Sequence record: NC_048170.1
Reading direction: 5' to 3' (one strand)
Origin: Escherichia phage vB_EcoM_Goslar
Length of the DNA: 64,000 nucleotides
This document shows positions 1 to 64,000 of this stretch, in pieces; positions within the stretch are counted from its first letter, which is position 1; the number at the start of each line of letters is the position of its first letter. Made by a program: the position numbers and the translations under genes. The notes under the pieces are model-generated. The model searched no databases, was not told the origin of the DNA, and was given only the letters and a program-made list of their open reading frames with translations.

Positions 1-1081
1 TACGCTGATCGCCAGTAAACGTGATCTTCGCTTTAAAGATCAAACCGAATAACGACGTCATGGGATCATACGCAATACAACCGTGATCCAGCGTATCCGT
101 TGTCCGCCATTCTATCCCGACCAACCCGTTAGCGGTATGGCATCGCATATACGCATTAAGGACCATGTCTTCACTGACAACCGCGAAGTTCTCTGTTGAC
201 TGACCGTTGATAATCCAATACATCGGTTGCCAGAGGTTACGCGTACCTTTTGCGTAGCGGTAGGTTGGTGCGCCTTTAGGGTTGCCATTATTGAGATGGA
301 ATACGGCAGTACCTTGATAATGGTCGTTCGTATTAATCGGAACACTGTAAGCATCACCGAGATCCGTACGTTCCACCTTCGTGACTGTTGCGTTTTCAAA
401 CAACCCACGTAGCGCCGGTAAACCGATATCTTCAGGTGCGTTTTCTCGACGAATCGCATCCGCGATGCGGTGGGCTAAGGCGGGGTAAATGGCCTCACCC
501 TGCTGTAGGTTTGCAAGACCTACAAAGCGATCGGGGTCGATGCCAGCAATCAATAACTCGACATCACCCTTCGTTCTATCGTCGTTAAGATATTTCAGTC
601 CGGTAAGGTCAAGATGCTGAATAAGCGACAACAGGTTGTATTTACGGTTTTCAACAGTTAGTACAAGATCGCCTGCCCAAACCAAACTTCCCTCATCCGC
701 TGTTACTTTAACGGATTGTCGGCCTGTGGTAGACGTTGTTGTCGTTTTATTTAATTGTCCTTGTAGGAAGTCGGTTGCGAGGTCAAAGGCAATGCCGTAA
801 CGGTCAGCGACCGCTTGCATGATTTCACGTAACTGGGTATCTTCTTCAATGATAATCTTGATAGGTATTCCCAAGAACGCTTTAGCGAGGTCTCGTTTAA
901 CCAACGAGACGAATACGGATTTGTAGTATCGGCTTCCATCTTTCCCTTTAAAAAGAATGGAGGTTGTTTCGGGTGCCGATAGAACACGTGCAAATTCAAC
1001 ATCGTCGAATGTAAGAGAAAGTCCGTTTTTCTCGTTGACCAATCTTAGTATTTCATTTTGCGCGGTTTCATGTAACTTCAT
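1..1081 (-). CDS. tail fiber / receptor-binding-like protein, partial (3' end beyond window); N-terminal module shared with 6868..7413 and 49134..50585
   Basis: Hand translation of minus strand from ATG at 1081..1079 (MKLHETAQNEILRLVNEKNGLSLTFDDVEF...VKRDLAKAFLGIPIKIIIEED...) checked codon by codon down to about position 360 with no stop and assumed open to position 1; absent from ORF track because no stop lies in the window; N-terminus aligns with the two paralogs. Confidence 0.6.
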   Translation of the reverse strand, partial: MKLHETAQNEILRLVNEKNGLSLTFDDVEFARVLSAPETTSILFKGKDGSRYYKSVFVSLVKRDLAKAFLGIPIKIIIEEDTQLREIMQAVADRYGIAFDLATDFLQGQLNKTTTTSTTGRQSVKVTADEGSLVWAGDLVLTVENRKYNLLSLIQHLDLTGLKYLNDDRTKGDVELLIAGIDPDRFVGLANLQQGEAIYPALAHRIADAIRRENAPEDIGLPALRGLFENATVTKVERTDLGDAYSVPINTNDHYQGTAVFHLNNGNPKGAPTYRYAKGTRNLWQPMYWIINGQSTENFAVVSEDMVLNAYMRCHTANGLVGIEWRTTDTLDHGCIAYDPMTSLFGLIFKAKITFTGDQR

Positions 1082-1103
1082 TAAAAACCTCTGCCCTTTA
1101 GAA

Positions 1104-1745
1104 TTAGATGTACTGCTTACCGCCCACGAAGGAAGTTAACCAGTTACCCGAAACAAGCTGCGAAGCCCAGCCAGGCACTGCCCTACCGTTCTGACTCATG
1201 ATGTTACCACACCAACCAGGGAATCCGGGACGGATGTAATAGAAAGTTAAATTGTAGAGATGGCAATTCCATACCGCAACGTTATGTTTACCAGAAACCG
1301 CTTTAAAGATAAATGCGACAGGTAACGGAGACGATAACAATTCGGTCACAGGGACGGCTGACCAGTTCGCATTCGCGTTCCATGGCTGCCAGGTATGGCT
1401 ACGCGAGTCACCGTTGACGTTACCGTTGCTACCGCGTCCGCCCGCGTTCCACCATAGCGACGGACTCATGTTCTTAAGTGAGGTAAATTGCTGCGGTGGA
1501 ATATTCGGAATGATAACAGGGTTGGTACCTTGTCCGTGTTTCTTTTCTTTTGCGTTCACATAGCCGTTTATCGATTCCAGGTATTTGACACCAGGATAAT
1601 TGTTCTGGACTTGTGTCGCAATATCACGAACGTCGAACGTCCAGCAGATCATGGTGTTGTAGTAAGCGTCGGTGTTATCGTGCCATGAGTTACCATCTTG
1701 TAAACGTGCGCCACTATTCGGTGTTTTATCTGTACTTATAGCCAT
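1104..1745 (-). CDS. hypothetical protein (213 aa, Trp/Asn/Gly-rich), tail-module associated
   Basis: ORF track; minus strand between lipoprotein gene and partial fiber paralog; no recognisable motif. Confidence 0.5.
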   Translation of the reverse strand: MAISTDKTPNSGARLQDGNSWHDNTDAYYNTMICWTFDVRDIATQVQNNYPGVKYLESINGYVNAKEKKHGQGTNPVIIPNIPPQQFTSLKNMSPSLWWNAGGRGSNGNVNGDSRSHTWQPWNANANWSAVPVTELLSSPLPVAFIFKAVSGKHNVAVWNCHLYNLTFYYIRPGFPGWCGNIMSQNGRAVPGWASQLVSGNWLTSFVGGKQYI

Positions 1746-1884
1746 GGTCTTGTCCTATATGTTGGTGGTTGAGGTGGCGGATATCGGATGCGTGCTGGAC
1801 GTGAACCCTATAGTTCGCGCTATCGCCATTTTCTACCTCGTTTCTATTCTCAAAAAGGAAATTTCATACGATGACGCCATAGCA

Positions 1885-1914
1885 GCTCCTCCTTCCCTGA
1901 CGGGTTGGAGGAGC
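1885..1914 (-). terminator. intergenic hairpin (8-bp stem GCTCCTCC/GGAGGAGC) downstream of lipoprotein gene
   Basis: Inverted repeat read directly; U-rich stretch follows on minus strand only after a spacer. Confidence 0.35.
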
Positions 1915-1922
1915 ATACTTAA

Positions 1923-2426
1923 TTACTTACTGATAACCTCAACGGAATTGGGATCAGCGATCAACGCACGATCGGTAGAACAATTGAAGAAGACCATGCC
2001 AACACCATCGCCGTTCGAGTTCAGGGTTGAACTTGCGTAAGACAATGTTGGTTTATTCATGCGGTAGAAGCGTTCGCTGGTTGCGGTATTGAACCCCAGA
2101 TCAACGTAGTCTTTCACCGTGGTATACAACTGGGTGGACTCGAAAACGGTTACCGGAGAGTCGACGGTAAACTGACTACCTTCATCCACAACCAGAACTT
2201 TATCGTTCCAGATTTCAGTGGTTGAAAACTTCGGTTTCCAATGTTCGAATTCCTGGGTTGCGCCCCAGCAGGAATACACAGCGAGATTGCTGTTCTTCTC
2301 AACAGGTTTCAACCCCACCAGTTGTGTCAGGTCTTTATCCAGGTTCGGTAAGCCTTCCAGCGTAGCGCACCCACCCAGAGAAAGCACCATCAACATACCA
2401 AGAATAATCGCGCAAAGTTTCTTCAT
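1923..2426 (-). CDS. putative lipoprotein (signal peptide with lipobox-like LSLGGC)
   Basis: N-terminus MKKLCAIILGMLMVLSLGGCATLEG: basic residues, hydrophobic core, Cys after LGG; directly downstream of tail fiber assembly gene. Confidence 0.6.
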   Translation of the reverse strand: MKKLCAIILGMLMVLSLGGCATLEGLPNLDKDLTQLVGLKPVEKNSNLAVYSCWGATQEFEHWKPKFSTTEIWNDKVLVVDEGSQFTVDSPVTVFESTQLYTTVKDYVDLGFNTATSERFYRMNKPTLSYASSTLNSNGDGVGMVFFNCSTDRALIADPNSVEVISK

Positions 2427-2470
2427 CGTCGGATTTCCTTATGTGTTAACGGAAGTGATTTCCATAGTAA

Positions 2471-2887
2471 TTACTTAGCAGCAGGAAATTCCGGCCAATC
2501 GATATTTGGTGCAGCATCGGTATCGACAGCCGACACCGCGTCAACGTAATCCAAAACGGCGTTAAGTCGGGTCGTTTCTTCCGGAGTCAGTTTTCGCCCA
2601 GCCCGTAATTTTAACTGAATAAGATCGATGGAAGCCAGCGAAGAATCAATCAAAGATTGTTTTATCTGTTCTGCCTCGGCGACAAGTTCTTCGTGTTGCC
2701 GCTCGGGTTCCGGAGGCGCGATAAACTCGCCGTTTGAGTATAACCAACCTATTCCAGGTGACACAGCTGCCGTATCGCTAATGCTAACCAGCTGCTGATT
2801 GTCGAATATATCGAGCTCTGCTTCACCATCGTAAACAATCGTGTTTACTACCACTCCATTTTCAATAACAGCGTATAATGTACTCAT
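2471..2887 (-). CDS. tail fiber assembly protein (Tfa-type chaperone)
   Basis: C-terminus ...LNAVLDYVDAVSAVDTDAAPNIDWPEFP resembles the conserved C-terminal motif of lambda Tfa / Mu U-type tail fiber assembly proteins; start chosen at ATG 2887 (MSTLYAVIENG) forming TAATG overlap with fiber stop; ORF track gives 2471..2911. Confidence 0.7.
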   Translation of the reverse strand: MSTLYAVIENGVVVNTIVYDGEAELDIFDNQQLVSISDTAAVSPGIGWLYSNGEFIAPPEPERQHEELVAEAEQIKQSLIDSSLASIDLIQLKLRAGRKLTPEETTRLNAVLDYVDAVSAVDTDAAPNIDWPEFPAAK

Positions 2888-5800
2888 TACATAAACTCCT
2901 CGATGATGCAAATCCCATTAGCACCACGCCCACCAGGCTTAGCGGTTCCTGAGTAAGAGTTATCGTAAGCACCACCACCACCCGAACCAGGCGCGAGGCC
3001 GTTATGGGCGGTGCCAACACCAGCGCGACCGCCACCGCCCCAATATGACGCACCCCCACATCCACCGACGGCAATAGTACCGGCTTGTCCATCGCTACCG
3101 TCTCCGCCCGGAATGCGTATATCCCCGGTAGCAGGTGCGCCCCCATAGCCACCGCCAGTGTTTGTGACAGTTGTTTTTCCTGCGCCTTGCCCGCCGGGAG
3201 CAGTTAGCAGGGATGCAAATTTACTATCCCCACCCCCGTTCCCAGACGTCGCCCCAGAGCCACCGGAACCACCAGAACCAATTATAACAGAATAACTAGC
3301 AGCTGTTACCGTTATAACCGAAATTACTGTTCCGCCAGCTCCTCCCCCAGCACCAAAAAACGTTTCGCTGTTGGAATAAGCCTGACAGCCACCGCCGCCA
3401 CCGCCGCCACCGGTTATTGTTACTCTAATCCGTTTTGTTCCTTGTGTTGGAGTGTACGTCCCTGACGATGTGAAAACACGCATGTTCAGTAAACGTCCGA
3501 CATATCCGCTAGAATCGGCTAAACCAAGATCTTTAGCTGCTAACGTGATATTAGCTGTACCATCGAAAGGTTTACCGTTAATCGTGCGCGCAGTTTGCAA
3601 CTTCGTCGCCGTGGCTGCGTTCCCTGATGTATTCTGGTTCCCCGCGACGTTAACACCTGGTAGATTGATGTTCGCACTACCGTCGAAAGACACCCCACCA
3701 ATGGTGCGGGCTGTTTTCAGTTTTGTCGCCGTGGCGGCATTCCCCGTAGTGTCTTGGTTTCCTGCTGCGTTAACACCCGGCAGACTGATATTTGCCGTAC
3801 CATCGAACGCGACACCGCCAATCGTCCTTGCCGTTTGTAGTTTTGTCGCCGTGGCGGCATTACCGGTTGTGCTTTGGTTACCGGTGGTGTTTACCCCAGG
3901 TAGGCTGATATTTGCTGTTCCGTCAAATGAAACGCCGCCAATCGTCCTTGCCGTTTGCAACTTCGTTGCGGATGCCGCGTTCCCCGTGGTGTTTTGGTTA
4001 CCTGTTGCATTCACACCAGGGATACTATCCTTAGATGTATAGATCTGTGCCCATTCCGACCAATTCGAATCGGCTGCATCCCGACGAGAACGAAGATAGG
4101 CTGGCGCATGCGCCCCCGATGTACCAGACCATCCAATAAGGATCTCACCTTCACCTACTGCGGTTGCGCCTTTAAGATGAATAATATTGCCGTACGCTGT
4201 AGGGTATCCGTTATTGTACGCTTCATACATCTGGATACCCGTATTGCTACCCTGGGTCGCATTAGCTAAAGCGGTGACCCGTCCCTTGGAAGCGAGCACG
4301 TTAATGCTAAAGCTAATATCAGTTGTACCGTCAAAGGCGACCCCATTAATCCTCCGTGCCGTTTGGAGTTTCGTGGCAGTAGCCGCATTACCAGAAGTGC
4401 TCTGGTTACCCGCTTTGTTCACACCCGGTAAATCAATGTTGGCAGTCCCATCAAACGACACACCCCCTATGGTTCTCGCCGTCTGGAGTTTTGTTGCTGA
4501 ACCGGCGTTTCCGGAAGTGCTTTGATTGCCCGCGGCGTTGACACCAGGTAGGTTAATGCTAGCAGAACCATCAAAAGAAACTCCACCGATCGTAATGGTC
4601 GTTTGCAACTTCGTGGCTGTCGCAGCGTTACCCGTCGTATTCTGATTACCAGCTGCATTGACGCCAGGTAATGCGATATCAGTTGTACCGTCAAAAGCGA
4701 CACCACCGATTTTACGGGCGGTCTGTAGCTTGGTTGCGCTTCCTGCGTTTCCGCTGGTGTCTTGGTTTCCTGCAGCGTTAACACCCGGTAGACTGATGCT
4801 GACCGAACCATCGAAACTCACACCACCGATCGTAACAGCGGTTTTCAATTTCGTGGCAGTAGCTGCGTTACCGGTTGTATTTTGATTGCCTGTCGCATTA
4901 ACGCCCGGTAATGCAATATCCGCTGTTCCGTCAAAGGCAACGCCACCGATTCTACGTGCAGTTTGTAGCTTGGTCGCTGTAGCGGCATTACCGCTGGTAT
5001 TTTGCGTGCCTGCTTTATTTACACCGGGAAGATCGATGTTAGCAGAACCGTCGAAGCTAACGCCACCTATCGTTCTTGCCGTAGCAAGTTTAGCTGCTGT
5101 AGCAGCGGCGTTACCGACTTTTAACCATTCGCCCCATGGACCATCCTGGCCGTTCCATGATGCCGTTAAACTACGTACGTAAATATTGCCGGTACGTACA
5201 GTGTAACGTTGTGTTCCACCGAATTGCCCGGTTGGGAGCACTTCAATGTAACCTGCGGCGTTTGCTTCAGGGAAATTGTGGGCGACGTCCGCGTTCGTCG
5301 TTATTGGTTTAGACCAAATACCCACAGATGCTTCGACTGGACCGAAGGTATTCAGATTTGCGTCCGTCGCCATAGCACCATTAAATTTCAGGTACGTCTC
5401 TGGCGATAATCCGATCGTTTTAGCAAACGCAACTTTATCTACGATATCACTACCGTTATTCCCTGCCTGCAATGCTGTCTTAGCTGCCTTTATGGTTTCT
5501 GTCAATCCAAGATACAGTAAGACCGCATCAACGCTTCCTTTGCTTAGCAGATTCAGACCTGTTGACGTTACGTTAGTTAGCCCGATTTGGTTCCGTCCAG
5601 TAAAATAAGGGAGTTTATTCGCATCTGTTGTTAGGTTAGACCACGCGGTCAGCAACGCGTTCAACGGTTGTTTACCCGCCAACGCATTGGTTACTGTCGT
5701 TGCGAAATTAGGATCGTTCCCTAAAGCTTGAGCCAGCTCATTAAGCGTATTTAGCGCTTCTGGAGACGAGTCGATCAGCGATGCGATAGCACGCATCACA

Positions 5801-6861
5801 AATTCCGTGTTGGCAATCTGTCGACTGCTATCGTTCTCTGCAGCCGTAGGCGCTGCCGGGATACCGGTGAACACAGGGCTATTAAGATCTGCCTTGAGAG
5901 CGATGAGACGTTTAAGTGCGTCGACATCGACTTTCAGGTTTTCCCATCCGATGAGAGAACCACCACTGGCGTTATGATAACGGTTGTACCAGAAGTCGCC
6001 GTTAACGCCAAAAAAGAATATACCTTTCTCTTCGTATTGTGGGCCAGAACTATTTCGTGATGTTTCGATATATTTGATTTCAATAAGACCGCTAAACACC
6101 ACTCCTGGGATTATATTGTTGTTTCCAGCTGACTGTGATACCTGGTAAATCCCCGGGGTTGCGGCTTTAACCCATGTTAAGAATTCTGTTACTCCAGCGG
6201 CACCGCTAAAATTCTTAACGTCGGTAAGTATCGCCCCATAACCGAACATACCGGGTAGAGCCACTCGTTCGCTGGTACGGTCACGAATATCTGTCGCAAC
6301 AACGGGCAATTGTTTACGAACAGCATTAACCGCTTTAGGCGTGGCCGATTTTGTCTCGTCGTCGCTATCGGTTTCATTACTTAGAATAGTTAAACCGCGT
6401 GTAGCAGTAGTTGCATCAGGAAGAAATGCGTTATCCAACACCTTAAGCTGTATTGCACTCGTATTACTAACAACGACATGCACCTGACAGTTAAGAACGC
6501 TGGTTGCGCCTTCGGCAGGCGTAGGCTTATATCTTTCTGGCGCACTGCAGACGGCAATCAGAACACCTTGGTCATCATACAGACCGATCTCACGTACCCA
6601 GAACCCACCTTGACCAGCGGGAATAATACCCTCAACGATAATCCTGGTTGTGCTATCACCATCCGCATGGATATTAGAAACTTCCCCACGATAAACTTCG
6701 TGAACAAGCGCTGTTTGGCTGGCGGTCGGGGTTGGGATCGAGCCGTTACCATCACCAACGGCAAAGTGTGTGATTTTTAGTTTCTCACCGTCGGGAAGTA
6801 ACGCAGCGGTGATACGTTCTGCTCCTTTATCGGTAACTACCGTTATATATGCTGTACTCAT
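2887..6861 (-). CDS. tail fiber protein (1324 aa): P2 gpH-like N-terminal domain, about 11 tandem 40-aa fiber repeats, glycine-rich C-terminal region
   Basis: N-terminus MSTAYITVVTDKGAERITAALLPDGEKLKITHFAVGDGNGSIP...GGFWVREIGLYDDQGVLIAV resembles P2 gpH N-terminus; repeats of the form TARTIGGVSFDGSANIDLPGVNxAGNQNTxGNAATATKLQ; C-terminal GGGGGGGG and GxGG runs. Confidence 0.85.
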   Translation of the reverse strand: MSTAYITVVTDKGAERITAALLPDGEKLKITHFAVGDGNGSIPTPTASQTALVHEVYRGEVSNIHADGDSTTRIIVEGIIPAGQGGFWVREIGLYDDQGVLIAVCSAPERYKPTPAEGATSVLNCQVHVVVSNTSAIQLKVLDNAFLPDATTATRGLTILSNETDSDDETKSATPKAVNAVRKQLPVVATDIRDRTSERVALPGMFGYGAILTDVKNFSGAAGVTEFLTWVKAATPGIYQVSQSAGNNNIIPGVVFSGLIEIKYIETSRNSSGPQYEEKGIFFFGVNGDFWYNRYHNASGGSLIGWENLKVDVDALKRLIALKADLNSPVFTGIPAAPTAAENDSSRQIANTEFVMRAIASLIDSSPEALNTLNELAQALGNDPNFATTVTNALAGKQPLNALLTAWSNLTTDANKLPYFTGRNQIGLTNVTSTGLNLLSKGSVDAVLLYLGLTETIKAAKTALQAGNNGSDIVDKVAFAKTIGLSPETYLKFNGAMATDANLNTFGPVEASVGIWSKPITTNADVAHNFPEANAAGYIEVLPTGQFGGTQRYTVRTGNIYVRSLTASWNGQDGPWGEWLKVGNAAATAAKLATARTIGGVSFDGSANIDLPGVNKAGTQNTSGNAATATKLQTARRIGGVAFDGTADIALPGVNATGNQNTTGNAATATKLKTAVTIGGVSFDGSVSISLPGVNAAGNQDTSGNAGSATKLQTARKIGGVAFDGTTDIALPGVNAAGNQNTTGNAATATKLQTTITIGGVSFDGSASINLPGVNAAGNQSTSGNAGSATKLQTARTIGGVSFDGTANIDLPGVNKAGNQSTSGNAATATKLQTARRINGVAFDGTTDISFSINVLASKGRVTALANATQGSNTGIQMYEAYNNGYPTAYGNIIHLKGATAVGEGEILIGWSGTSGAHAPAYLRSRRDAADSNWSEWAQIYTSKDSIPGVNATGNQNTTGNAASATKLQTARTIGGVSFDGTANISLPGVNTTGNQSTTGNAATATKLQTARTIGGVAFDGTANISLPGVNAAGNQDTTGNAATATKLKTARTIGGVSFDGSANINLPGVNVAGNQNTSGNAATATKLQTARTINGKPFDGTANITLAAKDLGLADSSGYVGRLLNMRVFTSSGTYTPTQGTKRIRVTITGGGGGGGGCQAYSNSETFFGAGGGAGGTVISVITVTAASYSVIIGSGGSGGSGATSGNGGGDSKFASLLTAPGGQGAGKTTVTNTGGGYGGAPATGDIRIPGGDGSDGQAGTIAVGGCGGASYWGGGGRAGVGTAHNGLAPGSGGGGAYDNSYSGTAKPGGRGANGICIIEEFM
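3520..4030. repeat. tandem approx 120-nt coding repeats (array 1, about 4 units) inside tail fiber gene
   Basis: Recurring ttgtcgccgtggcggcattccc... units at about 3600, 3720, 3840, 3960. Confidence 0.7.
4290..5110. repeat. tandem approx 120-nt coding repeats (array 2, about 7 units) inside tail fiber gene
   Basis: Recurring units at about 4370, 4490, 4610, 4730, 4850, 4970, 5090; separated from array 1 by a non-repeat insert. Confidence 0.7.
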
Positions 6862-6867
6862 GGTGTT

Positions 6868-7413
6868 TTATCCTGGATAAATAGTGATGATATCACCAAT
6901 GACGGTTGTGGCACCGGCGTAAAGATGAGCCGGAGATACATCGTGTTGGTTTGTCACAGTAAGATCCAATCGACCACGCCAAACCACGGAGGTATTCGCG
7001 ATGGGGATAGAAATCTTTTTGGATATATCGTCACGAAAATCAATAACAGTGGCAAGGGTAACCGCATCAAAATCAACGTCGGGGTCAAAGACGAACCCGT
7101 ATTGATCTGAAATCGCCCGAATAATCGCATGTATAGTTGTTGTCTCGACGGACTCTAAAACGATTTTTACCGGTATTCCTAAAAATGCCTTCGCGATATC
7201 GCGTCGAGCGTAAACGATAAAACTTTCACCACACCACTTTGTTCCTTCATTTGCTGTGACGATCACTTTTGCCCTGTTAGCACCAGAACTCCCATCCAAG
7301 GTTAATGTAAGATCGGAGTTGCTGAACACGCTACCGTTACGTTGGTTTATCAACGTAATCAGTTCGTCTTTCCATGGCGGGTAAAGTGAACGCATAAGCG
7401 CACCCTCCTCCAA
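6868..7413 (-). CDS. tail fiber-associated protein (181 aa) consisting of the shared N-terminal module
   Basis: MRSLYPPWKDELITLINQRNG...RRDIAKAFLGIPVKIVLES...YGFVFDPDVDF aligns with N-termini of 1..1081 and 49134..50585 proteins; immediately upstream of fiber gene. Confidence 0.6.
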   Translation of the reverse strand: MEEGALMRSLYPPWKDELITLINQRNGSVFSNSDLTLTLDGSSGANRAKVIVTANEGTKWCGESFIVYARRDIAKAFLGIPVKIVLESVETTTIHAIIRAISDQYGFVFDPDVDFDAVTLATVIDFRDDISKKISIPIANTSVVWRGRLDLTVTNQHDVSPAHLYAGATTVIGDIITIYPG

Positions 7414-7600
7414 TAATCAAATTAAAATGTAAAACGCCTCGAAACCGGAGTGCGATTCGAGGTAAACGTAAACAGTCCAGACGACCGCATAAAATTCCGC
7501 GCATATTGCCCCTCTACCCCGACAAAGCGAGATAGAGGGGAGGATAATACGATTATGCTACTACACTCCAAAGTTCATGGGGCGGTAATCGCCCCATCGG

Positions 7601-10600
7601 TTAAATTGTTGGTTTTACATCGCGTAATAGGGCGATATAATAGCCTAATCCTCGGAGGATCTCCCCGCTCCAGAAACCAAAATACATTCCGTCTCTGCCG
7701 AGATTAGCGCTATCTGGTGCAGGACTCCATCCACCATTCATTACGTCATCAACGGTGTAGCGGTTGATGTAGTTTTCAACGATTTCGTTATAAGCATTAA
7801 CCGCAACAGAATAGCCTTTATCGTTGGGATGTCCGTACAACATTGCTAACGACGCACCCGCCAACCATAATCCTGCCATATGACCAGTAAAGTCGTTCGG
7901 GATAAAAGCAGGAGGTTTATCCATCGGAAAATCCGTAGGTGATTGATAAGCGTTTTCCTGTTGATACGTAAACAAGAAATCAATCCAATGACTGATGTAA
8001 GTGGTTAACTTCTCAGGGACAGCCAAACCACGATCGAGCAGTCCAGCATAAAGCCTCACCGCTGAAAAGAAAGCCCTCGGCTGATAACCAGACCATGCTG
8101 TCTGATCGCCGAAATGGTACATCGTAAAATCATTAACTTTTGATCCGCTTGGCGCATCCCAACGATCCCACACGTACGCACTTGCCCCTGGCCCTAAAAC
8201 CCCGAATTTCTGATAATACCACTGCTGTGAGTCATACCAGAAATTCACAACATTCTGAATCATGAGGTCACGTCGTTCAGCCGATACGTCCATATCCAGG
8301 AAGACCCATGGATGCTGGTAGCCGGGATAAGGCTGACCGCGCCAACTGTCGAACGTCGGTGCGTTAGGGATATAGTTGTTAGAGAACGGAATAATACCCG
8401 GAGTATAAGGCAATGGATCCAGACGTTGGTTGACAATCGTACAATCGCCAACACGCAATGTGCCCTCTGCCTCAAAGATTGCTTTTAACGTAAACAGCAT
8501 GGTATATCCGTCATCCGTGGTGTAAGTTGACGGTGGATTGTTGATGGCGTAAAGCTTAAATACCCCTTCAGCGATATCGCTGCCATCAGGCAAGAACAGA
8601 ATTTCAGTTGAACCGTCGCCCCACACAGGTGCGGAAGGTTTAGGGTCAGTATCAGCATGGCCAGGTTGATACCCTGAGAGCCTCCATCCGTTCGCCGAAA
8701 GCGTCAATGTATTTCTTGCTGTGGTGGCCGGTAGCATATACCACCATCGCCAACCATTTGCATCTTCTACACGAACGTTGTAGTCAATCGACGCGAAATA
8801 ACTGACCTGTCTTACGATCTGTTTTGCGGTTGGATTGAATTCAAATTGCCCGCCTGCCGCAGTAAGCTGCGCTTTTAAGAACAACCCATCCCAGGAATCT
8901 TCCGCTGCTTCGCTGAATTCTGTTGTGATTGCGACATCGTCTTTCCAGCCGACTTTATCAGCCGATATCAACACAGAACCTGTAACAGCATCACCGGTTG
9001 GCGTTGAAACTTCATCAACCGCATCAGCAGGAATCAACGAGCCTATTTTGAAATCCCATCCTTTCGGTTCAGCGCTGGAAGGTAATACCAGCTTGTACGT
9101 TTTGGCTTTCGCTTCGGTTTTGTCCAAAGAAAGCGAAAGTGAAATCTCAACCGGAATTGCAATACCTGCCGTATCCTTACCTCCGCAGGTTACACGAAGA
9201 ATTGAATCACGATTGACGCGGAACGGAATGGCCTGCTGTTCAAGATAAATTTGTGCTGAAGATGCTTGAATCACGATCCAGCCATCGGCATCACGTGTGA
9301 TTGTGAACGGTGCTTTCGATGGATAGGTATACGTGTAAGCGATACCATCGGTGTCGTAACGATCGGTTCCTTTTACCTGACGGAAGAACTTATCGTTGGC
9401 GTCGATACGGGTATATTCTTCAATCGTAAACAAAGATGCCTTGTACGCTTTCTGATAACGCTCCTGCTGCGTTAAACGGTATAAGGTGTAGGCTGCTTCA
9501 CAAAACCACTGTTCAGCGTCTGACGCGTTTCCCATGTAGTCTCTGGTGACCGGCACCTGGATCGGTCGGTTATGCTGACACTCGTTCGTTTTGATGAGGT
9601 ATCCGCCATATTCGACAGGAACGCGGGGTGCCCACGCAACCAAATAAGAACCGCTGACGGATTTATCTTTGAGTACGATGGTACCTACCTCATCGTCAGT
9701 ACACGCTTCAAGATCGTCCCCGTCAGCACTTACGTAACGTTTTGTGCGTAACGCAACTTTCTCGATAGGGAACACCGTACCCTTTGTATCCCAGTCAATC
9801 GTCCCATCATCATTGGTTTTGAACACATCGGCGTTCAAATTCTGCCAGCCGAGTTTACCCTCATAGACCTGAACAACAAGATCCATGTATTCCCCGAACG
9901 TTGGTGCCCCATGTGTTATTTTCCCGATACCGTTGGTGAATGTAACCGCTGTGTCATGGAAACCCCCGTGTGTTGGGTAATCGTCTTTTGCAAGAGGATA
10001 ATGAGCCAACACCGGTTGCTTACCATTAACGATCCAGTTAGCGATCCAGCGTGTCGGTGTATCCGGTGGTTCAAGGCCTGCGTAGAACGCTTTTATATAC
10101 GCATCGAACGATGACTCTGCTAATGCGAGATAATGCGCTTTAAGCTTGGTATCATCCGTTGTATGACTGAATATACCCGCACCCAGAATTAACAACGACT
10201 GTCCTTCTGTTGTTGCGTCACCATCCGGTTGTGCTTCTTGTCGTGTTGCTGCAATGAAATGGCGGTTGTTTACCATCACCCCGCTTTCATTTAACACGTA
10301 ATGATCGGTTTCTGGATCGGTAAACGTTCCTGTGTTTCGGGTTAAGAATCTTGCATGACCATAACCAACGAAATTAACCGGCGACGCTGTAATCATCCAT
10401 TTACCGATAAGTTGAGCAACATCATTATAACGCTCGGATGCGGTGATTTGTTTCACGTACCAGTCTTTATGGTTAAATGTCCAAAGCAGGAAGTAATAAG
10501 TTGTATCGATTTCCATCACCGGGAACGTTGGTGTTAACGGCTCCAATGTTAAGTAGTTGCTCCAGTCAATCTGTCCGCCAACAACCGATGGGGTAATCTC

Positions 10601-11197
10601 TAATAACTGACACCATTCATAACGGTCCGGTACACTACTGGACGTTGTTGGTAAAGGTAACTTGTATACACCAGTACGATTCAGATTGAGTGCTTTTCTA
10701 GCCGATCCTAAATCAACATAAATGCTCGATGATACGCTTGCACTATATGCCCCCAAAGCACCTAGCGTTGACCGATACATTGAGATGAACAACGTATCTT
10801 TCCAGTAAGGGTTATCCTTGGTTGGTTCTAAAGCGATTTGTGCGGAGATGCTGTTCCATGTCCCTAACTGGTATGTTGCATTTAAAGATTCTTCCGTGAA
10901 ATAACTTTCTGCAATTGCCAGATGGAACCGCTCGTTCAATAATGCGAGTGCGGCGCGTCCTGAGATATCTTCATTACCCGTTTCCTTCTTCATGATTGCG
11001 CCGAATGGAAACAGTGTCGCGAATGACCGTTTTGGTTTATTAACCGTAACCGTCCCCGTGTAGTTTCCAACACCGTCAAGTTTTTGACTATCGCCAACAG
11101 CAGTGACTGCGATACCATCAACCGGGATATCTGTTTTGTTTAGTGTATTGAGTTGGTCAACCAGATCCTGCTTATCGTCAGGTAAGAATGTCGCCAT
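7601..11197 (-). CDS. large structural protein (1198 aa), putative tail fiber / baseplate component
   Basis: Long uninterrupted minus-strand ORF in tail module; product assigned by context only. Confidence 0.5.
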   Translation of the reverse strand: MATFLPDDKQDLVDQLNTLNKTDIPVDGIAVTAVGDSQKLDGVGNYTGTVTVNKPKRSFATLFPFGAIMKKETGNEDISGRAALALLNERFHLAIAESYFTEESLNATYQLGTWNSISAQIALEPTKDNPYWKDTLFISMYRSTLGALGAYSASVSSSIYVDLGSARKALNLNRTGVYKLPLPTTSSSVPDRYEWCQLLEITPSVVGGQIDWSNYLTLEPLTPTFPVMEIDTTYYFLLWTFNHKDWYVKQITASERYNDVAQLIGKWMITASPVNFVGYGHARFLTRNTGTFTDPETDHYVLNESGVMVNNRHFIAATRQEAQPDGDATTEGQSLLILGAGIFSHTTDDTKLKAHYLALAESSFDAYIKAFYAGLEPPDTPTRWIANWIVNGKQPVLAHYPLAKDDYPTHGGFHDTAVTFTNGIGKITHGAPTFGEYMDLVVQVYEGKLGWQNLNADVFKTNDDGTIDWDTKGTVFPIEKVALRTKRYVSADGDDLEACTDDEVGTIVLKDKSVSGSYLVAWAPRVPVEYGGYLIKTNECQHNRPIQVPVTRDYMGNASDAEQWFCEAAYTLYRLTQQERYQKAYKASLFTIEEYTRIDANDKFFRQVKGTDRYDTDGIAYTYTYPSKAPFTITRDADGWIVIQASSAQIYLEQQAIPFRVNRDSILRVTCGGKDTAGIAIPVEISLSLSLDKTEAKAKTYKLVLPSSAEPKGWDFKIGSLIPADAVDEVSTPTGDAVTGSVLISADKVGWKDDVAITTEFSEAAEDSWDGLFLKAQLTAAGGQFEFNPTAKQIVRQVSYFASIDYNVRVEDANGWRWWYMLPATTARNTLTLSANGWRLSGYQPGHADTDPKPSAPVWGDGSTEILFLPDGSDIAEGVFKLYAINNPPSTYTTDDGYTMLFTLKAIFEAEGTLRVGDCTIVNQRLDPLPYTPGIIPFSNNYIPNAPTFDSWRGQPYPGYQHPWVFLDMDVSAERRDLMIQNVVNFWYDSQQWYYQKFGVLGPGASAYVWDRWDAPSGSKVNDFTMYHFGDQTAWSGYQPRAFFSAVRLYAGLLDRGLAVPEKLTTYISHWIDFLFTYQQENAYQSPTDFPMDKPPAFIPNDFTGHMAGLWLAGASLAMLYGHPNDKGYSVAVNAYNEIVENYINRYTVDDVMNGGWSPAPDSANLGRDGMYFGFWSGEILRGLGYYIALLRDVKPTI

Positions 11198-11210
11198 TAT
11201 TTACTCCACC

Positions 11211-12041
11211 TTAATCGTAACTAAAATAAAGTTTGCTGCTGACGCCGCTATCGGAACGAGGTTTTAATACCAGAACAGAGCTTCCGAACGACGGAAGTAT
11301 TGGAACATCTAAATCGTTCGCATCGGCAACTTTTCCATTATAAACGACATTGGCTGTTGTGATGAGTTCCCAAGCTAAGGTATAACTCATTGAAATCAGC
11401 GACGAGGCTAAACGGAATGCGTTGTATCCTTCTGGAGTATCTCCAACCGACATCGAACGTATCGCATCTTGCGGCGGTAAATTTAGCTTGATGCCGTAGG
11501 TGCTGAATGTGTGGAAATCCCCTTGTTTACTATCTTCTGGATAATACGAGGTTAGCGGTTCTCGCACCGTAATCAGTTCGCTAATATCGGTACTTACATC
11601 TTTTCGTGCGAGGAATTGAAACGTACCGTGCCATGATGCCGACGCGTCAGAACGAACGGGAACAGATATGGTTTTCTCGCCGCTTTCAAATTTAACCTGT
11701 GACGCTAACGCTGAAGAATCAAAGATCGTTAAATCGATCTTCAACCCATACTTCTTAAACAGCTGCGTTAAGCAGTCTGCTATCGTCGTCTTATCAGCAA
11801 CGACAATAAAAGGTTGGTGTTTGATAAAGAGCTTATTAATGTCTCGACGTTGAAGATAAACCTGTACGGGGTCTTCGACGTAGTAAACCGATTGTGGTGC
11901 AGGGGCTATAGAAAGGCGTAACCGACCCGATGCACCATACCAGGCTGGCGTTAACGTAATGTCTGACAGGGACAACGGATGCTGGAGATAGGCGTTTATT
12001 TTAGATAACACTTCCTCCTGCCATGATGCTTCAGGATACAT
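11211..12041 (-). CDS. hypothetical protein (276 aa), tail-module associated
   Basis: ORF track; first gene after strong terminator at 12098..12161. Confidence 0.5.
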   Translation of the reverse strand: MYPEASWQEEVLSKINAYLQHPLSLSDITLTPAWYGASGRLRLSIAPAPQSVYYVEDPVQVYLQRRDINKLFIKHQPFIVVADKTTIADCLTQLFKKYGLKIDLTIFDSSALASQVKFESGEKTISVPVRSDASASWHGTFQFLARKDVSTDISELITVREPLTSYYPEDSKQGDFHTFSTYGIKLNLPPQDAIRSMSVGDTPEGYNAFRLASSLISMSYTLAWELITTANVVYNGKVADANDLDVPILPSFGSSVLVLKPRSDSGVSSKLYFSYD

Positions 12042-12097
12042 GCTGACCTCATAGATGATCGTTGATAGGAAAGAAACCTAATTCATACCATGGGAAC

Positions 12098-12161
12098 CTC
12101 AAAAAAAAAAACGAAAAAAAAAATAGGAAAACGGTGTTCATCCCTAAAAAGGATGAACACC
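12098..12161 (-). terminator. rho-independent terminator (11-bp perfect stem GGTGTTCATCC, 7-nt loop, long U-tract on minus strand)
   Basis: ggtgttcatcc-ctaaaaa-ggatgaacacc at 12133..12161, preceded on plus strand by A-runs 12098..12130 (U-runs in minus transcript). Confidence 0.75.
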
Positions 12162-12182
12162 GCGTACCGTTATATCGAACGA

Positions 12183-12761
12183 TTAGTAAGGAATCAGATC
12201 GTTAAGCTTTTCTTCTTCAATGACAAAGAAGTTGTTCTGGTCGTCTAAATCTGTTAACATGACTTGTCCGACAGTAAAGCACGTGCCGCCCTTCTTAGGC
12301 ATCCATACCGGCTCATTCGTTACCTTATCGGGATACCATTTGAAACGATTGGTATCCAAGAAGAACGCTGCTTTGTTCGCTTTATCGGTTGAACGATAGC
12401 TAACCAATGCAGGCCACTCAATCCAGGTATTCGTACACGGTACATGTAAAGGATACCAGGCACGCCAGCGTTTGCCTGGGTTGCTAGGATCAACCCAATA
12501 CTCGGCAGTCAATACAGCATCTTTATAGTGTTTCTGCATTAACATTTCGAGCACAAGCTCATTGCCTTTTGATGCATCTAAAGTCACTTCCGCCATATAA
12601 AGAGATTTAGGTAATCCAGACTGTTTTGCGGCTGGCGTTACAACACCGGTAACCAACGGTCTGCTCGGTTTACGTTTCTGTTCTTTCCGACGGGTGTAAA
12701 AGAATAGTCCGACAGATACGGCAACAAGTATAATAAACAACACTACCTTAATCCAATTCAT
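12183..12761 (-). CDS. membrane-anchored protein (192 aa, N-terminal transmembrane helix)
   Basis: MNWIKVVLFIILVAVSVGLFFYTRRKEQKRK hydrophobic N-terminal segment followed by basic stretch. Confidence 0.5.
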   Translation of the reverse strand: MNWIKVVLFIILVAVSVGLFFYTRRKEQKRKPSRPLVTGVVTPAAKQSGLPKSLYMAEVTLDASKGNELVLEMLMQKHYKDAVLTAEYWVDPSNPGKRWRAWYPLHVPCTNTWIEWPALVSYRSTDKANKAAFFLDTNRFKWYPDKVTNEPVWMPKKGGTCFTVGQVMLTDLDDQNNFFVIEEEKLNDLIPY

Positions 12762-13525
12762 TCGTCAATATCTCCTTCTACAAACAGAGTCAATTTGATT
12801 TCAGGGTCATAGAACATAGTAATCACATCATCCTGCTCTACTGAACGTTGCGCTGTCCATATTAACTGTTCATCCCGAATATCAAATTTATGTCGTTCGT
12901 CACTCACCACAGCTTCCGCATCAACGTAATGGTAAACTTCACCGAGAGGATTCTCAATCCAGCCGCGTACCATCAAACGTTCTTTTTGTTTACGTGTAAA
13001 GAAGCGATAAGGATCTTCGCACGTGCGCCATACATCCCCGTTCTCGTTAACCAGTTCATCATAAACTTTAGAGAGTTCGTCAGGTACCGGAATCAAAATG
13101 TTATCTTGATAGTTCGACCAGAAACGACGTACGTCTTGGATCAACTCATCGTCTGGGAGTTTAGTCGCTATGTTACTATAATCGATTTCAACAGTATCGA
13201 TATCAAGACGGGTAAACGGAAGAGCGTCTAGGTTTCCCACCATGACCTCGATATTATCATGATGAACACGAATCCATCCATCGAACCATCTGTACCCATC
13301 AGCTTGATATAACGTTGTATGATAAGTGACGACATTGATGTCTTCGAACGATTCTAATAAGGCTTTAGCTGCTAAAAGCGGTGAAAAGTTCTTCGATTGT
13401 CCTGGTTTACGTATTTCTTCTTTGATAAACAATTTACCAAGTATCGGGTGTTCGATAACAAAACCACAGGAAAGCATGATGCTTCCTTGATAACGTGCTT
13501 CTTGCATTTTCCATTCCTCAAACAA
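12758..13525 (-). CDS. hypothetical protein (255 aa)
   Basis: ORF track; 4-nt overlap with downstream gene. Confidence 0.5.
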   Translation of the reverse strand: MFEEWKMQEARYQGSIMLSCGFVIEHPILGKLFIKEEIRKPGQSKNFSPLLAAKALLESFEDINVVTYHTTLYQADGYRWFDGWIRVHHDNIEVMVGNLDALPFTRLDIDTVEIDYSNIATKLPDDELIQDVRRFWSNYQDNILIPVPDELSKVYDELVNENGDVWRTCEDPYRFFTRKQKERLMVRGWIENPLGEVYHYVDAEAVVSDERHKFDIRDEQLIWTAQRSVEQDDVITMFYDPEIKLTLFVEGDIDE

Positions 13526-13584
13526 AAGATTGTCTTTTACGCGACATGCTTACAAGTACACAGGTTACTGAATTTCTGTAAAAG

Positions 13585-14115
13585 TTAATTCTTGTTCTTT
13601 ACGATCTCTATCGCTTCCAGAATAGCGGTGTTTAATCGTTGACCACGTTCCTCCATTGTCCCGCCATCGCGATGTCTGAAGTTAACCGAGTGGATATCCC
13701 AAGCCCAATAGAGTGTCTCCGACGTGTCGTCTTCTCTGGTGGGATCGCTCAATCTGTTAACCCCAATTTGCCAAATATAATCAGCGGATTGTCGCTGCAA
13801 GCATTCTCCGATAGCGCTTATATAAGACAACCCTTCGGTCGTCACAGCGACGACAACATGTGGGTGTTTTTTGACTTCTTTGGTTGTTTGTTTGCCGTCC
13901 AATGTCACGCTGATCTTTTGAATTTCGTGCCCTTCACATGACCACATCGGTGCAATACCGGGCGCATCCAACAATGCCTGGCATGCGGGTAAAATTCCAG
14001 GTTCTATGATTTCTTCCTCTATAGCGGCACGCGCACGTGCTTTAAAACGGACTAATTGTTCTTCGGTGACAACAAAAGAAAACATGATTACTCCTTTCTG
14101 GTTCTTCCCCTCCAC
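13585..14115 (-). CDS. hypothetical protein (176 aa)
   Basis: ORF track; co-oriented with neighbours. Confidence 0.45.
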   Translation of the reverse strand: MEGKNQKGVIMFSFVVTEEQLVRFKARARAAIEEEIIEPGILPACQALLDAPGIAPMWSCEGHEIQKISVTLDGKQTTKEVKKHPHVVVAVTTEGLSYISAIGECLQRQSADYIWQIGVNRLSDPTREDDTSETLYWAWDIHSVNFRHRDGGTMEERGQRLNTAILEAIEIVKNKN

Positions 14116-14156
14116 AGCCTCAGGAAGAGAAGAACCGTTTGCTAAGTTGTTATGTA

Positions 14157-14414
14157 TTAAAATGCATTGATTGGACTGTTCAACGCTTTATCACGGATTT
14201 GAATCGCCGCCAGCATTGCTTTCTGGTACGAATCGTAGGCATCGACAGAAACAGTCGTATCAACCAATTCCTTTAATGCGGATTCAGCCGCTTTTACGCG
14301 GACGCGGAACTTGGTGATTGCGTTATCTTTGTTACGATAAACCGTGATGTGGTGCAGCGGTTGAACGTTAGTTTTATTGGTTTTAACAGATTTAGTTGCT
14401 TTGATCGTTTTCAT
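14157..14414 (-). CDS. hypothetical protein (85 aa)
   Basis: ORF track. Confidence 0.4.
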   Translation of the reverse strand: MKTIKATKSVKTNKTNVQPLHHITVYRNKDNAITKFRVRVKAAESALKELVDTTVSVDAYDSYQKAMLAAIQIRDKALNSPINAF

Positions 14415-14454
14415 GATGATTTCCTTCTTTATTAGGATGATTACATTTAGTCAG

Positions 14455-14493
14455 TTTAACAGCATAAACCCTTCCTGCGTAAGGCAGGAAGGG
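14455..14493 (-). terminator. rho-independent terminator-like hairpin (10-bp stem CCCTTCCTGC, loop gtaag, then UUUAUGCUGUU on minus strand)
   Basis: Inverted repeat at 14469..14493, just downstream of 14508..15005. Confidence 0.55.
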
Positions 14494-14507
14494 CGTACGG
14501 ATTTGTT

Positions 14508-15005
14508 TTACGTGTGTCGTCGTTTACCAAAGAAAATGTGGCTATCTACCACGGTGATATTGGTAGCATGTTTTCTGAAATGTTTAGGGCGAAGATGTTT
14601 CGCGTTAAAGAATACGGCTCCTCGTGTTGGGTCGGCTTTATGGTAAGCCGCAATGTCAGTATAACGTAATGTTGCGACCTCTCGTGCTATTGCTCTTGCT
14701 CGCTCAAAAGCAGCACGATCGCGTATGACAATACGCCTTTGTTTTGTCCAGGGGAATTGACCTCTTTGCAGTACGACGTCTTTGACGTTCGTAGGGAATC
14801 GGTAGTCCATAGATCGATTATGTATTAAAAACGCCACGGAGTATTGCCCTTTTACAGATTCGCCTCTGGCTTCCATATACACAGCACATGCGACGATCTC
14901 TTTCCGGCAATCGATTCTAGGTCCTGCGTTCACTGATGCTTGACTGAACGGTGTAATAAGCAACATAACAAGCCCTAAAATCAACGTGTGTAAAATACCT
15001 TGCAT
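14508..15005 (-). CDS. SleB-like cell wall hydrolase with N-terminal signal peptide (candidate endolysin)
   Basis: Signal-like N-terminus MQGILHTLILGLVMLLITPFSQASV; CAVYMEARGES...AFLIHNR...QRGQFPW matches SleB/CwlJ-type hydrolase motifs as recalled. Confidence 0.6.
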   Translation of the reverse strand: MQGILHTLILGLVMLLITPFSQASVNAGPRIDCRKEIVACAVYMEARGESVKGQYSVAFLIHNRSMDYRFPTNVKDVVLQRGQFPWTKQRRIVIRDRAAFERARAIAREVATLRYTDIAAYHKADPTRGAVFFNAKHLRPKHFRKHATNITVVDSHIFFGKRRHT

Positions 15006-15257
15006 CTTAATAACCTCACGATAAGGTGCTGTCCACTGGCGTCTTGATAACGCATCCCGTCATCGGGTTGTTCTATTCAGCGGGCAGCAGGTTAGCGTCA
15101 GATGTTTGCCCGACATCCACGACAGAAATAAACGGTACTGAAAATACGGTCTCCTCTGGTTTGGCAATAAACATAACGTTGGATAACAGAACCCATTTCC
15201 CGCATCCAACGCGGTAAAGGTGTACATCGTTTGAAGTCATATAGTTTCTCAAAGATG

Positions 15258-15578
15258 TTAACCTCTACCGTCGAGCCATAGGTTGTATTTATCCCGAAGG
15301 TATGGCTCACGATAAATACGTCGATAGACTTGATGCGGTATAAACTTACAATTTACGAGTTCGTCGCTTAATTTATGCCGTCGCTCCATACCGTTGTGAA
15401 TACGACGTATCTCCCGGATATTAAAGGTTGTTTTATTCAAGAGAATAGACATAATGGCGGATCGATGATCCAGATTAAAGATCGCCATCACGCTTCGTAT
15501 CTCGCGTAAAACAACTTCTCTATCGACAAGGATGCGACTGTTGAGCTTAAGATTCTCCGTGATACCCATAACCTTCAT
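15258..15578 (-). CDS. hypothetical protein (start uncertain)
   Basis: ORF track 15258..15662 overlaps upstream gene by 116 nt; internal ATG at 15578 reduces overlap. Confidence 0.3.
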   Translation of the reverse strand: MKVMGITENLKLNSRILVDREVVLREIRSVMAIFNLDHRSAIMSILLNKTTFNIREIRRIHNGMERRHKLSDELVNCKFIPHQVYRRIYREPYLRDKYNLWLDGRG

Positions 15579-15918
15579 CCTCGACACGACGACACATCGG
15601 TAAAAATAAACACCAGCTTGTTGCACTGAGGATCGCCGTTGCGATGATATTTGCGATATCACTCAGTCGAGCATCGACCTGCCACATAACAAGCATAAAA
15701 AGAACGTACGCGAACCCATACACGACAAACCGTTTTATGTTACGTGTCGACCATGTACAAATATACAAAAGGGGAAGCTGCCCTACAACACAAACGATGG
15801 TTCGGATAACGTAATAAACGCGTTCCGTCGATGTTTCAAAATCGATACCCACAGCAAAAATCCCAATCAGTATAAAAGTGATAAAGCAATAGATTTTTGC
15901 GTATTCTTTTAAACTCAT
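15547..15918 (-). CDS. small membrane protein (123 aa, multiple hydrophobic segments); holin candidate
   Basis: Hydrophobic runs FITFILIGIFAVGI and FAYVLFMLVMW; near SleB-like hydrolase. Confidence 0.5.
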   Translation of the reverse strand: MSLKEYAKIYCFITFILIGIFAVGIDFETSTERVYYVIRTIVCVVGQLPLLYICTWSTRNIKRFVVYGFAYVLFMLVMWQVDARLSDIANIIATAILSATSWCLFLPMCRRVEDEGYGYHGES

Positions 15919-15934
15919 AACTTTTCCTGTTCGT

Positions 15935-16168
15935 TTATTTGCGTTTTCCTACATTCCTCAACAAGGAAACGATAACGAATACCGCTATCATCAAAAAGAC
16001 GAACCATAACCCTACGTTAATTCGGGCAGCCGGTTCATCTACCATGAAGAACATCATTCCACAAAACCCAATCGCCATCCATGCTAAGACCATTCCTGTT
16101 AATCCCCGTAGTAGCATATGTCCCATCATGAACTCCTTCTTACTTTTTCTGATAAAGCGACGATTCAA
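15935..16168 (-). CDS. small membrane protein (77 aa, two hydrophobic segments)
   Basis: LTGMVLAWMAIGFCGMMFFMV and LWFVFLMIAVFVIVSLL. Confidence 0.45.
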   Translation of the reverse strand: MNRRFIRKSKKEFMMGHMLLRGLTGMVLAWMAIGFCGMMFFMVDEPAARINVGLWFVFLMIAVFVIVSLLRNVGKRK

Positions 16169-16310
16169 ATTTTAGAAACACCGCTAACGCGAGTGCGATT
16201 AATAACGCACGTACCCACATACCTCCTTGACAACTGTTATACAACATAAAGACCAGAGCGATGCCGCCCATATGCAGGCGGCACTTATCGAACAGTGTTG
16301 GTTTATACAT
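16140..16310 (-). CDS. small membrane protein (56 aa), below ORF-track length cutoff
   Basis: Hand translation from ATG 16310: MYKPTLFDKCRLHMGGIALVFMLYNSCQGGMWVRALLIALALAVFLKFESSLYQKK, stop TAA at 16142..16140. Confidence 0.35.
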   Translation of the reverse strand: MYKPTLFDKCRLHMGGIALVFMLYNSCQGGMWVRALLIALALAVFLKFESSLYQKK

Positions 16311-16530
16311 AAGAGATTAAACGTTGAATGATTTTTACTTTACCTTTACCTGGGCCTTTCTTGCAGCGATTCAACAGACGGATACGGGTTCGAGTTACCA
16401 CGTCGCCATCATAATCAGCCTGGAACTGTGATAAAAAAGCAGGCTGTATCGGATCGACACCAGGATTGCTATAGAAAGGATTGAGACTTAAAAGAGAGTT
16501 AGCTGGAATCATCGTATTGTCCTTACTCAA
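16303..16530 (-). CDS. small basic protein with K-K-G-P-G-K-G-K motif (family member 1)
   Basis: ...RLLNRCKKGPGKGKVKI; motif shared with 34696..34893, 34920..35126, 35116..35262. Confidence 0.45.
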   Translation of the reverse strand: MSKDNTMIPANSLLSLNPFYSNPGVDPIQPAFLSQFQADYDGDVVTRTRIRLLNRCKKGPGKGKVKIIQRLISYV

Positions 16531-16881
16531 TTATTTACCCAGATAGAGGTATTCACCACCCTGAACAACACCGGTTGCCGGATCGACAAGTATACGAACC
16601 CGTGCGTAGGTCTTGAAAGAGGGGTTGAAAACTTCGAAGTCTGCCACTTTCAATTTCACGCTGGGGTTGGTCGGGTTCTTAACTCCAGGGAGTTCTTTCG
16701 GGGTACCGAAATCAACACCGCATTCTTCAAGGTCTGCTGGTGTCATGCTCTCCATGGCCATGTAGATTGCTTTTGCTTTATCGTAAACTTCTGGGCTATC
16801 CAGCAATCCAGCCTGCGCTGAACCGACAACACTACCGAACAGAATAGCAACAGCAACAAACAATTTAGTTAACGTTTTCAT
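16531..16881 (-). CDS. secreted protein (116 aa, signal peptide)
   Basis: MKTLTKLFVAVAILFGSVVGSAQA-GLLD signal-like N-terminus. Confidence 0.55.
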   Translation of the reverse strand: MKTLTKLFVAVAILFGSVVGSAQAGLLDSPEVYDKAKAIYMAMESMTPADLEECGVDFGTPKELPGVKNPTNPSVKLKVADFEVFNPSFKTYARVRILVDPATGVVQGGEYLYLGK

Positions 16882-16917
16882 GATATTTTCCTCGAAAGTA
16901 AAATGTTACAATACCTA

Positions 16918-17340
16918 TTAACGTACGGCCACTACACTGTTAGCGCATGCCTGAATATCATCGGTATTTACGATGATGGTTTCGTTAAACGCACGAATAC
17001 GCGCACGACGTGCTTCTTTAAGGCTGGCGATTGCATTAGCAGCTTGATCTGTATTCGCAAGGCTAATAACCGGGATCAAACGCATGTCAGGACTACAGAT
17101 ATTCAATGCTTGGTATACACGTCCATTGATTCCTACGGTATCAGACATCGGATAGTGCGCACGGCATTGAAATTGACCCATGACAACAAGCGAACGATCG
17201 GAGATACCAATCTGATAACGACCGTCTTCGCTGTAGGCGTAGCAGTTATTCCCACGAGCCATCCAGTTAGCCTGTGCTTGCGTGCTAACAAAAGCCAGGG
17301 TGGTGACGATAGCGAATACGATATTTTTGAACAGTTTCAT
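16918..17340 (-). CDS. secreted protein (signal peptide)
   Basis: Start placed at ATG 17340 (MKLFKNIVFAIVTTLAFVSTQAQA-NW); ORF track gives longer 16918..17409. Confidence 0.55.
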   Translation of the reverse strand: MKLFKNIVFAIVTTLAFVSTQAQANWMARGNNCYAYSEDGRYQIGISDRSLVVMGQFQCRAHYPMSDTVGINGRVYQALNICSPDMRLIPVISLANTDQAANAIASLKEARRARIRAFNETIIVNTDDIQACANSVVAVR

Positions 17341-17398
17341 GATAAAGATCCTTATTGAAATAAAATCGGTATAAAGGCCCCCATTTAGGGGGACCTGA

Positions 17399-17716
17399 TT
17401 AGTTTGCACGTAAGAAATGACCCAGAACCGTTACGATTGGAAACAGCCCCGTAACAGTATTATCACCCGAAAACATCATCATTGTTCCGTTAACGGTGAT
17501 GAAACGGATGTCGGTTGCGGACCCATCGATAGCGACAAAACGCATCGAGTTCGGTGGAAGGTCCTCAACCACTTCCACGAGGTACTCGCGATTATCAAAG
17601 GCTTCTTTAACACGACGCATGAAACGAATCAAGGTTCCTTCCGCGTCAGCTTCCAAATGACCTAAGATATCGCGATTATTACGAATAGCAAATACAGCCA
17701 TTTTAAACATACTCAT
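17399..17716 (-). CDS. hypothetical protein (105 aa)
   Basis: ORF track; preceded by conserved 20-nt motif. Confidence 0.45.
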   Translation of the reverse strand: MSMFKMAVFAIRNNRDILGHLEADAEGTLIRFMRRVKEAFDNREYLVEVVEDLPPNSMRFVAIDGSATDIRFITVNGTMMMFSGDNTVTGLFPIVTVLGHFLRAN

Positions 17717-17782
17717 CTTGACATCCTTTTATATTGGATTGGTTGCTAATAATTCAAGGTGAAGCTGATTACTGCATTGCTT

Positions 17783-17806
17783 CACCTAAGTAATATAGCC
17801 GTGAAA
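17783..17806 (-). promoter_or_regulatory. conserved 20-nt intergenic motif (copy 1), candidate promoter element
   Basis: taagtaatatagccgtgaaa at 17787..17806, identical to 46790..46809; both 45-70 nt upstream of a minus-strand start; minus-strand reading TTTCACGGCTATATTACTTA contains TATATT. Confidence 0.35.
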
Positions 17807-17824
17807 ATTAATGTATTAACCCAT

Positions 17825-18778
17825 TCACGCTTTTGCTAAGTAGGGTTGGATCTCATTAATCCGTTTAACCACAACCTCAGGGAAAAGTTTGAGTATTTCA
17901 TCAGGTGGTATCGTACCTTCTGTCCAACGATAGCGTTCGACCATCTCGATGCGTGGACTCCCTCCGACATCAGCGATACGAAAGATACAGGCGATGCCTA
18001 AATCGAAGCATACGCTGTAAATATCTTCCGTACCTCCTTTATCAGCAAGTATTTTCGCAAAATGCTCGTTGTCAGGAAGAATGGCTAAATTACGGATACA
18101 CCAAACATTACTACCCATTTCTTCAAGTTTTGGGTAAGTTAAAGTGTGTCCGTATTGTGTTAACCATCGATGACTTTCGAGGTAGAAGTCCTTATCCCCT
18201 GGTCGATAACCCAATATCACTCCCGTGTAGAAGAGATTGGGCATATCGAGCAGTTCTCGAATCGTTGGGCCGGTATGCTCCCAGAGACAGATTTGTTTAC
18301 GGTCTATATCGTAATCTGTGACGTTACTCACCTCCCAACTTATCGTAAGTTCATCGGCAACACGCCAACCTAAAGCATGTTCGCCACCAAGCAGATTAAC
18401 AATGGCCGATATTTCATACTTGTCAAATACGCCTAAATTACGCGGTGGTTGCATCGTACGTAATGGCTCCCACAGCACACTGTAATCATAGAGCAAATGG
18501 CGACATAAACTTTTTGTTAGGGGTGTCTGTTCAGTGAAAAGTGGAAGAATCACCGTATCCAATAACGGGCGTAACGGATGATCGTTCGGTGGTAACGGGG
18601 CAGCCAGCCGACCTCCTTCTTTGGGGTAATCGAGACCAAACCCGTAACGCTCCGAAATAAGCGCAACCAGCACTTTTGCTACGCGGTTACGTAGCATGCG
18701 ATGGATATCATCACTGTAACTGAATTTCGGTTTATTTCCGCAAACGAAGGTGAAGTATCTAGGCGATAGCTTAACCAT
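17825..18778 (-). CDS. hypothetical protein (about 317 aa)
   Basis: ORF track 17825..18835; start moved to ATG 18778 (MVKLSPRYF) preceded by AAGGAAAAG and not overlapping upstream gene. Confidence 0.5.
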   Translation of the reverse strand: MVKLSPRYFTFVCGNKPKFSYSDDIHRMLRNRVAKVLVALISERYGFGLDYPKEGGRLAAPLPPNDHPLRPLLDTVILPLFTEQTPLTKSLCRHLLYDYSVLWEPLRTMQPPRNLGVFDKYEISAIVNLLGGEHALGWRVADELTISWEVSNVTDYDIDRKQICLWEHTGPTIRELLDMPNLFYTGVILGYRPGDKDFYLESHRWLTQYGHTLTYPKLEEMGSNVWCIRNLAILPDNEHFAKILADKGGTEDIYSVCFDLGIACIFRIADVGGSPRIEMVERYRWTEGTIPPDEILKLFPEVVVKRINEIQPYLAKA

Positions 18779-18788
18779 AGTCTTTTCC

Positions 18789-19235
18789 TTAATCCAGATA
18801 GTACGTGATGGATAGGTCTTTTCCATCGAATACAATATCCGTGCAGTCGTGGATGGTCGGTAATACCATTTTTGCTGCTATTGGGACGTATGCTTGCAAC
18901 TCCATGAAGTTATTCATACGGAACGCACGACGTACCATCAACGGCGTTAGTGTAAACGTTACGCTAACGTTACCGCTTGGGAGCAGGTGCATTATCGCAT
19001 GCCCGTGATCGCACCAGCAATGGTTTTCGATCCATCCGGTGTAAATCAGAATATCTTTATCTTCGTCGTAATAAGCAATACCGGTCTGCTTTAAGTGGCT
19101 GGTAAATCGAGAGGCTTGCTCGTAGCCTGCACGCAACATTCGAGCAACCAGTCGAGTATTGTTAGCGATTCGATTCTGTTCGTTGGTTTTTGTGGTTTTG
19201 AAAATTTCGATACGTTCTGCTTTTGTAATTTGCAT
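18789..19235 (-). CDS. hypothetical protein (148 aa)
   Basis: ORF track. Confidence 0.5.
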   Translation of the reverse strand: MQITKAERIEIFKTTKTNEQNRIANNTRLVARMLRAGYEQASRFTSHLKQTGIAYYDEDKDILIYTGWIENHCWCDHGHAIMHLLPSGNVSVTFTLTPLMVRRAFRMNNFMELQAYVPIAAKMVLPTIHDCTDIVFDGKDLSITYYLD

Positions 19236-19237
19236 GG

Positions 19238-19654
19238 TTACTGTCCTATTGAATTGTGTTTAAATAATTGGATAAATGGGGTACCAAATAAAGGGCTATA
19301 TGAATGTATTCGGTTCTCCTCCGATTCGTAATACTCGATAGGCCACGATATTGGTTTAGGTAGACGATCTAATGCTTGCAACACAGCGTGTTTAACATCA
19401 TTACTTTCGATCGGATACGGAAGTACCGTCGACGAACAGAACACGCGTGTTCGATGTAAATAAATGAGATGCTGCTGTAGCTTAGACAAACGCCTACGCT
19501 TGATTAAGAAACCGATTACGCGGCAATCGGGGTGATCGTAGTGATAACGTGCGCTATCGAAATAAGCCCGTTCCCCTTTAGCAATGAGATACTTTATCGC
19601 TTGCATGAAAGAGTAACGGCGTAATTCTCCATCAGCCAACATAACACGAATCAT
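19238..19654 (-). CDS. hypothetical protein (138 aa)
   Basis: ORF track. Confidence 0.45.
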   Translation of the reverse strand: MIRVMLADGELRRYSFMQAIKYLIAKGERAYFDSARYHYDHPDCRVIGFLIKRRRLSKLQQHLIYLHRTRVFCSSTVLPYPIESNDVKHAVLQALDRLPKPISWPIEYYESEENRIHSYSPLFGTPFIQLFKHNSIGQ

Positions 19655-20253
19655 TACTTAGGTTCCAGTGTTGGTCCGAACAACCAGAATGTCAGACGCT
19701 GGTAAACCTGTTCGATGACTGCGGCTTCTGTTTGCTCTTCTAGTGCTTTCCCTTTCTTATGTTGTATTTCTGGCGGGATGTCGCCGTTGTAAACATACTC
19801 TGTTGAGAAGTCCCACGCCAGCCGTTTACCGAAAGTGGGTAAGAACACCTCTTCGAATCGGAACGCTTTCGAATTCCAATGAAGCAGCTGATCGGATTCA
19901 ACATGTAAAGCTTTATTACGTTTGCTTGGCATGTTTCCGAAGTACTGAACGATAGCTGATTTCATAACCTGATCTGCGAAGTCTTTGGCTTCGGCCTCAT
20001 CGAGGGGAGGCAGACGATGCGACAGATTCAGCTTGCGTTGCTCAACATCGATCTTACGCATTGCTTTAATCAAATCACCAGGAACGATTTTACCCTTATG
20101 GCCTTCCTGTCGATGTACGAAACACCCCTGGAATAGCACGCAAAGTTCTTGAGGTGCGGTACTTTCCATTCGTCCGTAAGCAACGATCACCGATCGACGA
20201 CGATCGATAACTTCACGGATAAACCGCGGCTCAGTAATACTCACCACTGTCAT
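19654..20253 (-). CDS. hypothetical protein (199 aa)
   Basis: ORF track. Confidence 0.5.
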   Translation of the reverse strand: MTVVSITEPRFIREVIDRRRSVIVAYGRMESTAPQELCVLFQGCFVHRQEGHKGKIVPGDLIKAMRKIDVEQRKLNLSHRLPPLDEAEAKDFADQVMKSAIVQYFGNMPSKRNKALHVESDQLLHWNSKAFRFEEVFLPTFGKRLAWDFSTEYVYNGDIPPEIQHKKGKALEEQTEAAVIEQVYQRLTFWLFGPTLEPK

Positions 20254-20297
20254 TTAAAGCCCTCTTTATCTTTTTCCATTTCTCTTTACATAACCAC

Positions 20298-20984
20298 TTA
20301 AGACGTTGCCATCTTACCTTCCAGAGACTTCTTCGGTAAACCATGGATAACTCCTTCCGGGGTTAAGAACACACAGTCTGGATTCTGCGTTCGTGAACGG
20401 TCTTCTGGACTGTTCAACGAGAACAACAACGCAGAAATACCTTTTGTCCGATTTAACGTTGCGACGATCACATCAAGCTGCCGTAGCGCATCCGATACGG
20501 TTCGATGTGGAACGATTCGCGACTGTTTGAAGCTGGCTAACCGCCAAGTCTCGAACAAACAACGCAGTTTAAACACGTCGGACGGAATAGCTGTAGATCC
20601 CTGTTCGATAACCTCAACCCGATCAGCTTCAGGATAACCTACAGCAACCGCACTAAAGTGTCTTACCCCATTATGAAAATCATCGATAGACGCTTCAGCG
20701 TATTTACATACCGTACCAGAAACGACCATCACTTTTGCTAAACCGCGATAATTGATCGTTAACGGAATACGAAATACACGTAAAGCATGTTCCGGATTTA
20801 ATGAGACGTCATTCACTTTCGCAGATACCAGCGCACCTCGTTCATATCGAGCTTTGAACGGCAGCCCATTATAAACGGGATTGATCACAACGCCCCCTGG
20901 GGAGGCGTTAGCGTTAAGATGAGTGTTAAGCCAATCGGATACTTCCTGTCTGCTGGTTACGATCAACATAAAACGGTCCTCCAT
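20298..20984 (-). CDS. hypothetical protein (start uncertain)
   Basis: ORF track 20298..21104 overlaps upstream gene; internal Met (MEDRFMLIV) chosen. Confidence 0.45.
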   Translation of the reverse strand: MEDRFMLIVTSRQEVSDWLNTHLNANASPGGVVINPVYNGLPFKARYERGALVSAKVNDVSLNPEHALRVFRIPLTINYRGLAKVMVVSGTVCKYAEASIDDFHNGVRHFSAVAVGYPEADRVEVIEQGSTAIPSDVFKLRCLFETWRLASFKQSRIVPHRTVSDALRQLDVIVATLNRTKGISALLFSLNSPEDRSRTQNPDCVFLTPEGVIHGLPKKSLEGKMATS

Positions 20985-20994
20985 TTCTTTTCCT

Positions 20995-21645
20995 TCATTC
21001 ATGACGCATATCTTCCAAATCATCCTTTTGTTTTGTAAATTCTGATTGCTTGCGATAAACCGTCCATAAGTCGTATATACCGTGAAAGTTAAGATGGCGC
21101 GCATTTAAGTTAACGGTGAATTCTTCCACAGAGGCAAAATCCGAACGAAGCATCGAATGGAAGGTGTCATCTCCAGTGCAGCCTCCGTATCCTTCACCCT
21201 GATAGACCAAAAGCTGGTGAGGTTGGATACGTGCGGCAACCAATGCAGCTTGTGGTTCGTCGTAAGGCGGCCACGACAGTAGAATAACGTCGTACTGTGA
21301 AAGATCGATGTTTGTGTAGTCGGCTTGCTGGATATCATCAATAAACGGATGGGGATGTATTGCGGTGTCGTACGCGGTAACGTCCTCAACACCAAGTTTA
21401 CGTAACACGTAAGTCAGATAACCTGTCCCACAACCCAAGTCAGCGATGCGTCGTCCGTAACAGATGTTCGCTAACTGGAGCGCGGTATCCATGGTTAACA
21501 ACGACCATCCGATGTGCTGAGTGTATTCTTCACGCATATCCCATTGTTGTCGATACGGCATCGGTTCTAAGATAGCAGCAAGCTGCTGGTACGGCAACGG
21601 CATTTTGGTTTCGCCTTGCGTGAGTAATGCGATAACATCGTTCAT
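20995..21645 (-). CDS. class I SAM-dependent methyltransferase-like protein
   Basis: Motif I IADLGCGTG, acidic VTAYD, later SWPPY (atypical xPPY); start at ATG 21645 preceded by AAGGAAA; ORF track start 21693 would run through hairpin. Confidence 0.55.
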   Translation of the reverse strand: MNDVIALLTQGETKMPLPYQQLAAILEPMPYRQQWDMREEYTQHIGWSLLTMDTALQLANICYGRRIADLGCGTGYLTYVLRKLGVEDVTAYDTAIHPHPFIDDIQQADYTNIDLSQYDVILLSWPPYDEPQAALVAARIQPHQLLVYQGEGYGGCTGDDTFHSMLRSDFASVEEFTVNLNARHLNFHGIYDLWTVYRKQSEFTKQKDDLEDMRHE

Positions 21646-21660
21646 TTTGTTTCCTTTTAT

Positions 21661-21688
21661 CGGCATAAGCCCTCCCATGCCGGGAGGG
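21661..21688 (-). terminator. hairpin CCCTCCC-atgcc-GGGAGGG downstream of 21694..22122
   Basis: Inverted repeat 21670..21688; weak U-tract (CUUAUGCC) on minus strand. Confidence 0.45.
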
Positions 21689-21693
21689 TACAA

Positions 21694-22122
21694 TTATTCA
21701 TTTTCAATAACTTTAAGATTCGGTGTACCGAGCGTTTTCTTCACCAACGCTTCGGCAACACGTTTCTCGATGAAATCGGTTGCATTGCTTCCGTCTATCG
21801 TACGCATATCGCCACGGAAATTGCTGAAGACCATAAACAAGTCACAACCATCGATAGGTATCGCAAGATCATAACTGACTTGTGATGCTGTGAAATGGAC
21901 ACCCACGACAACGGCGGGAACGAATTTAACCGCTATGTTATCTCCTTCTTCTCCGGTTCCGAACGGAAGCTCAACACGATCACCGATAGAGAACTGTGAG
22001 ACATCATTAATCGCGTGAGTTAGTGCGATTCGTTGCATGTCGGCGATCTTTTCCTTATTCGCGTCGCAAGGTAGGTCCAAGACTTCTTCCAACGTGAAGA
22101 ATTTACGATCGAACCAGCTCAT
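21694..22122 (-). CDS. hypothetical protein (142 aa)
   Basis: ORF track. Confidence 0.5.
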   Translation of the reverse strand: MSWFDRKFFTLEEVLDLPCDANKEKIADMQRIALTHAINDVSQFSIGDRVELPFGTGEEGDNIAVKFVPAVVVGVHFTASQVSYDLAIPIDGCDLFMVFSNFRGDMRTIDGSNATDFIEKRVAEALVKKTLGTPNLKVIENE

Positions 22123-22123
22123 G

Positions 22124-22657
22124 TTAAGCTCCTTTGTGTTTTACGGACGATGTTAACCAGGACGATCTTACCGTGAAACCCTCAGACTCGTAGAACGCCT
22201 GGGCTTCGTCGTTATCAGCACGAACATCCAGACCGATAGAATGACCACCGCATCGGTAAGCGATGTTACGTGCTTCATTCATCAAGGCGTGGCCGATCCC
22301 GCGTCCACGGTATTCCGGTTTTACAATAATCGATGTAACATCGTGAATACCCATATGGCTCTCTGTATTCACTTCCAAGAGACCCACTGGTACTGAAGCG
22401 ATAGCATCGATCATAACGACCAACTTTGCGGTGTCTGGTAAACGCTTTTCTAATTCTAAAGCATCGTACTCGCGTTTTAAATCGGGGATATTCTCAAACA
22501 TAAACGTGGTAGCCCATGCCTCTGATTCTACATCGTCGAGAATACGGTACAGCTCACGAATCTGTCGTTTATGTGGGTAAAGGTGTGGATCGGCAGCCGT
22601 TGAGGCGATAACGCAATAGAACGGTCGTTCATTAATAACTACTGTTTTGATGCTCAT
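22124..22657 (-). CDS. GNAT family N-acetyltransferase
   Basis: Motif A ...IVKPEYRGRGIGHALM... and motif B ...AQAFYESEGF... Confidence 0.7.
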   Translation of the reverse strand: MSIKTVVINERPFYCVIASTAADPHLYPHKRQIRELYRILDDVESEAWATTFMFENIPDLKREYDALELEKRLPDTAKLVVMIDAIASVPVGLLEVNTESHMGIHDVTSIIVKPEYRGRGIGHALMNEARNIAYRCGGHSIGLDVRADNDEAQAFYESEGFTVRSSWLTSSVKHKGA

Positions 22658-23160
22658 GCTAAAATTCCCTCATTACCTAACAGTCGATTACGATGACGTC
22701 GGTACATTTGACAAAGTGTTGTGATTTGATAATGTTTGTTGTAACGTACCTCGATACGTTTTTGCACCTCTTTCCATGGAAGTTTATCGTATTGCCGATA
22801 ACGATGGATTTCATTTAACATACGAAGACGAGTAGGATCGGTGTTCTTTATCGTCGTGAGCTTCACACGTTGATATCCACGCTGTAGTCCCGATTCGGAA
22901 TACGTGACGTCAAACTCATCTTGAATGATGGTAATGATCTCCCGCCACCGACGGTTCTCGCCGTCACGTAAATGGACAACCCGTGATAAGATATCGTTCC
23001 GATTACGATGACTCAGTTTAATGTTAAGCATTGAAGCAATCGCGCTAATTGCTCTCTGACTCCGTCCTAACGCTTCACCTATTTCTTTCGATGTCATGAC
23101 GCCCGCGTTTCGGCGTATGAATGCGATTTCGGTTGTTGTGTATTCTTTACCTGCTGCCAT
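22654..23160 (-). CDS. HTH-like repeat protein, tandem paralog 6 of 6
   Basis: Module YTTTEIAFIRRN...SKEIGEALGRSQRAIS plus C-terminal W-x-EV...Q-YRR module shared with paralogs. Confidence 0.5.
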   Translation of the reverse strand: MAAGKEYTTTEIAFIRRNAGVMTSKEIGEALGRSQRAISAIASMLNIKLSHRNRNDILSRVVHLRDGENRRWREIITIIQDEFDVTYSESGLQRGYQRVKLTTIKNTDPTRLRMLNEIHRYRQYDKLPWKEVQKRIEVRYNKHYQITTLCQMYRRHRNRLLGNEGILA

Positions 23161-23624
23161 TTCTTACCACGTGTGTTATAATAGTAACGCTGACAAAGAT
23201 GTGTGTGATGGTACTCCCGTTTGAACTCGACGCTGATAATGCGAGCAACTTCTCTCCAGTTAACTCCTTCATGCCGGAGTGCTGTAATACGGTCTGAAAT
23301 TTTGCACCATTCATCTGGATCGTATCGTCGTAGCTTGAGTCGTCGTATTACGGAGGCGACACTCGCTCTCGATCGGCCAAGATGATTTGACAGTTGTTTA
23401 ACCGAGTATCTGTGGATATTGTCACGAATATAGGAAATCTCGTTGTTCGTATATGCCTCATTGGTTCTCGACGAAGGGAACAGCATATACAACTTATTCT
23501 TAATCGCGCTTTCTGTGCGTTGAAATACAGAAGCCAGCTCACTAACCGGTGGTCTGGGTATCTGGTCCGCGTAATTCTCGAGGCGTGAGAGTTCCTCATC
23601 TGTCCAGCGACGGTATTTGCGCAC
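23094..23624 (-). CDS. HTH-like repeat protein, tandem paralog 5 of 6
   Basis: RRWTDEELSRLENY...SELASVFQRTESAIKNK and second module YTNNEISYIRDN...VKQLSNHLGRSRASV; start proposed at GTG 23624 preceded by AAAGGAG (ORF track 23094..23726). Confidence 0.5.
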   Translation of the reverse strand: MRKYRRWTDEELSRLENYADQIPRPPVSELASVFQRTESAIKNKLYMLFPSSRTNEAYTNNEISYIRDNIHRYSVKQLSNHLGRSRASVASVIRRLKLRRYDPDEWCKISDRITALRHEGVNWREVARIISVEFKREYHHTHLCQRYYYNTRGKKWQQVKNTQQPKSHSYAETRAS

Positions 23625-24099
23625 GGGCAACTCCTTTGTTTTTCGTGTAGTAACACCAACGTTGATACAACGCATGTTTATTCGTCGTAATCCCAAATTT
23701 AACAACAACGTCGTATGTGATAACATTCCAATTTTGGGTAACGTTAAGTCGTTCCGCGATAAACGCGATAATCGCTTCCCGTTCTTGCTTTGTTAACGCA
23801 CGACGAATTCCATTAAGCCGTATAAACTGACGAACCGAGTCATACGAACGGTTTAAATCGTACGCAATCTCCCTCAACGATTTTTGTTTGATTACGGACT
23901 TGATGTACGCGCGTTCTTCTTCCGTATACGGTCGATGCTTTTGGCGTTGACGTATTCCCAAACGTCCCAGACGCGCGTCGATGCTGGCGCGTGTTCGTCC
24001 TGTCCGTTGTGCGATTTCATCAATCGTCAGCGACGTGTTCAAGTACAGGTGTATAACATCTTTTAACTCATCGTTACGCCACGGCCGAGGTCGTCCCAT
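23596..24099 (-). CDS. HTH-like repeat protein, tandem paralog 4 of 6
   Basis: PWRNDELKDVIHLY...IDEIAQRTGRTRASIDARL; YTEEERAYIKSV...LREIAYDLNRSYDSVRQ; C-terminal NW...FGITTNKHALYQRW. Confidence 0.55.
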   Translation of the reverse strand: MGRPRPWRNDELKDVIHLYLNTSLTIDEIAQRTGRTRASIDARLGRLGIRQRQKHRPYTEEERAYIKSVIKQKSLREIAYDLNRSYDSVRQFIRLNGIRRALTKQEREAIIAFIAERLNVTQNWNVITYDVVVKFGITTNKHALYQRWCYYTKNKGVARAQIPSLDR

Positions 24100-24577
24100 C
24101 TTGTATCCCTCTTTTCTTTCTATGATGCCACCAACGCTGATAAACAGCCTGCTTCGTACGTGTTATACCGAAATGCGCATTAACCCGTTCAGCAATGTGG
24201 TGCCAATCCTGTGTTTCTTCTAACAATGTATCAACGAAGGCTATGAAGATCTTAGTATCATCCTCGCTTAACCGCTTGAAACCATGACGGTGTGCTATCG
24301 TTCTAATACTGTTTGGATCCCTGTTTAAATCGCGTGCGAGTTGTTTGTAACTTTTGTGTTTGCAGTGCACTCTGATATATTCCAACTCATCGACACTGAA
24401 ACGTTTATGCGGTTTACGACGTTCAACATTTAAGTATATCAACCTCGATTTAATTGCACCGTACGTTGTTTCCATGATTTCTGCGATTTCACGGATTTTT
24501 AATTTCGGGTGACGATAGTACAATTCCAGCAACTGTTCATCATCCTTACGATTCCATCGTCGTACTGGAGGTTTCAC
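24074..24577 (-). CDS. HTH-like repeat protein, tandem paralog 3 of 6
   Basis: RRWNRKDDEQLLELY...IREIAEIMETTYGAIKSRL; FSVDELEYIRVH...YKQLARDLNRDPNSIR; C-terminal DW...FGITRTKQAVYQRW. Confidence 0.55.
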   Translation of the reverse strand: MKPPVRRWNRKDDEQLLELYYRHPKLKIREIAEIMETTYGAIKSRLIYLNVERRKPHKRFSVDELEYIRVHCKHKSYKQLARDLNRDPNSIRTIAHRHGFKRLSEDDTKIFIAFVDTLLEETQDWHHIAERVNAHFGITRTKQAVYQRWWHHRKKRGIQDGTTSAVA

Positions 24578-24590
24578 AACGAGATTTCTC

Positions 24591-25058
24591 CTATTCTACG
24601 CGTTTTAATGCTTGAGTGTAGTAGAGGGCATGAACACCGCTTAACGTGTAATGGGTGTTAAATTCGTTATTGATGATATTCTGTATTCTCTTCCAGGTGT
24701 TATTCTCTTTTCTAAGGGTGTGTATTCGATGATAGATCATCTCTCGACGTTGCGCTTTGCATGCAACAATACCGTAACGGTAGCAGAGTTTAGCGATTGC
24801 GTCCACGCTACGGTTGAACATCGCTGCAGCTTCTTTCACGCTATGTGTCTTAAGATAATCGGCTAACATCACACGTTCTTCGAAACAACAATAGCGGTGA
24901 CGCGACATGAGTTTCCAGCGCTTGCGATTGCGGTTAATTCGACCTTGAACAGAGCCTTCGGTTCGGTCAAGCCGTGCCGCAATCTCTTGCATCGGGATAC
25001 CGTTTCGGTACAGGGTAATCAATATCGCGTCTTCTTCGGGTGTCCAGTCCTTGACCAT
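24591..25058 (-). CDS. HTH-like repeat protein, tandem paralog 2 of 6
   Basis: KDWTPEEDAILITLY...MQEIAARLDRTEGSVQGRI; second module ...VKEAAAMFNRSVDAIAK. Confidence 0.55.
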   Translation of the reverse strand: MVKDWTPEEDAILITLYRNGIPMQEIAARLDRTEGSVQGRINRNRKRWKLMSRHRYCCFEERVMLADYLKTHSVKEAAAMFNRSVDAIAKLCYRYGIVACKAQRREMIYHRIHTLRKENNTWKRIQNIINNEFNTHYTLSGVHALYYTQALKRVE

Positions 25059-25070
25059 AGCGCCACCCCA

Positions 25071-25391
25071 TCAACGTCTTACTTTAAGCGTTATCTTGTT
25101 TCGAAAACAATAACACCGGATGGCGTGTACGCTACGATTCATTATTTCAGCAATCTCTTTTAGCGTATGTTTCTTTGCAAGCGTGGCAACCCTAACCCTT
25201 TCTTCTGGCGTGTATACTCCCCCGCGAGGTGGTAGATCACCCCATCGTTTCCTCAACTTGAGGTAACGTGCGCGAATAGAGCACGGTGTTCGATTCATGC
25301 TTCGCGCTACTTCTTTATAGCTCGCTTTTGGTGATGTACTAAGAATAAGCAGCAACGTTTCATCTTCTTTATCTGTCCAACGTTTACCCAT
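25071..25391 (-). CDS. HTH-like repeat protein, tandem paralog 1 of 6 (two modules only)
   Basis: KRWTDKEDETLLLIL...YKEVARSMNRTPCSIRARY; YTPEERVRVATL...LKEIAEIMNRSVHAIR. Confidence 0.55.
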   Translation of the reverse strand: MGKRWTDKEDETLLLILSTSPKASYKEVARSMNRTPCSIRARYLKLRKRWGDLPPRGGVYTPEERVRVATLAKKHTLKEIAEIMNRSVHAIRCYCFRNKITLKVRR

Positions 25392-25395
25392 TTTC

Positions 25396-28473
<3,078 letters not shown>

Positions 28474-28553
28474 AAAATTGTCAAAATGTACATCAGCATA
28501 ACGCCCGTGCCCGCCCGCGATGGGAGGGACACAGGCAATACGCTTTTATTTCG

Positions 28554-29186
28554 TCAAGACTTCACAACACATTCGACTTCGTCGTTCATATAAGCTTCGT
28601 ATAACGACAGCACTTCCTTCATTTTAATTTCAGGTAGCGCAACGGAACGAATCGCTTTCAGGATATTCCGTGTTTGATGGTGTTTAACCTTCGCTTCACG
28701 TAGTTTACAGAATTGACGGATGCAGGTATTAACCTTACCCCCTTCCGCACGTTCGAGGGCGACATGCAGTTTCAGGTCCAGTAATACTTCCGTGAGTTCC
28801 TGGGTGGCAGGATCGTTACGAATAAGCCGCACTGTACGTTCATCCGGATTCAGCATCTCGAGATACTGAAGCTTGATATGTTCAGGTACGGGTTTCGTGT
28901 TCATCATGATGGCATCAAGCTGTTCCTTAACACCCAACTCATTGAACACGTAACGTTCGATGTTTACGACGTGTGCTTTTCCTGACTCGCCATAAACCGC
29001 CATCGCACGATAGTCATCAAACAACACAGCATACAACAAATCCTGTTCCGGTCCGATGGTACCATCGATGAGCTTCGGCGCATGCTTCTTCAGGAAGCCA
29101 TAGCGAATCGCCTCATCCGGCATGAGCGTCCACGCATTAACGGGTTGCTTTACGAGTTCCATGTAACACCTCATCAAGATTATCAC
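28554..29186 (-). CDS. hypothetical protein (210 aa)
   Basis: ORF track. Confidence 0.45.
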   Translation of the reverse strand: MIILMRCYMELVKQPVNAWTLMPDEAIRYGFLKKHAPKLIDGTIGPEQDLLYAVLFDDYRAMAVYGESGKAHVVNIERYVFNELGVKEQLDAIMMNTKPVPEHIKLQYLEMLNPDERTVRLIRNDPATQELTEVLLDLKLHVALERAEGGKVNTCIRQFCKLREAKVKHHQTRNILKAIRSVALPEIKMKEVLSLYEAYMNDEVECVVKS

Positions 29187-29457
29187 TTACACCTGGCGGT
29201 ACCACGATACCGGTACGAATCACAGCAGCAACTTCCTGCATGCCTTTACCTTTCAACGCGTAGGTTTCATATACCGTATTACGTCGCGTCGTTAATCCAA
29301 CAAATTTACATACAACCATGTTGTTTTCTGAAAGGTAGGCGGTGTCGAGTTCGCCGTGCAACAATTCTTTTTCTTTGGTATCAATGCCTAATAACGCAAT
29401 TTGATAAGCAGAAAGTTTCCAATAGCGCATGTTATCACCCAAACTGTTAAGAAGCAT
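29137..29457 (-). CDS. hypothetical protein (106 aa)
   Basis: ORF track; overlaps neighbours. Confidence 0.35.
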   Translation of the reverse strand: MLLNSLGDNMRYWKLSAYQIALLGIDTKEKELLHGELDTAYLSENNMVVCKFVGLTTRRNTVYETYALKGKGMQEVAAVIRTGIVVPPGVSDNLDEVLHGTRKATR

Positions 29458-29863
29458 CCTGTTTAATGTCGATGACTATTTCCGTTCGAACCGGATTAGT
29501 CAGCACAGCACGCATGCGTTCAAGCATCATTGGGTTATCCGTAACCACCACATCGGCGTAACACAATGGATGACTTTCGAACGCTTCAGTGTCGCTTACT
29601 AACAGAACACCCATCACATTTACGTATTGCGGTATGCGTCCACGGATGCGTTGCCACATGTCTTGAGTAAGGTCTTCGTTTTCTAATGCGACCACGACAA
29701 CAGGACTGATGTTTACCGGGAAACGCGGGTGCACCGTACGACGAAATGTTACCCAGTTTTCGACGTGGGATAATGCAAGTTCAAGAGAACAGCATTTTGG
29801 AGAAATCTGTATGTTTATTTGCTGAATCAATGAAAGGGGGTTTTGTACAGTCGCTTCAGCCAT
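29447..29863 (-). CDS. hypothetical protein (138 aa)
   Basis: ORF track. Confidence 0.45.
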   Translation of the reverse strand: MAEATVQNPLSLIQQINIQISPKCCSLELALSHVENWVTFRRTVHPRFPVNISPVVVVALENEDLTQDMWQRIRGRIPQYVNVMGVLLVSDTEAFESHPLCYADVVVTDNPMMLERMRAVLTNPVRTEIVIDIKQDAS

Positions 29864-30841
29864 TTACTTTTTCCTGAAAATCAATGTCGGTAAGCCGTTT
29901 CTTACAGCATAATACAACACTAAGAGGTTAATCTTGCCTGCGGATACCGTAAGCATTTTACGACGACGTGGTAAACTAACCGGTACGGTAGATGCCATCG
30001 TTGCGCTGTTCTTGAACGTTTGGGAATAACGTCGCAGCGACGCTTCACCTAACAATGGAAGGAACAGATCCTCGGTAAGAATATCATCGCAGATATACGT
30101 AATCGCAAGTAACGGCGGATTCCACTCGTTCAGGAACTCGAAAATCTCGTTTGCGATACCCAACGCATTATTAGGAAGCGGAACCTCACGAACGTATTTC
30201 TGATTGCCTTTATCCAGCAGGATTCTTGACATACAGTAATCGTGGATTATACCCGCGACGTCATCCGCTGTTTCTGCGTTCTGCATCAACGCCTGTGCTT
30301 CTTCCCAGGTCAGCTGACGTTTTGTTTCGTAGTAGGTTGGTTTCAAAACCGCGTAAAAATCATGGATCAAACGACCAACATCCCCACGAGTTTTTGTTGC
30401 TAACGCGACTGCGTACGCTTTCTTCTCCGCATCCGTTAAGATCTGATTACGCCACAGTTCGTATTCGTCTAACAGCTCGGTGTATTTGGCTGTCCATTCA
30501 GAGGAAAGATAATAACCAATACTGTCAATCAATGCGTGCGTTAAAACACCCAGACGCTCGCGTCGGGGATCGACCGACGGCTCATAGACAAAAGGTAGCT
30601 TCGGTTTTTCAAAGCCATTGGCTACGACGGTATCTGAAAAAGCGTTAGCGAAAACACCCATCGGTTTCCATGACGTAAGGAGATCCTGATATAGCATTGG
30701 ATGAACGTTATTAATCGCTGTGAGTTTATCATCGAAAAGACTTACGCTTGGATGTTCGGCATTCGCAAGCTCAAAATAAATTCTTTCGAGCAACGCCTTT
30801 ACCGCATCGCGTGTCTTATCGATTGGGCCAACAGAAGCCAT
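29864..30841 (-). CDS. hypothetical protein (325 aa)
   Basis: ORF track. Confidence 0.5.
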   Translation of the reverse strand: MASVGPIDKTRDAVKALLERIYFELANAEHPSVSLFDDKLTAINNVHPMLYQDLLTSWKPMGVFANAFSDTVVANGFEKPKLPFVYEPSVDPRRERLGVLTHALIDSIGYYLSSEWTAKYTELLDEYELWRNQILTDAEKKAYAVALATKTRGDVGRLIHDFYAVLKPTYYETKRQLTWEEAQALMQNAETADDVAGIIHDYCMSRILLDKGNQKYVREVPLPNNALGIANEIFEFLNEWNPPLLAITYICDDILTEDLFLPLLGEASLRRYSQTFKNSATMASTVPVSLPRRRKMLTVSAGKINLLVLYYAVRNGLPTLIFRKK

Positions 30842-30855
30842 GTAAATTATCCTCG

Positions 30856-31122
30856 TTAAAAAGTACCCATGATCGATAGGGCAATATGGTCTTTGTTCAC
30901 ACGCGCATTTAACGACATATCGAGACCGCTTTTCTTAATATGCCAGCGTGCCACCAGTTCCGGTTGGTCAACGGAATACAGCCCTTCTCGATGTTGATTC
31001 AACCATTTAGCAATCGGATGCAATTTATCGGGATTGACCACACCCAATTCCAAGCCACCCGGGGTTAATGGTTTAGAATAAAAGTCAAGTGCGTTCCGTA
31101 AAAAGTCATCCTCGATACTCAT
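30856..31122 (-). CDS. hypothetical protein (88 aa)
   Basis: ORF track. Confidence 0.4.
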   Translation of the reverse strand: MSIEDDFLRNALDFYSKPLTPGGLELGVVNPDKLHPIAKWLNQHREGLYSVDQPELVARWHIKKSGLDMSLNARVNKDHIALSIMGTF

Positions 31123-31311
31123 CGCAGCATACCCACCATGCCGATTACGGCAAACAGTATACCGACCGCACTATACGCAAGCAGCGCTTTAGCAACCCAA
31201 GATTTTATTTCCGTATACTCTTCATTATTCACCATGTCTCACCTCGTTCGGTTATTGTCTGATCTCATACCTTTACTTAAGCATATCCCCGTCATTAAGA
31301 CGGGGTGTTTA

Positions 31312-31686
31312 TCACCAGAGACGATTACCTTCCTCGTCCCACCAAGCAATCGCTCGTGTCGACTCGAATGTGTTAGGGCGTAACGTCATGCCCTTGCGGT
31401 CAACGATTAACCGCAACTCAGTACCGAACCACTCAATCGAGATAAACAAACCCTTCCGAATGATTGCTTGATAACCTGATAGCCGCTCAAAGAGTCGTTG
31501 AAAGATCTCATCATGCCCACACGACACTAATGCTTCTGAATAGCGTCGCATCGATTTTGCATCGCTAGGTAAACGTGTTTTACAATCCCACCATAACACA
31601 GCGTACATCAGTGCGGCATTACGCAATCGTAACGATTGAACTGGTGTTAGCTGCCGTCCTTCAACATCATCGATAATAACATACAT
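31312..31686 (-). CDS. hypothetical protein (124 aa)
   Basis: ORF track. Confidence 0.4.
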   Translation of the reverse strand: MYVIIDDVEGRQLTPVQSLRLRNAALMYAVLWWDCKTRLPSDAKSMRRYSEALVSCGHDEIFQRLFERLSGYQAIIRKGLFISIEWFGTELRLIVDRKGMTLRPNTFESTRAIAWWDEEGNRLW

Positions 31687-31692
31687 CGCATC

Positions 31693-31947
31693 TTATTCCG
31701 CGCTTGTTTCCTTAACATGGACACATTCCGCATCGATAGTCACACCGGTAGAACGATGGGTCTCGTTGGTAGAATCAAATCCGCTGTTGAACAACACTGC
31801 GAATGTGTTATTATCCATACGAGCAAAGGTCTCCGCAATACGATCGGGATGAAAATCAGTGCGGCTGATGGTCGATTTCACAAAAACTCCTATAAACAAT
31901 TTAATTATTGGTATTAAGATTAAAGCAGGATCTGCGGACAGCAGCAT
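31693..31947 (-). CDS. hypothetical protein (84 aa)
   Basis: ORF track; overlaps upstream gene. Confidence 0.3.
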   Translation of the reverse strand: MLLSADPALILIPIIKLFIGVFVKSTISRTDFHPDRIAETFARMDNNTFAVLFNSGFDSTNETHRSTGVTIDAECVHVKETSAE

Positions 31948-32405
31948 GATTCGTAACCACCTTCATGCGGTAACGTATTGCTGGTGTCAGGCCAAACGAG
32001 CTGAATACCTGTAACTTTTTTACCATATCGAGCGAAAGCCGCTATCGCATACACTTCGTTGAAGGATTCAATATCCTCTATTTCACGCACGTCAAGACGC
32101 AAGGTTTCACCCGTACCTTTCAGAGTTAGATTGCCATCGAACGCGCCTAACGGGATGGTCTTTGCCTTCACCATGAAGTTACCCAGTTTGTTGATTGCTG
32201 AACCGAGAGCAGGGCAATAACCGGATACGAAGATTTCCGGCATTCCGTGTTCGGTTAGACCAACAGTATACATAAAGCCAGGCTCGTCGCTTCCCTCATC
32301 AGGAGCGACACTGATAATAGCCCACTGCTTTTTCTCGATATATTCTTCGATAAAATCGTCCAGTTTTGAAAAATTGTTTTCATTAAGTTTAACTGTGTTA
32401 CTCAT
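31920..32405 (-). CDS. hypothetical protein (161 aa)
   Basis: ORF track. Confidence 0.45.
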   Translation of the reverse strand: MSNTVKLNENNFSKLDDFIEEYIEKKQWAIISVAPDEGSDEPGFMYTVGLTEHGMPEIFVSGYCPALGSAINKLGNFMVKAKTIPLGAFDGNLTLKGTGETLRLDVREIEDIESFNEVYAIAAFARYGKKVTGIQLVWPDTSNTLPHEGGYESCCCPQILL

Positions 32406-32679
32406 GTTCTTTATCCTTTAATGCGTTTTCTAACCAGCGGACATAACTTTCACGATAAAGGTGAATATGTCTTTTACCGTCGCGAAAGTTAGGGTCAATA
32501 AGATGAATCGCAGCATGGGTTGAGGTCGTCGCATGCTGTAAATGTTTTCGTGTTAATCGCCCAAGTTTTACCCAACGTTGAATATACCGTGCGTCTGCCG
32601 CTAAACAGGTACGTTCATCGATGAAAGGTACCAATACCTGAACGATACTACCGTAATACACCATCGAACTGTTGAACAT
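32398..32679 (-). CDS. hypothetical protein (93 aa)
   Basis: ORF track. Confidence 0.4.
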   Translation of the reverse strand: MFNSSMVYYGSIVQVLVPFIDERTCLAADARYIQRWVKLGRLTRKHLQHATTSTHAAIHLIDPNFRDGKRHIHLYRESYVRWLENALKDKEHE

Positions 32680-32709
32680 CTGCGTCTCCGTGCAAATGGA
32701 TGGGGCGGA

Positions 32710-33018
32710 TTAGTGAAGAATTACCGTTTGCGATCCGTTCTCGTATTCGGTAAGTAACTCGTCGTACCGACGATCGACTGCCTTGATTGCATTATCAATC
32801 TCCGACGTGTCTGATACAACAGATCGTTTCGCTTCCAGTCGATATACTAACGCATCACGCATACCCTCGGCTGCAGCGAGTTCACAGGTTGCTTGATGTT
32901 TATTATCCGAAAAGACGAAGAATGGTTTGTTCTCTTCATCAGCCAAGAAGTAGTTACGAATCTCAACCAGCCTTTCATCTGGAACCAGGTTACAACTGTT
33001 TTCGTTCATTCTCATCAT
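32710..33018 (-). CDS. hypothetical protein (102 aa)
   Basis: ORF track. Confidence 0.4.
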   Translation of the reverse strand: MMRMNENSCNLVPDERLVEIRNYFLADEENKPFFVFSDNKHQATCELAAAEGMRDALVYRLEAKRSVVSDTSEIDNAIKAVDRRYDELLTEYENGSQTVILH

Positions 33019-33023
33019 CTCTC

Positions 33024-33356
33024 TTAAAGTTTTAACGTATTGACGCCGCTTATAAAGGCGTTGATTTCATTGTCGATGTTACCGGTTTGCTCGATAATCT
33101 TCTCCACCATCAATCTTGGTTTGTTATAAGCAATACTTACAGCATCGGGACCATTCCCATACATGCTCGCCACGTAAATTCGAAGTTCTTTTAAACGATC
33201 AAGTAACAACTGCGCGATTTCCAGAACTTCTTCTGTGGCGGTCTGTACATTGCATTCGCGTAACTTGTGCTCTAACAGCGATGTCGCGGCATCGAGCATG
33301 GATGTGTATTTACGGTAGTTATAAATATCAATTATAGCTGTCTGATTCATATACAC
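33024..33356 (-). CDS. hypothetical protein (110 aa)
   Basis: ORF track. Confidence 0.4.
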   Translation of the reverse strand: MYMNQTAIIDIYNYRKYTSMLDAATSLLEHKLRECNVQTATEEVLEIAQLLLDRLKELRIYVASMYGNGPDAVSIAYNKPRLMVEKIIEQTGNIDNEINAFISGVNTLKL

Positions 33357-33361
33357 GTTAT

Positions 33362-33730
33362 TTATTTATCGGGGTCTGGAAAATAGTAAAATCGCCAATG
33401 TAACATAGAAATCGCATTTCTTATTCGATTCGCACGAACACGACGTCCGAGAAAGGACTTGTAGCAAGAATCGCAATCCATAAACAACTCATGGCTCGAT
33501 TTCATCAGAACCACGATGTCTCTTATATACGAATTGCAGTACTCGATAAACGGATCTGTATCGTACGTATATTTCCTCGCACTACCTATCCCCAACTCCC
33601 TATTTAACTCACGACAATTTATCATGAGCTTCACATAACGGATAAGCCGAACGAAGTCACGTAAATTACGATTAAACCAATATCGATACCAAAATGACCG
33701 TATATCCCAAACAGTTCTATTTAACTTCAT
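33362..33730 (-). CDS. hypothetical protein (122 aa)
   Basis: ORF track. Confidence 0.4.
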   Translation of the reverse strand: MKLNRTVWDIRSFWYRYWFNRNLRDFVRLIRYVKLMINCRELNRELGIGSARKYTYDTDPFIEYCNSYIRDIVVLMKSSHELFMDCDSCYKSFLGRRVRANRIRNAISMLHWRFYYFPDPDK

Positions 33731-34361
33731 TGATACCTTCTATTAGTTGTACAGCAACTTCTTTTTCGGTGCTATAAAAGAACTTGCGGTGGAACTGAAC
33801 AAGAAGCTTTTCGAATTTACATTGAACGATCTTTTTGCGTTCGATGTGACCCAGGGAGAGCAAAGCACCCATGCAGCGTACCGCTTGTTCGAGAACCTGT
33901 TTCGCGGTATCGTGATCGTCCGGTAACGGTAAATCTTCCTCGTCATCTTTAGCGATAAGACGTCTAATGATATTATCGATACGTATCTCATCACCGTTAA
34001 TGAAAGCGCCTTTCTCCCATTCATCAAATCGTTGATGGATTCGACGTTGTAAGTTGGCCCTGTCTTCCATTAACTCTTTCAACTGGCTTTCTAAGTTGAA
34101 TACGGTACGGCGGTCGGTATCAGTGAAGTTTTCCGATTCTTTGTACCACCAATCATTACGCGCTTGTAAGTCACTAATGCGAGAAATCGTCCGACGACAC
34201 TCGTTAACAAACGCATCACCGTTCGATAGCTCCGTACCGAAATAGCATTTGTATTTATAACGCATAACGCGGATTAGACGTTTCGCTAGAAAACCTTGCT
34301 TTTCCAGTTTCTTCTTCAATTGCGTGTATTTCTCTTCTTTTGTTTCCGCGATATCTTTCAT
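33717..34361 (-). CDS. hypothetical protein (214 aa)
   Basis: ORF track. Confidence 0.45.
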   Translation of the reverse strand: MKDIAETKEEKYTQLKKKLEKQGFLAKRLIRVMRYKYKCYFGTELSNGDAFVNECRRTISRISDLQARNDWWYKESENFTDTDRRTVFNLESQLKELMEDRANLQRRIHQRFDEWEKGAFINGDEIRIDNIIRRLIAKDDEEDLPLPDDHDTAKQVLEQAVRCMGALLSLGHIERKKIVQCKFEKLLVQFHRKFFYSTEKEVAVQLIEGINEVK

Positions 34362-34708
34362 GCCATATTCTCCGTTATATGCTTTAAACTGTTACGTATA
34401 CTTTTCAATCGACGATTAAATCCGGAACGATAACATTTCCGTACAACCCTTGGCGCTCGCGCTTTATTCGCCTGGTGAAGCTGTTCATTCACCTGCGACG
34501 CTATACGTAAACGTTCTAATAAAGACCTCAACCGAACGACAACCAACGGTTGTTCTTTCACCTTCTCTAGTTTGAGTAAAGAGTCAATATGAAACTTTAT
34601 ATCGATAATCTGATTCCTGTTTTTGCGGTACTGATGAATATACCAGCATCGACGAAAATAGGTGATGCTAAGCATAGGGTGGATCCTCTTCAACGCTATC
34701 TCCAACAA
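34358..34708 (-). CDS. small basic protein (116 aa)
   Basis: ORF track; Arg/Lys-rich. Confidence 0.4.
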   Translation of the reverse strand: MLEIALKRIHPMLSITYFRRCWYIHQYRKNRNQIIDIKFHIDSLLKLEKVKEQPLVVVRLRSLLERLRIASQVNEQLHQANKARAPRVVRKCYRSGFNRRLKSIRNSLKHITENMA

Positions 34709-34893
34709 TACATCGGATTAGGTGCTTTATGGCATTTATAAATACCTACTTTCTTCTGTCTACCTTTACCTGGGCCTCGTTTAACGCGTTTGTTATAAAC
34801 ACGATCCAAATATCGAGTGGCGATAAATCGGGATGAATACACCGGGTCGATATATTCTAGCGTACCTGCTTCTGTCACTTCGAGACATTGCAT
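34696..34893 (-). CDS. small basic protein with K-R-G-P-G-K-G-R motif (family member 2)
   Basis: ...YNKRVKRGPGKGRQKKV. Confidence 0.4.
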   Translation of the reverse strand: MQCLEVTEAGTLEYIDPVYSSRFIATRYLDRVYNKRVKRGPGKGRQKKVGIYKCHKAPNPMYCWR

Positions 34894-34919
34894 TCGTAAC
34901 CTCTCTTTCCTCTAAAAAG

Positions 34920-35126
34920 TCAGTCCAACATAAGCCACGGCATCGCTTTCGCGATAGAATCCACCGCAGCATTTGCGATCCTTCGTTCAGTCGTTGGTAC
35001 CACATGCGCAACAAACCGTTTCCCTTTATTGCAACCTTTCTTGTGTTTTCCTTTGACTAAACGAACACCGATCATGTCGCTGATAACATGATTTAGTATG
35101 TGGCGCTGTAGAGAATTAATCATCAC
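34920..35126 (-). CDS. small basic protein with degenerate K-K-G-x-x-K-G-K motif (family member 3)
   Basis: ...LVKGKHKKGCNKGKRF. Confidence 0.35.
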   Translation of the reverse strand: MMINSLQRHILNHVISDMIGVRLVKGKHKKGCNKGKRFVAHVVPTTERRIANAAVDSIAKAMPWLMLD

Positions 35127-35262
35127 TTTTACTCCAGGCTGAGAAGATTCTCGGTTTTAGTTCTATCTGTCCACATATCCAGGTGTATCTCCATTTACCT
35201 TTACGAGGACCTTTCTTATTTTTAACACCTATCAGAATACGGTAGGGGTACGACCAAGTCAT
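35116..35262 (-). CDS. small basic protein (48 aa) with K-K-G-P-R-K-G-K motif (family member 4), below ORF-track cutoff
   Basis: Hand translation from ATG 35262: MTWSYPYRILIGVKNKKGPRKGKWRYTWICGQIELKPRIFSAWSKSDD, stop at 35118..35116. Confidence 0.3.
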   Translation of the reverse strand: MTWSYPYRILIGVKNKKGPRKGKWRYTWICGQIELKPRIFSAWSKSDD

Positions 35263-35291
35263 TCTAACCTCCTAAATAAATCTCAATGTTC

Positions 35292-35618
35292 TTAATGCAG
35301 TTGCTTCTTAAAACCTAATTTAAGAAGCGTCATTCTCTTGTCGATGGTATCTAATGCTTCCAGCAAGGATTCACGCTGTTCTTTCGTAAGCATATCGACG
35401 CGTAGACGTTCGTTAATTTCTGCTTTAAGCTGTATAGGAAGGGTTTGTGTAAGTATGCTATCAGCCTCCATCTCGTAACTATTTTTCGGTATGGGTAATG
35501 CTTCAGTAACACCAGTGAGATAAAAACCGATAGTGGTTACTCGTTCATCCATTGCTTCTAACAGTTCAGAACTTACTTCATCCACGATAGTCCTCCGTAT
35601 TAGGGTGGGCGTACCCAC
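35292..35618 (-). CDS. hypothetical protein (start uncertain)
   Basis: ORF track; first codon is GTG inside a hairpin; alternative ATG at 35552. Confidence 0.4.
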   Translation of the reverse strand: MGTPTLIRRTIVDEVSSELLEAMDERVTTIGFYLTGVTEALPIPKNSYEMEADSILTQTLPIQLKAEINERLRVDMLTKEQRESLLEALDTIDKRMTLLKLGFKKQLH

Positions 35619-35632
35619 CCTCAGTTGTTAAT

Positions 35633-36652
35633 TTACACCGCCACCTTAGCCTTGATAGCGGGGTGTGATTGATATCCGACGAACACAAAGTCTTCGTAAC
35701 GGTAATCCGTAATACTTTCTGGTTTACGTACGATTGTTAGCTTCGGTAATGGATACGGCTCACGACTAAGTTGTTCTTTAACCTGTTCGAAGTGGTTGTG
35801 ATAGATGTGACAATCTCCACCCGTCCACACGAACTCACCAACGTCCATATTCAGCTGTTGGGCAAGCATGTGTGTCAGCAGTGAATATGATGCGATGTTA
35901 AAGGGAGTCCCTAAAACTGTGTCCTGTGATCTTGCGAGTAGCATGCATGATAAGGCGCGTGTCGGTACGTTGTGTGTATTCAACCAAAGTTCCGTTTCAC
36001 TGTGTCGTACATCATCCGTAACCCACTGGGTTCTTAATACGTCGTTGCGTTGAACATAATCAACACGTTCATCGATCGTGAGCTCGTGGGTATAGAACTG
36101 ATAGAAACTGTGGCATGCGGGAAGCGCCATATCGTCTAAATCACCTACGTTCCATGCGCTAACGATGATCCGTCGAGAATCAGGGTCTTCTTTAAGCTGA
36201 CGCATCACGTTTGCGATTTGGTCGTGGTGTTTAACATACAAGAGATGTTTGACCATACCGGCGTCAACAACACCGCAATACTCATAGCCGCGTTGCATCA
36301 ACTCACGAGTACGTTCTGTATCGTGCGGAACAACCACTTTGTAGTCGATCCATTCCCGCCATTGTTTGCCGTAAATCGGTCCTAGATTCCCTTCTTCGTC
36401 AGCCCATTCATTCCAGATACGAACACCGTTATCTTGAAGATAAGCAACGTTTGTGTCGCCGTTAAGAAACCAGAGCAGTTCGTGGATAACGCTCTTAAGG
36501 TGAATCTTCTTGGTGGTTACCAGCGGGAATCCTTTCTTCAAGTCAAAACGCATCTGACGCCCGAATACGGAACGGGTCCCGGTGCCTGTACGATCAGCTT
36601 TATCGCGACCGTTATCCATGATGTCTTGCAAAAGGTCCAAATACTGTTTCAT
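35633..36652 (-). CDS. thyA: thymidylate synthase (ThyA family) with two insertions
   Basis: [15 protein letters not shown]...[59 protein letters not shown] (catalytic Cys), [25 protein letters not shown]; 339 aa versus about 264 aa for bacterial ThyA. Confidence 0.9.
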
Positions 36653-36852
36653 TTTAATCCTCTAAGTGTTTCAAGTAGTTCCTGAAATTTATAACGATAT
36701 TTAGGATCGCTTAACGTGTAGCAGCAACCATGTAACACGTTATACGCGTAATCGGCTTGTAAACCACGAACCTTCGGATCCAATGATAGATTCAACGGTG
36801 CATCATCAAAAATCCACGCTTCAATGTTCTTCTTGGATTCCTTCGTTAACAT
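36649..36852 (-). CDS. hypothetical protein (67 aa)
   Basis: ORF track; ATGA overlap with thyA start. Confidence 0.4.
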
Positions 36853-36972
36853 CGTTTTTCACCTCGTCGTAAAAGTAAATAGAGTTTTGTCGAGACGCCC
36901 TAATTACTTACAACGTCGGTTCTCCCGGCTTCAGAGAATTCTTAAAATCCGTTAGTTTTGATAGATAGGGTA

Positions 36973-37005
36973 AGACGGCATAAAAGCCTCCCATTACGGG
37001 AGGCT
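36973..37005 (-). terminator. rho-independent terminator (8-bp stem AGCCTCCC/GGGAGGCT, loop attac, UUUUAUG on minus strand)
   Basis: Inverted repeat 36985..37005 just downstream of 37018..37566. Confidence 0.6.
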
Positions 37006-37017
37006 CTATTAATCAGC

Positions 37018-37566
37018 TTATTTCACAAGAACAGCGAATTCGAGAACATGAATAGCTTCATCGTCCATCGGATTTGTCGTGGTATAACCGACGAAGCAAT
37101 AGCCCATATCCACGATAAACTCTCTAAGTTTATCGATGACTGATGCCCCGATACGATCGTCAACAGACAGGCGACATTTACGGGTTATGTTTTGCCCGCG
37201 AGGAACGCCAGCTAACACGGATAGGAAATGTACGATCCGGTTATTGGTTGCGAACTGCTTGAAATCATCGTAGTGCTTAAGGTCTTTCATCGCAGACTCT
37301 ACCGTCATACGACGACCAGGCGACACATACTCAGAATAAGAATAAGCTGCAATCGTGCGGCGGTCTTCAGTGAGGTAAGTATTCCCTTCGGGATGATAGC
37401 TCTCGATTGTTCCGTCTTCATAAGCGACGGTCACAACAGGTGCGCCGTACTCGTCGCGACCGAAATCAATTTTACATTTATCCGAAAGCGGTAGAACCGT
37501 GCAAGGTTTTGCGTTGTTCTCATCAGGGAGATCGTAACCACTCATCATTTTCAAGAACATAGACAT
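37018..37566 (-). CDS. hypothetical protein (182 aa), paralog of 37653..38186
   Basis: Shared MS.I.K.M...D.SD.NNAKP and ATYAYS motifs, similar C-terminal ending VLVK/VIVK. Confidence 0.5.
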   Translation of the reverse strand: MSMFLKMMSGYDLPDENNAKPCTVLPLSDKCKIDFGRDEYGAPVVTVAYEDGTIESYHPEGNTYLTEDRRTIAAYSYSEYVSPGRRMTVESAMKDLKHYDDFKQFATNNRIVHFLSVLAGVPRGQNITRKCRLSVDDRIGASVIDKLREFIVDMGYCFVGYTTTNPMDDEAIHVLEFAVLVK

Positions 37567-37604
37567 AATAGAACCTCATGATAATAGATAATAGAAATGA
37601 TAGA

Positions 37605-37642
37605 TAGTACAACAAATTGAGGGGGTATTATCCCACCCCCTC
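37605..37642 (-). terminator. terminator-like hairpin (stem GAGGGGGT/ACCCCCTC) downstream of 37653..38186
   Basis: Inverted repeat 37619..37642 followed on minus strand by CAAUUUGUUGU. Confidence 0.5.
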
Positions 37643-37652
37643 GTAGGGATTA

Positions 37653-38186
37653 CTACTTAACGATCACGATGATTTTTCCGCCCGCACCAGCGTAATATGC
37701 CGTTAAATTACCAGTAAACAACTCTTGTAAAAGACGATTTACGTGACTAACAAAGTTAGGATTGTCTGATTTTACAAACTCGATATTGCGCGTTTGTTTT
37801 ATATCACGATCGATTAAGCGTATTTCCAACAACGCACAAATAAGGCGATCGTCAAGTTTACCACTTGCATCCAGCACTTCTCCATACTTCGTAGCACGGA
37901 CGTCTGCATACATACGGTCAACATCATCCTTCCCAAAACCACAGGAATAGGCGTACGTTGCGATGGTATTACCATTGTCCATCACATAAACGTTACCGCC
38001 TGGGTAATCGATGAATCGTTGATCCTTATCACCATGAGCGACGAACTCCAGTGTCGGTCTACCTAGTGAATCGCGATTGAATTCGATTGTGGTCAAACGG
38101 TCAGGCACCACATGCAATGTAAACGGTTTCGCATTGTTACGATCGCTAGTATCGCAGTTAGCCATTACTTTTACAATAACACTCAT
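37653..38186 (-). CDS. hypothetical protein (177 aa), paralog of 37018..37566
   Basis: See paralog. Confidence 0.5.
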   Translation of the reverse strand: MSVIVKVMANCDTSDRNNAKPFTLHVVPDRLTTIEFNRDSLGRPTLEFVAHGDKDQRFIDYPGGNVYVMDNGNTIATYAYSCGFGKDDVDRMYADVRATKYGEVLDASGKLDDRLICALLEIRLIDRDIKQTRNIEFVKSDNPNFVSHVNRLLQELFTGNLTAYYAGAGGKIIVIVK

Positions 38187-38262
38187 GTTTATTCCTTAGT
38201 AGTCCTAGTAGTAGTAGTATTGAGGAATTTCACCTCATTAGATAATCAACTTTGGTAATGTT

Positions 38263-38595
38263 TTACTGAAACAAGACATTAAATTCGACGAGATACCCAT
38301 CGGATCTATCACCACGATATCTGTTGCAGAAAACACCGAATTTCATCAAGAACGCACATAACTCTTCGGCTTTGTATAGCGGAATACGATTTTCGTCGAG
38401 CAGAGGGCACTTATGGCTAACCCGCTCCGACGAATCAACGCAACACAAATAAAGAAGGAACCGAACGATAGCCCGGTTCTTAGTGAAGCTCTCGAATTCA
38501 CCTGCAGTTCTGAACTCATCGAGGAGCTTTGTCGTTTTCTTCAATCGTTCACGATCAAGCATGTTAACCTCAACACGAACATAACCCTCCTCCAA
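38263..38595 (-). CDS. hypothetical protein (110 aa)
   Basis: ORF track. Confidence 0.4.
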   Translation of the reverse strand: MEEGYVRVEVNMLDRERLKKTTKLLDEFRTAGEFESFTKNRAIVRFLLYLCCVDSSERVSHKCPLLDENRIPLYKAEELCAFLMKFGVFCNRYRGDRSDGYLVEFNVLFQ

Positions 38596-38626
38596 CCCGT
38601 AAGGGAAGGAGGAGGTGATTATGCTG

Positions 38627-38941
38627 TTATTCTGTTTTAGGTGATGAGCCGTTCTTCTTGAAGTCGGATTCGTATTTCACGTTAGAATCGAGAACCTCAC
38701 GAACGGTTTTATCCGTACAGCCACGAGCGATGTATGCATTAAGATCATCACGTAATTTACGCATCGTTGTTTTATCCGCATCAGAAATATCTGACTTGGT
38801 AAGACGGAATGCGATTGCATCACGAATTTTATTCAACGTTGCTGGGTTATTACGCTGCTCTACAAATACCGCTTTGATGAATGTACCGCTATCTTTCGAA
38901 GCGATGGCTGCATCAAGAATCTCAATATGCTTTTCAGACAT
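38627..38941 (-). CDS. hypothetical protein (104 aa)
   Basis: ORF track. Confidence 0.4.
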   Translation of the reverse strand: MSEKHIEILDAAIASKDSGTFIKAVFVEQRNNPATLNKIRDAIAFRLTKSDISDADKTTMRKLRDDLNAYIARGCTDKTVREVLDSNVKYESDFKKNGSSPKTE

Positions 38942-38992
38942 CTTCTTTCCTTTAATAAACGATCATCGTCATATTCATTGCGCAGGACGCTA

Positions 38993-40246
38993 TCACTTCG
39001 GAAGCTTAGAGGCCGCCATGCTTCGCGCCTTCGCAACGTCATACGCATCCATGATTGCATCACCGATAGCGGTATGACGGATCAACGGAATACCCATATC
39101 TGGATACTCTTTGGTACCTAAGATGGATACCGGTTTGTCTTGATATGCGGCAATCATCGAACGGATATCCTGAACCTGGTTATAACGACAAACTGGCTTA
39201 AAGCCTGCTTTACGGAACCAATGCTCTAATTGAGGCCAATCTGTTTCACCGCGAGCAAGATAATAGAAGGTATCCTTACCGTAGTAATCAGTAAACACTT
39301 CACGAATTGTGTTAATAAACTCGTTTACTTCGGCGATGGCTTCTTTATAATCCATCACTTTACTATGTTGAAAACAATAGTCACGCGCTTCCTTCGGTGC
39401 TTTGGTTTGCCACCATTCTACCGTTGATTCACTGATACGACCACCGTCGGCGATTTGACCGTGAACGTCAGGGAAGATATCTATACGTGGACCGTTAGCG
39501 ATGGATTCCGGATTAGCTAGATCAAAGAACACAATACCGATTTCCAGCAGTACCCCGTTCTTTTCCAGACTGAGATTCTCAACATCCAGACAAAAAGCGG
39601 GTTTCTCTACCGTTGAAAGATCAAAACGTCCCTCATATCGTGGTGCTGGCTCGGCACCAAGGAACGTCTCTCGGATGAACTGGGAGAATGTTATATTCTC
39701 TGCTACTAAATCAATACCCAATTTACTTAACAAAGGTATAAGTTCACGATCGTTCTGCTGAATTAGCAACATTACTTGGTCGTTGACACAACAACTAATT
39801 GAGTAAAAGAGATGAACGATATCTAACGGTTTGTACGGAGCCTCAAAAATATGTGTCTGGAACGATTGGGCTAGCGCCTTATGCGTTTCTTCACGATGAT
39901 TCATCAGTTGGAAAATAGCACAGCGCAGATAATGTCGAAGTGTTATCTCGTGAAGATGCGACGTATCTTCTTGAAATAACGTCATGAAACCGTGATACGT
40001 ATAATACTCTCCTCTTTTAATTTCTTCGTGGAGTTCTTTGTTCCCCTTTATTTCTTCTGGCGTTATCGGGTCGATCTGATCACGGATAATGTTGAGTAGA
40101 TCATCGCCGTGTACCTTAAACAGTTTTTCAACGTCAAGATTAGGTAATGTCGCAATCGCCGCGTACATTAATGTTTCTGCGGGATTAAGTTCTTTATTGT
40201 CGATTGTGGTGGTTAAAGCCATTTTATTATACCTCATCGAAATCAA
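38993..40246 (-). CDS. protein with C-terminal DEDDh-type 3'-5' exonuclease domain (DnaQ-like)
   Basis: Exo I-like FCLDVENLSL, Exo III-like IRHTAIGDAIMDAYD (H-x-A-x-x-D-A) in the C-terminal 200 aa. Confidence 0.55.
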   Translation of the reverse strand: MISMRYNKMALTTTIDNKELNPAETLMYAAIATLPNLDVEKLFKVHGDDLLNIIRDQIDPITPEEIKGNKELHEEIKRGEYYTYHGFMTLFQEDTSHLHEITLRHYLRCAIFQLMNHREETHKALAQSFQTHIFEAPYKPLDIVHLFYSISCCVNDQVMLLIQQNDRELIPLLSKLGIDLVAENITFSQFIRETFLGAEPAPRYEGRFDLSTVEKPAFCLDVENLSLEKNGVLLEIGIVFFDLANPESIANGPRIDIFPDVHGQIADGGRISESTVEWWQTKAPKEARDYCFQHSKVMDYKEAIAEVNEFINTIREVFTDYYGKDTFYYLARGETDWPQLEHWFRKAGFKPVCRYNQVQDIRSMIAAYQDKPVSILGTKEYPDMGIPLIRHTAIGDAIMDAYDVAKARSMAASKLPK

Positions 40247-40266
40247 ATTAGTTCAGTTCTGGTTTA

Positions 40267-40602
40267 TCATTCCGGTCTATCAGCAGTCAGACCAAGTCCA
40301 GTCAACATCACGTAGTCGTACCAAGCTTTTACTTTTGCTTTCGCCTCATCTAAACTGAATGCGTTGATGTGTGGAAACTCATCGTTGACTGGGAAAGGTA
40401 AATCGCAGTCGTAGCTTGTATAATCCTTCCAACCTTTCCACTCGATAGTTAGAGAACCAAAAACGGTCTCAGCGACAACATGGTTATAGCGACATTCTTC
40501 ACATGGCGAGCGCTCTTCCGACCAAACAAGCTCATGCTGCGCTAAAAGTTGTTGTATGACCGATAACGGTTGCTCTTCATTAAGTTCGATGCTGTCTATC
40601 AT
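40267..40602 (-). CDS. hypothetical protein (111 aa)
   Basis: ORF track. Confidence 0.4.
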   Translation of the reverse strand: MIDSIELNEEQPLSVIQQLLAQHELVWSEERSPCEECRYNHVVAETVFGSLTIEWKGWKDYTSYDCDLPFPVNDEFPHINAFSLDEAKAKVKAWYDYVMLTGLGLTADRPE

Positions 40603-41195
40603 CGCATACCCTCCTTTTCCTTATCGTAATCGCTGCAAATATTGACAAACGCAGTATTATCAGACAGCGTGGCGACCATCTGACGGATTGCGTCCAACGG
40701 TTCAAGTTTAGGATTGATTGATTCACCGGTCAACGCACTTATTGCTCGTGTGATCTCAACCAAATCGACGTTCGGGTCTTTGTCATCAATAATGAGTAAA
40801 CTCTTCGCCGGTTTCTGACGACGTTTGATAATTAACAGATACGTGATGAGATTCTCACGCCAAGCGTCAGAATCCAGATTGCGTATTACGGTTAACGCAC
40901 GACGTTCTTCCGCCCACGATGGTTTCTCACGGATAACAGGCATGTAAGATAACTGCTCAGCAAGCCCTTTCAAACTGACACGGTTGGTGCCACCGGGATG
41001 CTCACTAATCCGCAACATCTCGGCTAACAGACGGACATAGGCGGCTGTTGTCGAAACACCCCGCAGCGGCAGGAACACATTATGTCCTGGAACCCCATCG
41101 TGACTCAGCGGTGCGATATACGCCATGAATCGCCGAATATCATCATCGGTCTGTTCTCCAGCAACGAACTTAAACGCTTCACGTAAAACGCTCAC
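40599..41195 (-). CDS. hypothetical protein (198 aa)
   Basis: ORF track. Confidence 0.45.
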   Translation of the reverse strand: MSVLREAFKFVAGEQTDDDIRRFMAYIAPLSHDGVPGHNVFLPLRGVSTTAAYVRLLAEMLRISEHPGGTNRVSLKGLAEQLSYMPVIREKPSWAEERRALTVIRNLDSDAWRENLITYLLIIKRRQKPAKSLLIIDDKDPNVDLVEITRAISALTGESINPKLEPLDAIRQMVATLSDNTAFVNICSDYDKEKEGMR

Positions 41196-41481
41196 TATGA
41201 AGTCTCCTTAATGTTTCTTGCATACGTAGTCTCTTCGGCAGAAATAGACGTTTGTATAGATCAATTAACAGATAACGCATAACAGAAGCGACCACCAGGT
41301 ATTCACCTTCAGCTTCCGAATAACGTATCATGTTAATTGGGTAATTCAAATAAGAATAAGAAAAGAGATCATCGTTGGTAAGGTGATGATCTTCAAGATA
41401 CTGACGAAACAATTTTGCTAAGGCATCGTACTCCATTCCGTAGTAACACAACGACACCTGTCTTGCAGATAGTCGTTTCAT
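41179..41481 (-). CDS. hypothetical protein (100 aa)
   Basis: ORF track. Confidence 0.4.
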   Translation of the reverse strand: MKRLSARQVSLCYYGMEYDALAKLFRQYLEDHHLTNDDLFSYSYLNYPINMIRYSEAEGEYLVVASVMRYLLIDLYKRLFLPKRLRMQETLRRLHSERFT

Positions 41482-42320
41482 GCTGGGTTACCTTTTAGTT
41501 TTCCACGTATCATGTCGACAACGCGTGAGGGATCAGAAATAACACTGGCGATAAGATGATCGATAGGTAGGTCGAGAATGATATTCTTCAGCTGGAAAGC
41601 CGTATCTTTACGGCGCACGCCGTAGAACACGCCATCTTTAAACACAACCTCGTACGAAATGGGGAGCTGGCTAATAACCGTGTTAGCGTAATCACCCAAC
41701 CACATCGACCCCGCCATCAGATGCGCACAAACCGCATGACTAATACGCACATCTTTGTTCTTCCGGCTAACGTCTTTGGTTTTCGACATGGTAACCAGAA
41801 GCTCACCGATCTTACTCAGCATATCGTCGTATACCCCAAAGAACTTAATCAGTTGTCGGGCACCTAACGATATATATGTTTCTCGTGGTAAGACACAACA
41901 CACCTGCGGTAACGTTCCAACCCCATAGACACAACTGTGTGGTGATAATGGAAGCAAATCAGCAACCGCGTTCTTGATGTTGTTATACTCAACGATATCG
42001 TTGAACGGCGAAAGACCTTTCGTAATCGGTTTATCAATCGCCACATCGAACTCCGCGAACGTCCATGCTGCTTTACGTGGTTCCCCTTTCTGGTACGGTG
42101 GAGCCAGCACCGCGACAACACGAAGTCGATGTTCATGGGTATCACGTAGCTTAAGTTGGATACCCTCACCGTCACCCACACGCACAAGTGAGTAGCGGCT
42201 TGCGCAGTCATCACATACCACCGTTGGTTCGTGTTGACCGTATGCTGCAAGCATCGGTTTACTAAGATCTTTATCGCAGTGTTTACAGCGATGATCCTGT
42301 TCCTGATAACTGATTTTCAC
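41478..42320 (-). CDS. zinc-ribbon-containing protein (280 aa)
   Basis: N-terminal CKHCDK...VVCDDCASRY Cys pairs. Confidence 0.45.
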   Translation of the reverse strand: MKISYQEQDHRCKHCDKDLSKPMLAAYGQHEPTVVCDDCASRYSLVRVGDGEGIQLKLRDTHEHRLRVVAVLAPPYQKGEPRKAAWTFAEFDVAIDKPITKGLSPFNDIVEYNNIKNAVADLLPLSPHSCVYGVGTLPQVCCVLPRETYISLGARQLIKFFGVYDDMLSKIGELLVTMSKTKDVSRKNKDVRISHAVCAHLMAGSMWLGDYANTVISQLPISYEVVFKDGVFYGVRRKDTAFQLKNIILDLPIDHLIASVISDPSRVVDMIRGKLKGNPA

Positions 42321-42335
42321 ACCGAGACCCCTTTG

Positions 42336-43292
42336 TTAATGCAAGACACGATCTGCTGGAATTATCGAGGCATTGCTGTCGGACAGATTCGTCGCTTTAC
42401 GATCAGGACTGAATCGACGAGCGTTCTCTTCATGGTAGTTGACGGGGTTATCCTGTTTTAACAGTTCCATTGCCTCATCAAACGTTAGTTCCCGAAATCC
42501 TCTTGGATAGAGGAACAGGGGTTCATCAACATCCAACCCTTTAACAAACCCGTGCGACAACCAGACGCTACCATCAGCACTGTAAAGAACCGGCTCAACG
42601 TCATAATCCAAGACGTATTGATACCAATAATTAAACAGTTGGGCAATCCACCGATTACGTAATAAGTAATCGATCATAACCGCACTACGCACGCTGTGGC
42701 ACCAGCCGATCTTGCCATCAACTTTCTGCAACAACGTACCCTCATTTGCTTGATGAATAACCGCATTAAATAACCACGCGAGATCGGTTGCGAAAAGTGC
42801 GGCTTCTTGAATATCGCTAATGTAACGCACGGGTATCGTCAAATGTGTACGGTAATGCGACATCGCCTCTTCGTAGTTGTCTCCTTCGATGCAGAGAGTC
42901 CCGTTTGGTGACAGATGCCCCTGATTCAACGACTGACCAATATAAAGATCAGCGATCGCGTTAATATATTCGACGGTGCCCAAGGTTAACTCAGACATAA
43001 AACAATCGACATCAACAGCCATCGATGTACTGGAAACAAACGGATTGGTTGGGTGAGTTGTATTAGAGAAAATAATCGACCAAACCGCTTCATGTTTTTC
43101 ATCCGACGGCAAAAACGAAATATGGCGTTCTGCGCTATTATCGACAACAAATACCTTTACGGTTTTCAAACAGCTAGTACAAACATAGCACGTGTTCGGC
43201 AACGGCATATCCGAAAACATATCGTAACGAATCGATGCCAGCGAAATGTCATATCCGCAATGAGGGCATGTCGTATCAATAAGCGTTTTCAT
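42336..43292 (-). CDS. zinc-ribbon-containing protein (318 aa)
   Basis: N-terminal CPHCGY...CYVCTSC Cys pairs. Confidence 0.45.
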   Translation of the reverse strand: MKTLIDTTCPHCGYDISLASIRYDMFSDMPLPNTCYVCTSCLKTVKVFVVDNSAERHISFLPSDEKHEAVWSIIFSNTTHPTNPFVSSTSMAVDVDCFMSELTLGTVEYINAIADLYIGQSLNQGHLSPNGTLCIEGDNYEEAMSHYRTHLTIPVRYISDIQEAALFATDLAWLFNAVIHQANEGTLLQKVDGKIGWCHSVRSAVMIDYLLRNRWIAQLFNYWYQYVLDYDVEPVLYSADGSVWLSHGFVKGLDVDEPLFLYPRGFRELTFDEAMELLKQDNPVNYHEENARRFSPDRKATNLSDSNASIIPADRVLH

Positions 43293-43555
43293 TATTGAAT
43301 TCCTTTTGATAAGAATAACTGAATATCGGTAAACTGTTCTTCAGGAACATCGTCAGCGGCCGTTAGAACCTTAGGACCGTGTTCATTGAGGTAAGCTTCC
43401 CGTAGACAATGGTGACGTCGATTGGCCTCCTGGAACTCAGTGTCCGTCATGTAAACCAGCGTAAACTTCGAACGTTTATTCGGATTATATCTCTTATTAC
43501 GTTTCTTTGGTTTCTTCGCCATAATAGCCTCGTGAAGGTGGATGGATACACCCAT
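43292..43555 (-). CDS. hypothetical protein (87 aa)
   Basis: ORF track. Confidence 0.4.
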   Translation of the reverse strand: MGVSIHLHEAIMAKKPKKRNKRYNPNKRSKFTLVYMTDTEFQEANRRHHCLREAYLNEHGPKVLTAADDVPEEQFTDIQLFLSKGIQ

Positions 43556-43570
43556 CCACCTTCCTCCATG

Positions 43571-44092
43571 TTAAAGTGCGTTCAATTCTTCAGGTGTACG
43601 TACAGTACGCGTGTTGGGATCAACCATTGCTGGCACGCCCGCTGGGCATTTACGGACATCGATTCGCATCTCTGGTTCGATCGGACGAACGCGATAAGTT
43701 TTACCGTCGTCGGTTAACACCGAAATGGTCAACGCCTGATTCAATTCACTAACGAAGTTCACCAAACGCTGTTGTCCACCCTTCGACCAGAAGTTAAGAT
43801 CGGTTTCTCCATTGAAATAACTGATTCCATCAGCGGTTCCAATCGTGATTTTAACGATACCCGGATAGTCACGAAGAAGAGGTGCCTGATAACCTTCATC
43901 TTCCGTATCCAGTTTTACCCACGCGCCTCCCGTAGACAAACAGTTAACTTCCAGGGCGGTTGGTGCGCTGACTTCCGCCGATGACCAGGTATACATCGTG
44001 CCCAGTTTAGCGTGTCCGGTTTCCAGTTCGCTATAATCCCAAGCATGTGCTGATGCCGTAATAAATAAAGCCGCAAGAAACAACTTTTTCAT
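43571..44092 (-). CDS. secreted protein (173 aa, signal peptide)
   Basis: MKKLFLAALFITASAHA-WDYS. Confidence 0.5.
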   Translation of the reverse strand: MKKLFLAALFITASAHAWDYSELETGHAKLGTMYTWSSAEVSAPTALEVNCLSTGGAWVKLDTEDEGYQAPLLRDYPGIVKITIGTADGISYFNGETDLNFWSKGGQQRLVNFVSELNQALTISVLTDDGKTYRVRPIEPEMRIDVRKCPAGVPAMVDPNTRTVRTPEELNAL

Positions 44093-44147
44093 TCTTTTCG
44101 ATTCCTATTAAAAGTGACCGATTTCTGTGGTCGAGATTGCTAATAAA

Positions 44148-44609
44148 TTAATTCCGGTTTTGTTTCCGTATTGCACGGTTACGTTTACGTTCTTGGTCTT
44201 TGATGGCACCAAGAAACTTCTTTAATTCTGACGGTTCGAGCGTACCCTCACGTACCACACCGTTTTGTTCGATATGGTACGACCAATAACCAACTTCAGC
44301 CGTTAAGGATAACGTTGTCGGCTGCTCATCGGGTAACGATCTGGGTGAGAAAATAAAGAGTAATTCAAAAGGCGTTTCTCGGCTGATGGTGGGACGGATA
44401 CTAACGTCAAGCCCCTCCCATCGCTGAGGTTTAAATATTCCTCCAGCCGCGACGATTGTCTCCGAGCGTTGTTCTACAAGCTCGGCTAATTCACGATCGT
44501 CATTGAAATAAATATCGTGAAGGATATCCGTATCGATAAAAAACCCGCGATCCGAATCGTGACGAACAATGGAATTCTTCATTCTAACGCCTTTGTTGTT
44601 TGTTTTCAT
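44148..44609 (-). CDS. hypothetical protein (153 aa)
   Basis: ORF track. Confidence 0.4.
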   Translation of the reverse strand: MKTNNKGVRMKNSIVRHDSDRGFFIDTDILHDIYFNDDRELAELVEQRSETIVAAGGIFKPQRWEGLDVSIRPTISRETPFELLFIFSPRSLPDEQPTTLSLTAEVGYWSYHIEQNGVVREGTLEPSELKKFLGAIKDQERKRNRAIRKQNRN

Positions 44610-44656
44610 GTCCTATACGAACATGAAAAACCGTTAATTTTTACCATAGTCGTGTG

Positions 44657-44932
44657 TTAAAAATCCACACCGCGACCCGTCATCGACGAAGGAACCGCGC
44701 GATAATAGAAGTAGATGTAATGGTCACGATGGCTAAAATAGTTTTTGCAAGCATAGAACTCTCCAGATCCAATGAATGATTTAATACGTGTAACTTGAGG
44801 GTGTCGTGCGATTAACGCCCGTATAACGATTTCCATTTGGTGTGCGCTCAAGCCTGGTCGAGCGGCAACATGATAATGAAGCTCCCTAAGAAATTGTTTC
44901 CATGGGTCGGGGTGTGTCGATGATCGAGACAT
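44657..44932 (-). CDS. hypothetical protein (91 aa)
   Basis: ORF track. Confidence 0.4.
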   Translation of the reverse strand: MSRSSTHPDPWKQFLRELHYHVAARPGLSAHQMEIVIRALIARHPQVTRIKSFIGSGEFYACKNYFSHRDHYIYFYYRAVPSSMTGRGVDF

Positions 44933-44961
44933 CTTTATCTCCTTAACAGGTGCTGGTAACG

Positions 44962-44988
44962 CAGCATAAACCCTCCCCGAAGGGAGGG
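44962..44988 (-). terminator. terminator-like hairpin CCCTCCC-(UUCG loop)-GGGAGGG followed by UUUAUG on minus strand
   Basis: Inverted repeat 44971..44988 immediately downstream of 44999..45556. Confidence 0.55.
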
Positions 44989-44998
44989 CGGTTGGCGA

Positions 44999-45556
44999 TT
45001 ACTCCATCCATACTTCTTCGTCGTAATGATTCTCTATCGCATTACGCCAAAAACGCACGGTGTCCAAACTAATCGGTGCGTAAAAATGTTGGTCAACGCC
45101 AACGTTAAGTCCGTTGGCCTTCGCTAACATACAGCGATGAATATGCCCGAATAGATTAAAGTAACCTGGGTTTCTTTCGCTGGGCTTATGGCATAGCCAG
45201 TAGGATTCGTCATTGCTAATCGGCAACACCAACGGGTGTTCATAAACAGCAGCAAACCCCATACCGAGCAGTTTATCACGCCACGCTTCGAAGCTTAATC
45301 CTGTCGCTTTGTATGCGTCTTCGTCCCAATTCCCCATTACCAATTGAACCTGGATATCAGAACGAATGGCTTCCACGAACTCAAACTTACCCCAATCACC
45401 TAAATGCCATAACACACTGTTCTTTGGAAGCTTGTTGATGGCTTTCAGCATATGCTGGTTCATATCGGCGACGCTTGCGAACGGACGGCGTGAATACGTC
45501 CATGTACGCTCGCTATCAAAATGGGTATCCGACATAAAGAAGATGGGTGGGGTCAT
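44999..45556 (-). CDS. metallophosphoesterase (calcineurin-like phosphatase family)
   Basis: Ordered motifs SDTHF (D-x-H), GDWG, GNWDE, GHIH. Confidence 0.75.
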   Translation of the reverse strand: MTPPIFFMSDTHFDSERTWTYSRRPFASVADMNQHMLKAINKLPKNSVLWHLGDWGKFEFVEAIRSDIQVQLVMGNWDEDAYKATGLSFEAWRDKLLGMGFAAVYEHPLVLPISNDESYWLCHKPSERNPGYFNLFGHIHRCMLAKANGLNVGVDQHFYAPISLDTVRFWRNAIENHYDEEVWME

Positions 45557-46035
45557 TGATCTAATTGCTCCAGAAATGCACGACCCGATTTACTTGCTTT
45601 TAAATGCTGTTCTGCGGAAGTAAGCAGAAGATCGGTTGGCGTGTATGCAGCGCTACCTTTCCACTCTGTTTTCAGTTTACCCTCTTCGATACTGAACTGA
45701 ATCAGTTGTTGGGTGCCGAAGTTAAGCGTGTTCGTCGCAGCGCTAAATACACCACCCATCATGCTGTAACCAAAGACTTTCACGTCTTCCGTGTAGAAGT
45801 CATTGTCGATCAATTTGTTCTGGAGTTCGAGTTGGTCGGACGGCAGCAATCCCCCATCAAAGACGCTTAAAATACCCGCCAGGCGATACATACTCACCTT
45901 TCCTGAAACGCCCACCACGTAATTGCCGTACAGTGTCTCTTCCAGTTTAGCAACAACGGTGCGATCGTCGGAGGTTTTCATCGAAACCTCAATACCATCA
46001 CCAACTTCTGTTAACGTTAAATCAACGATACTCAT
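45553..46035 (-). CDS. hypothetical protein (160 aa)
   Basis: ORF track; 4-nt overlap with phosphoesterase start. Confidence 0.45.
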   Translation of the reverse strand: MSIVDLTLTEVGDGIEVSMKTSDDRTVVAKLEETLYGNYVVGVSGKVSMYRLAGILSVFDGGLLPSDQLELQNKLIDNDFYTEDVKVFGYSMMGGVFSAATNTLNFGTQQLIQFSIEEGKLKTEWKGSAAYTPTDLLLTSAEQHLKASKSGRAFLEQLDQ

Positions 46036-46057
46036 TCATTATTCTCCGCTTTCATGA

Positions 46058-46744
46058 TTAACACATGATTTCACCATGTTTCTTTTCAACATACGTATAA
46101 ACGTCATCCAAATAAGCAATGAGTTTATCACGATCCGCACAGAGCGATTTAATCACCGCAATCTCTTTCATATAAAGCTGCTGACCTAACGCCGGATATG
46201 TAATCCACGCGTAGCCGTCAGGCGCAAATTTAGAAATAAGATAATCAGCGGTTTCCTGTAATGCGAACTCTTTACTCATCTGGCCGTAACGATGTTCGAT
46301 TGCGCGGATACCAAAACGTTCGCTATCGAGACGGCCCATATCTGCCAGACGAAGCACCTGAGAAGCAACCGAACTACGTGGACCAGAGTACGAGGCACGA
46401 TGTTCAGCAATAAGTACGCGTATCTCCTCGATGTCCTCCGGTGTGAAAATATGCTGCTCGTTACGAAGCAGGATAACCGACGCACGAATACCCCCGATAA
46501 GGTGGTGGTATGTTCTGTTTTCGTGGCAAGCGATATCATGCATAAAAGCAGCGGTTAATAGACGACGACGTTCCGTGGGTCTGATGATCCCAACCACATC
46601 AGCAAGTTCATTTGCCAGTTCAACAACAGCAAGCACATGTTCTTCTTGATGTGCAAGATCGTTCTTCCGAATATTTTCAATTACTTCGGTGCGTGTTTCC
46701 GGAGATAAGAAATTTAAACAATCCAACGAATATAAAGATTTCAT
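46058..46744 (-). CDS. HD-domain phosphohydrolase-like protein
   Basis: LAHQEEHVLAVVELANE ... AAFMHDIACHE (H...H...HD pattern). Confidence 0.55.
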   Translation of the reverse strand: MKSLYSLDCLNFLSPETRTEVIENIRKNDLAHQEEHVLAVVELANELADVVGIIRPTERRRLLTAAFMHDIACHENRTYHHLIGGIRASVILLRNEQHIFTPEDIEEIRVLIAEHRASYSGPRSSVASQVLRLADMGRLDSERFGIRAIEHRYGQMSKEFALQETADYLISKFAPDGYAWITYPALGQQLYMKEIAVIKSLCADRDKLIAYLDDVYTYVEKKHGEIMC

Positions 46745-46785
46745 CGCACGTACCTCTTTGAATCTATTAATAAATTTTCTTTACT

Positions 46786-46809
46786 CACGTAAGTAATATA
46801 GCCGTGAAA
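46786..46809 (-). promoter_or_regulatory. conserved 20-nt intergenic motif (copy 2), candidate promoter element
   Basis: taagtaatatagccgtgaaa at 46790..46809, identical to 17787..17806; about 45 nt upstream of start of 46058..46744. Confidence 0.35.
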
Positions 46810-46888
46810 GGATTTGTGTTGGTCCGTCTCGATGCCCATCGTATTTTATGGATTGTCGAATGACGTCATTTTAAGGGACATCCCCGGC

Positions 46889-46923
46889 CTCCTCCCCAGG
46901 AAAGGTGTGGGGAGGAGTTTTTA
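46889..46923 (+). promoter_or_regulatory. terminator-like hairpin plus T5 run on plus strand, upstream of helicase gene (possible attenuator or boundary element)
   Basis: ctcctcccc-aggaaaggtgt-ggggaggag followed by ttttt; lies in divergent intergenic region. Confidence 0.4.
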
Positions 46924-46952
46924 TCATACATTCTATTAAATCGAGCGCGATT

Positions 46953-49034
46953 ATGTTGGATAGAATCAATCGTTTAATGAACCGAATAACGGTTAAAAAT
47001 CAGAGTAACAATAGCGTGCATATCGGGGGTATCGATGCCTGGCGTCTTTCAGATGACATTCAGCGAATATGGGGTACCTCCCGATTTATGAAACATATGT
47101 TTCGTAATTTCTCTTCTAGTGGACTCAGTCTCCACAACTTTTACCTTCTCGATTTCGTTTATATTCTCGAAACGATCGTCGAAGCAAAGAATACCCGCAG
47201 TAATAAACGCATGCTGAAACACCTTATTGAGGTACTGCTGCAGGAAACCTGGTTGCAAAATACCACAATCGAGCAACCTGCAATCCTCGATAAAGCACGC
47301 ATGAACAAAATGCTAACGCTCTCCCTGTTCGATTATCAAGATGAGTTTATCGACATCTATAACCGTAACGTACCTAAATATCGACTGAAAGGATACGTGT
47401 GTGCGATGGGTGCGGGTGCTGGTAAAACAATCACCGCATTGGCTTTAAGCGCCGCAATGAACGTCGACGTATTTGTGGTCTGCTGTCCTAAGAACACCAT
47501 GCGTTCAGCATGGCAATCCGATGTAAACAAAGCCATCGTTGACCTCGCGACAGAAACCGCATTCTGGTCAGATACAATGCCACCATCACAGCTGCAGAAA
47601 AGCGATAAGTATTATTTTCTGCATTACGAGTCGATGGGTTTATTAAACGATGTAATGATCAAGCATAAACGCACCGCGAAGCGCGTGTTGATCGTGGTTG
47701 ATGAAAGCCATAACTTCAACGACAAGAACAGCCAACGTTCCCAACGACTGGTTGATCTCGTACAGACGATGCGTCAGACCATGAATGCGGATGTGCATGT
47801 CTTGTTTATGTCGGGTACGCCCGTTAAACAGATGGGTTCTGAGATGATCCCCTGTTTAGGTTGTATCGATCCGATGTTCCAAGGACAAGTGGTCGATAGC
47901 TTCAAAGCAATTTACGGTTTAACCAGCAGTCGCGCTAACGATATCCTCAGACATCGTCTTGGGTTCATGATGCATGTCGTACCTAAAGAGGCTTACCGTA
48001 AAACCCGTCCGGAAGTTCAGGATGTTTACGTGAAGCTTCCTAATGGTAGCGATTATACCATCTCGAGTATCCGCGACGACATGGCGATATTTGTACGCGA
48101 TCGGGCGAAGTATTACAAGGATAACTGGGGGCATTACAGAAAGATTTTTGATGACGCCTTGGACTACTATCGCAAGACTATTCGTACCGATGGTGAACGT
48201 AAAGAGCTATCTCGATACGAATCGATTGTTGCTCGTTTCCAGAAAGGTTACGACCCCGTCAGAGACAAAGAAGATGCGATGTTCTGCAACGTGTTTGAAA
48301 AACGAGCGATCATGCCGGTTCTTCCTTCTGATTTAAGGGTTGCTTTCAAAGACGCCAAGAGCGTCATCAAGTACGTTGGGTTGAAAATTCAGGGTGAAGC
48401 GTTGGCGCGTGTTCTAGGTGCAGCCCGCATTCGGTGTCATGTCGACATGGTGGAGTACATCGACTTCGAAGGGTACATCAACAACGCTGAAGCCAAGGTG
48501 TTGATCTTCACGTCGTACGTTCAGGTGGTTGAGCGCGTCGACAACATGCTTCGTGATGCGGGTTTCTTACCTGAACCCATTTACGGGAAGACCAACAAAA
48601 ACATCAACCAGATACTTGCTCGTCTACGCGATGATCCTGACAGCGGTCCCGCTATCGCAACATTTGATAGCTTAGCTGAAGGGGTTCCGATGCTGATGTG
48701 TAACGTCGGCCTTTTCCTGAACAATCCATGGCGCTCATCCGATGAAATCCAAGCCATCAGCCGTCTCGACCGTGTCGGGCAAACGCAGCCTGTTCGGATT
48801 TATCGTTTCATGTTGGATACAGGAAGCGAGGGTAACGTTTCTACACGTAGCCACGAAATCATGGAGTTAAGTCGACAGCTTGTTGAAGAAATCACGGGTG
48901 TCAAATATGTAGTGAACAAGCAAGACGATGTTAACTTGCAAGAAACGTTGGCGATGGAAGGATACGATCAATACGTTACCGTAAACACCACGGAATACGA
49001 TATTAAACCGCGACCTGCATTCTTGGAATGGTGA
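46953..49034 (+). CDS. SNF2-like superfamily II helicase/ATPase
   Basis: Walker A GAGAGKT, DESH box IVVDESHNF, SGTP motif, motif VI QAISRLDRVGQTQPVRIYRF; start placed at ATG 46953 (ORF track start 46905 is GTG inside hairpin). Confidence 0.75.
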   Translation: MLDRINRLMNRITVKNQSNNSVHIGGIDAWRLSDDIQRIWGTSRFMKHMFRNFSSSGLSLHNFYLLDFVYILETIVEAKNTRSNKRMLKHLIEVLLQETWLQNTTIEQPAILDKARMNKMLTLSLFDYQDEFIDIYNRNVPKYRLKGYVCAMGAGAGKTITALALSAAMNVDVFVVCCPKNTMRSAWQSDVNKAIVDLATETAFWSDTMPPSQLQKSDKYYFLHYESMGLLNDVMIKHKRTAKRVLIVVDESHNFNDKNSQRSQRLVDLVQTMRQTMNADVHVLFMSGTPVKQMGSEMIPCLGCIDPMFQGQVVDSFKAIYGLTSSRANDILRHRLGFMMHVVPKEAYRKTRPEVQDVYVKLPNGSDYTISSIRDDMAIFVRDRAKYYKDNWGHYRKIFDDALDYYRKTIRTDGERKELSRYESIVARFQKGYDPVRDKEDAMFCNVFEKRAIMPVLPSDLRVAFKDAKSVIKYVGLKIQGEALARVLGAARIRCHVDMVEYIDFEGYINNAEAKVLIFTSYVQVVERVDNMLRDAGFLPEPIYGKTNKNINQILARLRDDPDSGPAIATFDSLAEGVPMLMCNVGLFLNNPWRSSDEIQAISRLDRVGQTQPVRIYRFMLDTGSEGNVSTRSHEIMELSRQLVEEITGVKYVVNKQDDVNLQETLAMEGYDQYVTVNTTEYDIKPRPAFLEW

Positions 49035-49133
49035 TTAAGAAGCTCTGCCTGACATCAGGCAGAGCTTCATGCTGTATTTGTTGCAAGATCGTATGACGTA
49101 TATGCGTCGTACTTATTTAATAGGACAGAATAA

Positions 49134-50585
49134 ATGAAACTCAAACAAAGCTGGAAAGACGAACTCCTTGCGCTAGTAAACAGCAAAAACAGCTTACAAC
49201 TGACGTTAGACGATGTAAAATTTGAACTGACGGCACCGGTAAGCGAAGTGCCTGGAACGGTTGTTGTTACGATCAAACCGAACGACGATAGCCGTTACTT
49301 TAACGAGCAATCTCTGACCTACGTTCGTCGAGACATCGCTAAAAACTTCACCGGGATCCCGTTACGGGTTATCGTTAAAAATGATACCGCCGTAAGGGAT
49401 ATCATCAATACGATCGCTGAACGTTACGGATTAGTATTTGACACAACCGTCGACTTCCTCGAATCCGAGCTGAATAAACAAATTACGTTCGCAGACACCG
49501 GTATTAAAGACATTACGGTTCCGGTTGCAAACACGTCTTATGTTTGGGCGGGTAATCTTCAGTTCAATATCGCTAACGATACGTTGAGCTTGATTACGAT
49601 CATCAAGCAAACCAATCTTACGAATCTGGTTTATCTGGATGGTGTTGAAGCTGACACATCGGGTTCGTTACTATTAGCAACAACCTCGGTTATCGGCGAA
49701 AACGGAAATGCCGAAACAACTGAAGGTGTCCTTGACGCCGCGTACTTCCAGAATATCCTGAACGTCATGGTTCGTTATGGTGATATTAACAGCGAACAAA
49801 TGCAACAAGCAATGCAGACAATTAACCAAAGCGAAGACGCTCGTAGAGTAGAAGTGCGGTCATACGGTGACGCCGAGTTACTGGTAACCACCAAGAAAGA
49901 TTGGGTTATCGGTAGCCTTAAGGGTGCTATGGTTGTTGGTCACGCTTCACCTAAACCGATCCAATACGTTCTTAAAACAAAAGGCGGCACCATTATATTG
50001 TCATTAGATGGTTGGACAAATGTCAATATCGATTGGGGTGATGGGAATAAGACGACGCAGGACTCAGGCGATAATGAATATCAGCACAATTATGCTGACA
50101 CTACAGAACGTACAATCGTCGCTACGGGTACCCCTACCAACACTGAAGATACAGACGTACAGCAAAGCTTCACCGGTGGTAACATCACTGAAATCGTTGA
50201 CTGGAACAACGGATTACCTAAGGCCCCATCATTCCTTGCGGCGAACAGTTTAATTAAGGTTCCCGATTATATCCCGGCATATTGGACGTCGTTAGAAAGT
50301 ATGTTTACGCGATGCAGCGCTATTAACGACGTGAGCATCACCAAATGGAACACCCGCAACGTTACTTCAATGAAGGACCTCTTCTACGGTTGCGCTACGT
50401 TCAACCAACCGATCGGTTCGTGGGATGTTTCGTCTGTTAAGAATGCAGACAATATGTTGTCTGGGTGCTTCGCGTTCAATCAGGATCTGAGTGGTTGGAC
50501 ATTCCCGGCAGGCACTTCACACATCAACTACGACGGCATGACCGCCGCATGGCAGCCTGATCACAAACCACGCTTCACCGAGTAA
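49134..50585 (+). CDS. receptor-binding-like protein: shared N-terminal module plus C-terminal DUF285-like repeats
   Basis: N-terminus MKLKQSWKDELLALVNSKNS...RRDIAKNFTGIPLRVIVKND...YGLVFDTTVDF aligns with 6868..7413 and 1..1081; C-terminus WNTRNVTSMKDLFYGCATFNQPIGSWDVSSVKNADNMLSGCFAFNQDLSGW. Confidence 0.6.
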   Translation: MKLKQSWKDELLALVNSKNSLQLTLDDVKFELTAPVSEVPGTVVVTIKPNDDSRYFNEQSLTYVRRDIAKNFTGIPLRVIVKNDTAVRDIINTIAERYGLVFDTTVDFLESELNKQITFADTGIKDITVPVANTSYVWAGNLQFNIANDTLSLITIIKQTNLTNLVYLDGVEADTSGSLLLATTSVIGENGNAETTEGVLDAAYFQNILNVMVRYGDINSEQMQQAMQTINQSEDARRVEVRSYGDAELLVTTKKDWVIGSLKGAMVVGHASPKPIQYVLKTKGGTIILSLDGWTNVNIDWGDGNKTTQDSGDNEYQHNYADTTERTIVATGTPTNTEDTDVQQSFTGGNITEIVDWNNGLPKAPSFLAANSLIKVPDYIPAYWTSLESMFTRCSAINDVSITKWNTRNVTSMKDLFYGCATFNQPIGSWDVSSVKNADNMLSGCFAFNQDLSGWTFPAGTSHINYDGMTAAWQPDHKPRFTE

Positions 50586-50606
50586 AAAAAAAAATAGTTA
50601 GCATAT

Positions 50607-50645
50607 CTTCCTCCCTACCCATAACGGGCGGGGAGGAAGGTTTAT
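50607..50645 (+). terminator. terminator between convergent genes (near-perfect 14-bp stem, loop ataac, then GUUUAU)
   Basis: cttcctccctaccc-ataac-gggcggggaggaag then gtttat; follows stop of 49134..50585. Confidence 0.6.
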
Positions 50646-50656
50646 GACGATTTAAT

Positions 50657-50995
50657 TTAGAACCAGAGTTCTTTCATGAAGTAGGCTTCCACATCGTAGA
50701 TAAGCCATTCGTCAGGGATTTCTAAAGGATCGTCTTCGGTTAAGGTCAGCATGTGTAAGGCGAACGCACGCTTAATATCGTTCAGCAGTTTCTCGTCGTC
50801 GTAACCTTCTGGTAGTTTACGGTCTACCAGCTGGGTTTGTTTATAGACATCGCGGAACGCTTCAGGGTTGTGTTTATCCATCGGGAATTGTTCAGCAGCC
50901 TGAACCATCGAAAGCGTCCAGCTTACAACATTGTAACGCTCACCGTTAATTTCACTGAACTGATCATCGATTAAACAAATTTGTTGTACGTTCAT
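50657..50995 (-). CDS. hypothetical protein (112 aa)
   Basis: ORF track. Confidence 0.4.
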   Translation of the reverse strand: MNVQQICLIDDQFSEINGERYNVVSWTLSMVQAAEQFPMDKHNPEAFRDVYKQTQLVDRKLPEGYDDEKLLNDIKRAFALHMLTLTEDDPLEIPDEWLIYDVEAYFMKELWF

Positions 50996-51912
50996 TCATT
51001 TTCTCCATTCTTATCTTGGTCGCAATCACACTCTTCGACGTCTTTCTTACTTAAACGTAAGACACTGAGTGCAGCACGCTTAAGTTCTTGCAACGCGCTT
51101 TTCAGCTGACCTTCTTCATCGAAATCAAAATACTTCTCGTTGTAGCTTAATGCTGGAATCATATTTACGAGAGGTTCGATGGCGGGCATCAGCATTTCAA
51201 TGACGACCTTAGGATCAACAAAGCGTTCGAACCCTTCAGGAAGTTTGCTCGCTACAACCTTATCGTTTTTGATGTAGAATTTGTTCTTGAACAAATCGTC
51301 AAGAATAGCATTCTCTTCATCCGTACGTTTTGCGTGAGGACGATCGATCATCTGCACAAACACATCGCTCAACGCTTCAGGCAACGTCGGATTTTCACGA
51401 AGATAAGTTCCGGCCGGAATTTCAATATCGATCTTCGTCCACTCAACAACCTGGTGGTCTCGCGTATAGATGACGTCAACTTCCCATGCCAGGCCATCAG
51501 CGCTTTCTACGGTGTAACGTGTTTTCGCCTGGCCTTCAGGAGCCATGCGCTCGATCGCGTCAAACATCTCGACTGGGATTTCGACTTCGCTTTCCGTTGC
51601 ATCACCTGGACCACGATACACCTTCGTGGTCATGATGTATTTCGGCTCTTCGTTATCGATCTGTATCGCACGTGCGCGCACCTGACCTTTCACACCACCA
51701 ACGGCTGTGTTATCAAACAACCATTGATGTTGCACCATATGTTCGATTTTTGATGCGACTTGACGAAGACGTTCAACACCGTCTTCAGCCAGTTTACCAA
51801 AGAAGACCAGCTCACGTTCCTGCTGTGTCTCACCACTTAACATCATTAGATTGGCGATTTGTTTCACGCCTCTTACTTGTGACATACATGCTCCGGTTAT
51901 AAGGGCCTGCAT
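50992..51912 (-). CDS. hypothetical protein (306 aa)
   Basis: ORF track. Confidence 0.45.
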   Translation of the reverse strand: MQALITGACMSQVRGVKQIANLMMLSGETQQERELVFFGKLAEDGVERLRQVASKIEHMVQHQWLFDNTAVGGVKGQVRARAIQIDNEEPKYIMTTKVYRGPGDATESEVEIPVEMFDAIERMAPEGQAKTRYTVESADGLAWEVDVIYTRDHQVVEWTKIDIEIPAGTYLRENPTLPEALSDVFVQMIDRPHAKRTDEENAILDDLFKNKFYIKNDKVVASKLPEGFERFVDPKVVIEMLMPAIEPLVNMIPALSYNEKYFDFDEEGQLKSALQELKRAALSVLRLSKKDVEECDCDQDKNGENE

Positions 51913-51953
51913 CTAGGCCCTTCATTGATTTTTGATTCCACCAAACGCTATCG

Positions 51954-53528
51954 TTACAATTCAAAATCTTCATCGATAACACGCTGGGTAAGCACCTTGT
52001 CGCTGAAGAACTCCACCTTGCGCTGATGGTATTTACGGTGCGCTTCGATAGATGTACATACCAGATACCAGAACGTTGGTGTCATTCCTTCGAACTTCCC
52101 TTTCAGCTGACGTAGGCGTCCCAATACCTGAATGTTACCGGTTCGTGACCCCATCGCTAACGTCATGAACGTCATCACCAAGTCAGGGAGGTCGATACCT
52201 GTACCTGCCGATTTCACCGTCGTAACGCTGATATCGTTATCCAACAAGACCATGAAATCTTCTTCAGCAGTATAAGGACCAATCTCTAACTCAGGAATAC
52301 GTTCACTGAGATAATGCGATAACGACTTACACATATCAACGGTTGCACAATACACCAGCATCTTCATGCCTTCCTGATACTGGTTCATGAAACCTTTGAT
52401 GATAACGGTATAGATAAAGTTGAAATAGGCGAGTTTGAGTTGCTTGTTCTTCATGATAGACTGTTCGAATATCGTGTGAGAATAAGAACCCCCAAAGCCT
52501 TTGTATCTGACTTTATCTGTACTGCGTAATCGATACGTTACCGCATTTACCGCAATGTATTTCTTGTATTCGCATTTCGCATAACGTGCTTCTTTCGGAT
52601 ACATCAAATACAACATCCGTTCGATGAACGGATCGTCGGACACTGCCGTTGCTGACAGATAGATGATTTCCGGAATATTCGCGTAACACTTCACTTTGAA
52701 CAAGAAATGCAATGCTTCGTGACATTCATCATGGATTAACAACCCAATGCCTGTTTTCTCCCAGAACTCGACAGGATGGAAAACATAAGGTGCGACACAG
52801 TTGTTCTTTTCATAATCGGTTATGTATCTCTGAAACATGTTCAGCGAGAATAACGCAATTTTGAAATCCAGCTCACCTTGTTCCACCAACGTCTGGAATT
52901 CCAGCATGCTGTAACGAGGAATGTCTGGATGTGGTGGGTCAGATTGAGCTGTGCCACGTATCTCGATAACATCGCCCGGTTCCATACCGAAGAAACTTAG
53001 CAGTGAGCTACGCCAACCAGGCATGTATCTCGGTGACAGGATAATACCCGTCCGTACACCGCGTCGGAAGGTGATCTCCTGCGACATGGCTGTTTTACCA
53101 GACCCCGTGCCTGCGGTGTTTAAGCTCATTCTGAAGGGGGTATCCTTACCCCCGTCCATGTACTCCAACCATTCTTGTTGATCTTCACGCCACGGAAACT
53201 TCCATTTCTTTACGAACTCCACTTCCTTACCTGGCACTGGATCGTGATAAACGATTTCCAACCACTCTTTTCGGATTCCTCGAGAGAAGATAAAATCCAA
53301 AAACGATTTCAACTGTTCGCGGAGTAAGTATACCTCGCTATAATCGCTTCTCGCTGCGGCATACGTGTTTATGGTATCGGTAACCATTCTCCGTGTACGA
53401 GGGTCACGCCGTTTCCTCAGATGCAAACAACGGTCTCGAAGGTAATGGCCGATAAGATGGGCAAATCGAAGTCCGTATCCGCTCAGCCTCATGCCATGCG
53501 AGAAGACGTCGATACGAGCTAACTTCAT
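51954..53528 (-). CDS. superfamily II DExH-box helicase
   Basis: Motif I GTGSGKT, motif II LIHDECHE, motif III LSATAV, motif V AGTGIDLPD, motif VI QVLGRLRQ. Confidence 0.65.
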   Translation of the reverse strand: MKLARIDVFSHGMRLSGYGLRFAHLIGHYLRDRCLHLRKRRDPRTRRMVTDTINTYAAARSDYSEVYLLREQLKSFLDFIFSRGIRKEWLEIVYHDPVPGKEVEFVKKWKFPWREDQQEWLEYMDGGKDTPFRMSLNTAGTGSGKTAMSQEITFRRGVRTGIILSPRYMPGWRSSLLSFFGMEPGDVIEIRGTAQSDPPHPDIPRYSMLEFQTLVEQGELDFKIALFSLNMFQRYITDYEKNNCVAPYVFHPVEFWEKTGIGLLIHDECHEALHFLFKVKCYANIPEIIYLSATAVSDDPFIERMLYLMYPKEARYAKCEYKKYIAVNAVTYRLRSTDKVRYKGFGGSYSHTIFEQSIMKNKQLKLAYFNFIYTVIIKGFMNQYQEGMKMLVYCATVDMCKSLSHYLSERIPELEIGPYTAEEDFMVLLDNDISVTTVKSAGTGIDLPDLVMTFMTLAMGSRTGNIQVLGRLRQLKGKFEGMTPTFWYLVCTSIEAHRKYHQRKVEFFSDKVLTQRVIDEDFEL

Positions 53529-55531
53529 AACGTGATTACATCCTCCGGTTTAGGTTCTTTACGCGGTAAAAGCATGTAGTCGATCGGATGATCCGGCTTC
53601 ATGGTTGGGATATAACTGTTCGGGTTTTGGAACGCATCCAGTTGCTCTTGGTGAGCGAACTTCATACTCAAGGAGCGCATGTTCATGTTCTTCTTGAAGG
53701 TACTGAAGTATCGTGTTGTTCCCTGTTTCGGCATGCGATAATCTTTCGTGTGTGGTGAACGAATCATGCTGGCGTAGAGAATAACATCGAGATGCGAAAG
53801 GTTCATTCGCAGACGCTGGGCACACAGACGATGCCAATAGTACAGCACGTTTGCAACTTCTTCCGGTGTCGCTTCGTCTTCCGAAAGGAATCCGGCACTG
53901 AAAGAACCTTTCCCGAATTTGAATTCACGTTCGATTTCTTTTGCGTATTCCATCATGTTTTTGTGGATTAACGGCATCTGGAATAACGTACGTGAATTGT
54001 CCCAATGTTTCAAGTCGAAAATCACAATCCCGTCAGACGTCACTTCCCAGCTATGGCGTTTAAGATAACGGATAAACGCTTTACTCGGGACAACGGGACG
54101 TCCACAGAAATCGAAATTGACTTTGAGCTTACGGTAGCTTTCATCTTTCCTGTCGTAAATCTCCATATCACAAAGCGTCATGTTAAACAGGCGTTGCGGT
54201 ATCAGCGAACTGATTTCTTCCGCTTCCGCTACATCGTACAACATGTTCGCAAGACCTAACTTCATCTTAATCAGCACGTGTTTACCTTTCAGCTCACGTG
54301 CGAGTTTGATGTCGTTCATATTCTGGCTGTAGCGAAGGATATGTTGATATTCCGGTGGGATTGGTGCTGTGGATACCGTTGACGAACCATCATGGTGTTT
54401 GGTAGAAAGAATGTTCTGCGTTACCTGTTGCGAACAGGTACGCGCTGCGCCATCGCCGACATTATCGGTTAGTGCGAAGTTATGACTTAATTCACCGTAA
54501 CACGTCGTACATACCCCAGCAGGATCGGGATGATGACAATAGTTAACGGAGCGCATACGCACTGTGGTGCCGATCAATTCTTTCATGTGTGGTTGTATCG
54601 CTACCAACGAACCGTCATCGCGAATAATGAATCGACCGTGGAAGCCACGCAGGTCGGTCTCATCACGGATTGGCATCGGGATGGTCTCTTTACTACCACA
54701 ATCTCCAGGATGGAGTCGTTGTACAACCGCTGTCGCTATCTGAAGTTCACGACCGAAATATTCAGACTTCTTGATCTGCTCTTTGTTGAACAGCAACGAC
54801 TTCGCCGCAGAACGACTTTCTTTCAAGCTGTCGGGAAGAGAGATCAAACCTGCCGCGTACGACCGCATTACTGGATCACGGAATATCTCGGAGTTAATAT
54901 CGGTCAAGAATCCACGCATCCCAATACACTGCAGCACCTGCCCAATCGAAACGTGTTCGGTTCGTACCGCACGCGCAATAGGGTTTGCGTGTAACGTTTT
55001 ATCGGTGCTCAGTACCTTGGTCAGTTTCTTGTATGCGCTTTCGATACCTTCACGGGTGGGTTCCGCTTCGGCGATGATTTTCTTAACTTCAGGATGTACG
55101 GTAATCTGATAAAAATCATCCGCGCAAATAGTCGTTACGTATTCCTCCAGCGCATACGTAAAGAAGTTATATACATTGTTAAACATATCGAACAATGCTT
55201 TCCAGAGAACCTCACGATTCTCTTGTGGATAAGCATACATGCATTGACGATACGCGGCGCTTTGCAACGCAACCGACGAACCAGCAGTAAACTTGCGTTT
55301 ATCGACCAGGTTCTCTTTTGTCAATGGTGTCTCAGGATACATGCGATGCACAGACCAGTGCATGTAACTAAAGAAAATGCGTCGCGCACGCAATTCATGA
55401 ACGCCATCGTCCATCTCGATATATACACGGTCATTAGGCTGTGCCCACTCGAATACTTCATCAACCGGCCAGTGCATAAGCTCGCGTGCCCTCACACGAC
55501 GTTTCGTGGTGGTCGTCTGTGTTATAGTCAT
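53525..55531 (-). CDS. multisubunit RNA polymerase beta-prime-like protein (C-terminal half homolog)
   Basis: VRMRSVNYCHHPDPAGVCTTCYGEL...AARTCSQQVTQNILSTKHHDG parallels E. coli beta-prime [22 protein letters not shown]...[22 protein letters not shown]; upstream IGQVLQCIGMRGFL parallels LNVLQYFISTHGAR; no NADFDGD motif, consistent with a split subunit. Confidence 0.55.
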   Translation of the reverse strand: MTITQTTTTKRRVRARELMHWPVDEVFEWAQPNDRVYIEMDDGVHELRARRIFFSYMHWSVHRMYPETPLTKENLVDKRKFTAGSSVALQSAAYRQCMYAYPQENREVLWKALFDMFNNVYNFFTYALEEYVTTICADDFYQITVHPEVKKIIAEAEPTREGIESAYKKLTKVLSTDKTLHANPIARAVRTEHVSIGQVLQCIGMRGFLTDINSEIFRDPVMRSYAAGLISLPDSLKESRSAAKSLLFNKEQIKKSEYFGRELQIATAVVQRLHPGDCGSKETIPMPIRDETDLRGFHGRFIIRDDGSLVAIQPHMKELIGTTVRMRSVNYCHHPDPAGVCTTCYGELSHNFALTDNVGDGAARTCSQQVTQNILSTKHHDGSSTVSTAPIPPEYQHILRYSQNMNDIKLARELKGKHVLIKMKLGLANMLYDVAEAEEISSLIPQRLFNMTLCDMEIYDRKDESYRKLKVNFDFCGRPVVPSKAFIRYLKRHSWEVTSDGIVIFDLKHWDNSRTLFQMPLIHKNMMEYAKEIEREFKFGKGSFSAGFLSEDEATPEEVANVLYYWHRLCAQRLRMNLSHLDVILYASMIRSPHTKDYRMPKQGTTRYFSTFKKNMNMRSLSMKFAHQEQLDAFQNPNSYIPTMKPDHPIDYMLLPRKEPKPEDVITL

Positions 55532-55676
55532 TATTGCTTTCCGATTTAAATGGTTTTATCATACGGTTTACCAAATCCGTTGGACTTTACTATCGTTGTG
55601 ATAGCATTGGGAATCCCTTCCCTTAGGTTATGTAGGTGTTAATATATCTCCACTGCTGACCTTTATGTCGGCAGCA

Positions 55677-56162
55677 TTATCCAGCTTTCTGTTGTAAAGC
55701 GTATGGATCCATAGCGTCTGACATATCCGCAAAAACGGTGAGAATAAACCCCTTTATCTGTCTCACCTCGGTTACACGAAGCCCTTTATCATTGCGATAT
55801 ACGTTTTCTTCACCGACTAACTTTGGTCGAATAACATAAACTCCATCAACAAGCGGGAATGTCGGATACGGATAAATACCAATACGAATGATGTTTGGGC
55901 GATCGCCTAGAAGGTCACGTCCAAACTTATCGACTCGACCATAAATCGCCCCATCCGCACCTTCCACCTCAATGAGATCGTTTCGAATATCCTGAAATAG
56001 CTGCTCTAACGTGTCGGCGGGATACGCATATGCGACGCCTAACGCTGGATCCTCAATGGTTTTGACACTGAATCCGTTAAGCCAAACAATCCGTTCATCC
56101 GCCCATGTTTCTTCATATACCGTTAATCCATCGCCGTATATGTTGGCGTGTGCTATCTCCAT
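55677..56162 (-). CDS. hypothetical protein (161 aa)
   Basis: ORF track. Confidence 0.45.
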   Translation of the reverse strand: MEIAHANIYGDGLTVYEETWADERIVWLNGFSVKTIEDPALGVAYAYPADTLEQLFQDIRNDLIEVEGADGAIYGRVDKFGRDLLGDRPNIIRIGIYPYPTFPLVDGVYVIRPKLVGEENVYRNDKGLRVTEVRQIKGFILTVFADMSDAMDPYALQQKAG

Positions 56163-56276
56163 AATCTCATTTCCTCTTATACGTTAGGATAGATGACATG
56201 TTTGATATACGTTGCCTTTGCATATATTGCTTTATTTCCGTCAGAAATAACGGAAAATAAAAACAACGACATAGTT

Positions 56277-56306
56277 CCCTCCCACCTCCACATGGGAGAG
56301 GGAGGG
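56277..56306 (-). terminator. hairpin CCCTCCC-acctccacatgggaga-GGGAGGG, U-rich 3' flank on minus strand
   Basis: Inverted repeat; loop shares cacatggg with hairpin at 57135..57163. Confidence 0.45.
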
Positions 56307-56319
56307 CTATTCGTGTTTA

Positions 56320-56682
56320 TTACTCTATGCTGTCTTCTTCAGCACAATCCTCTTCTGAACCATCGAACGTTTTCTGCACTGCAGTGGTATCCCAGTTGGC
56401 AGCGTAATCAGCCATCGCTTCGCGCAGTGCTTCCTCACCAGCATCACCGGCCAGGTCAAGTACAACCAAACCTTGCGCGACGTTTTGAGCGACAGTATCA
56501 ATAACGGTCGCATCTTCTTCAAAACTACGTACCGGTTCAATGGTGCCTACATCAACAGCATAGTTCGTGGTCGCTGTAAGCACGGCGACTTGTAGCGCAT
56601 CACTATCTTCATCGTGCAATGCTGCTTCAATACCGATTGGACGGGCCAGTTCTTGTAGTGTTAATTTGCGAATTAAGTTCAT
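56320..56682 (-). CDS. highly acidic protein (120 aa)
   Basis: Asp/Glu-rich throughout, ends ...DGSEEDCAEEDSIE. Confidence 0.4.
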   Translation of the reverse strand: MNLIRKLTLQELARPIGIEAALHDEDSDALQVAVLTATTNYAVDVGTIEPVRSFEEDATVIDTVAQNVAQGLVVLDLAGDAGEEALREAMADYAANWDTTAVQKTFDGSEEDCAEEDSIE

Positions 56683-56704
56683 TATGTTTTTCCTCAGGTG
56701 AATG

Positions 56705-57055
56705 TTAGCAATCGTTTAAAACTTTTTCGATACGATGGTTGACGAATTCATTGAACGACTCTTCGGCTTGTTCGATAATTTCATCAACATCGATATCTAA
56801 TTGTTGGGGTTGGATGACATGCTCTTTCATGGTTTCTAGCCAGTATTCGGCTTTAACCATAACGTTAGCGACTTGTTCGACCTGACTGCGTATGTCGACG
56901 ATCTGGCAATCAGGATTGTTAATATCGATGATGTGTCCGTGGTGTTTGATAAACCCTAACTTATTCGACGCCCTTACCGCATCGCGGGCAAGCTCTTGCA
57001 AGATTAAATTATTTACATAGTTCACTGCTATGGAACGACTTTCTTTATCACTCAT
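56705..57055 (-). CDS. hypothetical protein (116 aa)
   Basis: ORF track. Confidence 0.4.
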   Translation of the reverse strand: MSDKESRSIAVNYVNNLILQELARDAVRASNKLGFIKHHGHIIDINNPDCQIVDIRSQVEQVANVMVKAEYWLETMKEHVIQPQQLDIDVDEIIEQAEESFNEFVNHRIEKVLNDC

Positions 57056-57134
57056 ACCAGGGATCCTCTTTTAAGTGTTCACATTCTAGTGTTAAGCAGT
57101 TAAAATAAACCGTCCCTTTAATCAGCATAAACAT

Positions 57135-57163
57135 CCTCCTCCCACCACATGGGCAGGAGGAGG
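57135..57163 (-). terminator. hairpin CCTCCTCC-caccacatgggca-GGAGGAGG downstream of 57175..57585
   Basis: Inverted repeat; related to hairpin at 56277..56306. Confidence 0.45.
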
Positions 57164-57174
57164 CGTAATATGCA

Positions 57175-57585
57175 TCAGAAAGGAGGACGATCTTTAAATT
57201 CTAACAACGTGTCTTCGAAGCAAGCGATGAGTTCAGACTGTAATTCGGTACGGCCTTGTTCACCGAAGAGTTCCAGCAACATTAACCCCCGAGCGGTCTT
57301 CGTAGCAACCTCTTCGCAGATGCGGAGATCGTGAACTTCATCATCGTTGACATCTTTACGCAACTGTGCCGCAATGGGCTTAAGATTGCCGTTTTCATCG
57401 TGTTCGTCACGAAATGCATCATAAGCCGCATCGATGTTCGCGATCCGTGTCAATCCTTCAGAATCCCGCCAATCTCGATATAATCCAAGAAGACGATTAT
57501 GATTCTTCGTTTTGACGTTCGGTGCTGGAAGGTTGCGCAACAGATGTGGCGTAATCATTGCTATCACGCTATCCGAATGATTCAT
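57175..57585 (-). CDS. hypothetical protein (136 aa)
   Basis: ORF track. Confidence 0.4.
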   Translation of the reverse strand: MNHSDSVIAMITPHLLRNLPAPNVKTKNHNRLLGLYRDWRDSEGLTRIANIDAAYDAFRDEHDENGNLKPIAAQLRKDVNDDEVHDLRICEEVATKTARGLMLLELFGEQGRTELQSELIACFEDTLLEFKDRPPF

Positions 57586-57596
57586 CGTATACCTCG

Positions 57597-59765
57597 TTAG
57601 CTTTCGCAGTCATCTGCGTCGATGATTTGTCCGCCAGCAACGTTCAGCTGATGATACAGAATCCTCAACGCACGGTTGCCACCAATGGGATACTTCTCGA
57701 AGTTGGTTGCAATAGGAATCGCTGACGGCTTATCGGTCGCATAGATACTTTCAGTGATGCTATCCACCTGTTTTGGATTGTTCGCATAATCCATAAAGAC
57801 GCTTGCGAACCATCCGCCAGCAAAGGCGGTAACTTCGCGATGTTCAGATTCGCCACAGTAACGAGTTGGTTGCTCTTTACCCGGAGAACTGTATTTATCG
57901 CTATTACTGAGTTTCGACGGTAATCCATGCGCTTGCAATTTAGGAATACCCACAGCCGACCAATCGTTCGCCGTCTTCTCCAACATCATGATGTACGTGT
58001 CACCGATCGCAATATCGTTCTTGGTTGTCCGCCACTGCCCAGAACGCCCACGGTATCGTACAGGACCTTTCTTCAACGGGAACTCACGAATCAGATTCTC
58101 CATACGTTCTGAACCTGCTGCGATACTGTCCGTCGGGATATAAACTTCCGTACCGTGGCGTTGTACATACCGTAAATGATCCCATTTATCCTCATCCGTG
58201 ATACAGTATTTTTCAACAACCTGTTCCACGAATTCAGGACTGACGATATAGTAGTAACGCATTAGTGTGTTCCAAGCGGTCTCCAGATCGCCTGCATCCA
58301 TCACTGGTTTCAGTTCACGCATGATCTGATCGCCAACACCGTTGATGTAAGGTGCATTAACACGACTTAAACTCATCCTTTTGATTACCGTGCTATCGTC
58401 AAACATAAAGTCTGCAACGTTACCCCATTGGTCAACCGGCATCTCATCATCTTCCATGATGTCGGTTACGACGAATTTATCACCCGCCATACCAGTGAAT
58501 TTAAACCCGATACCTGGAACAACGTCGTACGTGTACGTGATGGTCACACGCCAATCATCGAGATTCTCTTTGCGGTAATCGCGGGTCGGTAACACATGAC
58601 GTAGCTGTCCATTAGGATTGCGGATATCAATACCATGTTCAGCATCAGCCAGGTTCAACCACCACATCACCGTTTGATGATGACGTATCGGCGTACCAAC
58701 GCGTTCACGTTCATACTTACGAACAGCATCCTGAATTCGGGTGTAAAGCAAACCGATTGCGTTCTCGTATTTCAGGAATTGACGATACGGAGGACGCATC
58801 TTCTCTTCCATCATAATCGCACGCTCGCGGGCTTGACGTCCAGAACGACGATGCCGGTCGCTGACAACATCGATATCCGTTACACGCGCATTCGGTTCAG
58901 CGTAAGTGAGGTCATCGTAAACATAATCCACACGCTGAAGATTACACGTCATCATGTCAACAACGCTGAGGATAGGATCTATTTCGCGTGTTGCTGCAAG
59001 TAACCCATCTTTACGAATACGCTCACCGTTCTCGGGTATTGCTTGATATACCTCATCATCGCCGTAGAGATTGATTGGGTATCGCGATTTACCTGATGTG
59101 ATTGTTCGCTTCTCAATGCCGGTACTGGTGAAATGTTTCAATACACCACGACGGGCAACACCACCATCCTCGATACACTGATAGAAGCTACCGAAACACA
59201 CTTTACAATCGCGACCGTAACCCCACTCGCGTGTTTCTTGATTGATCGCTGGGCTTTCCATCAAACGAGAATATCGCGGTACGATCTGGCCTCGACGGAG
59301 GGAATGGAACAAGTTGGTTGGTCGAAAACGGAAACCGTACTGCTGATGCATGATGTGATGCTCAGGCACTTCAAGCAAGCGTAGTTCGTGGCGGTTACCA
59401 TCCTCTTGGTTTTCATACAGCACGTAATGCATCGTGTTTGTTTTGATGCTGTTTGCTGTATGCCCCGGTTGGAAACGTGGGATGATATCTATGATGCGAG
59501 ATTCGACTGGAAACTCTACTGACCAAGTGTTCTGTCCGTACTGGTATTCAATCCCCGTCGTTAGTCGGGACGGTTTCGCATCTTTGATAACCAACGCTTG
59601 GCTAAGATGTCCACCAAACATCGCAGCGCGCTGTGCTGAGTTATAATGCAATAGCCCGTTAAGTCCAGTCCCTACGCCAGTATACTCCTGTTTAATGGGA
59701 ATGATTTTACCTTCAGCGATTGCCTGCTTCACAGATTCATAAAGAGGTTTTTCTTTATAATGCAT
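57597..59765 (-). CDS. multisubunit RNA polymerase beta-like protein (C-terminal half homolog)
   Basis: FKFTGMAGDKFVVTDIMEDDEMPVDQWGNVADFMFDDSTVIKRMSLSRV parallels E. coli beta [47 protein letters not shown]; also YIMMLEK versus YMYMLKL and a C-terminal segment parallel to GQRFGEMEVWALEAYGA; start placed at ATG 59765 preceded by AGGAAG (ORF track 57597..59930). Confidence 0.6.
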   Translation of the reverse strand: MHYKEKPLYESVKQAIAEGKIIPIKQEYTGVGTGLNGLLHYNSAQRAAMFGGHLSQALVIKDAKPSRLTTGIEYQYGQNTWSVEFPVESRIIDIIPRFQPGHTANSIKTNTMHYVLYENQEDGNRHELRLLEVPEHHIMHQQYGFRFRPTNLFHSLRRGQIVPRYSRLMESPAINQETREWGYGRDCKVCFGSFYQCIEDGGVARRGVLKHFTSTGIEKRTITSGKSRYPINLYGDDEVYQAIPENGERIRKDGLLAATREIDPILSVVDMMTCNLQRVDYVYDDLTYAEPNARVTDIDVVSDRHRRSGRQARERAIMMEEKMRPPYRQFLKYENAIGLLYTRIQDAVRKYERERVGTPIRHHQTVMWWLNLADAEHGIDIRNPNGQLRHVLPTRDYRKENLDDWRVTITYTYDVVPGIGFKFTGMAGDKFVVTDIMEDDEMPVDQWGNVADFMFDDSTVIKRMSLSRVNAPYINGVGDQIMRELKPVMDAGDLETAWNTLMRYYYIVSPEFVEQVVEKYCITDEDKWDHLRYVQRHGTEVYIPTDSIAAGSERMENLIREFPLKKGPVRYRGRSGQWRTTKNDIAIGDTYIMMLEKTANDWSAVGIPKLQAHGLPSKLSNSDKYSSPGKEQPTRYCGESEHREVTAFAGGWFASVFMDYANNPKQVDSITESIYATDKPSAIPIATNFEKYPIGGNRALRILYHQLNVAGGQIIDADDCES

Positions 59766-59796
59766 AGGACTTCCTATTATCGAATTGAGGTACGTC

Positions 59797-60150
59797 ATGT
59801 CTAACACGCCCCTGAACGACTTTCTTAAGACAAACCCCGATGACCTCATCCACGATCTTGATTTCAGGAACGTTGTTGAGATGCATCTGGAATATTTCAA
59901 AAATGCCGGACTGGTCTCTACGATAGACATACCACCCGAACGCGCCTACGAATTCGATGGTAACTTTTATGGATTGTGTCGTGTTCTGCTCGGCGAGGGT
60001 AGCGAACCAATGCACTGGATCACCCTGAGACTCAATGGTTATCGCGACCCTACGGAATACACCGCCGATGTTCTAACCATGAAGATTGTCGATACAAGCG
60101 CAATCAACACATTAAAACAACAGTACCGCACAATCCACTACAGCGCTTAA
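59797..60150 (+). CDS. hypothetical protein (117 aa), lone plus-strand gene
   Basis: ORF track 59785..60150; ATG 59797 preceded by GAGG; followed by hairpin. Confidence 0.4.
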   Translation: MSNTPLNDFLKTNPDDLIHDLDFRNVVEMHLEYFKNAGLVSTIDIPPERAYEFDGNFYGLCRVLLGEGSEPMHWITLRLNGYRDPTEYTADVLTMKIVDTSAINTLKQQYRTIHYSA

Positions 60151-60155
60151 GATAA

Positions 60156-60190
60156 CCCTCCCGCAACGTAAGGCGTAGGGAGGGCATTTA
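60156..60190 (+). terminator. hairpin CCCTCCC-15 nt loop-GGGAGGG then cattt, between convergent genes
   Basis: Inverted repeat read directly. Confidence 0.45.
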
Positions 60191-60215
60191 TGCCGTCGTT
60201 CGATGACTTAATACA

Positions 60216-61496
60216 TCAGAAACGATTTACAGTACGTCCTGTCCACGCGCTCAGGATGTTGTTACGTTCCATCTCAGCACGACGACGTAAACCGTTTGGC
60301 GACTGCGGTGCTGGCGGCATCCCCCATCCGGCAGGTTGCATGCCCATGCCCGGCCAAGCAGCATTATTGAACATCGTACCGTTACGTTCCGCAACACGGT
60401 TCATCAACGCATCAAACGTGCTATTACCTGCCGGTTGGTTACCACCACTTTCCCACTGATTAGGTTGGACAGGTGCGGTTTTACCTAACAGGTTATCGAT
60501 CACACTGCCTGTTGCAGCAGGACGCGGTTGCATACCTTCATGTGCGGCTGCCGATGGATTTGGCTTAACCGTCGGCTGTGGACGACTGTTCAGCGTTACA
60601 CCCATGTTGTATTTCGCTGGCGGAATCTGACCACGATGCTGATTAATCGGTTCAAAATCCTCGACCCAGGTAACATCGCAATAACCGTTCTCTTTACCGT
60701 CGTACTTATCACCAAACAGTTTGATGAGATTGTTCAGCGGTTCCATCAGCTTAGCGAAGCTGTGGATAAGACAGTCGAAATACGGAGCATGGGGATCGCT
60801 TGACCCAGCGTTGTACGTTTCGCTTACTTCACCCGCGTGCGGGATAACATACTCAACCAGGTTTCTCAGCATGTTAAGATCTTTCTTGGAAATCTCAACA
60901 CCACACCAATACGTTTTCTTATCTTTCGTGCTGATGTGTTCTTCTTCCATGAACGGGAAAGTAACGACCGCAACGCGGGTCATCTTCTTACCCATGTAGG
61001 TTGCACCAGTACGACGAAGATAAATTTTGGACAGCGTATACGGCGTATCACGTTTCAGCCAAACGGTGACCAGTTTGCCCAGGGTCGTTAGTGTTTTATC
61101 GCTGGCGTCCGCAAGGATGTTGAAGAACTCTTTTTGCTTCGGCCCGAAACGTTTTGCTTCTTTAGGATTGATTGCGGTTTCAACCATCCAAATCAGCATG
61201 GAGCATAGCGTGGCATTAAAACGAACAACCATCGCACGACGCAGGAACTGAAGGACTTCCGATTCGCCGTTCATCACGTCTTCACTTAGCGGATGGAACA
61301 ACACGCGTTCAGCTAACTGATTTCCGGTACGAACTTCAGAAACCGGCATCAACAACGGCATGCTTTCCACGGTAGCGGCAACTGCAACAACTTTACCATC
61401 CCCATCCGTAAAACGATATTCTAATTCGTGGGCGTCATTCTCAAAATAGTTAACGCTCTGTAGTGCTTTGCGATAAGCTTCGATAAGCTTCGACAT
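60216..61496 (-). CDS. hypothetical protein (426 aa) with Pro/Gly/Gln-rich C-terminal region
   Basis: ORF track. Confidence 0.5.
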   Translation of the reverse strand: MSKLIEAYRKALQSVNYFENDAHELEYRFTDGDGKVVAVAATVESMPLLMPVSEVRTGNQLAERVLFHPLSEDVMNGESEVLQFLRRAMVVRFNATLCSMLIWMVETAINPKEAKRFGPKQKEFFNILADASDKTLTTLGKLVTVWLKRDTPYTLSKIYLRRTGATYMGKKMTRVAVVTFPFMEEEHISTKDKKTYWCGVEISKKDLNMLRNLVEYVIPHAGEVSETYNAGSSDPHAPYFDCLIHSFAKLMEPLNNLIKLFGDKYDGKENGYCDVTWVEDFEPINQHRGQIPPAKYNMGVTLNSRPQPTVKPNPSAAAHEGMQPRPAATGSVIDNLLGKTAPVQPNQWESGGNQPAGNSTFDALMNRVAERNGTMFNNAAWPGMGMQPAGWGMPPAPQSPNGLRRRAEMERNNILSAWTGRTVNRF

Positions 61497-61551
61497 ATTG
61501 TATTTCCTTTTCTTTACGTCAACGGTCCCCCTACAACAGGGGACCTATGGA

Positions 61552-63138
61552 TTAGAAGTTGCCTTTGGTAGTTACCGCATCCACCAGGTTAAACAAATCA
61601 ACACTCAGCTTATACACCTCCTGCTGGCTACGGTTGAGCAGCGGGCTGTATGCGGATGGGTTGATGTTCGGCATGGTGTACGGAATAGGTGCAGAGCCGT
61701 CAACGCTGATCTTGAACTGGCTGTCCAGGAACAGGTTAATCGCGCCGCTCACCATAACCGCATTCGGGTTGTTACCCAACATGGAGGGTAGGATATTGGT
61801 AATCATGTCAGAACGCATTTGTTCAGCAGCACGGTTACAATCGTATCCTTTAATGAACGGTACAGCGTCGGTAACCGCAACCGCCCACTGACCAGGCATG
61901 ATACCGAGTTCTGGGTGACCATGGTTGTCAGCAATGAAACGGAACGACTCCAACATGCGATACGTCATCGCAGCAGGCATCATCGCAGCAAGCGATGAGC
62001 AATACAGCGTTGGATAATCGATCACGTCCCAGCTCTGGCTGTCGGTCGGCATCCAACCAAACTCGGTGGTTGCTGATGTACCACGACGAGCTTCCACATA
62101 CGGGAATAACGTTAAGACGTCACGGATATGTTCACCGAACATCCGTTTCATGTCAGCCCAACTCAGGCTGCCGCTGAAAGCGAATCCTTCATCACGCATA
62201 ATCGCACCGAATACCGGATGTGCAACCAGCGGTTCTTCACGAACAGCTTGAGCGGCTTCTACGTAAATATCCTCGTTCTCTGCGCTACCTGGATGAGACC
62301 CGCTTTCGTACGTCTGACGAATAGCCCCAACATTATCGAAGGCTTTTCTCAGATAGATGGTTGGGATGTTCGTATCGGCACTAGCTGGTTTGATTTTCTC
62401 TGTTGCGAAACACATTGCTGCTTCCACACCACGGAAAACCGGTTCCGGTTGCGGTGGGTAGGATGTACGATGAACCACGTCAGCGTAGGCGGGATCGAAC
62501 TGCTGCATTACGTTCTGCATGGCTGGGTCCATGAACTGGTTATCAAAACCACCATTGCCCACCCAACGTGCTGTCGATGCATAAGTCAGCGTATCCTGAA
62601 CACGAGTACTGAACTGAACATCGCGATTAACAGGGTCGTACGCACCGGTCAAAAGGTTCGTTGCGTCCATCGGGGTCGCGCGAACGATTTGCTTACCGAA
62701 CATGTCCGTTGTGGTTGTTTCGGTTACCTGGATTACGTTCGTGAAGAAGAACACCAGTTCATTCGGCAGATCGATAGCACGCGTTGTAAACGCATCGAGG
62801 CTTACAGAATGGTCGGTGTATCCAGAAATGTAATGGACACGCTTGGTTCCTGGTGCAAGGGCCAAGGATTCTTCTACAGCCATCATGAAATGGAAACGAC
62901 GTGTGCCCCAACCATTCGCAATCTCCGAAACCCCCTCAGGTTCTGCAGACTGCTGCAACAAACCGGTTGCAAGCTTATTGATTGCTGATGGTGTTGTTGC
63001 CGTACCGAACCGCGTCGTGTTAATAAAGTCTTCGATGCTACGCATGCTATCTGCGTGGAATCGTAGTGGACGACGTTGTACGTTGTTGTACGGTGCGGTT
63101 TCAACCATCAGTATTTCACGAACATTCATCGGGATCAT
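61552..63138 (-). CDS. hypothetical protein (528 aa)
   Basis: ORF track; long uninterrupted ORF. Confidence 0.5.
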   Translation of the reverse strand: MIPMNVREILMVETAPYNNVQRRPLRFHADSMRSIEDFINTTRFGTATTPSAINKLATGLLQQSAEPEGVSEIANGWGTRRFHFMMAVEESLALAPGTKRVHYISGYTDHSVSLDAFTTRAIDLPNELVFFFTNVIQVTETTTTDMFGKQIVRATPMDATNLLTGAYDPVNRDVQFSTRVQDTLTYASTARWVGNGGFDNQFMDPAMQNVMQQFDPAYADVVHRTSYPPQPEPVFRGVEAAMCFATEKIKPASADTNIPTIYLRKAFDNVGAIRQTYESGSHPGSAENEDIYVEAAQAVREEPLVAHPVFGAIMRDEGFAFSGSLSWADMKRMFGEHIRDVLTLFPYVEARRGTSATTEFGWMPTDSQSWDVIDYPTLYCSSLAAMMPAAMTYRMLESFRFIADNHGHPELGIMPGQWAVAVTDAVPFIKGYDCNRAAEQMRSDMITNILPSMLGNNPNAVMVSGAINLFLDSQFKISVDGSAPIPYTMPNINPSAYSPLLNRSQQEVYKLSVDLFNLVDAVTTKGNF

Positions 63139-63139
63139 T

Positions 63140-64000
63140 TTATTTTTTTCCTCTTAAATTTACTACGTGTTCATTTAATCGAACAACTAATTGCACAAGC
63201 TGCTGACGGATATCTGCTGGACAAAGCATCAATCCTTTACGGTCAGCTGGGACTTTCTCAAGGATTTCCGGGCCTGCTGCTGAAACATCCCAGTCCCATT
63301 CACAAAACGCATCGGCCACCATGTTAATACCGACAACCGGTAAAGTTGTACGTTCATCTTCATACATGGCGTGTGGATACAATTTATTGACAGTAATGAT
63401 CTCCTGTGGTTTTAATTGGTGGATAATCTGATAAACATCGTCGCGTTTAACCTGGATACCTACGGTCAGCGCTGCCAGTTGAGGAAAACCCCAATGGTCT
63501 AATAAGCAAGCTGCAATCGCTAACGCTTTTGCTTGATGCACGGCTTCAATCGGTGCCAGACTTCTCGCCGGAAGATGGCTATCAAGCAACCATTGTGCCA
63601 GTGCTCGGCATCCGCGGTTGATTGGTTTTAACTCAACGGTGTCATCATGTTTAGCGTACGTGTATCCGTCGTAACGTTTTGCGATACGCGCATACATGTC
63701 TTCAACTTTACCGTAAGGTGCTGTTTCGTCGACGTCGTGTAACACACGTTCCATCTGGGTAAGATACGCGATGTCAAGAATGAGTACACGCGGTGAACGT
63801 TTATCTTTCACCATCAACGCATCAATCACGCCTTGACTGTCTTCATCTTGCGCGTTCCCTCGTGGGGTTTTCTCACGAATCGGTCCGCTGAAACGTCGTT
63901 CCGTACAAAGGTTATTCACGTAGCTAAAGATCAGTGTTACCAGATGCGTACAACTCACCAACACCCCATCTTTAACGACAGGCTGTACGGCTTGGTCCAA
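63140..64000 (-). CDS. hypothetical protein, partial (5' end beyond window)
   Basis: ORF runs to window edge; first codon in window is TTG, so true start lies outside. Confidence 0.45.
   Translation of the reverse strand: MDQAVQPVVKDGVLVSCTHLVTLIFSYVNNLCTERRFSGPIREKTPRGNAQDEDSQGVIDALMVKDKRSPRVLILDIAYLTQMERVLHDVDETAPYGKVEDMYARIAKRYDGYTYAKHDDTVELKPINRGCRALAQWLLDSHLPARSLAPIEAVHQAKALAIAACLLDHWGFPQLAALTVGIQVKRDDVYQIIHQLKPQEIITVNKLYPHAMYEDERTTLPVVGINMVADAFCEWDWDVSAAGPEILEKVPADRKGLMLCPADIRQQLVQLVVRLNEHVVNLRGKK

Follow-up and report, generated by a model that had tools for sequence, protein, structure and literature searches.

A plus-strand helicase and DUF7941 gene pair in a phiKZ-like jumbo phage: a candidate separately transcribed virion-gene unit

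Two adjacent plus-strand genes interrupt an otherwise minus-strand segment of the 64,000-nucleotide stretch of DNA analysed here (the window), which derives from a phiKZ-like phage (a chimallivirus) with a genome of ~237 kb. This plus-strand island is ordinary genome architecture. We consider it fairly probable (about 0.7) that the pair is an ancestral, separately transcribed virion-gene unit of the phiKZ-like (Chimalliviridae-type) jumbo phages, of middle or late class and possibly gated by its leader. The reading draws on the identities, synteny, orientation, composition, conserved motifs and hairpins that we observed.

Strand layout and gene products

A greedy, non-overlapping set of open reading frames with a cut-off of at least 80 aa had 80 members in the window. 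The only plus-strand frames among them, 46905/46953..49034 and 49134..50585, constitute the only multi-gene plus-strand run of the window, and this layout confirms the plus-strand island in a minus-strand segment that an earlier note on this DNA had described. The frames 112..459 and 751..1002 (2/80) were rejected as spurious shadows of a truncated DUF7941 gene. Beyond the island pair and the gene 59797..60150, we found no further convincing plus-strand genes in the window; a few small open reading frames at 15.0–16.5 kb are ambiguous as such. The lone 117-aa gene (59797..60150), which had likewise been placed on the plus strand, is real: its codon score (0.20) is the best among the six frames, a Shine-Dalgarno sequence (GAGG) is present, the product matches phrog_3455 (E = 5e-21), and a plus-oriented hairpin (60155-60184, tail CATTTATGCCGT) lies directly 3′ of it. 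The minus-strand frame that overlaps it probably starts at 59765 rather than 59930. Obvious late genes (tail-fibre) are also found on the minus strand of the window; temporal class therefore cannot be read from strand alone.

The SF2 helicase core of the first island gene product comprises a ResIII/DEAD N-lobe, an SNF2-related region and Helicase_C (Pfam: ResIII 6.5e-12, DEAD 4.2e-7, SNF2-rel_dom 7.9e-7, Helicase_C 7.3e-7; all above cut-offs), and the protein matches phrog_62 (1.9e-87). Its start was placed at ATG 46953, consistent both with orthologue alignments, which begin at residue 1, and with the annotated CDS start in Eowyn. A single match was found in each of 203 phage records, at 29–39% identity and with at least 80% of the query covered in 200 of them. 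These matches fall on RAY_131, PhiPA3 gene 233 and EL gp166, and the annotation note of PhiPA3 gp233 ties that gene to phiKZ gp203 and EL gp166. On these matches we assign 46953..49034 as the orthologue of the virion-packaged chimallivirus helicase (phiKZ gp203, RAY gp131, PhiPA3 gp233, EL gp166). The proteins gp203, gp131 and gp233 are reported to be capsid- or virion-associated (PMC12676376; RAY preprint; PMC10643120); packaging in the capsid and proteolytic processing, known for the orthologues, would extend to the present helicase by orthology. The second helicase of the window (51954..53528), which adjoins the non-virion RNA polymerase genes, belongs to a family other than that of gp203 (phrog_16).

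The product of the second gene contains DUF7941 (PF25613; residues 4-186, E = 1.1e-24) and DUF285 (BspA-type LRR; residues 385-456, E = 4.5e-22). It matches phrog_1037 and phrog_2935, both "virion structural protein", and its relatives are annotated "BspA family leucine-rich repeat surface protein". Three DUF7941 paralogues in the window (40%, 37% and 32% identity) adjoin tail-fibre genes; given this domain content and these paralogues, the label "RBP paralog" in the earlier note was reasonable. DUF7941 proteins are reported to be abundant baseplate fibre proteins of the virion (10.64898/2026.04.21.720040), and the island protein is a probable host-recognition component of the baseplate fibre cloud. 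Long members of the family have a host-recognition domain (carbohydrate-binding, hydrolase or LRR) at the C-terminus, a place taken here by DUF285. Like the "fibre cloud" proteins of Goslar described in that report, it has an N-terminal DUF7941 followed by an LRR-type domain and belongs to a set of multiple paralogues per genome, some of them beside tail-fibre genes. It differs in that its C-terminal domain is DUF285 (BspA-like). Virion association and head-to-tail filament assembly, which characterize the family, are putative for the present protein, the PHROG annotation being an indirect sign of the former.

Table 1. Features of the island and related elements of the window.
Feature	Position	Strand	Evidence
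phiKZ-type early (virion RNA polymerase) promoter-like motif	46786..46809	-	consensus match, repeats, conservation
Leader upstream of helicase gene	46840..46918	+	conservation among relatives
Leader hairpin, CUCCUCCCCA / UGGGGAGGAG, 10 bp, 9-nt loop, then UUUUU	46889..46922	+	fold energy, conservation
SF2/SNF2-type helicase, 693 aa	46953..49034	+	Pfam, PHROG, orthologues
Intercistronic hairpin, 13-bp perfect stem, 4-nt loop, tail TCATGCTGT	49039..49075	+	fold energy, family scan
Second small intercistronic hairpin, then TTATTTAATA	49091-49112	+	terminator scan
DUF7941 (N-terminal) + DUF285/BspA-like LRR (C-terminal) protein, 483 aa	49134..50585	+	Pfam, PHROG
Bidirectional terminator-type hairpin, convergent junction with minus gene 50657..50995	50605..50646	both	fold energy, family
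Second plus-strand unit: 117-aa gene (phrog_3455) + hairpin	59797..60192	+	codon score, PHROG, hairpin scan
DUF7941 paralogues	<=1..1081, 6868..7413, 11211..12041	-	sequence comparison

Early-promoter motif, leader and hairpins

At the left border of the island lies a motif that we class as a putative phiKZ-type early promoter by its core, flanks, location and repetition. Its minus-strand reading, TTTCACGGCTATATTACTTACGTG, fits the consensus table of PMC7058600, with the core TATATTAC and the flanks TTT...(6 nt)...core...(4 nt)...GTG; the published cores are TATATTAC for phiKZ, TTTRARR_BTATATTACDWHDGTG for 201phi2-1 and TTTCARRYAKATATTATYWAAGTG for N1M2/OBP. The motif is ~42-50 nt upstream of the start of the HD-domain gene (46744), co-oriented with it and directed away from the island. 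As a promoter of this class it would start early transcription, independent of protein synthesis, some 10 nt downstream. The window has two copies of one 18-mer (17787-17804 and 46790-46807), against a chance expectation of 0.02; the first of them is ~75 nt upstream of 17399..17716. In the 237-kb genome there are four, always on the same strand. Among close relatives the motif is nearly invariant (1/32 columns variable), and the TATATTAC core is also present in the helicase-upstream spacers of MKR2, LucasX and Phabio. We looked for a plus-oriented TATATTAC core, and none was present.

The leader that follows is strongly conserved: in eight close relatives, 3/80 of its columns vary vs. 20/58 in the adjacent intergenic DNA (Fisher p = 2.5e-6). 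Its block ATTTTATGG..TGTCGAATGA is invariant in three lineages despite diverged flanks. An encoded peptide was rejected as the explanation for the block, as the reading frame across it is not conserved. Within the block lies TATG (46847-46850), the late-promoter motif of phiKZ (PMC7598289, PMC4666361), and transcription probably starts at the conserved TTTTATGG, with the G of TATG as +1 (46850). The motif is short, such that ~0.8 chance occurrences are expected in a spacer of this size. In seven relatives there is a proximal TATG 25-48 nt before the helicase ATG; the window has TATC instead.

The leader ends in a hairpin (stem 46889-46917, -21.7 kcal/mol), separated from the ATG by 34 nt; its terminator-type stem and U-tract are a feature of the plus strand alone. 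The structure is kept in three lineages, with a hairpin and U-tract at the equivalent position in L007 and L009, and LucasX has a similar hairpin upstream of its helicase gene (tail TTTATGCCG). One compensatory change, A-U to G-C, was seen in the relative L042; it is a single covariation event within the clade, and 77/500 shuffles reach the same. The stem resembles the phiKZ terminator motif BCCYCCCCHWWDGGGRRGGBYTTATKYYGT (PMC10914365). Termination at this hairpin is predicted to yield a short RNA of ~73 nt (46850 to about 46922). In phiKZ and 201phi2-1, premature terminators in 5′UTRs give short RNAs of ~71 nt (PMC10914365, PMC11512511), and we liken the helicase leader to those of PHIKZ221 and PHIKZ302 as models for a premature-termination RNA or attenuator. 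In the accessible part of the terminator literature on phiKZ and 201phi2-1, no small RNA upstream of the helicase gene is confirmed.

Another reading of this region, which we regard as possible but rather unlikely, is that the hairpin is a mere insulating terminator that halts stray plus-strand (antisense) transcription from the left; in phiKZ and the other phages studied, 9% of all terminators are antisense-oriented, and antisense transcripts are on record (PMC10914365). There would then be no leader RNA or attenuation, the conserved block would belong to the divergent early promoter as an upstream element, and the helicase promoter would be elsewhere, e.g., between 46918 and 46952. The block could serve the early promoter, in that ATTTTAT stands at a similar spacing from the core in two other genomic copies (G_L012/L011, L013), but the invariant TGTCGAATGA part is found only in helicase-linked copies. 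Further, conservation extends as one block over all 80 nt up to the hairpin, whereas 26% of the columns vary in the 34 nt between the hairpin and the ATG. TATG directly after the hairpin in L007 and LucasX (TTTATGCCG) would allow the helicase transcript to start downstream, but the window and L009 have no TATG downstream of theirs.

Strong hairpins are found before, between and after the island genes. The hairpin bracketing reported in the earlier note is real (46889-46917 on the left, 50605-50641 on the right), yet it is normal punctuation in this genome: the island hairpins belong to a family of hairpin + TTATG elements that occurs window-wide, with orientations that track the local gene strand, and the bracketing is therefore not special to the island. 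The sequence T[TAC]ATGYYG was matched exactly after 11 other intergenic hairpins in the window. A generic terminator scan missed the three main hairpins of the island, and its hits were no more numerous than chance would give (9 found vs. 9.1). The intercistronic hairpin (49039-49068; -26.7 kcal/mol, z = -5.7) has a tail of the window's hairpin-TTATGYYG type and a stem unrelated in sequence to the phiKZ terminator arms; L007, L009 and L010 also have a strong hairpin after the helicase stop codon. The right-hand hairpin folds well on both strands (plus, -29.4 kcal/mol, z = -5.9, tail GTTTATGACG; minus, -26.2 kcal/mol, z = -4.7, tail ATATGCTA, then T11). Its 3′ half and the leader hairpin share 74% identity (family D4), and the L007 junction has a bidirectional hairpin equivalent to it, in which each strand has a TTATG tail.

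We predict that the island hairpins are terminators of the phiKZ type. The intrinsic terminators of phiKZ and 201phi2-1 (Putzeys et al. 2024, PMC10914365; PMC11512511) have CCYCCCC...GGGRRGG stems and a TTAT(G) tail; they include elements inside 5′UTRs, giving short RNAs (about 71-141 nt) or read-through, and bidirectional elements between convergent genes, documented for phiKZ (PMC10914365), and they are conserved by genomic location. Arms of the CCYCCCC / GGGRRGG type occur at 46889-46917 (CUCCUCCCCA/UGGGGAGGAG) and 50605-50641 (CUUCCUCCC.../...GGGGAGGAAG), and the TTAT(K)YYGT tail is matched partially by TTTTTATCATAC (46918-), TCATGCTGT (49067-) and GTTTATGACG (50640-). The window's elements differ in being predictions from sequence, and the leader hairpin has the tail TTTTTATC, not TTATKYYGT.

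Recurrence of the unit among jumbo phages

Three uncultivated relatives of the window phage, L007 (GCA_034286695.1 contig, 255.6 kb), L009 and L010, are fully collinear with the window: Metallophos, 160-aa and HD genes on the minus strand, then helicase and DUF7941/DUF285 on the plus strand, then 112-aa, 306-aa, SF2 and RNAP genes on the minus strand. The early-promoter motif, the TTTTATGG..TGTCGAATGA block, the leader hairpin with its U-tract and the bidirectional junction hairpin are shared as well. Helicase identity to these relatives is 58–61%. The identities to L007 are 51% (Metallophos), 40% (HD), 58% (helicase), 30% (DUF7941), 49% (p306), 65% (SF2) and 72% (RNAP), making the DUF7941 gene the fastest-evolving of the syntenic block. 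The relatives differ from the window in having two DUF7941 genes vs. one and in the sequence of the leader hairpin stems; in addition, three further minus-strand genes are found at the right junction of L007, and L010 has a LAGLIDADG insertion in the helicase.

Of 19 genomes examined, 16 have the helicase gene divergent from the gene upstream, and 12 have a fully delimited island of 1–3 genes (examples are MKR2, EL, RAY, Noxifer, Eowyn, Proteus phage 10, pTD1, SA002, Miami and ZPAH34). In phiKZ gp203-gp201 (via vB_PaePA10145phi1_MKR2), RAY gp131-gp130 and EL gp166-gp165, as in the window, the helicase heads a unit of 2–3 genes whose strand is opposite to that of both flanks, is followed by virion structural or hypothetical genes (two "virion structural" genes in the phiKZ-like MKR2), and is preceded by a long spacer with a TATATTAC early-promoter core pointing away. 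These units differ from that of the window in that helicase identity is merely 31–35%, and the cargo genes behind the helicase are non-homologous by Pfam, with no DUF7941 in phiKZ gp201/202. The flanks differ also: the window has HD/metallophosphatase genes to the left and non-virion RNAP/SF2 helicase genes to the right, whereas those of phiKZ-type phages include RNase H and DprA. A DUF7941 gene behind the virion helicase is specific to the window's clade, plus Eowyn, whose island includes one.

In FLC9, PhiPA3 and BONAISHI (3/19) the divergent arrangement is absent, and it is thus not obligatory. The evident viability of these phages, with the helicase co-oriented with upstream genes, and the finding that phiKZ gp203 is non-essential in transposon mutagenesis would suit a neutral relic of an ancient inversion, devoid of regulatory meaning and kept in orientation since rearrangements are rare. 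We find this account doubtful. Rearrangements around the helicase are frequent, as its very different neighbours from genus to genus show; despite them, the divergent orientation and the spacer with an outward early-promoter core recur, and the cargo behind the helicase changes yet is repeatedly annotated as virion structural.

Composition and expression of the unit

The earlier note had offered that the island might be separately regulated or horizontally acquired. Separate regulation was supported at the level of sequence anatomy, as evidenced by the island's own plus-oriented hairpins, the conserved 5′ leader and the early-promoter motif firing away from it. Horizontal acquisition was not. 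By GC content (0.459 vs. 0.457 ± 0.019 for the window), tetranucleotides (a distance below that of 78% of same-size windows) and codon usage (scores of 0.27 and 0.30 vs. 0.22 ± 0.11, within 1 SD), the island showed no compositional deviation from the window; the most deviant stretch is at 1.2-6.9 kb instead. Patchy presence among close relatives was not seen, L007, L009 and L010 having both gene types in place, and the helicase is universal in the family. Related phages thus share the arrangement with no compositional discontinuity, an outcome that the earlier note itself had set against its suggestion.

Insertion of a moron-like cassette that brought its own promoter and terminators along would agree with the opposite strand, the hairpin bracketing, the varying copy number of DUF7941/DUF285 (one in the window, two each in L007 and L009), the divergence of that gene and the presence of DUF285 repeats in many unrelated phages and bacteria, but it is very improbable in view of the typical composition, a helicase that is single-copy in all 203 matching jumbo-phage records and keeps its position and orientation from the window's clade to phiKZ, EL and Vibrio or Aeromonas phages, the recurrence of a helicase-headed opposite-strand unit in distant genera, a DUF7941 reported to be chimallivirus-specific (10.64898/2026.04.21.720040), and hairpins of the genome's ordinary terminator type. 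For the helicase, transfer is already largely refuted.

An ancestral, separately transcribed unit would sit where two minus-strand units meet. To its left, an early operon (HD phosphohydrolase, 160-aa protein, metallophosphatase) would be read from the phiKZ-type early promoter firing away; on the right, an operon with non-virion RNA polymerase subunits and the second SF2 helicase would end at the bidirectional hairpin that it shares with the island. Read-through from the neighbouring early/middle operons cannot express the virion genes of the island, since these lie on the opposite strand. The two virion proteins that the island putatively encodes, a head-packaged SF2/SNF2 helicase of the phiKZ gp203 family and a DUF7941-LRR baseplate fibre protein, would instead be made on their own schedule, middle or late, by the phage non-virion RNA polymerase. 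In the 5′ leader, the phiKZ-type hairpin and U5 would either stop transcription or allow read-through into the helicase gene, and the second hairpin, between the two genes, may adjust their relative expression.

Contents of the plus-strand island

The plus-strand island of the window would best be read as an ancestral, independently transcribed virion-gene unit between two operons. The strand pattern itself, recognized in the earlier note, was borne out: among 80 ORFs (minimum 80 aa) chosen greedily so as not to overlap, only two lie on the plus strand, and these are the island’s own. The start of its first gene (ATG 46953) is correct, because orthologue alignments open at residue 1 and match the start annotated in Eowyn.

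The first gene encodes a 693-aa protein with ResIII/DEAD, SNF2-related and Helicase_C domains. Island DNA had no megablast match and no near-identical counterpart among 50,697 GenBank phage records, and protein-level searches were needed. These matched the helicase in 203 jumbo-phage records (one place each, 29–39% identity), including Pseudomonas phiKZ-like, Erwinia, Vibrio, Aeromonas, Serratia and Klebsiella phages. Seven metagenome contigs (6.8–249 kb) carry it at 94–99%, and a protein encoded on the 237.5-kb IMG/VR contig IMGVR_UViG_3300011560_000001 is 99% identical. By sequence comparison, the helicase is orthologous to RAY gp131, PhiPA3 gp233, EL gp166 and phiKZ gp203. The RAY and PhiPA3 proteins are reported to localize with capsids or phage bouquets. 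For phiKZ gp203, published work describes proteolytic processing, packaging in the head and co-pelleting with the packaged DNA, and finds the protein non-essential (PMC12676376, RAY preprint, PMC10643120). The SPN3US protein also named “gp203” is an unrelated tail protein and was rejected as a counterpart.

In several relatives, the helicase orthologue is split after about residue 150 by a LAGLIDADG-type insertion (PF14528), which is probably an intein or homing endonuclease. The helicase match falls in two pieces in the collinear relative L010 (5482-8616), SL2, PhiPA3, EL, PDCC-1 and others. Insertion-bearing proteins measure 900–1050 aa and are often annotated “DarB-like antirestriction”; compared with them, the window’s own gene is uninterrupted.

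The second gene encodes 483 aa, with an N-terminal DUF7941 domain (E = 1.1e-24) and C-terminal DUF285/BspA-type LRRs (E = 4.5e-22). In a preprint on Goslar (10.64898/2026.04.21.720040), DUF7941 is presented as a virion family that is highly abundant and specific to chimalliviruses; its members are proposed to form filaments extending from the peripheral baseplate and to recognize the host through LRR or carbohydrate-binding domains. Three paralogues lie elsewhere in the window, two of them beside giant ORFs, one of which has a tail-fibre N-terminal domain. The domain content and this tail-fibre context make “RBP paralog”, the label first given to the gene, a fair one. The paralogue–giant ORF pairs suggest fibre modules of an adaptor and a distal protein. 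ORFs 112..459 and 751..1002 were rejected as genes, being low-scoring shadows of the edge-cut paralogue.

The window also encodes beta-type subunits of a multisubunit RNA polymerase, a second SF2 helicase and tail-fibre genes. Together with the DUF7941 genes and the helicase matches, these identify it as part of a phiKZ-like, chimallivirus-type jumbo phage. No tRNAs were found in the window.

The isolated 117-aa plus-strand gene near the window’s right end is real, as had been proposed: no other of the six frames has as high a codon score, GAGG stands before it as a Shine-Dalgarno sequence, its product matches phrog_3455 (E = 5e-21), and immediately 3' of it lies a plus-oriented hairpin. The minus-strand RNAP ORF that runs into it (57597..59930, 777 aa) is probably over-extended; the extension (59797-59930) has a codon score of -0.25 in that frame, and the start is therefore probably at 59765. 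An AGGAAG Shine-Dalgarno sequence precedes the ATG there, and the resulting divergent spacer between the two genes is 31 bp.

Elsewhere, about 1.5 kb holds no convincing ORF, only short, low-scoring ones on both strands, and no Rfam match; one hairpin-TTATG element, at 16249, falls inside it.

Positions and properties of the window features considered in this analysis
Feature	Position	Strand	Remark
DUF7941 paralogue	<=1..1081	-	cut by the window edge, so missing from the ORF listing
DUF7941 paralogue	6868..7413	-	directly upstream of a giant ORF (1324 aa)
DUF7941 paralogue	11211..12041	-	directly upstream of a giant ORF (1198 aa)
Compositionally most deviant stretch	1250-6900		GC ~0.51, up to 0.545; largest tetranucleotide distance
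ORF-poor stretch	15006-16530		
Other copy of the block 1 18-mer	17787-17804	-	exact, minus reading
Block 1	46786-46809	-	minus-strand reading TTTCACGGCTATATTACTTACGTG; phiKZ early-promoter core TATATTAC inside
Putative early promoter	46784-46815		1/32 variable columns
Spacer	46816-46839		11/24 variable columns
Leader	46840-46918		3/80 variable columns, two being a compensatory pair
Block 2	46843-46863		ATTTTATGG..TGTCGAATGA; invariant in three lineages
Palindrome	46859-46868		ATGACGTCAT; perfect, 10 bp
Leader hairpin	46889-46917	+	CUCCUCCCCA/UGGGGAGGAG then U5
Hairpin to ATG	46919-46952		9/34 variable columns
Helicase gene	46953..49034	+	
Intercistronic hairpin	49039-49068	+	
DUF7941/DUF285 gene	49134..50585	+	
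Right-border hairpin	50605-50641	both	plus-strand tail GTTTATGACG; minus-strand tail ATATGCTA then T11
RNA-polymerase beta-type subunit	53525..55531		phrog_3015
RNA-polymerase beta-type subunit	57597..59765	-	phrog_3295
117-aa gene	59797..60150	+	phrog_3455
Hairpin-TTATG tails	14467, 16249, 21668, 28501, 34933, 36983, 38586-38626, 44969, 57130, 60188		

Putative promoter, leader and hairpins at the borders

The left border (46745-46952) was aligned with that of L007, L009 and L010, the collinear relatives. Two conserved blocks and a hairpin emerged. Block 1 sits 42–50 nt upstream of the HD gene start, and its layout (TTT, core, 4 nt, GTG) reproduces the published early-promoter consensus for 201phi2-1, OBP and N1M2 (PMC7058600). 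The motif occurs in four copies in the full genome, all on one strand, and a search for a plus-oriented copy found none; the core also appears in the helicase-upstream spacer of phiKZ-like MKR2, LucasX and Phabio. The core match, the layout, the position upstream of minus-strand gene starts and the strand of the copies thus mark block 1 as a putative early promoter firing away from the island. We considered the 18-mer TAAGTAATATAGCCGTGA as a plus-strand promoter of the island and rejected it: its reverse complement fits the published consensus and agrees with where the minus-strand genes start. A scan for sigma-70 promoters returned 14 matches vs. 16.5 expected; host-type promoters are therefore not indicated.

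The only other copy of the 18-mer in the window is flanked by minus genes 17825..18835 and 17399..17716. It stands about 75 nt upstream of 17399..17716 and implies a short early operon amid structural genes.

Block 2 contains TATG, the phiKZ late-promoter motif with G as +1 (PMC7598289, PMC4666361), which is too short to count as evidence alone. A small leader peptide was rejected for this block, because the reading frame differs between lineages. About 40 nt farther on stands the leader hairpin, which has a U-tract only in the plus-strand reading. At the equivalent place, L007 and L009 also show a hairpin with a U-tract, built on unrelated stem sequences, and the close relative L042 shows a compensatory A-U to G-C change. 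Over alignment columns among eight close relatives, the leader is far less variable than the spacer and hairpin-to-ATG stretches (Fisher p = 2.5e-6). Its 5' part has no consistent secondary structure across lineages, and Rfam returned nothing at the gathering threshold for the whole window, nor at E<=1 for 46740-46960. A metagenome scan for the leader block gave 21 loci: 14 are chance matches without a helicase, and 7 are true matches, all from close relatives (94–99% identity). The palindrome within the leader is invariant among close relatives and missing from L007 and L009.

Block 2 might instead form part of the divergent early promoter, with the leader hairpin a plain insulator; we regard this reading as rather unlikely.

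The hairpins said to bracket the island exist, and they have many counterparts. Eleven intergenic hairpins of the window (dG <= -16 kcal/mol) are directly followed by T[TAC]ATGYYG. They belong to a genome-wide family whose members share the orientation of nearby genes. Eight are minus-oriented and separate minus-strand genes; three have plus orientation, at 49067 (between the island genes), 60188 (behind the 117-aa gene) and 38619 (half of a two-sided element). The leader and right-border hairpins are tail variants of this family. The latter is two-sided, as is the junction hairpin of L007, and TTATG-type tails on both strands mark the elements at 38.6 kb and 50.6 kb. In type, these hairpins resemble the conserved phiKZ terminator motif BCCYCCCCHWWDGGGRRGGBYTTATKYYGT: the leader and right-border stems carry its CCYCCCC/GGGRRGG arms, the stem at 49039-49068 is unrelated in sequence, and the tails of all three fit it in part. 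Experimental mapping in phiKZ and 201phi2-1 has located terminators that work in both directions where genes converge, and others within 5'UTRs, which give either short RNAs or read-through (PMC10914365, PMC11512511). The island hairpins thus appear to be the phage’s ordinary punctuation. A generic terminator scan showed no enrichment and failed to pick up the hairpins concerned here, because their loops exceed 8 nt or their tails are atypical. Since the tail contains TATG, each such terminator could double as a late transcription start, making a terminator–promoter cassette.

Gene order and composition

Does the arrangement recur in related phages? L007 (a 255.6-kb contig), L009 and L010 are collinear with the window at 58–61% helicase identity. 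All share minus-strand genes for Metallophos, 160-aa and HD proteins on the left, the plus-strand helicase and DUF7941/DUF285 genes, and minus-strand genes for 112-aa, 306-aa, SF2 helicase and RNAP proteins on the right. The DUF7941 gene is the most divergent of this block (30% identity) and varies from one to two copies. At the island’s right end, L007 (14060-18651) has one more DUF7941/DUF285 gene, of 871 aa, and three additional minus-strand genes (230, 231 and 120 aa), which makes this convergent junction look like a hot spot of gene gain and loss.

We then surveyed 19 of about 200 genomes, which are not 19 independent lineages, L007 and L010 being mutually close: in 16, all but FLC9, PhiPA3 and BONAISHI, the helicase gene and the gene upstream of it are divergent, and in 12 the helicase heads a fully delimited opposite-strand unit of one to three genes. 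The unit has one gene in Proteus phage 10, pTD1, SA002 and Miami; two in the window, RAY, EL and ZPAH34; and three in L007, Eowyn, Noxifer and phiKZ-like MKR2. Eowyn’s includes a DUF7941 gene, as in the window, and in MKR2 the helicase is joined by two genes annotated “virion structural”. Within our limited reach of the literature, we found no statement of divergent placement of the virion helicase as a conserved trait. A purely neutral ancient inversion would also set these genes on the opposite strand; we consider it improbable.

Composition offers no sign of a boundary. Island GC is 0.459 vs. 0.457 ± 0.019 in same-size windows, 78% of which have a larger strand-symmetric tetranucleotide distance to the window mean than the island, and its codon scores are 0.27 and 0.30 vs. 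0.22 ± 0.11 under a model trained on minus-strand genes. Coding-strand GC skew changes sign simply with strand, and at the island the cumulative curve has no switch of the replication type. With no compositional break and the same arrangement in relatives, the suggestion that the island was horizontally acquired is not supported and is very improbable. The better candidate for recent exchange is the window’s most deviant stretch, which takes in a tail-fibre gene of 1324 aa (Phage_tail_fib N-terminal domain, fibre repeat, Gly_rich_2).

A probable independently transcribed unit

As an independent virion-gene unit, the island would sit at a seam, with an early operon beginning at its left border and the nvRNAP/SF2 operon ending at its right. 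On the opposite strand, the genes for the packaged helicase and the fibre protein would be shielded from expression by read-through out of the flanking operons. Transcription would probably proceed from the conserved TATG (46850), gated by the leader terminator. Gene identities, composition, synteny, orientation and the conservation of motifs and structures we observed; the start site, the unit’s temporal class, and attenuation or a small RNA we infer. The intercistronic hairpin may tune the ratio of helicase to fibre products.

More tentatively, the ~80-nt leader may be a dedicated riboregulator of the unit, the hairpin-TTATG elements terminator/late-promoter cassettes, and the opposite-strand helicase beside an outward early promoter a family-wide insulation design; taken together, this is a possibility we would not favour. 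A late, TATG-initiated transcript would then stop at the hairpin, giving an abundant ~73-nt small RNA, or be read through conditionally.

Every component is of a described kind: a gp203-family virion helicase, DUF7941 fibre proteins, phiKZ-type early promoters and terminators, and 5'UTR terminators. The sole novelty is a distant lineage showing them all together. The window offers an example in which the early-promoter core of phiKZ, terminators of the CCYCCCC/GGGRRGG-TTATG type and putative 5'-leader terminators are retained well outside the Pseudomonas phages. The leader is a specific element in front of the still-enigmatic packaged helicase of the phiKZ gp203 family, and the DUF7941-LRR gene behind that helicase is a fast-evolving candidate for host recognition. 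Hairpin-bracketed short opposite-strand runs in phiKZ-like jumbo phages should be taken as normal, conserved transcription units and not as signs of gene transfer.

Follow-up and report, generated by a model that had tools for sequence, protein, structure and literature searches.

The gene at 49134..50585 raises two questions: how a protein with DUF285 repeats came to lie beside a helicase gene on the minority strand of a phage genome, and what it does for the phage. The window analysed here is the whole stretch of 64,000 nucleotides from sequence record NC_048170.1. Translation of the window shows that the open reading frame is a real plus-strand gene of 483 codons, and an exact-sequence look-up finds all of its residues (483/483) identical to Goslar_00161 (YP_009820846.1). 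It is gene 161 of vB_EcoM_Goslar, a nucleus-forming jumbo phage of E. coli which belongs to the Chimalliviridae. A megablast search with 46.8-50.7 kb gave no match in the E. coli complete-genome and plasmid collections or in the phage collection, the last of which does not contain Goslar, and a reading of the window as an undescribed phage lineage was dropped. The masses computed for four window proteins agree with those of gp160, gp161, gp162 and gp088 in the Goslar proteomics table. The window also encodes a split multisubunit RNA polymerase gene, homologues of which are found in 309 jumbo-phage records. The gp161 protein divides into an assembly module and a payload, the latter listed here as two segments:

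49134..49691, plus strand: residues 1-186, the DUF7941 N-terminal globular domain and linker (PF25613), the assembly module.
49692..50207, plus strand: residues 187-358, a helical segment at about residues 200-237, then beta-sandwich domains with a WGDG...HxY motif; hypervariable part of the payload.
50208..50585, plus strand: residues 359-483 and the stop codon, a leucine-rich-repeat (LRR) solenoid with DUF285/PARCEL repeats at residues 385-456 (nucleotides 50286-50501), then a C-terminal cap.

The initial annotation had recognised DUF285-like repeats at the C-terminus and a fusion to a shared phage N-terminal module, and Pfam bears out both. Residues 385-456 match DUF285 (PF03382; E=4.5e-22, 78.5 bits, cut-off 25) over profile positions 1-71 of 120, and residues 4-186 match DUF7941 (PF25613; 87.9 bits, cut-off 27). 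[quoted passage not shown] As read from the translation, the DUF285 region consists of three 25-residue units (residues 381-404, 405-429 and 430-454) and the cap. The units fit W-x-V-x-x-M-x-x-F-x-x-C-x-x-FNQ, a tandem pattern of about 25-26 residues, and residues 405-455 read WNTRNVTSMKDLFYGCATFNQPIGSWDVSSVKNADNMLSGCFAFNQDLSGW. The NCBIfam PARCEL model TIGR02167 scores 26.8 bits on gp161, below its cut-off of 30, and NF045896 scores 53.9 against a cut-off of 500. The repeat type is recognisable, yet it falls under the NCBI naming thresholds.

The C-terminal part has the fold of a leucine-rich-repeat solenoid. In the AF2 model, confidence is high for residues 180-483 (pLDDT about 90, and about 85-95 in the beta-sandwich segment) and low in the DUF7941 part, where pLDDT is below 50 for residues 64-175. 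In BFVD, a Goslar 'tail protein' ranks first among the matches of the model, and phage BspA/PKD proteins come next. The beta-sandwich region looks Ig- or PKD-like. A PKD domain was considered for residues 273-358 on the basis of the WGDG...HxY motif and one BFVD match and was not retained; since Pfam gives neither a PKD nor any other match there at E<=10, the region is termed only 'Ig-like'. Read from the sequence, the N-terminus (MKLKQSWKDELLALVNSKNS), which forms part of DUF7941, is hydrophilic and shows no apparent signal peptide or lipoprotein anchor. Neither trimeric fibre nor spike features were detected in gp161.

DUF7941 connects gp161 to the virion. A recent preprint lists Goslar gp22, gp23, gp31, gp33, gp34, gp86, gp91-93 and gp161, together with phiKZ gp126, gp127 and gp143, as members of the family (bioRxiv 10.64898/2026.04.21.720040). 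The genome that encodes gp161 is likewise that of a chimallivirus. A profile built from eight N-terminal domains has a single credible match in the PDB, which is weak: phiKZ gp127 (PHIKZ127, chain 9xqd_0; E=0.0039, 19.9 bits, positions 10-158 against 15-162). This protein is located at the outer peripheral baseplate (bioRxiv 10.64898/2026.04.21.720040). Among the 67 relatives found with the N-terminal domain, 64 also match PF25613. DUF285 is carried by 12 of the 67 cluster representatives, gp161 counted; others bear Ig-like, Calx-beta, LRR_5 or TIM-barrel domains.

The initial annotation had named the lack of both a DUF285 profile match and virion association as what would refute it; the profile match is strong, and on virion association the published proteomics gives the answer. 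LC-MS/MS of purified virions detects gp161 with 27 peptides and 53.8% coverage, at about 111 copies per virion (74-174), and the peptides include one from the LRR end (Table S4, bioRxiv 10.64898/2026.04.21.720040). The preprint proposes a model in which the DUF7941 module docks on the peripheral baseplate and links head-to-tail, the linker docking on the next N-terminal domain, into the long flexible filaments of a filament cloud (bioRxiv 10.64898/2026.04.21.720040). The bulk subunits are gp22 and gp23, at about 580 and 2140 copies. Purified gp22 forms filaments and is the one member for which polymerisation is demonstrated; the incorporation of gp161 rests there on structure predictions (bioRxiv 10.64898/2026.04.21.720040). 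The same source names gp161 as one of three members that bear additional domains (carbohydrate-binding, hydrolase and/or LRR), for which it proposes a role in host recognition (bioRxiv 10.64898/2026.04.21.720040).

The best explanation, which we hold to be probable, is that gp161 is a virion protein made of a DUF7941 assembly module and a payload, carried on the filaments, where it binds a host-surface ligand and aids initial contact with the cell. The chimallivirus-specific N-terminal domain and linker (residues 1 to about 185) would attach the protein to the peripheral baseplate and to other DUF7941 proteins. The payload, from about residue 186 to 483, starts with a short helical segment, continues with Ig-like beta-sandwiches and ends in a solenoid of three DUF285/BspA-type repeats. 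About 100 payload copies per virion would then be displayed on the filament cloud, and binding of the displayed payload to its ligand would help the virion make first contact. Receptor binding by gp161 is plausible and a reasonable inference only. The payload evolves in the manner of a host-recognition cassette: it is swapped or diversified while the assembly module stays fixed, as the paralogues and the orthologues of the gene show.

The N-terminal module of gp161 is also found by tblastn in three other genes of the window, at 32-40% identity, and Pfam confirms them. They are given here with an adjoining gene:

2..1081, minus strand: DUF7941 paralogue, N-terminal 360 residues of a gene which exits the window; full-length match to the DUF7941 model (Pfam 155.6 bits; tblastn 40%).
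6868..7413 (6868..7395 as gp91), minus strand: a short DUF7941 paralogue with N-terminal domain and linker only (Pfam 57.4 bits; tblastn).
7601..11197: gp92, 1198 residues, adjoins gp93; Pfam gives DUF7941 at E=0.047 only, and the preprint counts it as a DUF7941 protein (bioRxiv 10.64898/2026.04.21.720040).
11211..12041, minus strand: gp93, a divergent DUF7941 paralogue of 276 residues (tblastn, Pfam).

The numbering of gp91-gp93 is anchored on the mass match of gp088. The gene at 2..1081 is probably gp86, a protein of 870 residues; the name follows from gene numbering, and the length is taken from a related cluster and from the best fold match in BFVD. The gp91 protein is 86% identical to its orthologue in the relative L002. 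The three paralogues found by tblastn sit in the tail-fibre module, beside a gene (2887..6861) which bears Phage_tail_fib, Phage_fiber_2 and Gly_rich_2 domains. It should be noted that the classical tail fibre gp90, and also gp86 and gp92, which combine DUF7941 with extra domains, could carry out receptor binding instead.

A further class of paralogues, with 584 residues and a DUF7941-DUF285 architecture, is present in Goslar-like tail-fibre modules (for example P0092 in CAUIQD010000007.1). Over its whole length, gp161 has its nearest relative in this class (about 46% identity over 92% of the length). The closeness of gp161 to tail-module proteins with the same domain order indicates duplication within the phage lineage.

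Orthologues of gp161 are numerous; more than 50 full-length clusters are found, on contigs of up to 235-247 kb, and about 60 Goslar-like genomes are on record (10.1101/2024.12.31.630880). Identity along the gene was measured on global MAFFT alignments and by comparing the sequences directly. At the protein level, the N-terminal domain is 88-98% identical among Goslar-like orthologues (about 95% as a rounded figure) and the payload domains only 25-55%, with a sharp breakpoint at about residue 185. A payload of the P0056 type, for instance, is about 30-50% identical to that of gp161. The gene in L001 is 97% identical to that of Goslar. Against another Goslar-like contig (L006), nucleotide identity is 89-94% in the flanking genes and 92% in the N-terminal domain, and only 55-64% in 49584..50585. 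No other stretch of the 21 kb compared varies as much as the payload. In one relative, the helicase-side gene and the tail-module paralogue agree at every position (100%) of a tract of 159 nucleotides, the flanks of which are roughly 55% identical. The payload gene of that relative and a tail-module paralogue with matching architecture share this recombination tract. A conserved N-terminal anchor and a divergent, exchangeable distal part, as seen here, are the marks of the receptor-binding protein class.

The ligand could be sought in the host or elsewhere. A genome-wide host screen in K-12 showed that Goslar requires the LPS outer core (GluII) and left the receptor-binding protein unassigned; waaF, hldE and galU mutants resist the phage. 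With the receptor mapped and its binding protein unassigned, gp161 is a concrete and cheaply testable candidate. In its most specific form, the proposal is that the gp161 payload recognises the LPS outer core, at roughly 100 copies per virion on micron-long DUF7941 filaments, and that its specificity is re-assorted by gene conversion with the tail-module paralogue. This is tentative and on balance doubtful. If it were true, these persistent jumbo phages would possess a two-locus, self-recombining host-recognition system, and the LRR fold would be a receptor-binding domain.

The payload might alternatively have a ligand other than the bacterial receptor, such as gut mucus or glycoproteins of the animal host, and so keep virions near their hosts rather than determine host range. 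In cellular organisms, LRR proteins of the BspA type act as adhesins for host tissue, and the payload is composed of just such a domain together with Ig-like domains. Goslar-like phages are known mostly from enterobacterial isolates. The payload variants also do not sort by host genus: variants with 92-97% identity come from assemblies whose labels name E. coli, Enterobacter, Salmonella and Shigella, and the idea that payload type tracks host genus was dropped on these source names. However, sharp diversification behind a conserved anchor and exchange with the tail module are typical of arms races over bacterial receptors, and we regard the mucus alternative as unlikely.

It is also conceivable that gp161 serves mainly to build or space the DUF7941 filaments or the peripheral baseplate, with its LRR contacting other virion proteins rather than a cell. 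LRRs are general modules for protein-protein interaction, and a possible partner is gp162, the product of the convergent neighbouring gene, which is likewise present in virions, at about 127 copies each against about 111 for gp161 (Table S4, bioRxiv 10.64898/2026.04.21.720040). Such a role would lead one to expect a conserved interface with the partner. Instead, variability in the 21 kb compared peaks in the payload, while the gp162 gene is about 89% identical, and a purely structural role appears quite improbable.

The remaining question is that of origin. The initial annotation noted that gp161 lies away from the tail module and on the strand opposite to it, with an SNF2-like helicase as neighbour and hairpins on its flanks, and took this to suggest acquisition as a separate cassette. 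The description of the neighbourhood holds. The helicase gene and gp161 are the only two long plus-strand genes of the window, and hairpins flank both:

46889..46917, plus strand: hairpin CTCCTCCCCA-loop-TGGGGAGGAG, then TTTTT, just 5' of the helicase gene; CCTCCC...GGGAGG family.
46953..49034, plus strand: gp160, an SNF2/DEAD-like helicase of 693 residues (ResIII/SNF2/Helicase_C in Pfam; phrog_62, E=5.5e-88).
49039-49068 (13-14 perfect pairs) and 49091-49112, plus strand: two hairpins between the helicase gene and gp161; folded together z -5.99.
50607..50639, strandless: hairpin between the convergent genes gp161 and gp162 (z -6.46 on the plus strand, -4.82 on the minus strand); CCTCCC...GGGAGG family.
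50657..50995, minus strand: gp162, 112 residues, the convergent neighbour of gp161; computed mass 13,394.0 Da, as for YP_009820847.1.

A GTG at 46905 was considered as the helicase start and set aside for the ATG at 46953, as the product in relatives has 693 residues. The computed mass of gp160 (79,836.9 Da) is that of YP_009820845.1 in Table S4, and the protein is recorded in virions at a low copy number of about 10.6 per virion (Table S4, bioRxiv 10.64898/2026.04.21.720040). The pair of hairpins at 49039..49112 looks like a terminator or a processing site; a ribosome-binding site (AGGA, 49122-49125) follows it and precedes gp161. The hairpin at 50607..50639 is likely a bidirectional terminator. 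In the relative L006, the stem of the hairpin at 46889..46917 has a compensatory change (A>G / T>C). Scans for sigma-70 promoters and simple terminators performed no better than on shuffled sequences and are unsuited to a phage with its own RNA polymerases; no promoter is assigned.

The case for a recently acquired foreign cassette (a moron), comprising the plus-strand island or gp161 alone and unrelated to the structural programme of the phage, begins with this layout. The tail-fibre module is 37 kb away, the gene occupies the minority strand, and each of the three boundaries has a hairpin. In other genera, the nearest helicase neighbourhoods have no DUF7941 gene at that position, and the DUF285 segment alone has a GC3 of 0.636, which only 0.3% of 99-codon windows reach. 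However, composition argues against a foreign source: relative to the window, GC, GC3 and codon usage are typical in both plus-strand genes (z 0.07 to 1.3). For the whole gp161 gene, z(GC) is 0.07, z(GC3) 0.93 and z(codon log-likelihood) +0.39, with similar values for the helicase gene. Inside the helicase gene, local GC3 (0.626) is as high as in the DUF285 segment. The helicase is a core gene of chimalliviruses, with homologues in 203 phage records, and it likewise forms an opposite-strand island in distant relatives (Proteus phage 10 and Klebsiella phage Eowyn). The helicase/gp161 pair is kept in 4/4 Goslar-like contigs examined (L001, L003, L006 and L007). The hairpins belong to a genome-wide family, with seven CCTCCC...GGGAGG members in the window against 0.02 expected. 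The nearest whole-protein relatives of gp161 belong to the phage's own class of tail-module paralogues, and both island proteins are virion components (Table S4, bioRxiv 10.64898/2026.04.21.720040). Acquisition as a foreign cassette is largely refuted and very unlikely. Delivery of gp161 into the cell, where its LRR would act on a host protein as do those of the IpaH, SspH and SlrP effectors, is barely credible, as matches to these effectors reflect the generic LRR fold (5-10% identity) and the family of the N-terminal domain is one assigned to the outer baseplate and is distinct from PF12699, the family of injected inner-body proteins.

The assignment of DUF285 and DUF7941 to gp161 is correct yet not new, since the protein is named in RefSeq, and the 2026 preprint already counts it among the virion-associated DUF7941 proteins and proposes that it acts in host recognition (bioRxiv 10.64898/2026.04.21.720040). 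What may usefully extend the account given there is the combination of a fixed assembly module, a hypervariable payload and recombination with a tail-module paralogue.

Several known systems resemble gp161 in part. With the DUF7941 family it has in common the N-terminal domain and linker and the association with virions; it differs from gp22 and gp23, which carry no payload, in that its payload replaces the C-terminal globular domain. The 584-residue paralogues have the same domain order and, in one genome, the 159-nucleotide identical tract in common with the gp161 orthologue, but possess about four more LRR repeats, in register. Their genes lie between the gp94 and gp91 orthologues, where Goslar has gp93 and gp92. 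The repeat pattern and solenoid fold are those of DUF285/PARCEL/BspA-type LRR proteins from Mycoplasma, Listeria, other bacteria and large viruses, and DUF285 domains have previously been annotated in other jumbo phages (pir03, N1M2, Aeromonas D3 and the Lak phages). The bacterial surface proteins use a signal peptide or lipoprotein anchor, whereas gp161 would be displayed through a phage assembly domain and has three repeats only. Like modular phage receptor-binding proteins, gp161 has a conserved anchor and a hypervariable distal part, here with the breakpoint at about residue 185; unlike them, it has no trimeric fibre or spike features, its gene lies outside the tail module, and its role in receptor binding is putative.

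The plus-strand ORF at 49134..50585 encodes gp161, a protein of 483 residues. It is identical at 483/483 positions to Goslar_00161 (YP_009820846.1) in a pairwise comparison, and an exact-sequence cluster look-up places that entry in the 90% cluster of the window protein. The Goslar genome is MK327938.1 (237,307 bp). Pfam matches DUF7941 (PF25613) at aa 4-186 (87.9 bits, cut-off 27) and DUF285 (PF03382) at aa 385-456 (78.5 bits, E=4.5e-22, cut-off 25). DUF285 repeats fused to a shared phage N-terminal module, as proposed in the initial annotation, are thus confirmed. In the sequence itself, the DUF285 part consists of three 25-residue units with a cap after them; the peptide quoted in that annotation is residues 405-455. 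NCBIfam matches the units to 'PARCEL' repeats, but under its naming cut-offs. Imperfect DNA palindromes are found in the coding sequence at 50118-50141 and 50397-50428; the latter lies in a DUF285 repeat (FNQPIGSW, around CGATCG) and is reminiscent of the 'palindromic amphipathic repeat coding element' (PARCEL) by which the repeat family is defined.

AF2 modelling of gp161 with 30 homologues gives high confidence at aa 180-483 (pLDDT ~85-96) and poor confidence at aa 64-175. Helices (~aa 200-237) are followed by beta-sandwich domains (aa 238-358) and a solenoid (aa 360-480). The beta-sandwich part is called only Ig-like because it has no match to any Pfam model. The top BFVD match to the model is a Goslar 870-aa 'tail protein', followed by proteins of the PKD-domain and BspA types from other phages and giant viruses. 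With a profile of eight N-terminal domains, the sole credible PDB match is phiKZ gp127 (chain 9xqd_0), which is weak (E=0.0039).

Three further genes of the window carry the N-terminal module:

2..1081, minus strand, DUF7941 N-terminal module shared with gp161
6868..7413, minus strand, DUF7941 N-terminal module shared with gp161
11211..12041, minus strand, DUF7941 N-terminal module shared with gp161

These are interleaved with very large genes, one of which (2887..6861) Pfam identifies as a tail fibre. Searched exhaustively with HMMER, 1.84 billion proteins contain only 68 cluster representatives with the domain. DUF7941 is present in 64/67 scanned representatives and DUF285 in 12/67 (gp161 counted); other representatives have Ig-like, Calx-beta, LRR_5 or NCTSP TIM-barrel domains. 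The fusion is thus not unique to gp161 but occurs repeatedly.

For four window proteins, the computed mass equals the Goslar value in Table S4 of the Goslar cryo-EM preprint (bioRxiv 10.64898/2026.04.21.720040), which, with the identity of gp161, places the window in the Goslar genome:

49134..50585, gp161, 53,387.1 Da
46953..49034, gp160 helicase from the ATG at 46953, 79,836.9 Da
50657..50995, minus strand, gp162 (112-aa ORF), 13,394.0 Da
1923..2426, gp088, 18,410.8 Da

The initial annotation had suggested checking for virion association, and the proteomics in that preprint detects the identical protein: gp161 is represented by 27 peptides (53.8% coverage) at ~111 copies per virion (range 74-174), and peptide AFNQDLSGWTFPAGTSHINYDGMTAAWQPDHKPR lies at the end of the LRR domain. 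For the helicase, ~10.6 copies are reported. The convergent gp162, acidic and without a family match, has a nearly equal copy number (~127 vs ~111) and may be a partner of gp161.

Comparison with Goslar-like contigs separates a conserved anchor from a variable payload (residues ~186-483). Nucleotide identities to ABIYVL010000002.1 (locus L006) are as follows:

flanking genes, 89-94%
49134..49583, gp161 N-terminal domain, 92%
49584..50585, rest of gp161, 55-64%

At the protein level the breakpoint is near aa 184, essentially where the DUF7941 match ends. Among 18 orthologues the N-terminal domain is 88-98% identical; payload domains fall to 25-55%. Payload variants show no sorting by host genus. 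Paralogues also recombine. On CAUIQD010000007.1, the helicase-side orthologue (P0034) and a 584-aa tail-module paralogue (P0092) have a common 53-residue, 159-nt tract (L003:10901-11059 and L002:10904-11062) that is 100% identical, with flanks at roughly 55%; this indicates gene conversion between paralogues of one genome. In this relative, the slot flanked by the orthologues of gp94 and gp91 is filled by a single 584-aa DUF7941-DUF285 gene (L002:10001-11755), whereas Goslar has gp93 (276 aa) and gp92 (1198 aa) there (window 7601-12041). Mosaicism, paralogue exchange and slot variation are patterns of host-recognition genes. The tail-fibre gene also differs in length (967 aa in the relative vs 1324 aa in Goslar).

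gp161 lies outside the tail module, directly downstream of an SNF2/DEAD-type helicase; these are the only long plus-strand genes of the window. Hairpins lie on either side of the pair and in the gap between its genes. The initial annotation described this arrangement correctly and took it to suggest acquisition as a separate cassette, but the evidence says otherwise. In the comparison of composition suggested there, GC, GC3 and codon usage of both genes fall inside the window's distribution; the only GC3-rich part is the 99-codon DUF285 segment (0.636), and windows in the core helicase reach 0.626. Full-length helicase homologues are found in 203 phage records, and the orientation is ancestral, because the gene is also an opposite-strand island in Proteus phage 10 and Klebsiella phage Eowyn. 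Four Goslar-like contigs, taken from sequencing runs and bacterial assemblies, keep the helicase-gp161 pair; they are the 'persistent virulent phages' of bioRxiv 10.1101/2024.12.31.630880. The closest full-length relative of gp161 is the 584-aa paralogue class that other Goslar-like phages encode in the tail-fibre module; this suggests duplication within the lineage.

The hairpins are members of a CCTCCC...GGGAGG family that the window contains 7 times (0.02 expected); all copies checked are intergenic:

21671-21687
36987-37003
44972-44987
46891-46915, upstream flank of the helicase-gp161 island
50610-50636, downstream flank of the island
56278-56305
60157-60183

In one relative, the stem of the upstream island hairpin has a compensatory change, and the downstream hairpin has a change that restores a pair. 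The island hairpins look like transcription-unit boundaries rather than insertion scars; the family may serve the phage's own polymerases as terminators or RNA-processing sites. The start of a 12-A run (50586-50597) lies in the gp161 stop codon (TAA, followed by further A); read on the opposite strand, it is a T-run ~15 nt past the shared hairpin. The run is retained in two relatives, its length differing by one base.

The true helicase start is ATG 46953, giving 693 aa and a mass in agreement with the published value; the mechanical ORF call begins further upstream (window 46905-46952), at GTG 46905 within the hairpin. The gene downstream of gp163, beside an RNA polymerase subunit, is called at 753 aa in L006:12823-15084 and L007:12806-15067 vs 524 aa in Goslar (51954-53528) and in loci L001 and L003; its length may be polymorphic, or its start site may differ. 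The window RNA polymerase gene is ~32% identical to its best match in a phage collection without Goslar. Goslar-like genomes (235-247 kb) turn up frequently in raw sequencing-run assemblies and in those labelled E. coli, Salmonella, Shigella and Enterobacter; a single one was isolated as a phage, in agreement with the published 'persistent virulent phage' report.

The best-supported reading is an anchor with a displayed payload. The identity of gp161, its domains and its occurrence in virions, together with the constant anchor, the changing payload and the recombination with a paralogue, have been shown. Residues 1 to ~185 would anchor the protein at the peripheral baseplate or polymerise it there with other DUF7941 proteins, presumably incorporating gp161 into filaments, and the payload would face outward and bind a host-surface ligand. 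Goslar depends on the LPS outer core (GluII), and host-screen hits include galU, hldE and waaF; other candidate recognition proteins are the classical fibre gp90 and DUF7941 proteins with extra domains. gp161 may instead have a structural role, possibly with gp162, given their similar copy numbers, or its payload may adhere to mucus or animal-host surfaces. An injected LRR effector is least likely.

The cryo-EM preprint defines DUF7941 as chimallivirus-specific, with ten Goslar members (gp22, 23, 31, 33, 34, 86, 91, 92, 93 and 161), and puts forward a 'DUF7941 fibre cloud' that would act in host recognition, based on filaments formed by purified gp22 and on phiKZ gp126-gp127 fitted into the outer peripheral baseplate. 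The DUF285-DUF7941 feature is already known from RefSeq annotation and this 2026 preprint, and the initial interpretation was mostly right apart from cassette acquisition. New here are the mosaicism, paralogue exchange and slot variation across Goslar-like phages; this comparative evidence adds modestly, making gp161 a testable candidate for the Goslar receptor-binding protein.

Follow-up and report, generated by a model that had tools for sequence, protein, structure and literature searches.

Do two large reading frames on the minus strand of this phage DNA encode halves of a split multisubunit RNA polymerase and, if so, of the virion-packaged enzyme (vRNAP) or of the non-virion enzyme (nvRNAP)? 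Goslar belongs to the Chimalliviridae and is a jumbo phage that forms a nucleus. We analysed the whole stretch of 64,000 nucleotides (the window), in which the original prediction had read the C-terminal halves of beta' (ORF A) and beta (ORF B) of a phiKZ-like polymerase. Our results indicate that ORF A and ORF B are almost certainly the beta' C-half (gp165) and the beta C-half (gp171) of the nvRNAP of Goslar or a near-identical strain, and nothing that we found contradicts this assignment. The features of the locus are listed in Table 1, where both frames keep the coordinates and the strand first given for them.

Table 1. Features of the polymerase locus, in order of position in the window
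Feature	Coordinates	Strand	Details
SF2 helicase, phiKZ gp75 homologue	51954..53528	(-)	Goslar gp164; tblastn E 1e-49; phrog_16
ORF A, nvRNAP beta' C-half	53525..55531	(-)	668 aa; Goslar gp165; phiKZ gp74 / RAY gp249 homologue
Small acidic ORF	55677..56162	(-)	161 aa
Small acidic ORF	56320..56682	(-)	120 aa
Small acidic ORF	56705..57055	(-)	116 aa
Small acidic ORF	57175..57585	(-)	136 aa
ORF B, nvRNAP beta C-half	57597..59765	(-)	722 aa; Goslar gp171; phiKZ gp71-73 / RAY gp248 homologue
Conserved 117-aa gene	59797..60150	(+)	Goslar gp172, core gene cg14; phrog_3455 E 5.3e-21
phiKZ gp70 homologue	60216..61496	(-)	Goslar gp173 (= Goslar_00173); tblastn E 3e-19; phrog_3520 E 1.5e-63
phiKZ gp69 homologue	61552..63138	(-)	Goslar gp174; tblastn E 8e-10; phrog_3141
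Sigma-like fifth nvRNAP subunit, C-terminal 286 aa	63140..64000	(-)	Goslar gp175; phiKZ gp68 homologue; phrog_3209

Exact-protein look-up returned identical sequences for both frames, Goslar_00165 for ORF A and A0A482GEI1_BPGOS for ORF B, and likewise Goslar_00173 for the gp70 homologue. In profile searches against PHROG, ORF A matched phrog_3015 with an E value of 4.7e-170, covering positions 3-652 of the 653 in the profile, and ORF B matched phrog_3295 with an E value of 2e-180; both values lie far beyond chance. A phmmer search of the PDB aligned residues 11-654 of ORF A with residues 4-671 of phiKZ gp74 (7ogp_D, E 1.3e-86), and residues 88-767 of the 777-aa form of ORF B with residues 17-692 of 7ogp_C (E 1e-85). 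These full-length PHROG and 7OGP matches bear out the reading of the pair as C-halves of a split, phiKZ-type enzyme. The same correspondences of Goslar gp165 and gp171 to phiKZ gp74 and gp71/73 are given in Table S3 of PMC10299810.

We then aligned ORF A with the phiKZ gp74 residues named in PMC8287921. The alignment places the bridge helix at residues 232-269 (LPDSLKESRSAAKSLLFNKEQIKKSEYFGRELQIATAV; nt 54725-54838) and the first trigger helix at residues 356-374 (nt 54410-54466), so that both of the beta' elements predicted for this frame could be mapped onto phiKZ gp74. The putative zinc cysteines are C278, C332, C341 and C344 (nt 54500-54700), which align with C288, C341, C350 and C353 of phiKZ gp74. 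The cysteine cluster foreseen for ORF A is thus present, but it lies in the middle of the frame and is 'C-terminal' solely in relation to a full-length beta'.

For ORF B, the predicted beta motif region reads FK(422)FTGMAGDK(430)FVVTDIMEDDEMPVD. K422 (nt 58500-58502) and K430 (nt 58476-58478) align with K386 and K394 of phiKZ, the conserved pair of lysines in the double-psi beta-barrel of beta; here the pair is set in FK..GDKF. Both lysines are in place, but the GxKG of beta reads GDKF, not the GNKGV that had been proposed. We also considered that ORF B might lack the second barrel lysine, and rejected this, as the equivalents of K386 and K394 are both there. The position that does vary is the equivalent of E. 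coli beta K1073, which is Asp in ORF B and G, N, E or K in other members of the family. As originally claimed, NADFDGD is absent from both frames.

ORF B can be read from two start codons, the longest form (777 aa) starting at 59930 and the shorter one (722 aa) at 59765. We prefer the start at 59765, as in the original prediction, because an AGGA lies upstream of its ATG, gene callers and UniProt use the 722-aa form, and homologues align just from about residue 33 of that form. Moreover, the extension to 777 aa overlaps a conserved gene on the opposite strand.

Comparison with known polymerases showed that the closest solved relatives, phiKZ gp74 and gp71-73 (cryo-EM; PDB 7OGP/7OGR; PMC8287921, PMC4666361), are homologous over their full length at about 29-31% identity. 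They share with the Goslar proteins the bridge helix, the Cys4 zinc site, the trigger helix, the beta-barrel lysines, the neighbours gp68 through gp75 and a split partner carrying DFDGD. The two phages differ in host (E. coli for Goslar, Pseudomonas for phiKZ) and in the beta C-half gene, which in phiKZ is split by a group I intron that bears the gp72 endonuclease, whereas the Goslar gene is uninterrupted. Identity was about 30-34% over about 88-98% of the length for gp248 and gp249 of Erwinia phage RAY (nvRNAP beta subunit 2 and beta' subunit 2) and for the proteins of Eowyn, Xoo-sp14, Proteus phage 10, SA002 and Psa21. The nvRNAP of Bacillus phage AR9 (PDB 7S00, chains C and D) has the same split beta/beta' architecture, and phmmer aligned it partially, in the core only (E 3.4e-17 for ORF B, 1.3e-13 for ORF A). 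AR9 differs further in that it does not form a nucleus, its genome contains uracil, and promoters are recognised by another kind of subunit (see PMC9209446).

Similarity to the bacterial enzyme was far lower. E. coli beta 1063-1241 aligned to ORF B with an E value of 6.5e-3, and E. coli beta' 733-947 to ORF A with 0.03, other bacterial beta' sequences reaching 1.2e-4. In the Pfam RNA_pol families, which had been proposed as a check, ORF A had no match among the Rpb1 families and ORF B scored 16.3 bits against Rpb2_6, where the cut-off is 23.4. This check therefore missed its threshold, which reflects low sensitivity and is not counter-evidence; with Pfam below cut-off, the tie to cellular beta and beta' is a distant one, made by way of phiKZ and AR9, whose enzymes are solved. 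Seen through the phiKZ structure, bacterial RNA polymerase and the Goslar proteins have a common catalytic architecture. In contrast to the bacterial enzyme, each large subunit is divided between two polypeptides, alpha and omega are lacking, and a sigma-like protein is a permanent subunit.

The surroundings of the two genes were compared with the whole phiKZ genome by tblastn, and the order gp68-gp69-gp70-(cg14)-gp71/73-gp74-gp75 was found to be kept in the window. Homologues of gp55, gp59, gp65, gp66 and gp67 extend this order upstream in two Goslar-like contigs (L013 and L014). The gp175 gene leaves the window at its right end and encodes 528 aa in full; its fragment matched phiKZ gp68 with an E value of 6.4e-12 (phmmer), and the full-length copy in L013 is 24% identical to gp68 over 560 aa (E 2.4e-31). 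The correspondence of gp175 to phiKZ gp68 is likewise tabled in PMC10299810. phiKZ gp69 is PicA/Imp1, the protein importer of the phage nucleus, and no polymerase subunit. At the other end, the gp164 helicase gene and the beta' C-half gene overlap at the stop codon of the latter.

The conserved gp172 gene stands head-to-head with the beta C-half gene, with 31 bp between the start codons. Annotation puts this small opposite-strand gene in the same upstream position in Eowyn, RAY (gp246), Xoo-sp14, Proteus phage 10, SA002 and Psa21. We also observed an unannotated homologue of gp172 in phiKZ, on the minus strand at 62781-63044.

The sole departure from the phiKZ cluster order is a 2-kb insert (55677..57585, minus strand) of four small ORFs with pI values of 4.0-5.1 and GC-rich hairpins in between. 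The beta C-half and beta' C-half genes are 30 bp apart in phiKZ, whereas in Goslar these four unmatched ORFs separate them. The polymerase genes are adjacent or overlapping, with no insert, in phiKZ, Eowyn, RAY, Xoo-sp14, Proteus phage 10, SA002 and Psa21, and among the phages examined the insert was seen in the Goslar lineage only. None of the four ORFs had a significant PHROG or Pfam match. Paralogy among them was considered and found unsupported, as they show no significant similarity to one another. They could be lineage-specific accessory or competition factors. Rfam gave no match over the whole window, and a survey of intergenic k-mers for a shared promoter motif returned just T-runs, CCCTCCC/GGGAGGG hairpin arms and a weak enrichment of TATGC(T).

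The original prediction placed the N-terminal partners elsewhere in the genome. For beta' this agrees with the Goslar-like contigs, where the right end of the window is followed, after about 9 kb, by a homologue of phiKZ gp55, which is the DFDGD-bearing beta' N-half; L014 and L021-L028 have the DFDGD-bearing gene. For beta, the published table (PMC10299810) names Goslar gp039 as the N-half.

In a survey of 10 Goslar-like genomes, three sites of interruption were seen in the beta' N-half gene, all just outside the window and all falling in the 24 nt that code for NA/DF/DGDA/M (slashes mark the sites); the pieces left as micro-exons measure 12 or 18 nt. One family of intervening sequences, about 350 nt long and a candidate group I intron, sits at two of the three sites and has no Rfam match, and HNH/NUMOD endonuclease genes occur in some alleles. 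One subtype has C in place of U at position -1. After removal at all three sites, the product would read ...YNADFDGDAMNNH... Rfam returned no match for the intervening sequence of L014 or the B element of L013, and it detected intron A of L013 and the phiKZ control. In some strains the P-loop of the neighbouring helicase contains an intein (753-aa allele), whereas gp164 of the window is free of it.

Chimalliviruses possess two paralogous split polymerases, and database names ('RNA polymerase beta subunit') are the same for both, so ORF A and ORF B might instead belong to the vRNAP that is carried inside the virion, injected with the DNA and used to transcribe early genes. The phmmer scores separate the two sets: ORF A gave 294.8 bits against nvRNAP gp74 and 5.2 bits against its virion paralogue gp80, while ORF B gave 140.5 and 123.0 bits against gp71/gp73 (263 in total) and no meaningful match to virion gp178. 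Judged by sequence, both proteins thus match the non-virion paralogue set of phiKZ. Both genes also lie within the gp68-gp75 nvRNAP block, tblastn and phmmer --max found no virion-polymerase subunits or N-halves inside the window, and mass spectrometry of Goslar virions names gp78, gp196, gp205, gp207 and gp210 as the virion polymerase, with gp165 and gp171 not among them. We therefore give a virion origin hardly any chance and regard it as effectively refuted. Sigma-70-like promoters were not enriched in the region (11 observed, 16.9 expected).

Two further explanations of these nvRNAP-like genes were weighed. They could be decayed split pseudogenes that have lost catalytic competence, as the sub-threshold Pfam scores, GDKF in place of GxKG, the Asp at the K1073 equivalent and the unusual insert between the two genes might suggest. 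However, both frames are intact and can be aligned over their whole length with subunits of an enzyme that is active and solved, retaining all residues named by PMC8287921; the same proteins occur, mostly at full length, on contigs of about 235-250 kb from many independent samples; and both families are core genes of all chimallin-encoding phages (PMC10299810). Decay is accordingly most improbable. Identical proteins are also filed under isolate assemblies of Salmonella enterica, E. coli, Shigella flexneri and Enterobacter hormaechei, as they would be if the window were bacterial DNA, chromosomal or plasmid-borne (say, a prophage-like element of Salmonella or E. coli), and its genes host-associated and not those of a lytic jumbo phage. 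In those assemblies, however, the genes sit on stand-alone contigs of about 235-250 kb, a length that matches the phage genome, and megablast of 53000-60500 against 5,426 complete E. coli genomes gave no match; the window itself encodes virion, tail and tail fibre proteins, keeps chimallivirus core genes in the order of phiKZ, and has neither tRNA nor host genes. A bacterial origin is thus scarcely credible. Megablast of the same segment against a phage collection, from which Goslar is apparently absent, also gave no match. The nvRNAP of a Goslar-type phage remains our reading.

By homology with the solved phiKZ enzyme, we propose that gp171, gp165, gp188 (beta' N-half), gp039 (beta N-half) and gp175 would assemble into a five-subunit enzyme with no alpha or omega subunit. 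The double-psi beta-barrel is the fold conserved at the active centre of polymerases, and the bridge helix, trigger loop and Cys4 zinc site drive the nucleotide-addition cycle. In the proposed enzyme, gp188 would bring the Mg-binding DFDGD loop and gp165 the bridge helix, trigger loop and Cys4 zinc site, while gp171 would bring the beta-side barrel with its two conserved lysines and provide the contact surface for the fifth subunit. The injected virion polymerase would express the nvRNAP genes early, and the assembled nvRNAP, inside the phage nucleus, would then transcribe middle and late genes with no need of host RNA polymerase. Assembly, expression timing, promoter specificity and localisation to the phage nucleus are all proposed here from work on phiKZ, RAY and Goslar: in phiKZ, assembly and rifampicin-resistant middle and late transcription have been described (PMC4666361, PMC8287921), and RAY gp248 and gp249 localise to the phage nucleus. 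The function of the Goslar nvRNAP is carried over from homologues of just 29-33% identity, and our literature search found no biochemical study of the Goslar enzyme itself.

The polymerase genes themselves are not novel: gp165 and gp171 are already named RNA polymerase subunits in RefSeq and UniProt and tabled in PMC10299810, and their assignment adds nothing new for this window. The right answer was recovered from a reading of the raw sequence, and the case carries a lesson, in that a check by Pfam only would wrongly refute it, whereas a search of PHROGs or solved structures confirms it at once. Split phage polymerases are an active topic, with work on their structures, on import into the phage nucleus and on intron-borne endonucleases as weapons. 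We suggest, tentatively and as a possibility less probable than not, that the nvRNAP cluster of the Goslar lineage serves selfish elements as a landing zone of unusual density and polymorphism, which might affect how phages compete. Split multisubunit polymerases are what allows nucleus-forming jumbo phages to transcribe without the host enzyme.

gp165 (ORF A) and gp171 (ORF B) of Goslar are the C-terminal halves of the β′ and β subunits of its non-virion RNA polymerase (nvRNAP). This result is already known, both genes being catalogued as Goslar RNA polymerase subunits: exact-sequence look-up returned Goslar_00165, [quoted passage not shown], for gp165 and UniProt A0A482GEI1_BPGOS, "DNA-directed RNA polymerase", for gp171, while the 426-aa neighbour was Goslar_00173. 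A PHROG profile search matched gp165 to phrog_3015 (E 4.7e-170) and gp171 to phrog_3295 (E 2e-180), covering nearly the whole of each profile; both are annotated RNA polymerase beta subunit. The Pfam RNA_pol check that had been proposed returned no family at cut-off: the Pfam scan gave no match for gp165, and the sole match for gp171, RNA_pol_Rpb2_6, scored 16.3 bits, under the cut-off of 23.4. At the level of sequence, the phage-specific profiles are decisive for the homology of both ORFs. Against PDB 7OGP, gp165 matched chain D (phiKZ gp74; E 1.3e-86, residues 11-654 to 4-671) and gp171 chain C (phiKZ gp71-73; E 1e-85). The AR9 non-virion polymerase (7S00) was more distant (E 1.3e-13 and 3.4e-17, respectively), and bacterial β′ (E. 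coli residues 733-947) and β (E. coli 1063-1241) matched weakly, in the regions named in the original prediction. The PHROG and 7OGP matches bear out its claim of β′ and β homologs; its observation on the two ORFs is confirmed, and its interpretation as a split polymerase is supported.

Functional residues were placed by pairwise sequence mapping onto the phiKZ subunits of known structure, in which gp74 has its bridge helix at L242-Y279, zinc ligands C288/C341/C350/C353 and trigger helix at T365-V383, and gp71-73 has β-barrel lysines K386 and K394 (PMC8287921). All mapped elements were kept, and the bridge helix, trigger element and Cys cluster expected in gp165 were each located there from their gp74 counterparts. 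The local motif of gp171 was FKFTGMAGDKFVVTDIMEDDEMPVD, and its letters are therefore GDKF, not GNKGV as first read. The equivalent of E. coli K1073 is Asp in gp171, which represents family-level variation because the alignment showed G, N, E or K there among seven relatives. Neither protein has NADFDGD, as had been noted. For gp171, the start used originally, at 59765 (722 aa), is a better choice than 59930, because AGGA lies directly upstream of its ATG, the 722-aa length is also that given by UniProt and by independent gene callers, alignment with homologues begins only near residue 33 of this shorter form, and the 777-aa reading overlaps a conserved opposite-strand gene. The gene is uninterrupted in the window, whereas an intron carrying the gp72 endonuclease interrupts the phiKZ copy.

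Chimalliviruses carry two paralogous split RNA polymerases. We compared both proteins head-to-head with all phiKZ subunits by phmmer. gp165 scored 294.8 bits to non-virion gp74 versus 5.2 bits to virion gp80, and gp171 scored 140.5 bits to gp71 and 123.0 bits to gp73, with nothing meaningful to virion gp178. Gene order agreed with these scores: when all ORFs of the window were searched by tblastn against the complete phiKZ genome, gp68, gp69, gp70, gp71+73, gp74 and gp75 were recovered as an ordered run. Three of the five nvRNAP components are thus encoded in the window: those matching gp71+73 and gp74, and the C-terminal portion of the sigma-like fifth subunit (partial gp68). The window contained no N-half and no virion polymerase subunit; the Goslar virion polymerase is another gene set (gp78, gp196, gp205, gp207 and gp210). 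phiKZ gp69 (PicA/Imp1) imports proteins into the phage nucleus and is essential; its homologue, flanked in the window by the fifth-subunit gene and the homologue of gp70, is further evidence for a nucleus-forming phage source.

Coordinates of features in the window and in related loci (L numbers) of Goslar-like genomes
Feature	Position	Strand	Details
gp165 (ORF A)	53525..55531	minus	668 aa
gp171 (ORF B), longest reading	57597..59930	minus	777 aa at most
Bridge helix	nt 54725-54838		gp165 aa 232-269; pairwise mapping
Zinc cysteines	nt 54500-54700		gp165 C278, C332, C341, C344; pairwise mapping
Trigger helix	nt 54410-54466		gp165 aa 356-374; pairwise mapping
β-barrel lysines	nt 58500-58502, 58476-58478		gp171 K422, K430 (722-aa numbering); pairwise mapping
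gp68 homologue, partial	63140..64000		C-terminal part of sigma-like fifth nvRNAP subunit; tblastn vs phiKZ
gp69 homologue (PicA/Imp1)	61552..63138	minus	tblastn vs phiKZ
gp70 homologue	60216..61496		tblastn vs phiKZ
gp75 helicase homologue	51954..53528	minus	tblastn vs phiKZ
Four small acidic ORFs	55677..57585	minus	136, 116, 120, 161 aa; pI 4.0-5.1; between the two polymerase genes
Conserved 117-aa gene	59797..60150	plus	phrog_3455, Goslar gp172, core gene cg14; head-to-head with β C-half gene
Intergenic hairpin regions, examples	50586-50656, 56163-56319, 57056-57174 (hairpin 57135-57163), 60155-60185
β′ N-half, site 1 only	L014
β′ N-half, sites 1+3	L021, L022, L024		18-nt DFDGDA micro-exon
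β′ N-half, sites 2+3	L013, L023, L026, L027, L028		12-nt DGDA micro-exon
β′ N-half, site 2 only	L025
Site-3 subtype "b" of ~350-nt element	L021:926-1297, L022:925-1296

Contigs with the window's genes run about 9 kb beyond its right end, where we found homologues of phiKZ gp67 (ChmC, Goslar gp176), gp66, gp65 and gp59, a full-length gp68 homologue, and a gp55 homologue, the β′ N-half (E 1.3e-46). The downstream exon of the latter starts DFDGDAMNNH, and the prediction that N-half partners lie elsewhere therefore holds for β′. The β N-half, gp039, comes from a published table, which also equates gp171 with phiKZ gp071/gp073 and RAY gp248, gp165 with phiKZ gp074 and RAY gp249, and gp175 with phiKZ gp068 (Table S3, Prichard et al. 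2023).

The most interesting by-product is the three-site interruption of this β′ N-half gene, outside the window. In 10 Goslar-like genomes (L013:490-1300, L014:909-1300 and L021-L028:1-1300; ~9 kb past the right end), the gene was broken at three sites within the codons YNA/DF/DGDA/MNNH. The site-2 element scored 46.8 bits (E 1.5e-10) against the Rfam group I intron model, whose cut-off is 50 bits, and in L027 and L028 an HNH/NUMOD ORF ends directly upstream of the DGDA micro-exon. Rfam had no match for the ~350-nt element, which occupies sites 1 and 3. Its structure is clear from 83 predicted pairs, of which 28 show compensatory changes. The element ends in G, two of its three subtypes pair U·G at the 5′ junction, and some stretches, judged by eye, we take to resemble the P and Q elements of the group I core. 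U·G at this junction is near-universal in group I introns. Subtype "b" follows a GCC codon and therefore has C before the junction (a C-G pair). Its boundary may be placed differently, or its splicing may be impaired.

The gp75-like helicase was 524 aa in the window versus 753 aa in other strains (L001:12004-14265, L003, L006, L014, L027 and L025:19760-21587 were compared). The difference is a clean in-frame 229-aa insertion inside the Walker A motif (GSGK/T), suggesting a putative intein, which the window copy lacks. The 753-aa allele had no Pfam match; the L025 helicase was called as 829 aa, and homing-endonuclease domains (LAGLIDADG and Hom_end) lie in its readable 609 aa.

PHROG and Pfam gave nothing significant for any of the four small ORFs between the polymerase genes, and the four are not similar to one another. 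Every Goslar-like contig seen carried this insert, in which the second ORF varied between strains from 115 to 140 aa, whereas the two polymerase genes are adjacent in all seven relatives examined (phiKZ, Eowyn, RAY, Xoo-sp14, Proteus phage 10, SA002 and Psa21). For cg14, the core-genome table gives the phiKZ entry as "n/a" (Prichard et al. 2023); tblastn revealed a homologue in phiKZ, unannotated and lying between gp70 and gp70.1 (NC_004629 62781-63044, minus strand; 33.7% identity to Goslar gp172 across 98 aa, E 1.5e-9). Intergenic regions of the window repeatedly contain GC-rich hairpins with arms of the CCCTCCC/GGGAGGG type; all five copies of CCCTCCC are intergenic, and several hairpins have TATGC(T) or TATG no more than a few bases downstream. 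These units may be terminator-plus-promoter modules; late promoters of phiKZ have the consensus TATG. Two DUF7941 proteins are encoded, at 11211..12041 (minus) and 49134..50585 (plus); the latter, among the few plus-strand genes, also has a DUF285 domain. A DUF7941 "filament cloud" was described in the Goslar virion structure preprint.

Numerous metagenomes and isolate assemblies contain the window's proteins on ~235-250 kb contigs; across the collection, the indexed proteins turned up in between 104 and 639 blocks. Stand-alone Goslar-like contigs occurred in many isolate assemblies of Salmonella enterica, E. coli (including O157), Shigella flexneri and Enterobacter hormaechei, which suggests that cultures carry the phage or that its enterobacterial host range is broad. 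A phage BLAST collection, evidently without Goslar, gave no DNA match and proteins of at most 34% identity.

By homology, gp171 and gp165 would form a five-subunit enzyme together with gp039, gp188 (the β′ N-half) and gp175, with no alpha or omega subunits. Phage-nucleus localisation has been shown for the RAY homologues, and that of the Goslar enzyme would be similar. The injected virion polymerase would transcribe the nvRNAP gene block early, and the assembled nvRNAP would then act on middle and late genes inside the phage nucleus (PMC8287921; PMC12908238).

Follow-up and report, generated by a model that had tools for sequence, protein, structure and literature searches.

Intergenic hairpins in Escherichia phage vB_EcoM_Goslar are very probably (about 85%, in our estimate) transcription terminators of the phiKZ type that serve the multisubunit RNA polymerases encoded by the phage itself, an assignment that draws on homology, position and sequence evolution. 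The stretch of DNA that we analysed comprises 64,000 nucleotides of sequence record NC_048170.1 (hereafter, the window). The elements found in it are non-random, lie at gene ends and have an architecture in common with terminators mapped in phiKZ, and their diagnostic conserved part is a TTATGYYG box that had gone unmentioned in the preliminary description of this DNA. We infer the formation of transcript 3' ends at these elements in Goslar, the polymerase that responds to them and a role of the box in pausing. A terminator signal already mapped in phiKZ is, to judge from its sequence, present here in a distantly related jumbo phage.

The gene content identifies the source of the window as a phiKZ-like jumbo phage whose multisubunit RNA polymerase genes are split. 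Beta-like genes of this split, phiKZ type lie at 57597-59930 and 53525-55531 and match phrog_3295 and phrog_3015 (E values of 2e-180 and 5e-170), and the best phage relatives of the beta-like subunit are only about 30-33% identical. Like phiKZ, the phage carries two split multisubunit RNA polymerases. Almost all genes in the window run one way, with a single convergent junction, and sigma-70-like promoters show no enrichment there (25 observed vs 33 expected). A near-identity DNA search of the region against a phage collection gave no match, no Rfam 15 model reached its gathering score in the whole window and a tRNA search found nothing.

Stable hairpins (-13 to -24 kcal/mol) number at least 14 in the window, and approximately 12 of them have arms of the CCCTCCC/CCTCCTCC type. 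CCCTCCC occurs 10 times (2.6 expected) and CCTCCTCC six times (0.56 expected), counts that were reached in none of 100 shuffles. A scan of the window for perfect GC-rich hairpins of at least 7 bp returned 22 vs 5.4 in shuffles, and perfect hairpins with one arm that is at least 85% pyrimidine numbered 8 vs 0.075. On the sense strand the hairpins start 3-31 nt past the upstream stop codon, far above chance. The preliminary description had reported repeated CCCTCCC/GGGAGGG intergenic hairpins, most of them just past stop codons, and these results bear it out: every site that it listed (21.67, 44.97, 46.89, 50.61, 56.28, 57.14 and 60.16 kb) was found, with the hairpin at 46889 as the exception in position. 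Additional sites of the CCCTCCC family lie at 1885, 14469, 28503, 36985 and 38586, and related hairpins with different arm sequences at 31287 and 49039.

Most of these hairpins are followed on the coding strand not by a U-run but by the box TTATG-Y-Y-G(T), which begins 1-5 nt past the stem with a usual spacing of 2 (for example TTTATGCTG, CTTATGCCG, TTTATGCCG and similar sequences). TATG lies within 9 nt of nine perfect-stem hairpins vs 0.3 expected, and the box is present on the sense side of at least 10 elements and on the antisense side of three more; in this block of genes, which run in one direction, it favours the coding strand. Across the whole window the hexamer TTATGC is not enriched (29 vs 35 expected), and only its placement directly after hairpins sets it apart. 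A generic rule for intrinsic terminators, at least 5 T in 8, is failed by most elements; only the 57135 and 44971 hairpins pass it among family members in 44-64 kb, and sites passing the rule show no overall enrichment (15 vs 17.9 expected). The sole match in a full-text literature search for the box sequence was a primer in an unrelated genome announcement.

The combination of hairpin and box corresponds to the conserved terminator motif of phiKZ, 5'-BCCYCCCCHWWDGGGRRGGBYTTATKYYGT-3', which was derived from 61 mapped transcript 3' ends (Putzeys et al. 2024, microLife, PMC10914365), and this correspondence strengthens an earlier suggestion that the hairpins form a class of their own, for instance phage-RNAP terminators or processing sites. 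Phage 201phi2-1 has a similar 'motif A'. Eight terminators of this phage were validated in vivo, where a terminator trap in uninfected cells showed that they lower the expression of a downstream reporter (PMC11512511), and members of this motif class are among the 201phi2-1 terminators that work in vivo. The element at 36985 departs from the full 30-nt phiKZ consensus by 2 mismatches, with 0 such matches expected, and the 3' half of the consensus, GGBYTTATKYYG, has five matches in the window, all on the sense strand (0.32 expected). In the 100 kb of phiKZ that were scanned, GCCCTCCC-loop-GGGAGGGC is followed by (T)TTATGYYGT, with loops that are sometimes the same as those of the window. A small covariance model built solely from window elements scored phiKZ sites at 43 bits, the level of its training sequences, and gave approximately 19 phiKZ matches at E<=0.01 in 100 kb; at E<=1, neither the control viral contigs (373 kb) nor AR9 (40 kb) gave a match. 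This model was used in place of an nhmmer profile from a 14-sequence alignment (A1), which had no matches anywhere at E<0.01, a failure that reflects the shortness of the motif and the lack of structural register in A1. AR9 is a jumbo phage with a different promoter type, and the lack of CCCTCCC hairpins and of a TATGYYG box in its 40 kb says little, since its genome is 27% GC.

Arms, box, overall similarity, location and polymerase type all agree with membership in the phiKZ-type motif. Shared features are a GC-rich stem-loop with CCYCCC / GGGRGG arms, the box TTAT-K-Y-Y-G-T 1-3 nt past the stem, short loops that include the same UUCG and GUAAU/AUUAC types, placement past stop codons and between convergent genes, and frequent bidirectionality. 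The window elements differ from those of phiKZ in their more varied stems (CCTCCTCC, CCCTTCC), in loops or inner stems of up to 14 nt, in a stem-to-box spacing of 1 to 5 nt and in fewer bidirectional copies, the last because almost all genes run one way. With canonical Rho-independent terminators they have in common a GC-rich hairpin in the nascent RNA and then a U-rich stretch, and the 201phi2-1 versions, like canonical terminators, work with a host polymerase in vivo (PMC11512511). Unlike canonical terminators, however, they have a U tract of just UUUAU followed by a conserved G-Y-Y-G, most copies fail the T-content rule, and unlike bacterial terminators they conserve arm and tail sequences across the family. 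A contrast to the box-type elements is provided within the window by a classical-looking intrinsic terminator at 12098-12162 (minus strand), in which a 12-bp hairpin is followed by long T runs; positions 12132-12162 represent the canonical case, separate from the box family. A GC-rich hairpin past a stop codon at 61524-61545 (minus strand; GGUCCCC...GGGGACC) has no TTATG box on its sense side and probably represents another, or a weaker, kind of terminator.

Among the modules of the minus strand, that at 1874-1914 (GCUCCUCC...GGAGGAGC, -21 kcal/mol, then TGC and TATGGCGT) lies 8 nt past the stop of ORF 1923-2426, and that at 14459-14493 (CCCUUCCUGC-CUUAC-GCAGGAAGGG, then TT and TATGCTGT) lies 14 nt past the stop of ORF 14508-15005. 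The module at 21660-21688 (CCCUCCC-GGCAU-GGGAGGG, then CT and TATGCCGA) follows the stop of ORF 21694-22122 by 5 nt, and at 28493-28536 a long imperfect hairpin with CCCUCCC (-23.1 kcal/mol) leads into GT and TATGCTGA. Six nucleotides past the stop of ORF 31312-31686 is the module at 31278-31305 (CCCCGUC-UUAAU-GACGGGG, then A and TATGCTTA). The element at 36985 spans 36975-37005 (AGCCUCCC-GUAAU-GGGAGGCU, then TT and TATGCCGT) and has a loop that is also common in phiKZ, and the module at 44961-44988 (CCCUCCC-UUCG-GGGAGGG, then TT and TATGCTGC) is 10 nt past the stop of ORF 44999-45556. The module at 56266-56306, which lies 13 nt past the stop of ORF 56320-56682, consists of the hairpin at 56277-56306 (CCCUCCCUCUCC-CAUGU-GGAGGUGGGAGGG), AAC and the box TATGTCGT. 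Similarly, 11 nt past the stop of ORF 57175-57585, the module at 57122-57163 combines the hairpin at 57135-57163 with ATGTT and the box TATGCTGA, and a weaker ATATGCAT is found on its plus side.

A putative bidirectional terminator occupies 50598-50650, between the convergent genes 49134-50585 (plus) and 50657-50995 (minus); its hairpin (50607-50639, -23.5 kcal/mol) is flanked by A-TATGCTAA on the minus side and GTT-TATGACGA on the plus side. The hairpin at 38586-38615 (CCUCCUCC arms, -21.9 kcal/mol; element 38576-38627) has the box GT-TATGTTCG on the sense side and a perfect TGAT-TATGCTGT on the antisense side. On the plus strand, past the helicase-like gene 46905-49034 (plus), the candidate terminator at 49039-49075 has a 13-bp hairpin with arms that are not of the CCCTCCC type (-24.3 kcal/mol), followed directly by ATGCTGT, and matches the covariance model with 20.6 bits. 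The element at 60156-60196 (hairpin 60156-60184) follows the stop of ORF 60216-61496 by 31 nt and precedes the RNAP beta-like gene; the covariance model matches it on the plus strand (23.9 bits), and this antisense side carries the canonical box CATT-TATGCCGT at 60189-60196. Its sense side has only TTATCTTAAG and no box, which makes it an exception to the terminator reading. The other exception is an atypical member at 46889-46927 (plus strand), a hairpin CUCCUCCCCA...UGGGGAGGAG followed by TTTTTATCAT in a divergent intergenic region; it has TATG on neither side, and no gene ends upstream of it on the plus or the minus strand.

To follow the evolution of these elements, we compared those of the window with their counterparts in a relative of approximately 93% identity (relative A). 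Substitutions affect 6 of 290 paired positions (2%) and 18 of 89 loop positions (20%). Of 145 pairs, 140 are unchanged, one has a double compensatory change, three are now G·U and one is broken; the three G·U changes pair in sense RNA only. The stems are under strong purifying selection, and their changes are compatible with the sense RNA. The module at 56266-56306 is unchanged, as are the hairpin and box of the element at 50598-50650, 57 nt are identical at 46889 and the loop is the sole change in the module at 57122-57163. The module at 14459-14493 has a compensatory U-A to C-G change and one U·G change, and the intrinsic terminator at 12098-12162 has one compensatory pair change. At 31278-31305 one pair is now U·G and the box is now TACG; at 49039 the loop is inverted and the last pair is now G·U, giving TTATGCTG; and at 38586 the outer stem is kept and the inner part exchanged.

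The module also occurs in other phages. An exact pattern, CCCTCCC-N3-8-GGGAGGG-YTTATG, is present in 65 stretches of IMG/VR, mostly contigs of 170-317 kb, and the positions after TTATG, which the pattern leaves unconstrained, are Y in 58/67, Y in 63/67, G in 43/67 and T in 35/67 matches. In many copies the palindrome continues past the stem into flanking CATAA and TTATG, one to each side. In the related enterobacterial jumbo phages Eowyn and Ea35-70 the box TTTATGCCGT is kept and the polarity of the hairpin arms is reversed. The box is thus kept in uncultivated jumbo phages as well as in those of Pseudomonas, Klebsiella and Erwinia, even with flipped arms, which suggests a termination signal that is read specifically by these unusual polymerases. 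Together, hairpin and TTATGYYG would provide a simple signature for the ends of transcription units in uncultivated phiKZ-like jumbo phages and a means to flag such phages in metagenomes, and the elements may serve synthetic biology as compact, possibly polymerase-specific terminators.

In the mechanism that we propose for termination, a very stable hairpin with one pyrimidine-only and one purine-only arm would form in the sense transcript a few nucleotides past the stop codon. The box, UUAUG-Y-Y-G(U) at 1-5 nt past the stem, would supply a short U/A-rich stretch with a weak RNA-DNA hybrid, and its U|G and Y|G steps would fit the pause signal of multisubunit polymerases, a pyrimidine at the RNA 3' end with G next, so that the polymerase would stall 5-8 nt beyond the stem, with the hairpin then freeing the transcript. 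Because many elements have the box on both sides, they could stop transcription from either direction. The consensus elemental pause signal of multisubunit RNA polymerases is G-10 Y-1 G+1 (PMC6062546, PMC6336406). With a 2-nt spacing, GGGAGGG-UU-UAU|G resembles this consensus in having G at -10/-11, U at -3, U at -1 and G at +1, and UUUAUGCU|G presents Y-1/G+1 eight nt past the stem, a resemblance read from the sequence alone. Unlike the consensus, phages with a C-rich 3' arm have lost G-10, and the pause model is therefore only partly supported.

The TATG of the box overlaps the four-base core of phiKZ late promoters, which for the non-virion RNA polymerase is 5'-TATG-3', transcription beginning at the G (Yakunina et al. 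2015, PMC4666361; IUCrJ 2026, PMC12809450), and this overlap raises a testable question on how these polymerases stop. One answer, to which we assign a low probability, is that the box acts as a polymerase-specific stop signal. At late promoters the non-virion polymerase reads non-template TATG with its beta-lobe pocket, and this pocket would also grip the four bases when they are met 5 nt past the hairpin during elongation; the pause would fall in the register U(-1)/G(+1), the hairpin would then release the RNA and a subset of elements may re-initiate at G. Such a process would resemble sigma-dependent pausing at -10-like sequences. If true, it would explain conservation of the box from phiKZ to enterobacterial and uncultivated jumbo phages, between polymerases that are approximately 30% identical, and regardless of hairpin arm polarity.

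The same overlap would allow the elements to be composite modules at which the upstream transcript ends and the downstream gene restarts from the late-promoter core. At least 10 window elements have a sense-side TATG 20-225 nt upstream of the next gene, and as in that core the TATG is present, here at a fixed short distance past most hairpins. We nevertheless consider restarting unlikely, because TATG is equally frequent at sites with no gene to promote: it flanks the hairpin at 50607, between convergent genes, on both sides and is found on 15/18 sides at phiKZ convergent junctions. In phiKZ the hairpin-box module is found at 9/9 convergent junctions and at 0/9 divergent, promoter-only junctions, and so it marks gene ends and not gene starts. 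Late promoters of phiKZ, moreover, need no hairpin, the model late promoter P119L having none, and show no conservation after the G, whereas the box extends to YYGT; the base after TAT is G in only 30/47 phiKZ cases.

Termination by the phage polymerases also has to be weighed against read-through followed by protection or processing of RNA 3' ends, in which the hairpins would block 3' exonucleases or mark endonuclease cuts. The location and stability of the hairpins fit such a role, and long-read phiKZ 3' ends alone cannot separate termination from processing or exonuclease stalling, but the activity of eight 201phi2-1 terminators in a terminator trap in uninfected cells (PMC11512511) argues against it. 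The stems, furthermore, are only 7-13 bp, and the box, being downstream of the stem, would be lost in trimmed RNA and yet is conserved, so that we regard this explanation as improbable. We hold it highly improbable that the elements act at the DNA level, as cruciforms, protein-binding palindromes or recombination sites that are independent of transcription. The CATAA/TTATG palindromes of many copies would suit this proposal, and the loop inversion at 49039 and the inner swap at 38586 between close relatives are DNA-level events; however, each of the three one-sided stem changes results in G·U in sense RNA and would be a mismatch in DNA or antisense RNA, the box favours the coding strand of a one-directional gene block and the elements are positioned directly past stop codons. 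Least credible is translational control, with the GGAGG-like 3' arm as a Shine-Dalgarno sequence that is hidden by an anti-SD 5' arm or drives a mini-ORF from the ATG of the box, for although GGGAGGG-UUU-AUG resembles a ribosome binding site with a start codon and some mini-ORFs, as read from the sequence (e.g. starts at 57129 and 28500), end at or near the start of the next gene, the next real start is 20-225 nt away and outside ribosome-binding distance, the same element type occurs between convergent genes, the 3' arm is C-rich in Eowyn and Ea35-70, which retain the box, and phiKZ often has ATT or ATA in place of ATG.

Other known hairpin elements were set aside from general knowledge. RNase III-type sites such as those of T7 need much longer stems than 7-13 bp, and the present stems are too short for them. 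N4-type hairpin promoters, which require a 3-nt loop and lie upstream of early genes, were likewise rejected.

A further observation concerns the hairpins at 56277-56306 and 57135-57163, which read ccctcccacctcCACATGGGagagggaggg and cctcctcccacCACATGGGcaggaggagg, respectively, on the plus strand and have CACATGGG in common (56289-56296 and 57146-57153). Their sense (minus-strand) RNAs both fold around a CAUGU loop, at -20.4 and -21.6 kcal/mol, respectively. The preliminary description had singled out this shared loop core, which is indeed present in both hairpins but is only weakly significant: by a rough estimate that was not computed by a tool, chance alone would produce a pair of identical 5-nt loops among 14 approximately 1 time in 10. 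No paralogy was found between the genes upstream of the two hairpins, and tandem gene duplication therefore does not explain the shared loop. The loop common to these hairpins is probably incidental, and one of its two copies is already altered, C to T, in relative A.

Intergenic hairpins with a characteristic pyrimidine/purine stem recur throughout the window and, judged from sequence, appear to be a further member of the phiKZ-type terminator class in a distant, uncultivated jumbo phage. The preliminary description had proposed a family of at least nine; we counted 14 related elements, imperfect stems included, with start coordinates 1885, 14469, 21670, 28503, 31287, 36985, 38586, 44971, 46889, 49039, 50607, 56277, 57135 and 60156 and folding energies of -13.3 to -24.3 kcal/mol. 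Post-stop hairpins at 7577, 12132, 37619 and 61524 are of other types. An inverted-repeat scan of the window returned 22 GC-rich stems that pair perfectly over 7 bp or more, versus 5.4 in dinucleotide shuffles, and an almost pure pyrimidine arm is found in 8 of them (0.075 expected). The arm sequences CCCTCCC (10 copies, 2.6 expected) and CCTCCTCC (6 copies, 0.56 expected) reach counts in the window that no shuffle attains. Each sense-strand member starts 3-31 nt past the stop of the upstream ORF, in agreement with the placement first noted. The two hairpins singled out at the outset, 56277-56306 and 57135-57163, were recovered with CACATGGG common to both on the + strand, and as sense (-) RNA they form 12-bp stems with a CAUGU loop (-20.4 and -21.6 kcal/mol, respectively). 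Their common loop exists but says little; the genes upstream are unrelated, and one of the two loops is already altered in a close relative.

Read in the coding direction, most hairpins carry a conserved box, TTATG-Y-Y-G(T), 1-5 nt (typically 2) past the stem in place of a U run, a feature overlooked in the preliminary description. Examples are GGGAGGG-tt-TATGCTG at 44971 and 14469, -ct-TATGCCG at 21670, -tt-TATGCCGT at 36985, TATGCTGA at 28503 and 57135, TATGTCGT at 56277 and TATGCTAA at 50607, while the best box of 60156 and 38586 lies on the antisense side. TATG falls within 9 nt of a perfect-stem hairpin in 9 cases versus 0.3 expected; the hexamer TTATGC is not enriched over the whole window, so what is special is its placement after hairpins. 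When a generic rule for intrinsic terminators, 5 or more T in 8, is applied to 44-64 kb, only two family members pass and there is no overall enrichment. A terminator of classical appearance lies at 12098-12162 (-): its 12-bp hairpin precedes two T runs, each of about 10 nt, and one stem pair has undergone a compensatory change in the relative. It shows that the phage carries U-tract terminators beside the box type. Short ORFs begin at the box ATG on the - strand (57129..57049, 26 codons; 28500..28444, 18; 44968..44936, 10) and end at or a few nt from the start codon of the next gene (e.g. ...TATGAGTGA, ...ACATGA); these are probably incidental and could provide translational coupling.

Hairpin-box elements of this class are known from earlier work on phiKZ and 201phi2-1. 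ONT-cappable-seq of phiKZ mapped 61 terminators with the common motif 5'-BCCYCCCCHWWDGGGRRGGBYTTATKYYGT-3', a stem-loop with a TTAT region after it (PMC10914365), and 201phi2-1 has the same kind of motif (n = 59), with in vivo termination shown for eight terminators (PMC11512511). The window elements have this architecture, which supports the earlier suggestion of a dedicated class of putative phage-polymerase terminators. The full 30-nt phiKZ consensus matches at 36985 with 2 mismatches (none expected), and its 3' half matches five times in the window, all five on the sense strand, versus 0.32 expected. A hairpin scan of 100 kb of the phiKZ genome found about 30 sites in which (T)TTATG-Y-Y-GT follows GCCCTCCC-loop-GGGAGGGC, and the loops TTCG and GTAAT/ATTAC are common to phiKZ sites and window elements. 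A covariance model trained solely on four window elements and one ortholog gave phiKZ sites as its top matches (43 bits, equal to the training sequences) and about 19 phiKZ matches at E<=0.01; unrelated viral contigs (373 kb) and AR9 (40 kb) gave no match even at E<=1.

The present analysis adds the breadth of box conservation and the overlap of the box with the late-promoter core. A search of IMG/VR for the exact pattern CCCTCCC-N3-8-GGGAGGG-YTTATG found 65 stretches, where a rough estimate of the chance expectation is fewer than one, spread over 28 contigs, 18 of them 170-317 kb in length. Positions after TTATG were not constrained in the search; among 67 matches outside the window's phage they are Y (58), Y (63), G (43) and T (35), and 51 of the 67 have TATG on the opposite side too. 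In the jumbo phages Eowyn (Klebsiella) and Ea35-70 (Erwinia) the arms are reversed, GGGAGGGC-loop-GCCCTCCC, and the same box TTTATGCCGT is kept after the stem; the conserved feature is the box, not arm polarity. In control contigs, TATG follows GC-rich hairpins in 0/68 and 4/75 cases.

As the box contains TATG, the core of phiKZ late promoters, the module of hairpin and box was checked for promoter behavior. In the 100-kb phiKZ sample it occupies 9/9 convergent junctions, mostly with a box on both sides (TATG on 15 of 18 sides), and 0/9 divergent junctions; P119L, the model late promoter of phiKZ, has no hairpin, and at 50607, the sole convergent junction of the window, one hairpin is flanked by TATG on both sides. 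The module, its G included, thus marks gene ends, and some co-directional copies may have a secondary promoter role. At 46889-46927 (+), a family-type hairpin (CUCCUCCCCA...UGGGGAGGAG) with a U-rich tail, UUUUUAUCAU, and no TATG lies between divergent genes, immediately before a + strand helicase-like gene; it is 100% kept over 57 nt in the 93% relative and could act as an attenuator in the 5'-UTR or insulate against antisense read-in.

For termination at these gene-end signals, the hairpin would form in the nascent sense RNA and the UUUAU that follows would leave a weak hybrid. The general pause signal of multisubunit polymerases includes G-10 and Y-1/G+1 (PMC6062546); the U|G and Y|G steps of the box would match Y-1/G+1, and at the usual 2-nt spacing the purine arm would also supply G-10 and G-11, in a register read from the sequence. 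Pauses would then be placed 5 and 8 nt past the stem, the latter being the classical release distance. This register seems to fit the window and phiKZ, and its G-10 part fails in phages with reversed arms. A further but unlikely possibility is that the pocket with which the non-virion polymerase reads promoters also recognizes the box during elongation.

Nearly all long ORFs of the window are on the - strand, including two phage multisubunit RNA polymerase beta-like subunits at 57597-59930 (phrog_3295, E 2e-180) and 53525-55531 (phrog_3015, E 5e-170), whose best sequenced-phage matches, in phiKZ-like jumbo phages of Klebsiella, Xanthomonas, Erwinia and Pseudomonas, are only about 30-34% identical. 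A near-identity DNA search of the phage collection gave no match to the window. The closest public sequence is a 237.5-kb IMG/VR contig, IMGVR_UViG_3300011560_000001, about 92-94% identical, with 81 of 84 polymerase-gene differences at third codon positions. The window is therefore related at strain level to an uncultivated phiKZ-like jumbo phage. Sigma-70-like promoter matches at 44001-64000 are rarer than in shuffled sequence (25 versus 33.4), which fits transcription independent of the host polymerase.

This contig provided a natural comparison for element evolution. When the 14 elements were aligned with their orthologs, substitutions affected 6/290 paired positions (2.1%) and 18/89 unpaired positions (20%), compared with 8.8% in the 30 nt upstream and 5% in the first 10 nt downstream. 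The relative keeps 140 of the 145 base pairs as they are; in one pair both sides changed in a compensatory way (U-A to C-G at 14469), three have a one-sided change to G·U, a pair that exists solely in the sense-strand RNA, and one inner pair is broken. These changes are evolutionary evidence for RNA structure. TTATG is kept in all elements but 31287, and the first Y of the box toggles T/C three times, a variation that the phiKZ consensus permits.

Between the two close strains, the 49039 hairpin has its loop inverted (49052-49055, ACAT to ATGT), and the inner segment of 38586 (38594-38607) is swapped in the relative for a sequence close to its reverse complement and similar to the 1885 element; both resemble the outcome of template switching at a palindrome or of gene conversion from one terminator to another. 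The 157-nt intergenic region 56163-56319 has only 1 difference from the relative, against about 6% in coding DNA and about 9% in the 30 nt preceding other terminators. Beside the terminator it contains a second hairpin (56232-56256, UUUCCGU...ACGGAAA), and it is a candidate for a conserved promoter, 5'-UTR or small RNA. The 1324-aa tail-fibre protein at 2887-6861 (-) repeatedly matches a large number of tail-fibre PHROGs very strongly (phrog_6722, E = 0). Its region is patchy and only about 80-89% identical in the relative, and is therefore a fast-evolving host-range module. Finally, the 17-mer CACGGCTATATTACTTA occurs twice (0.16 expected), at 17787-17803 (-), with a hairpin at 17757-17787 directly after, and at 46790-46806 (-), about 45 nt ahead of gene 46058-46744. 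The 17-mer includes TATATTAC, reported as the early (virion polymerase) promoter core of phiKZ, and resembles the longer early motif of 201phi2-1, TTTRARR-BTATATTAC-DWHDGTG (PMC7058600, Table 2); both copies are likely early promoters.
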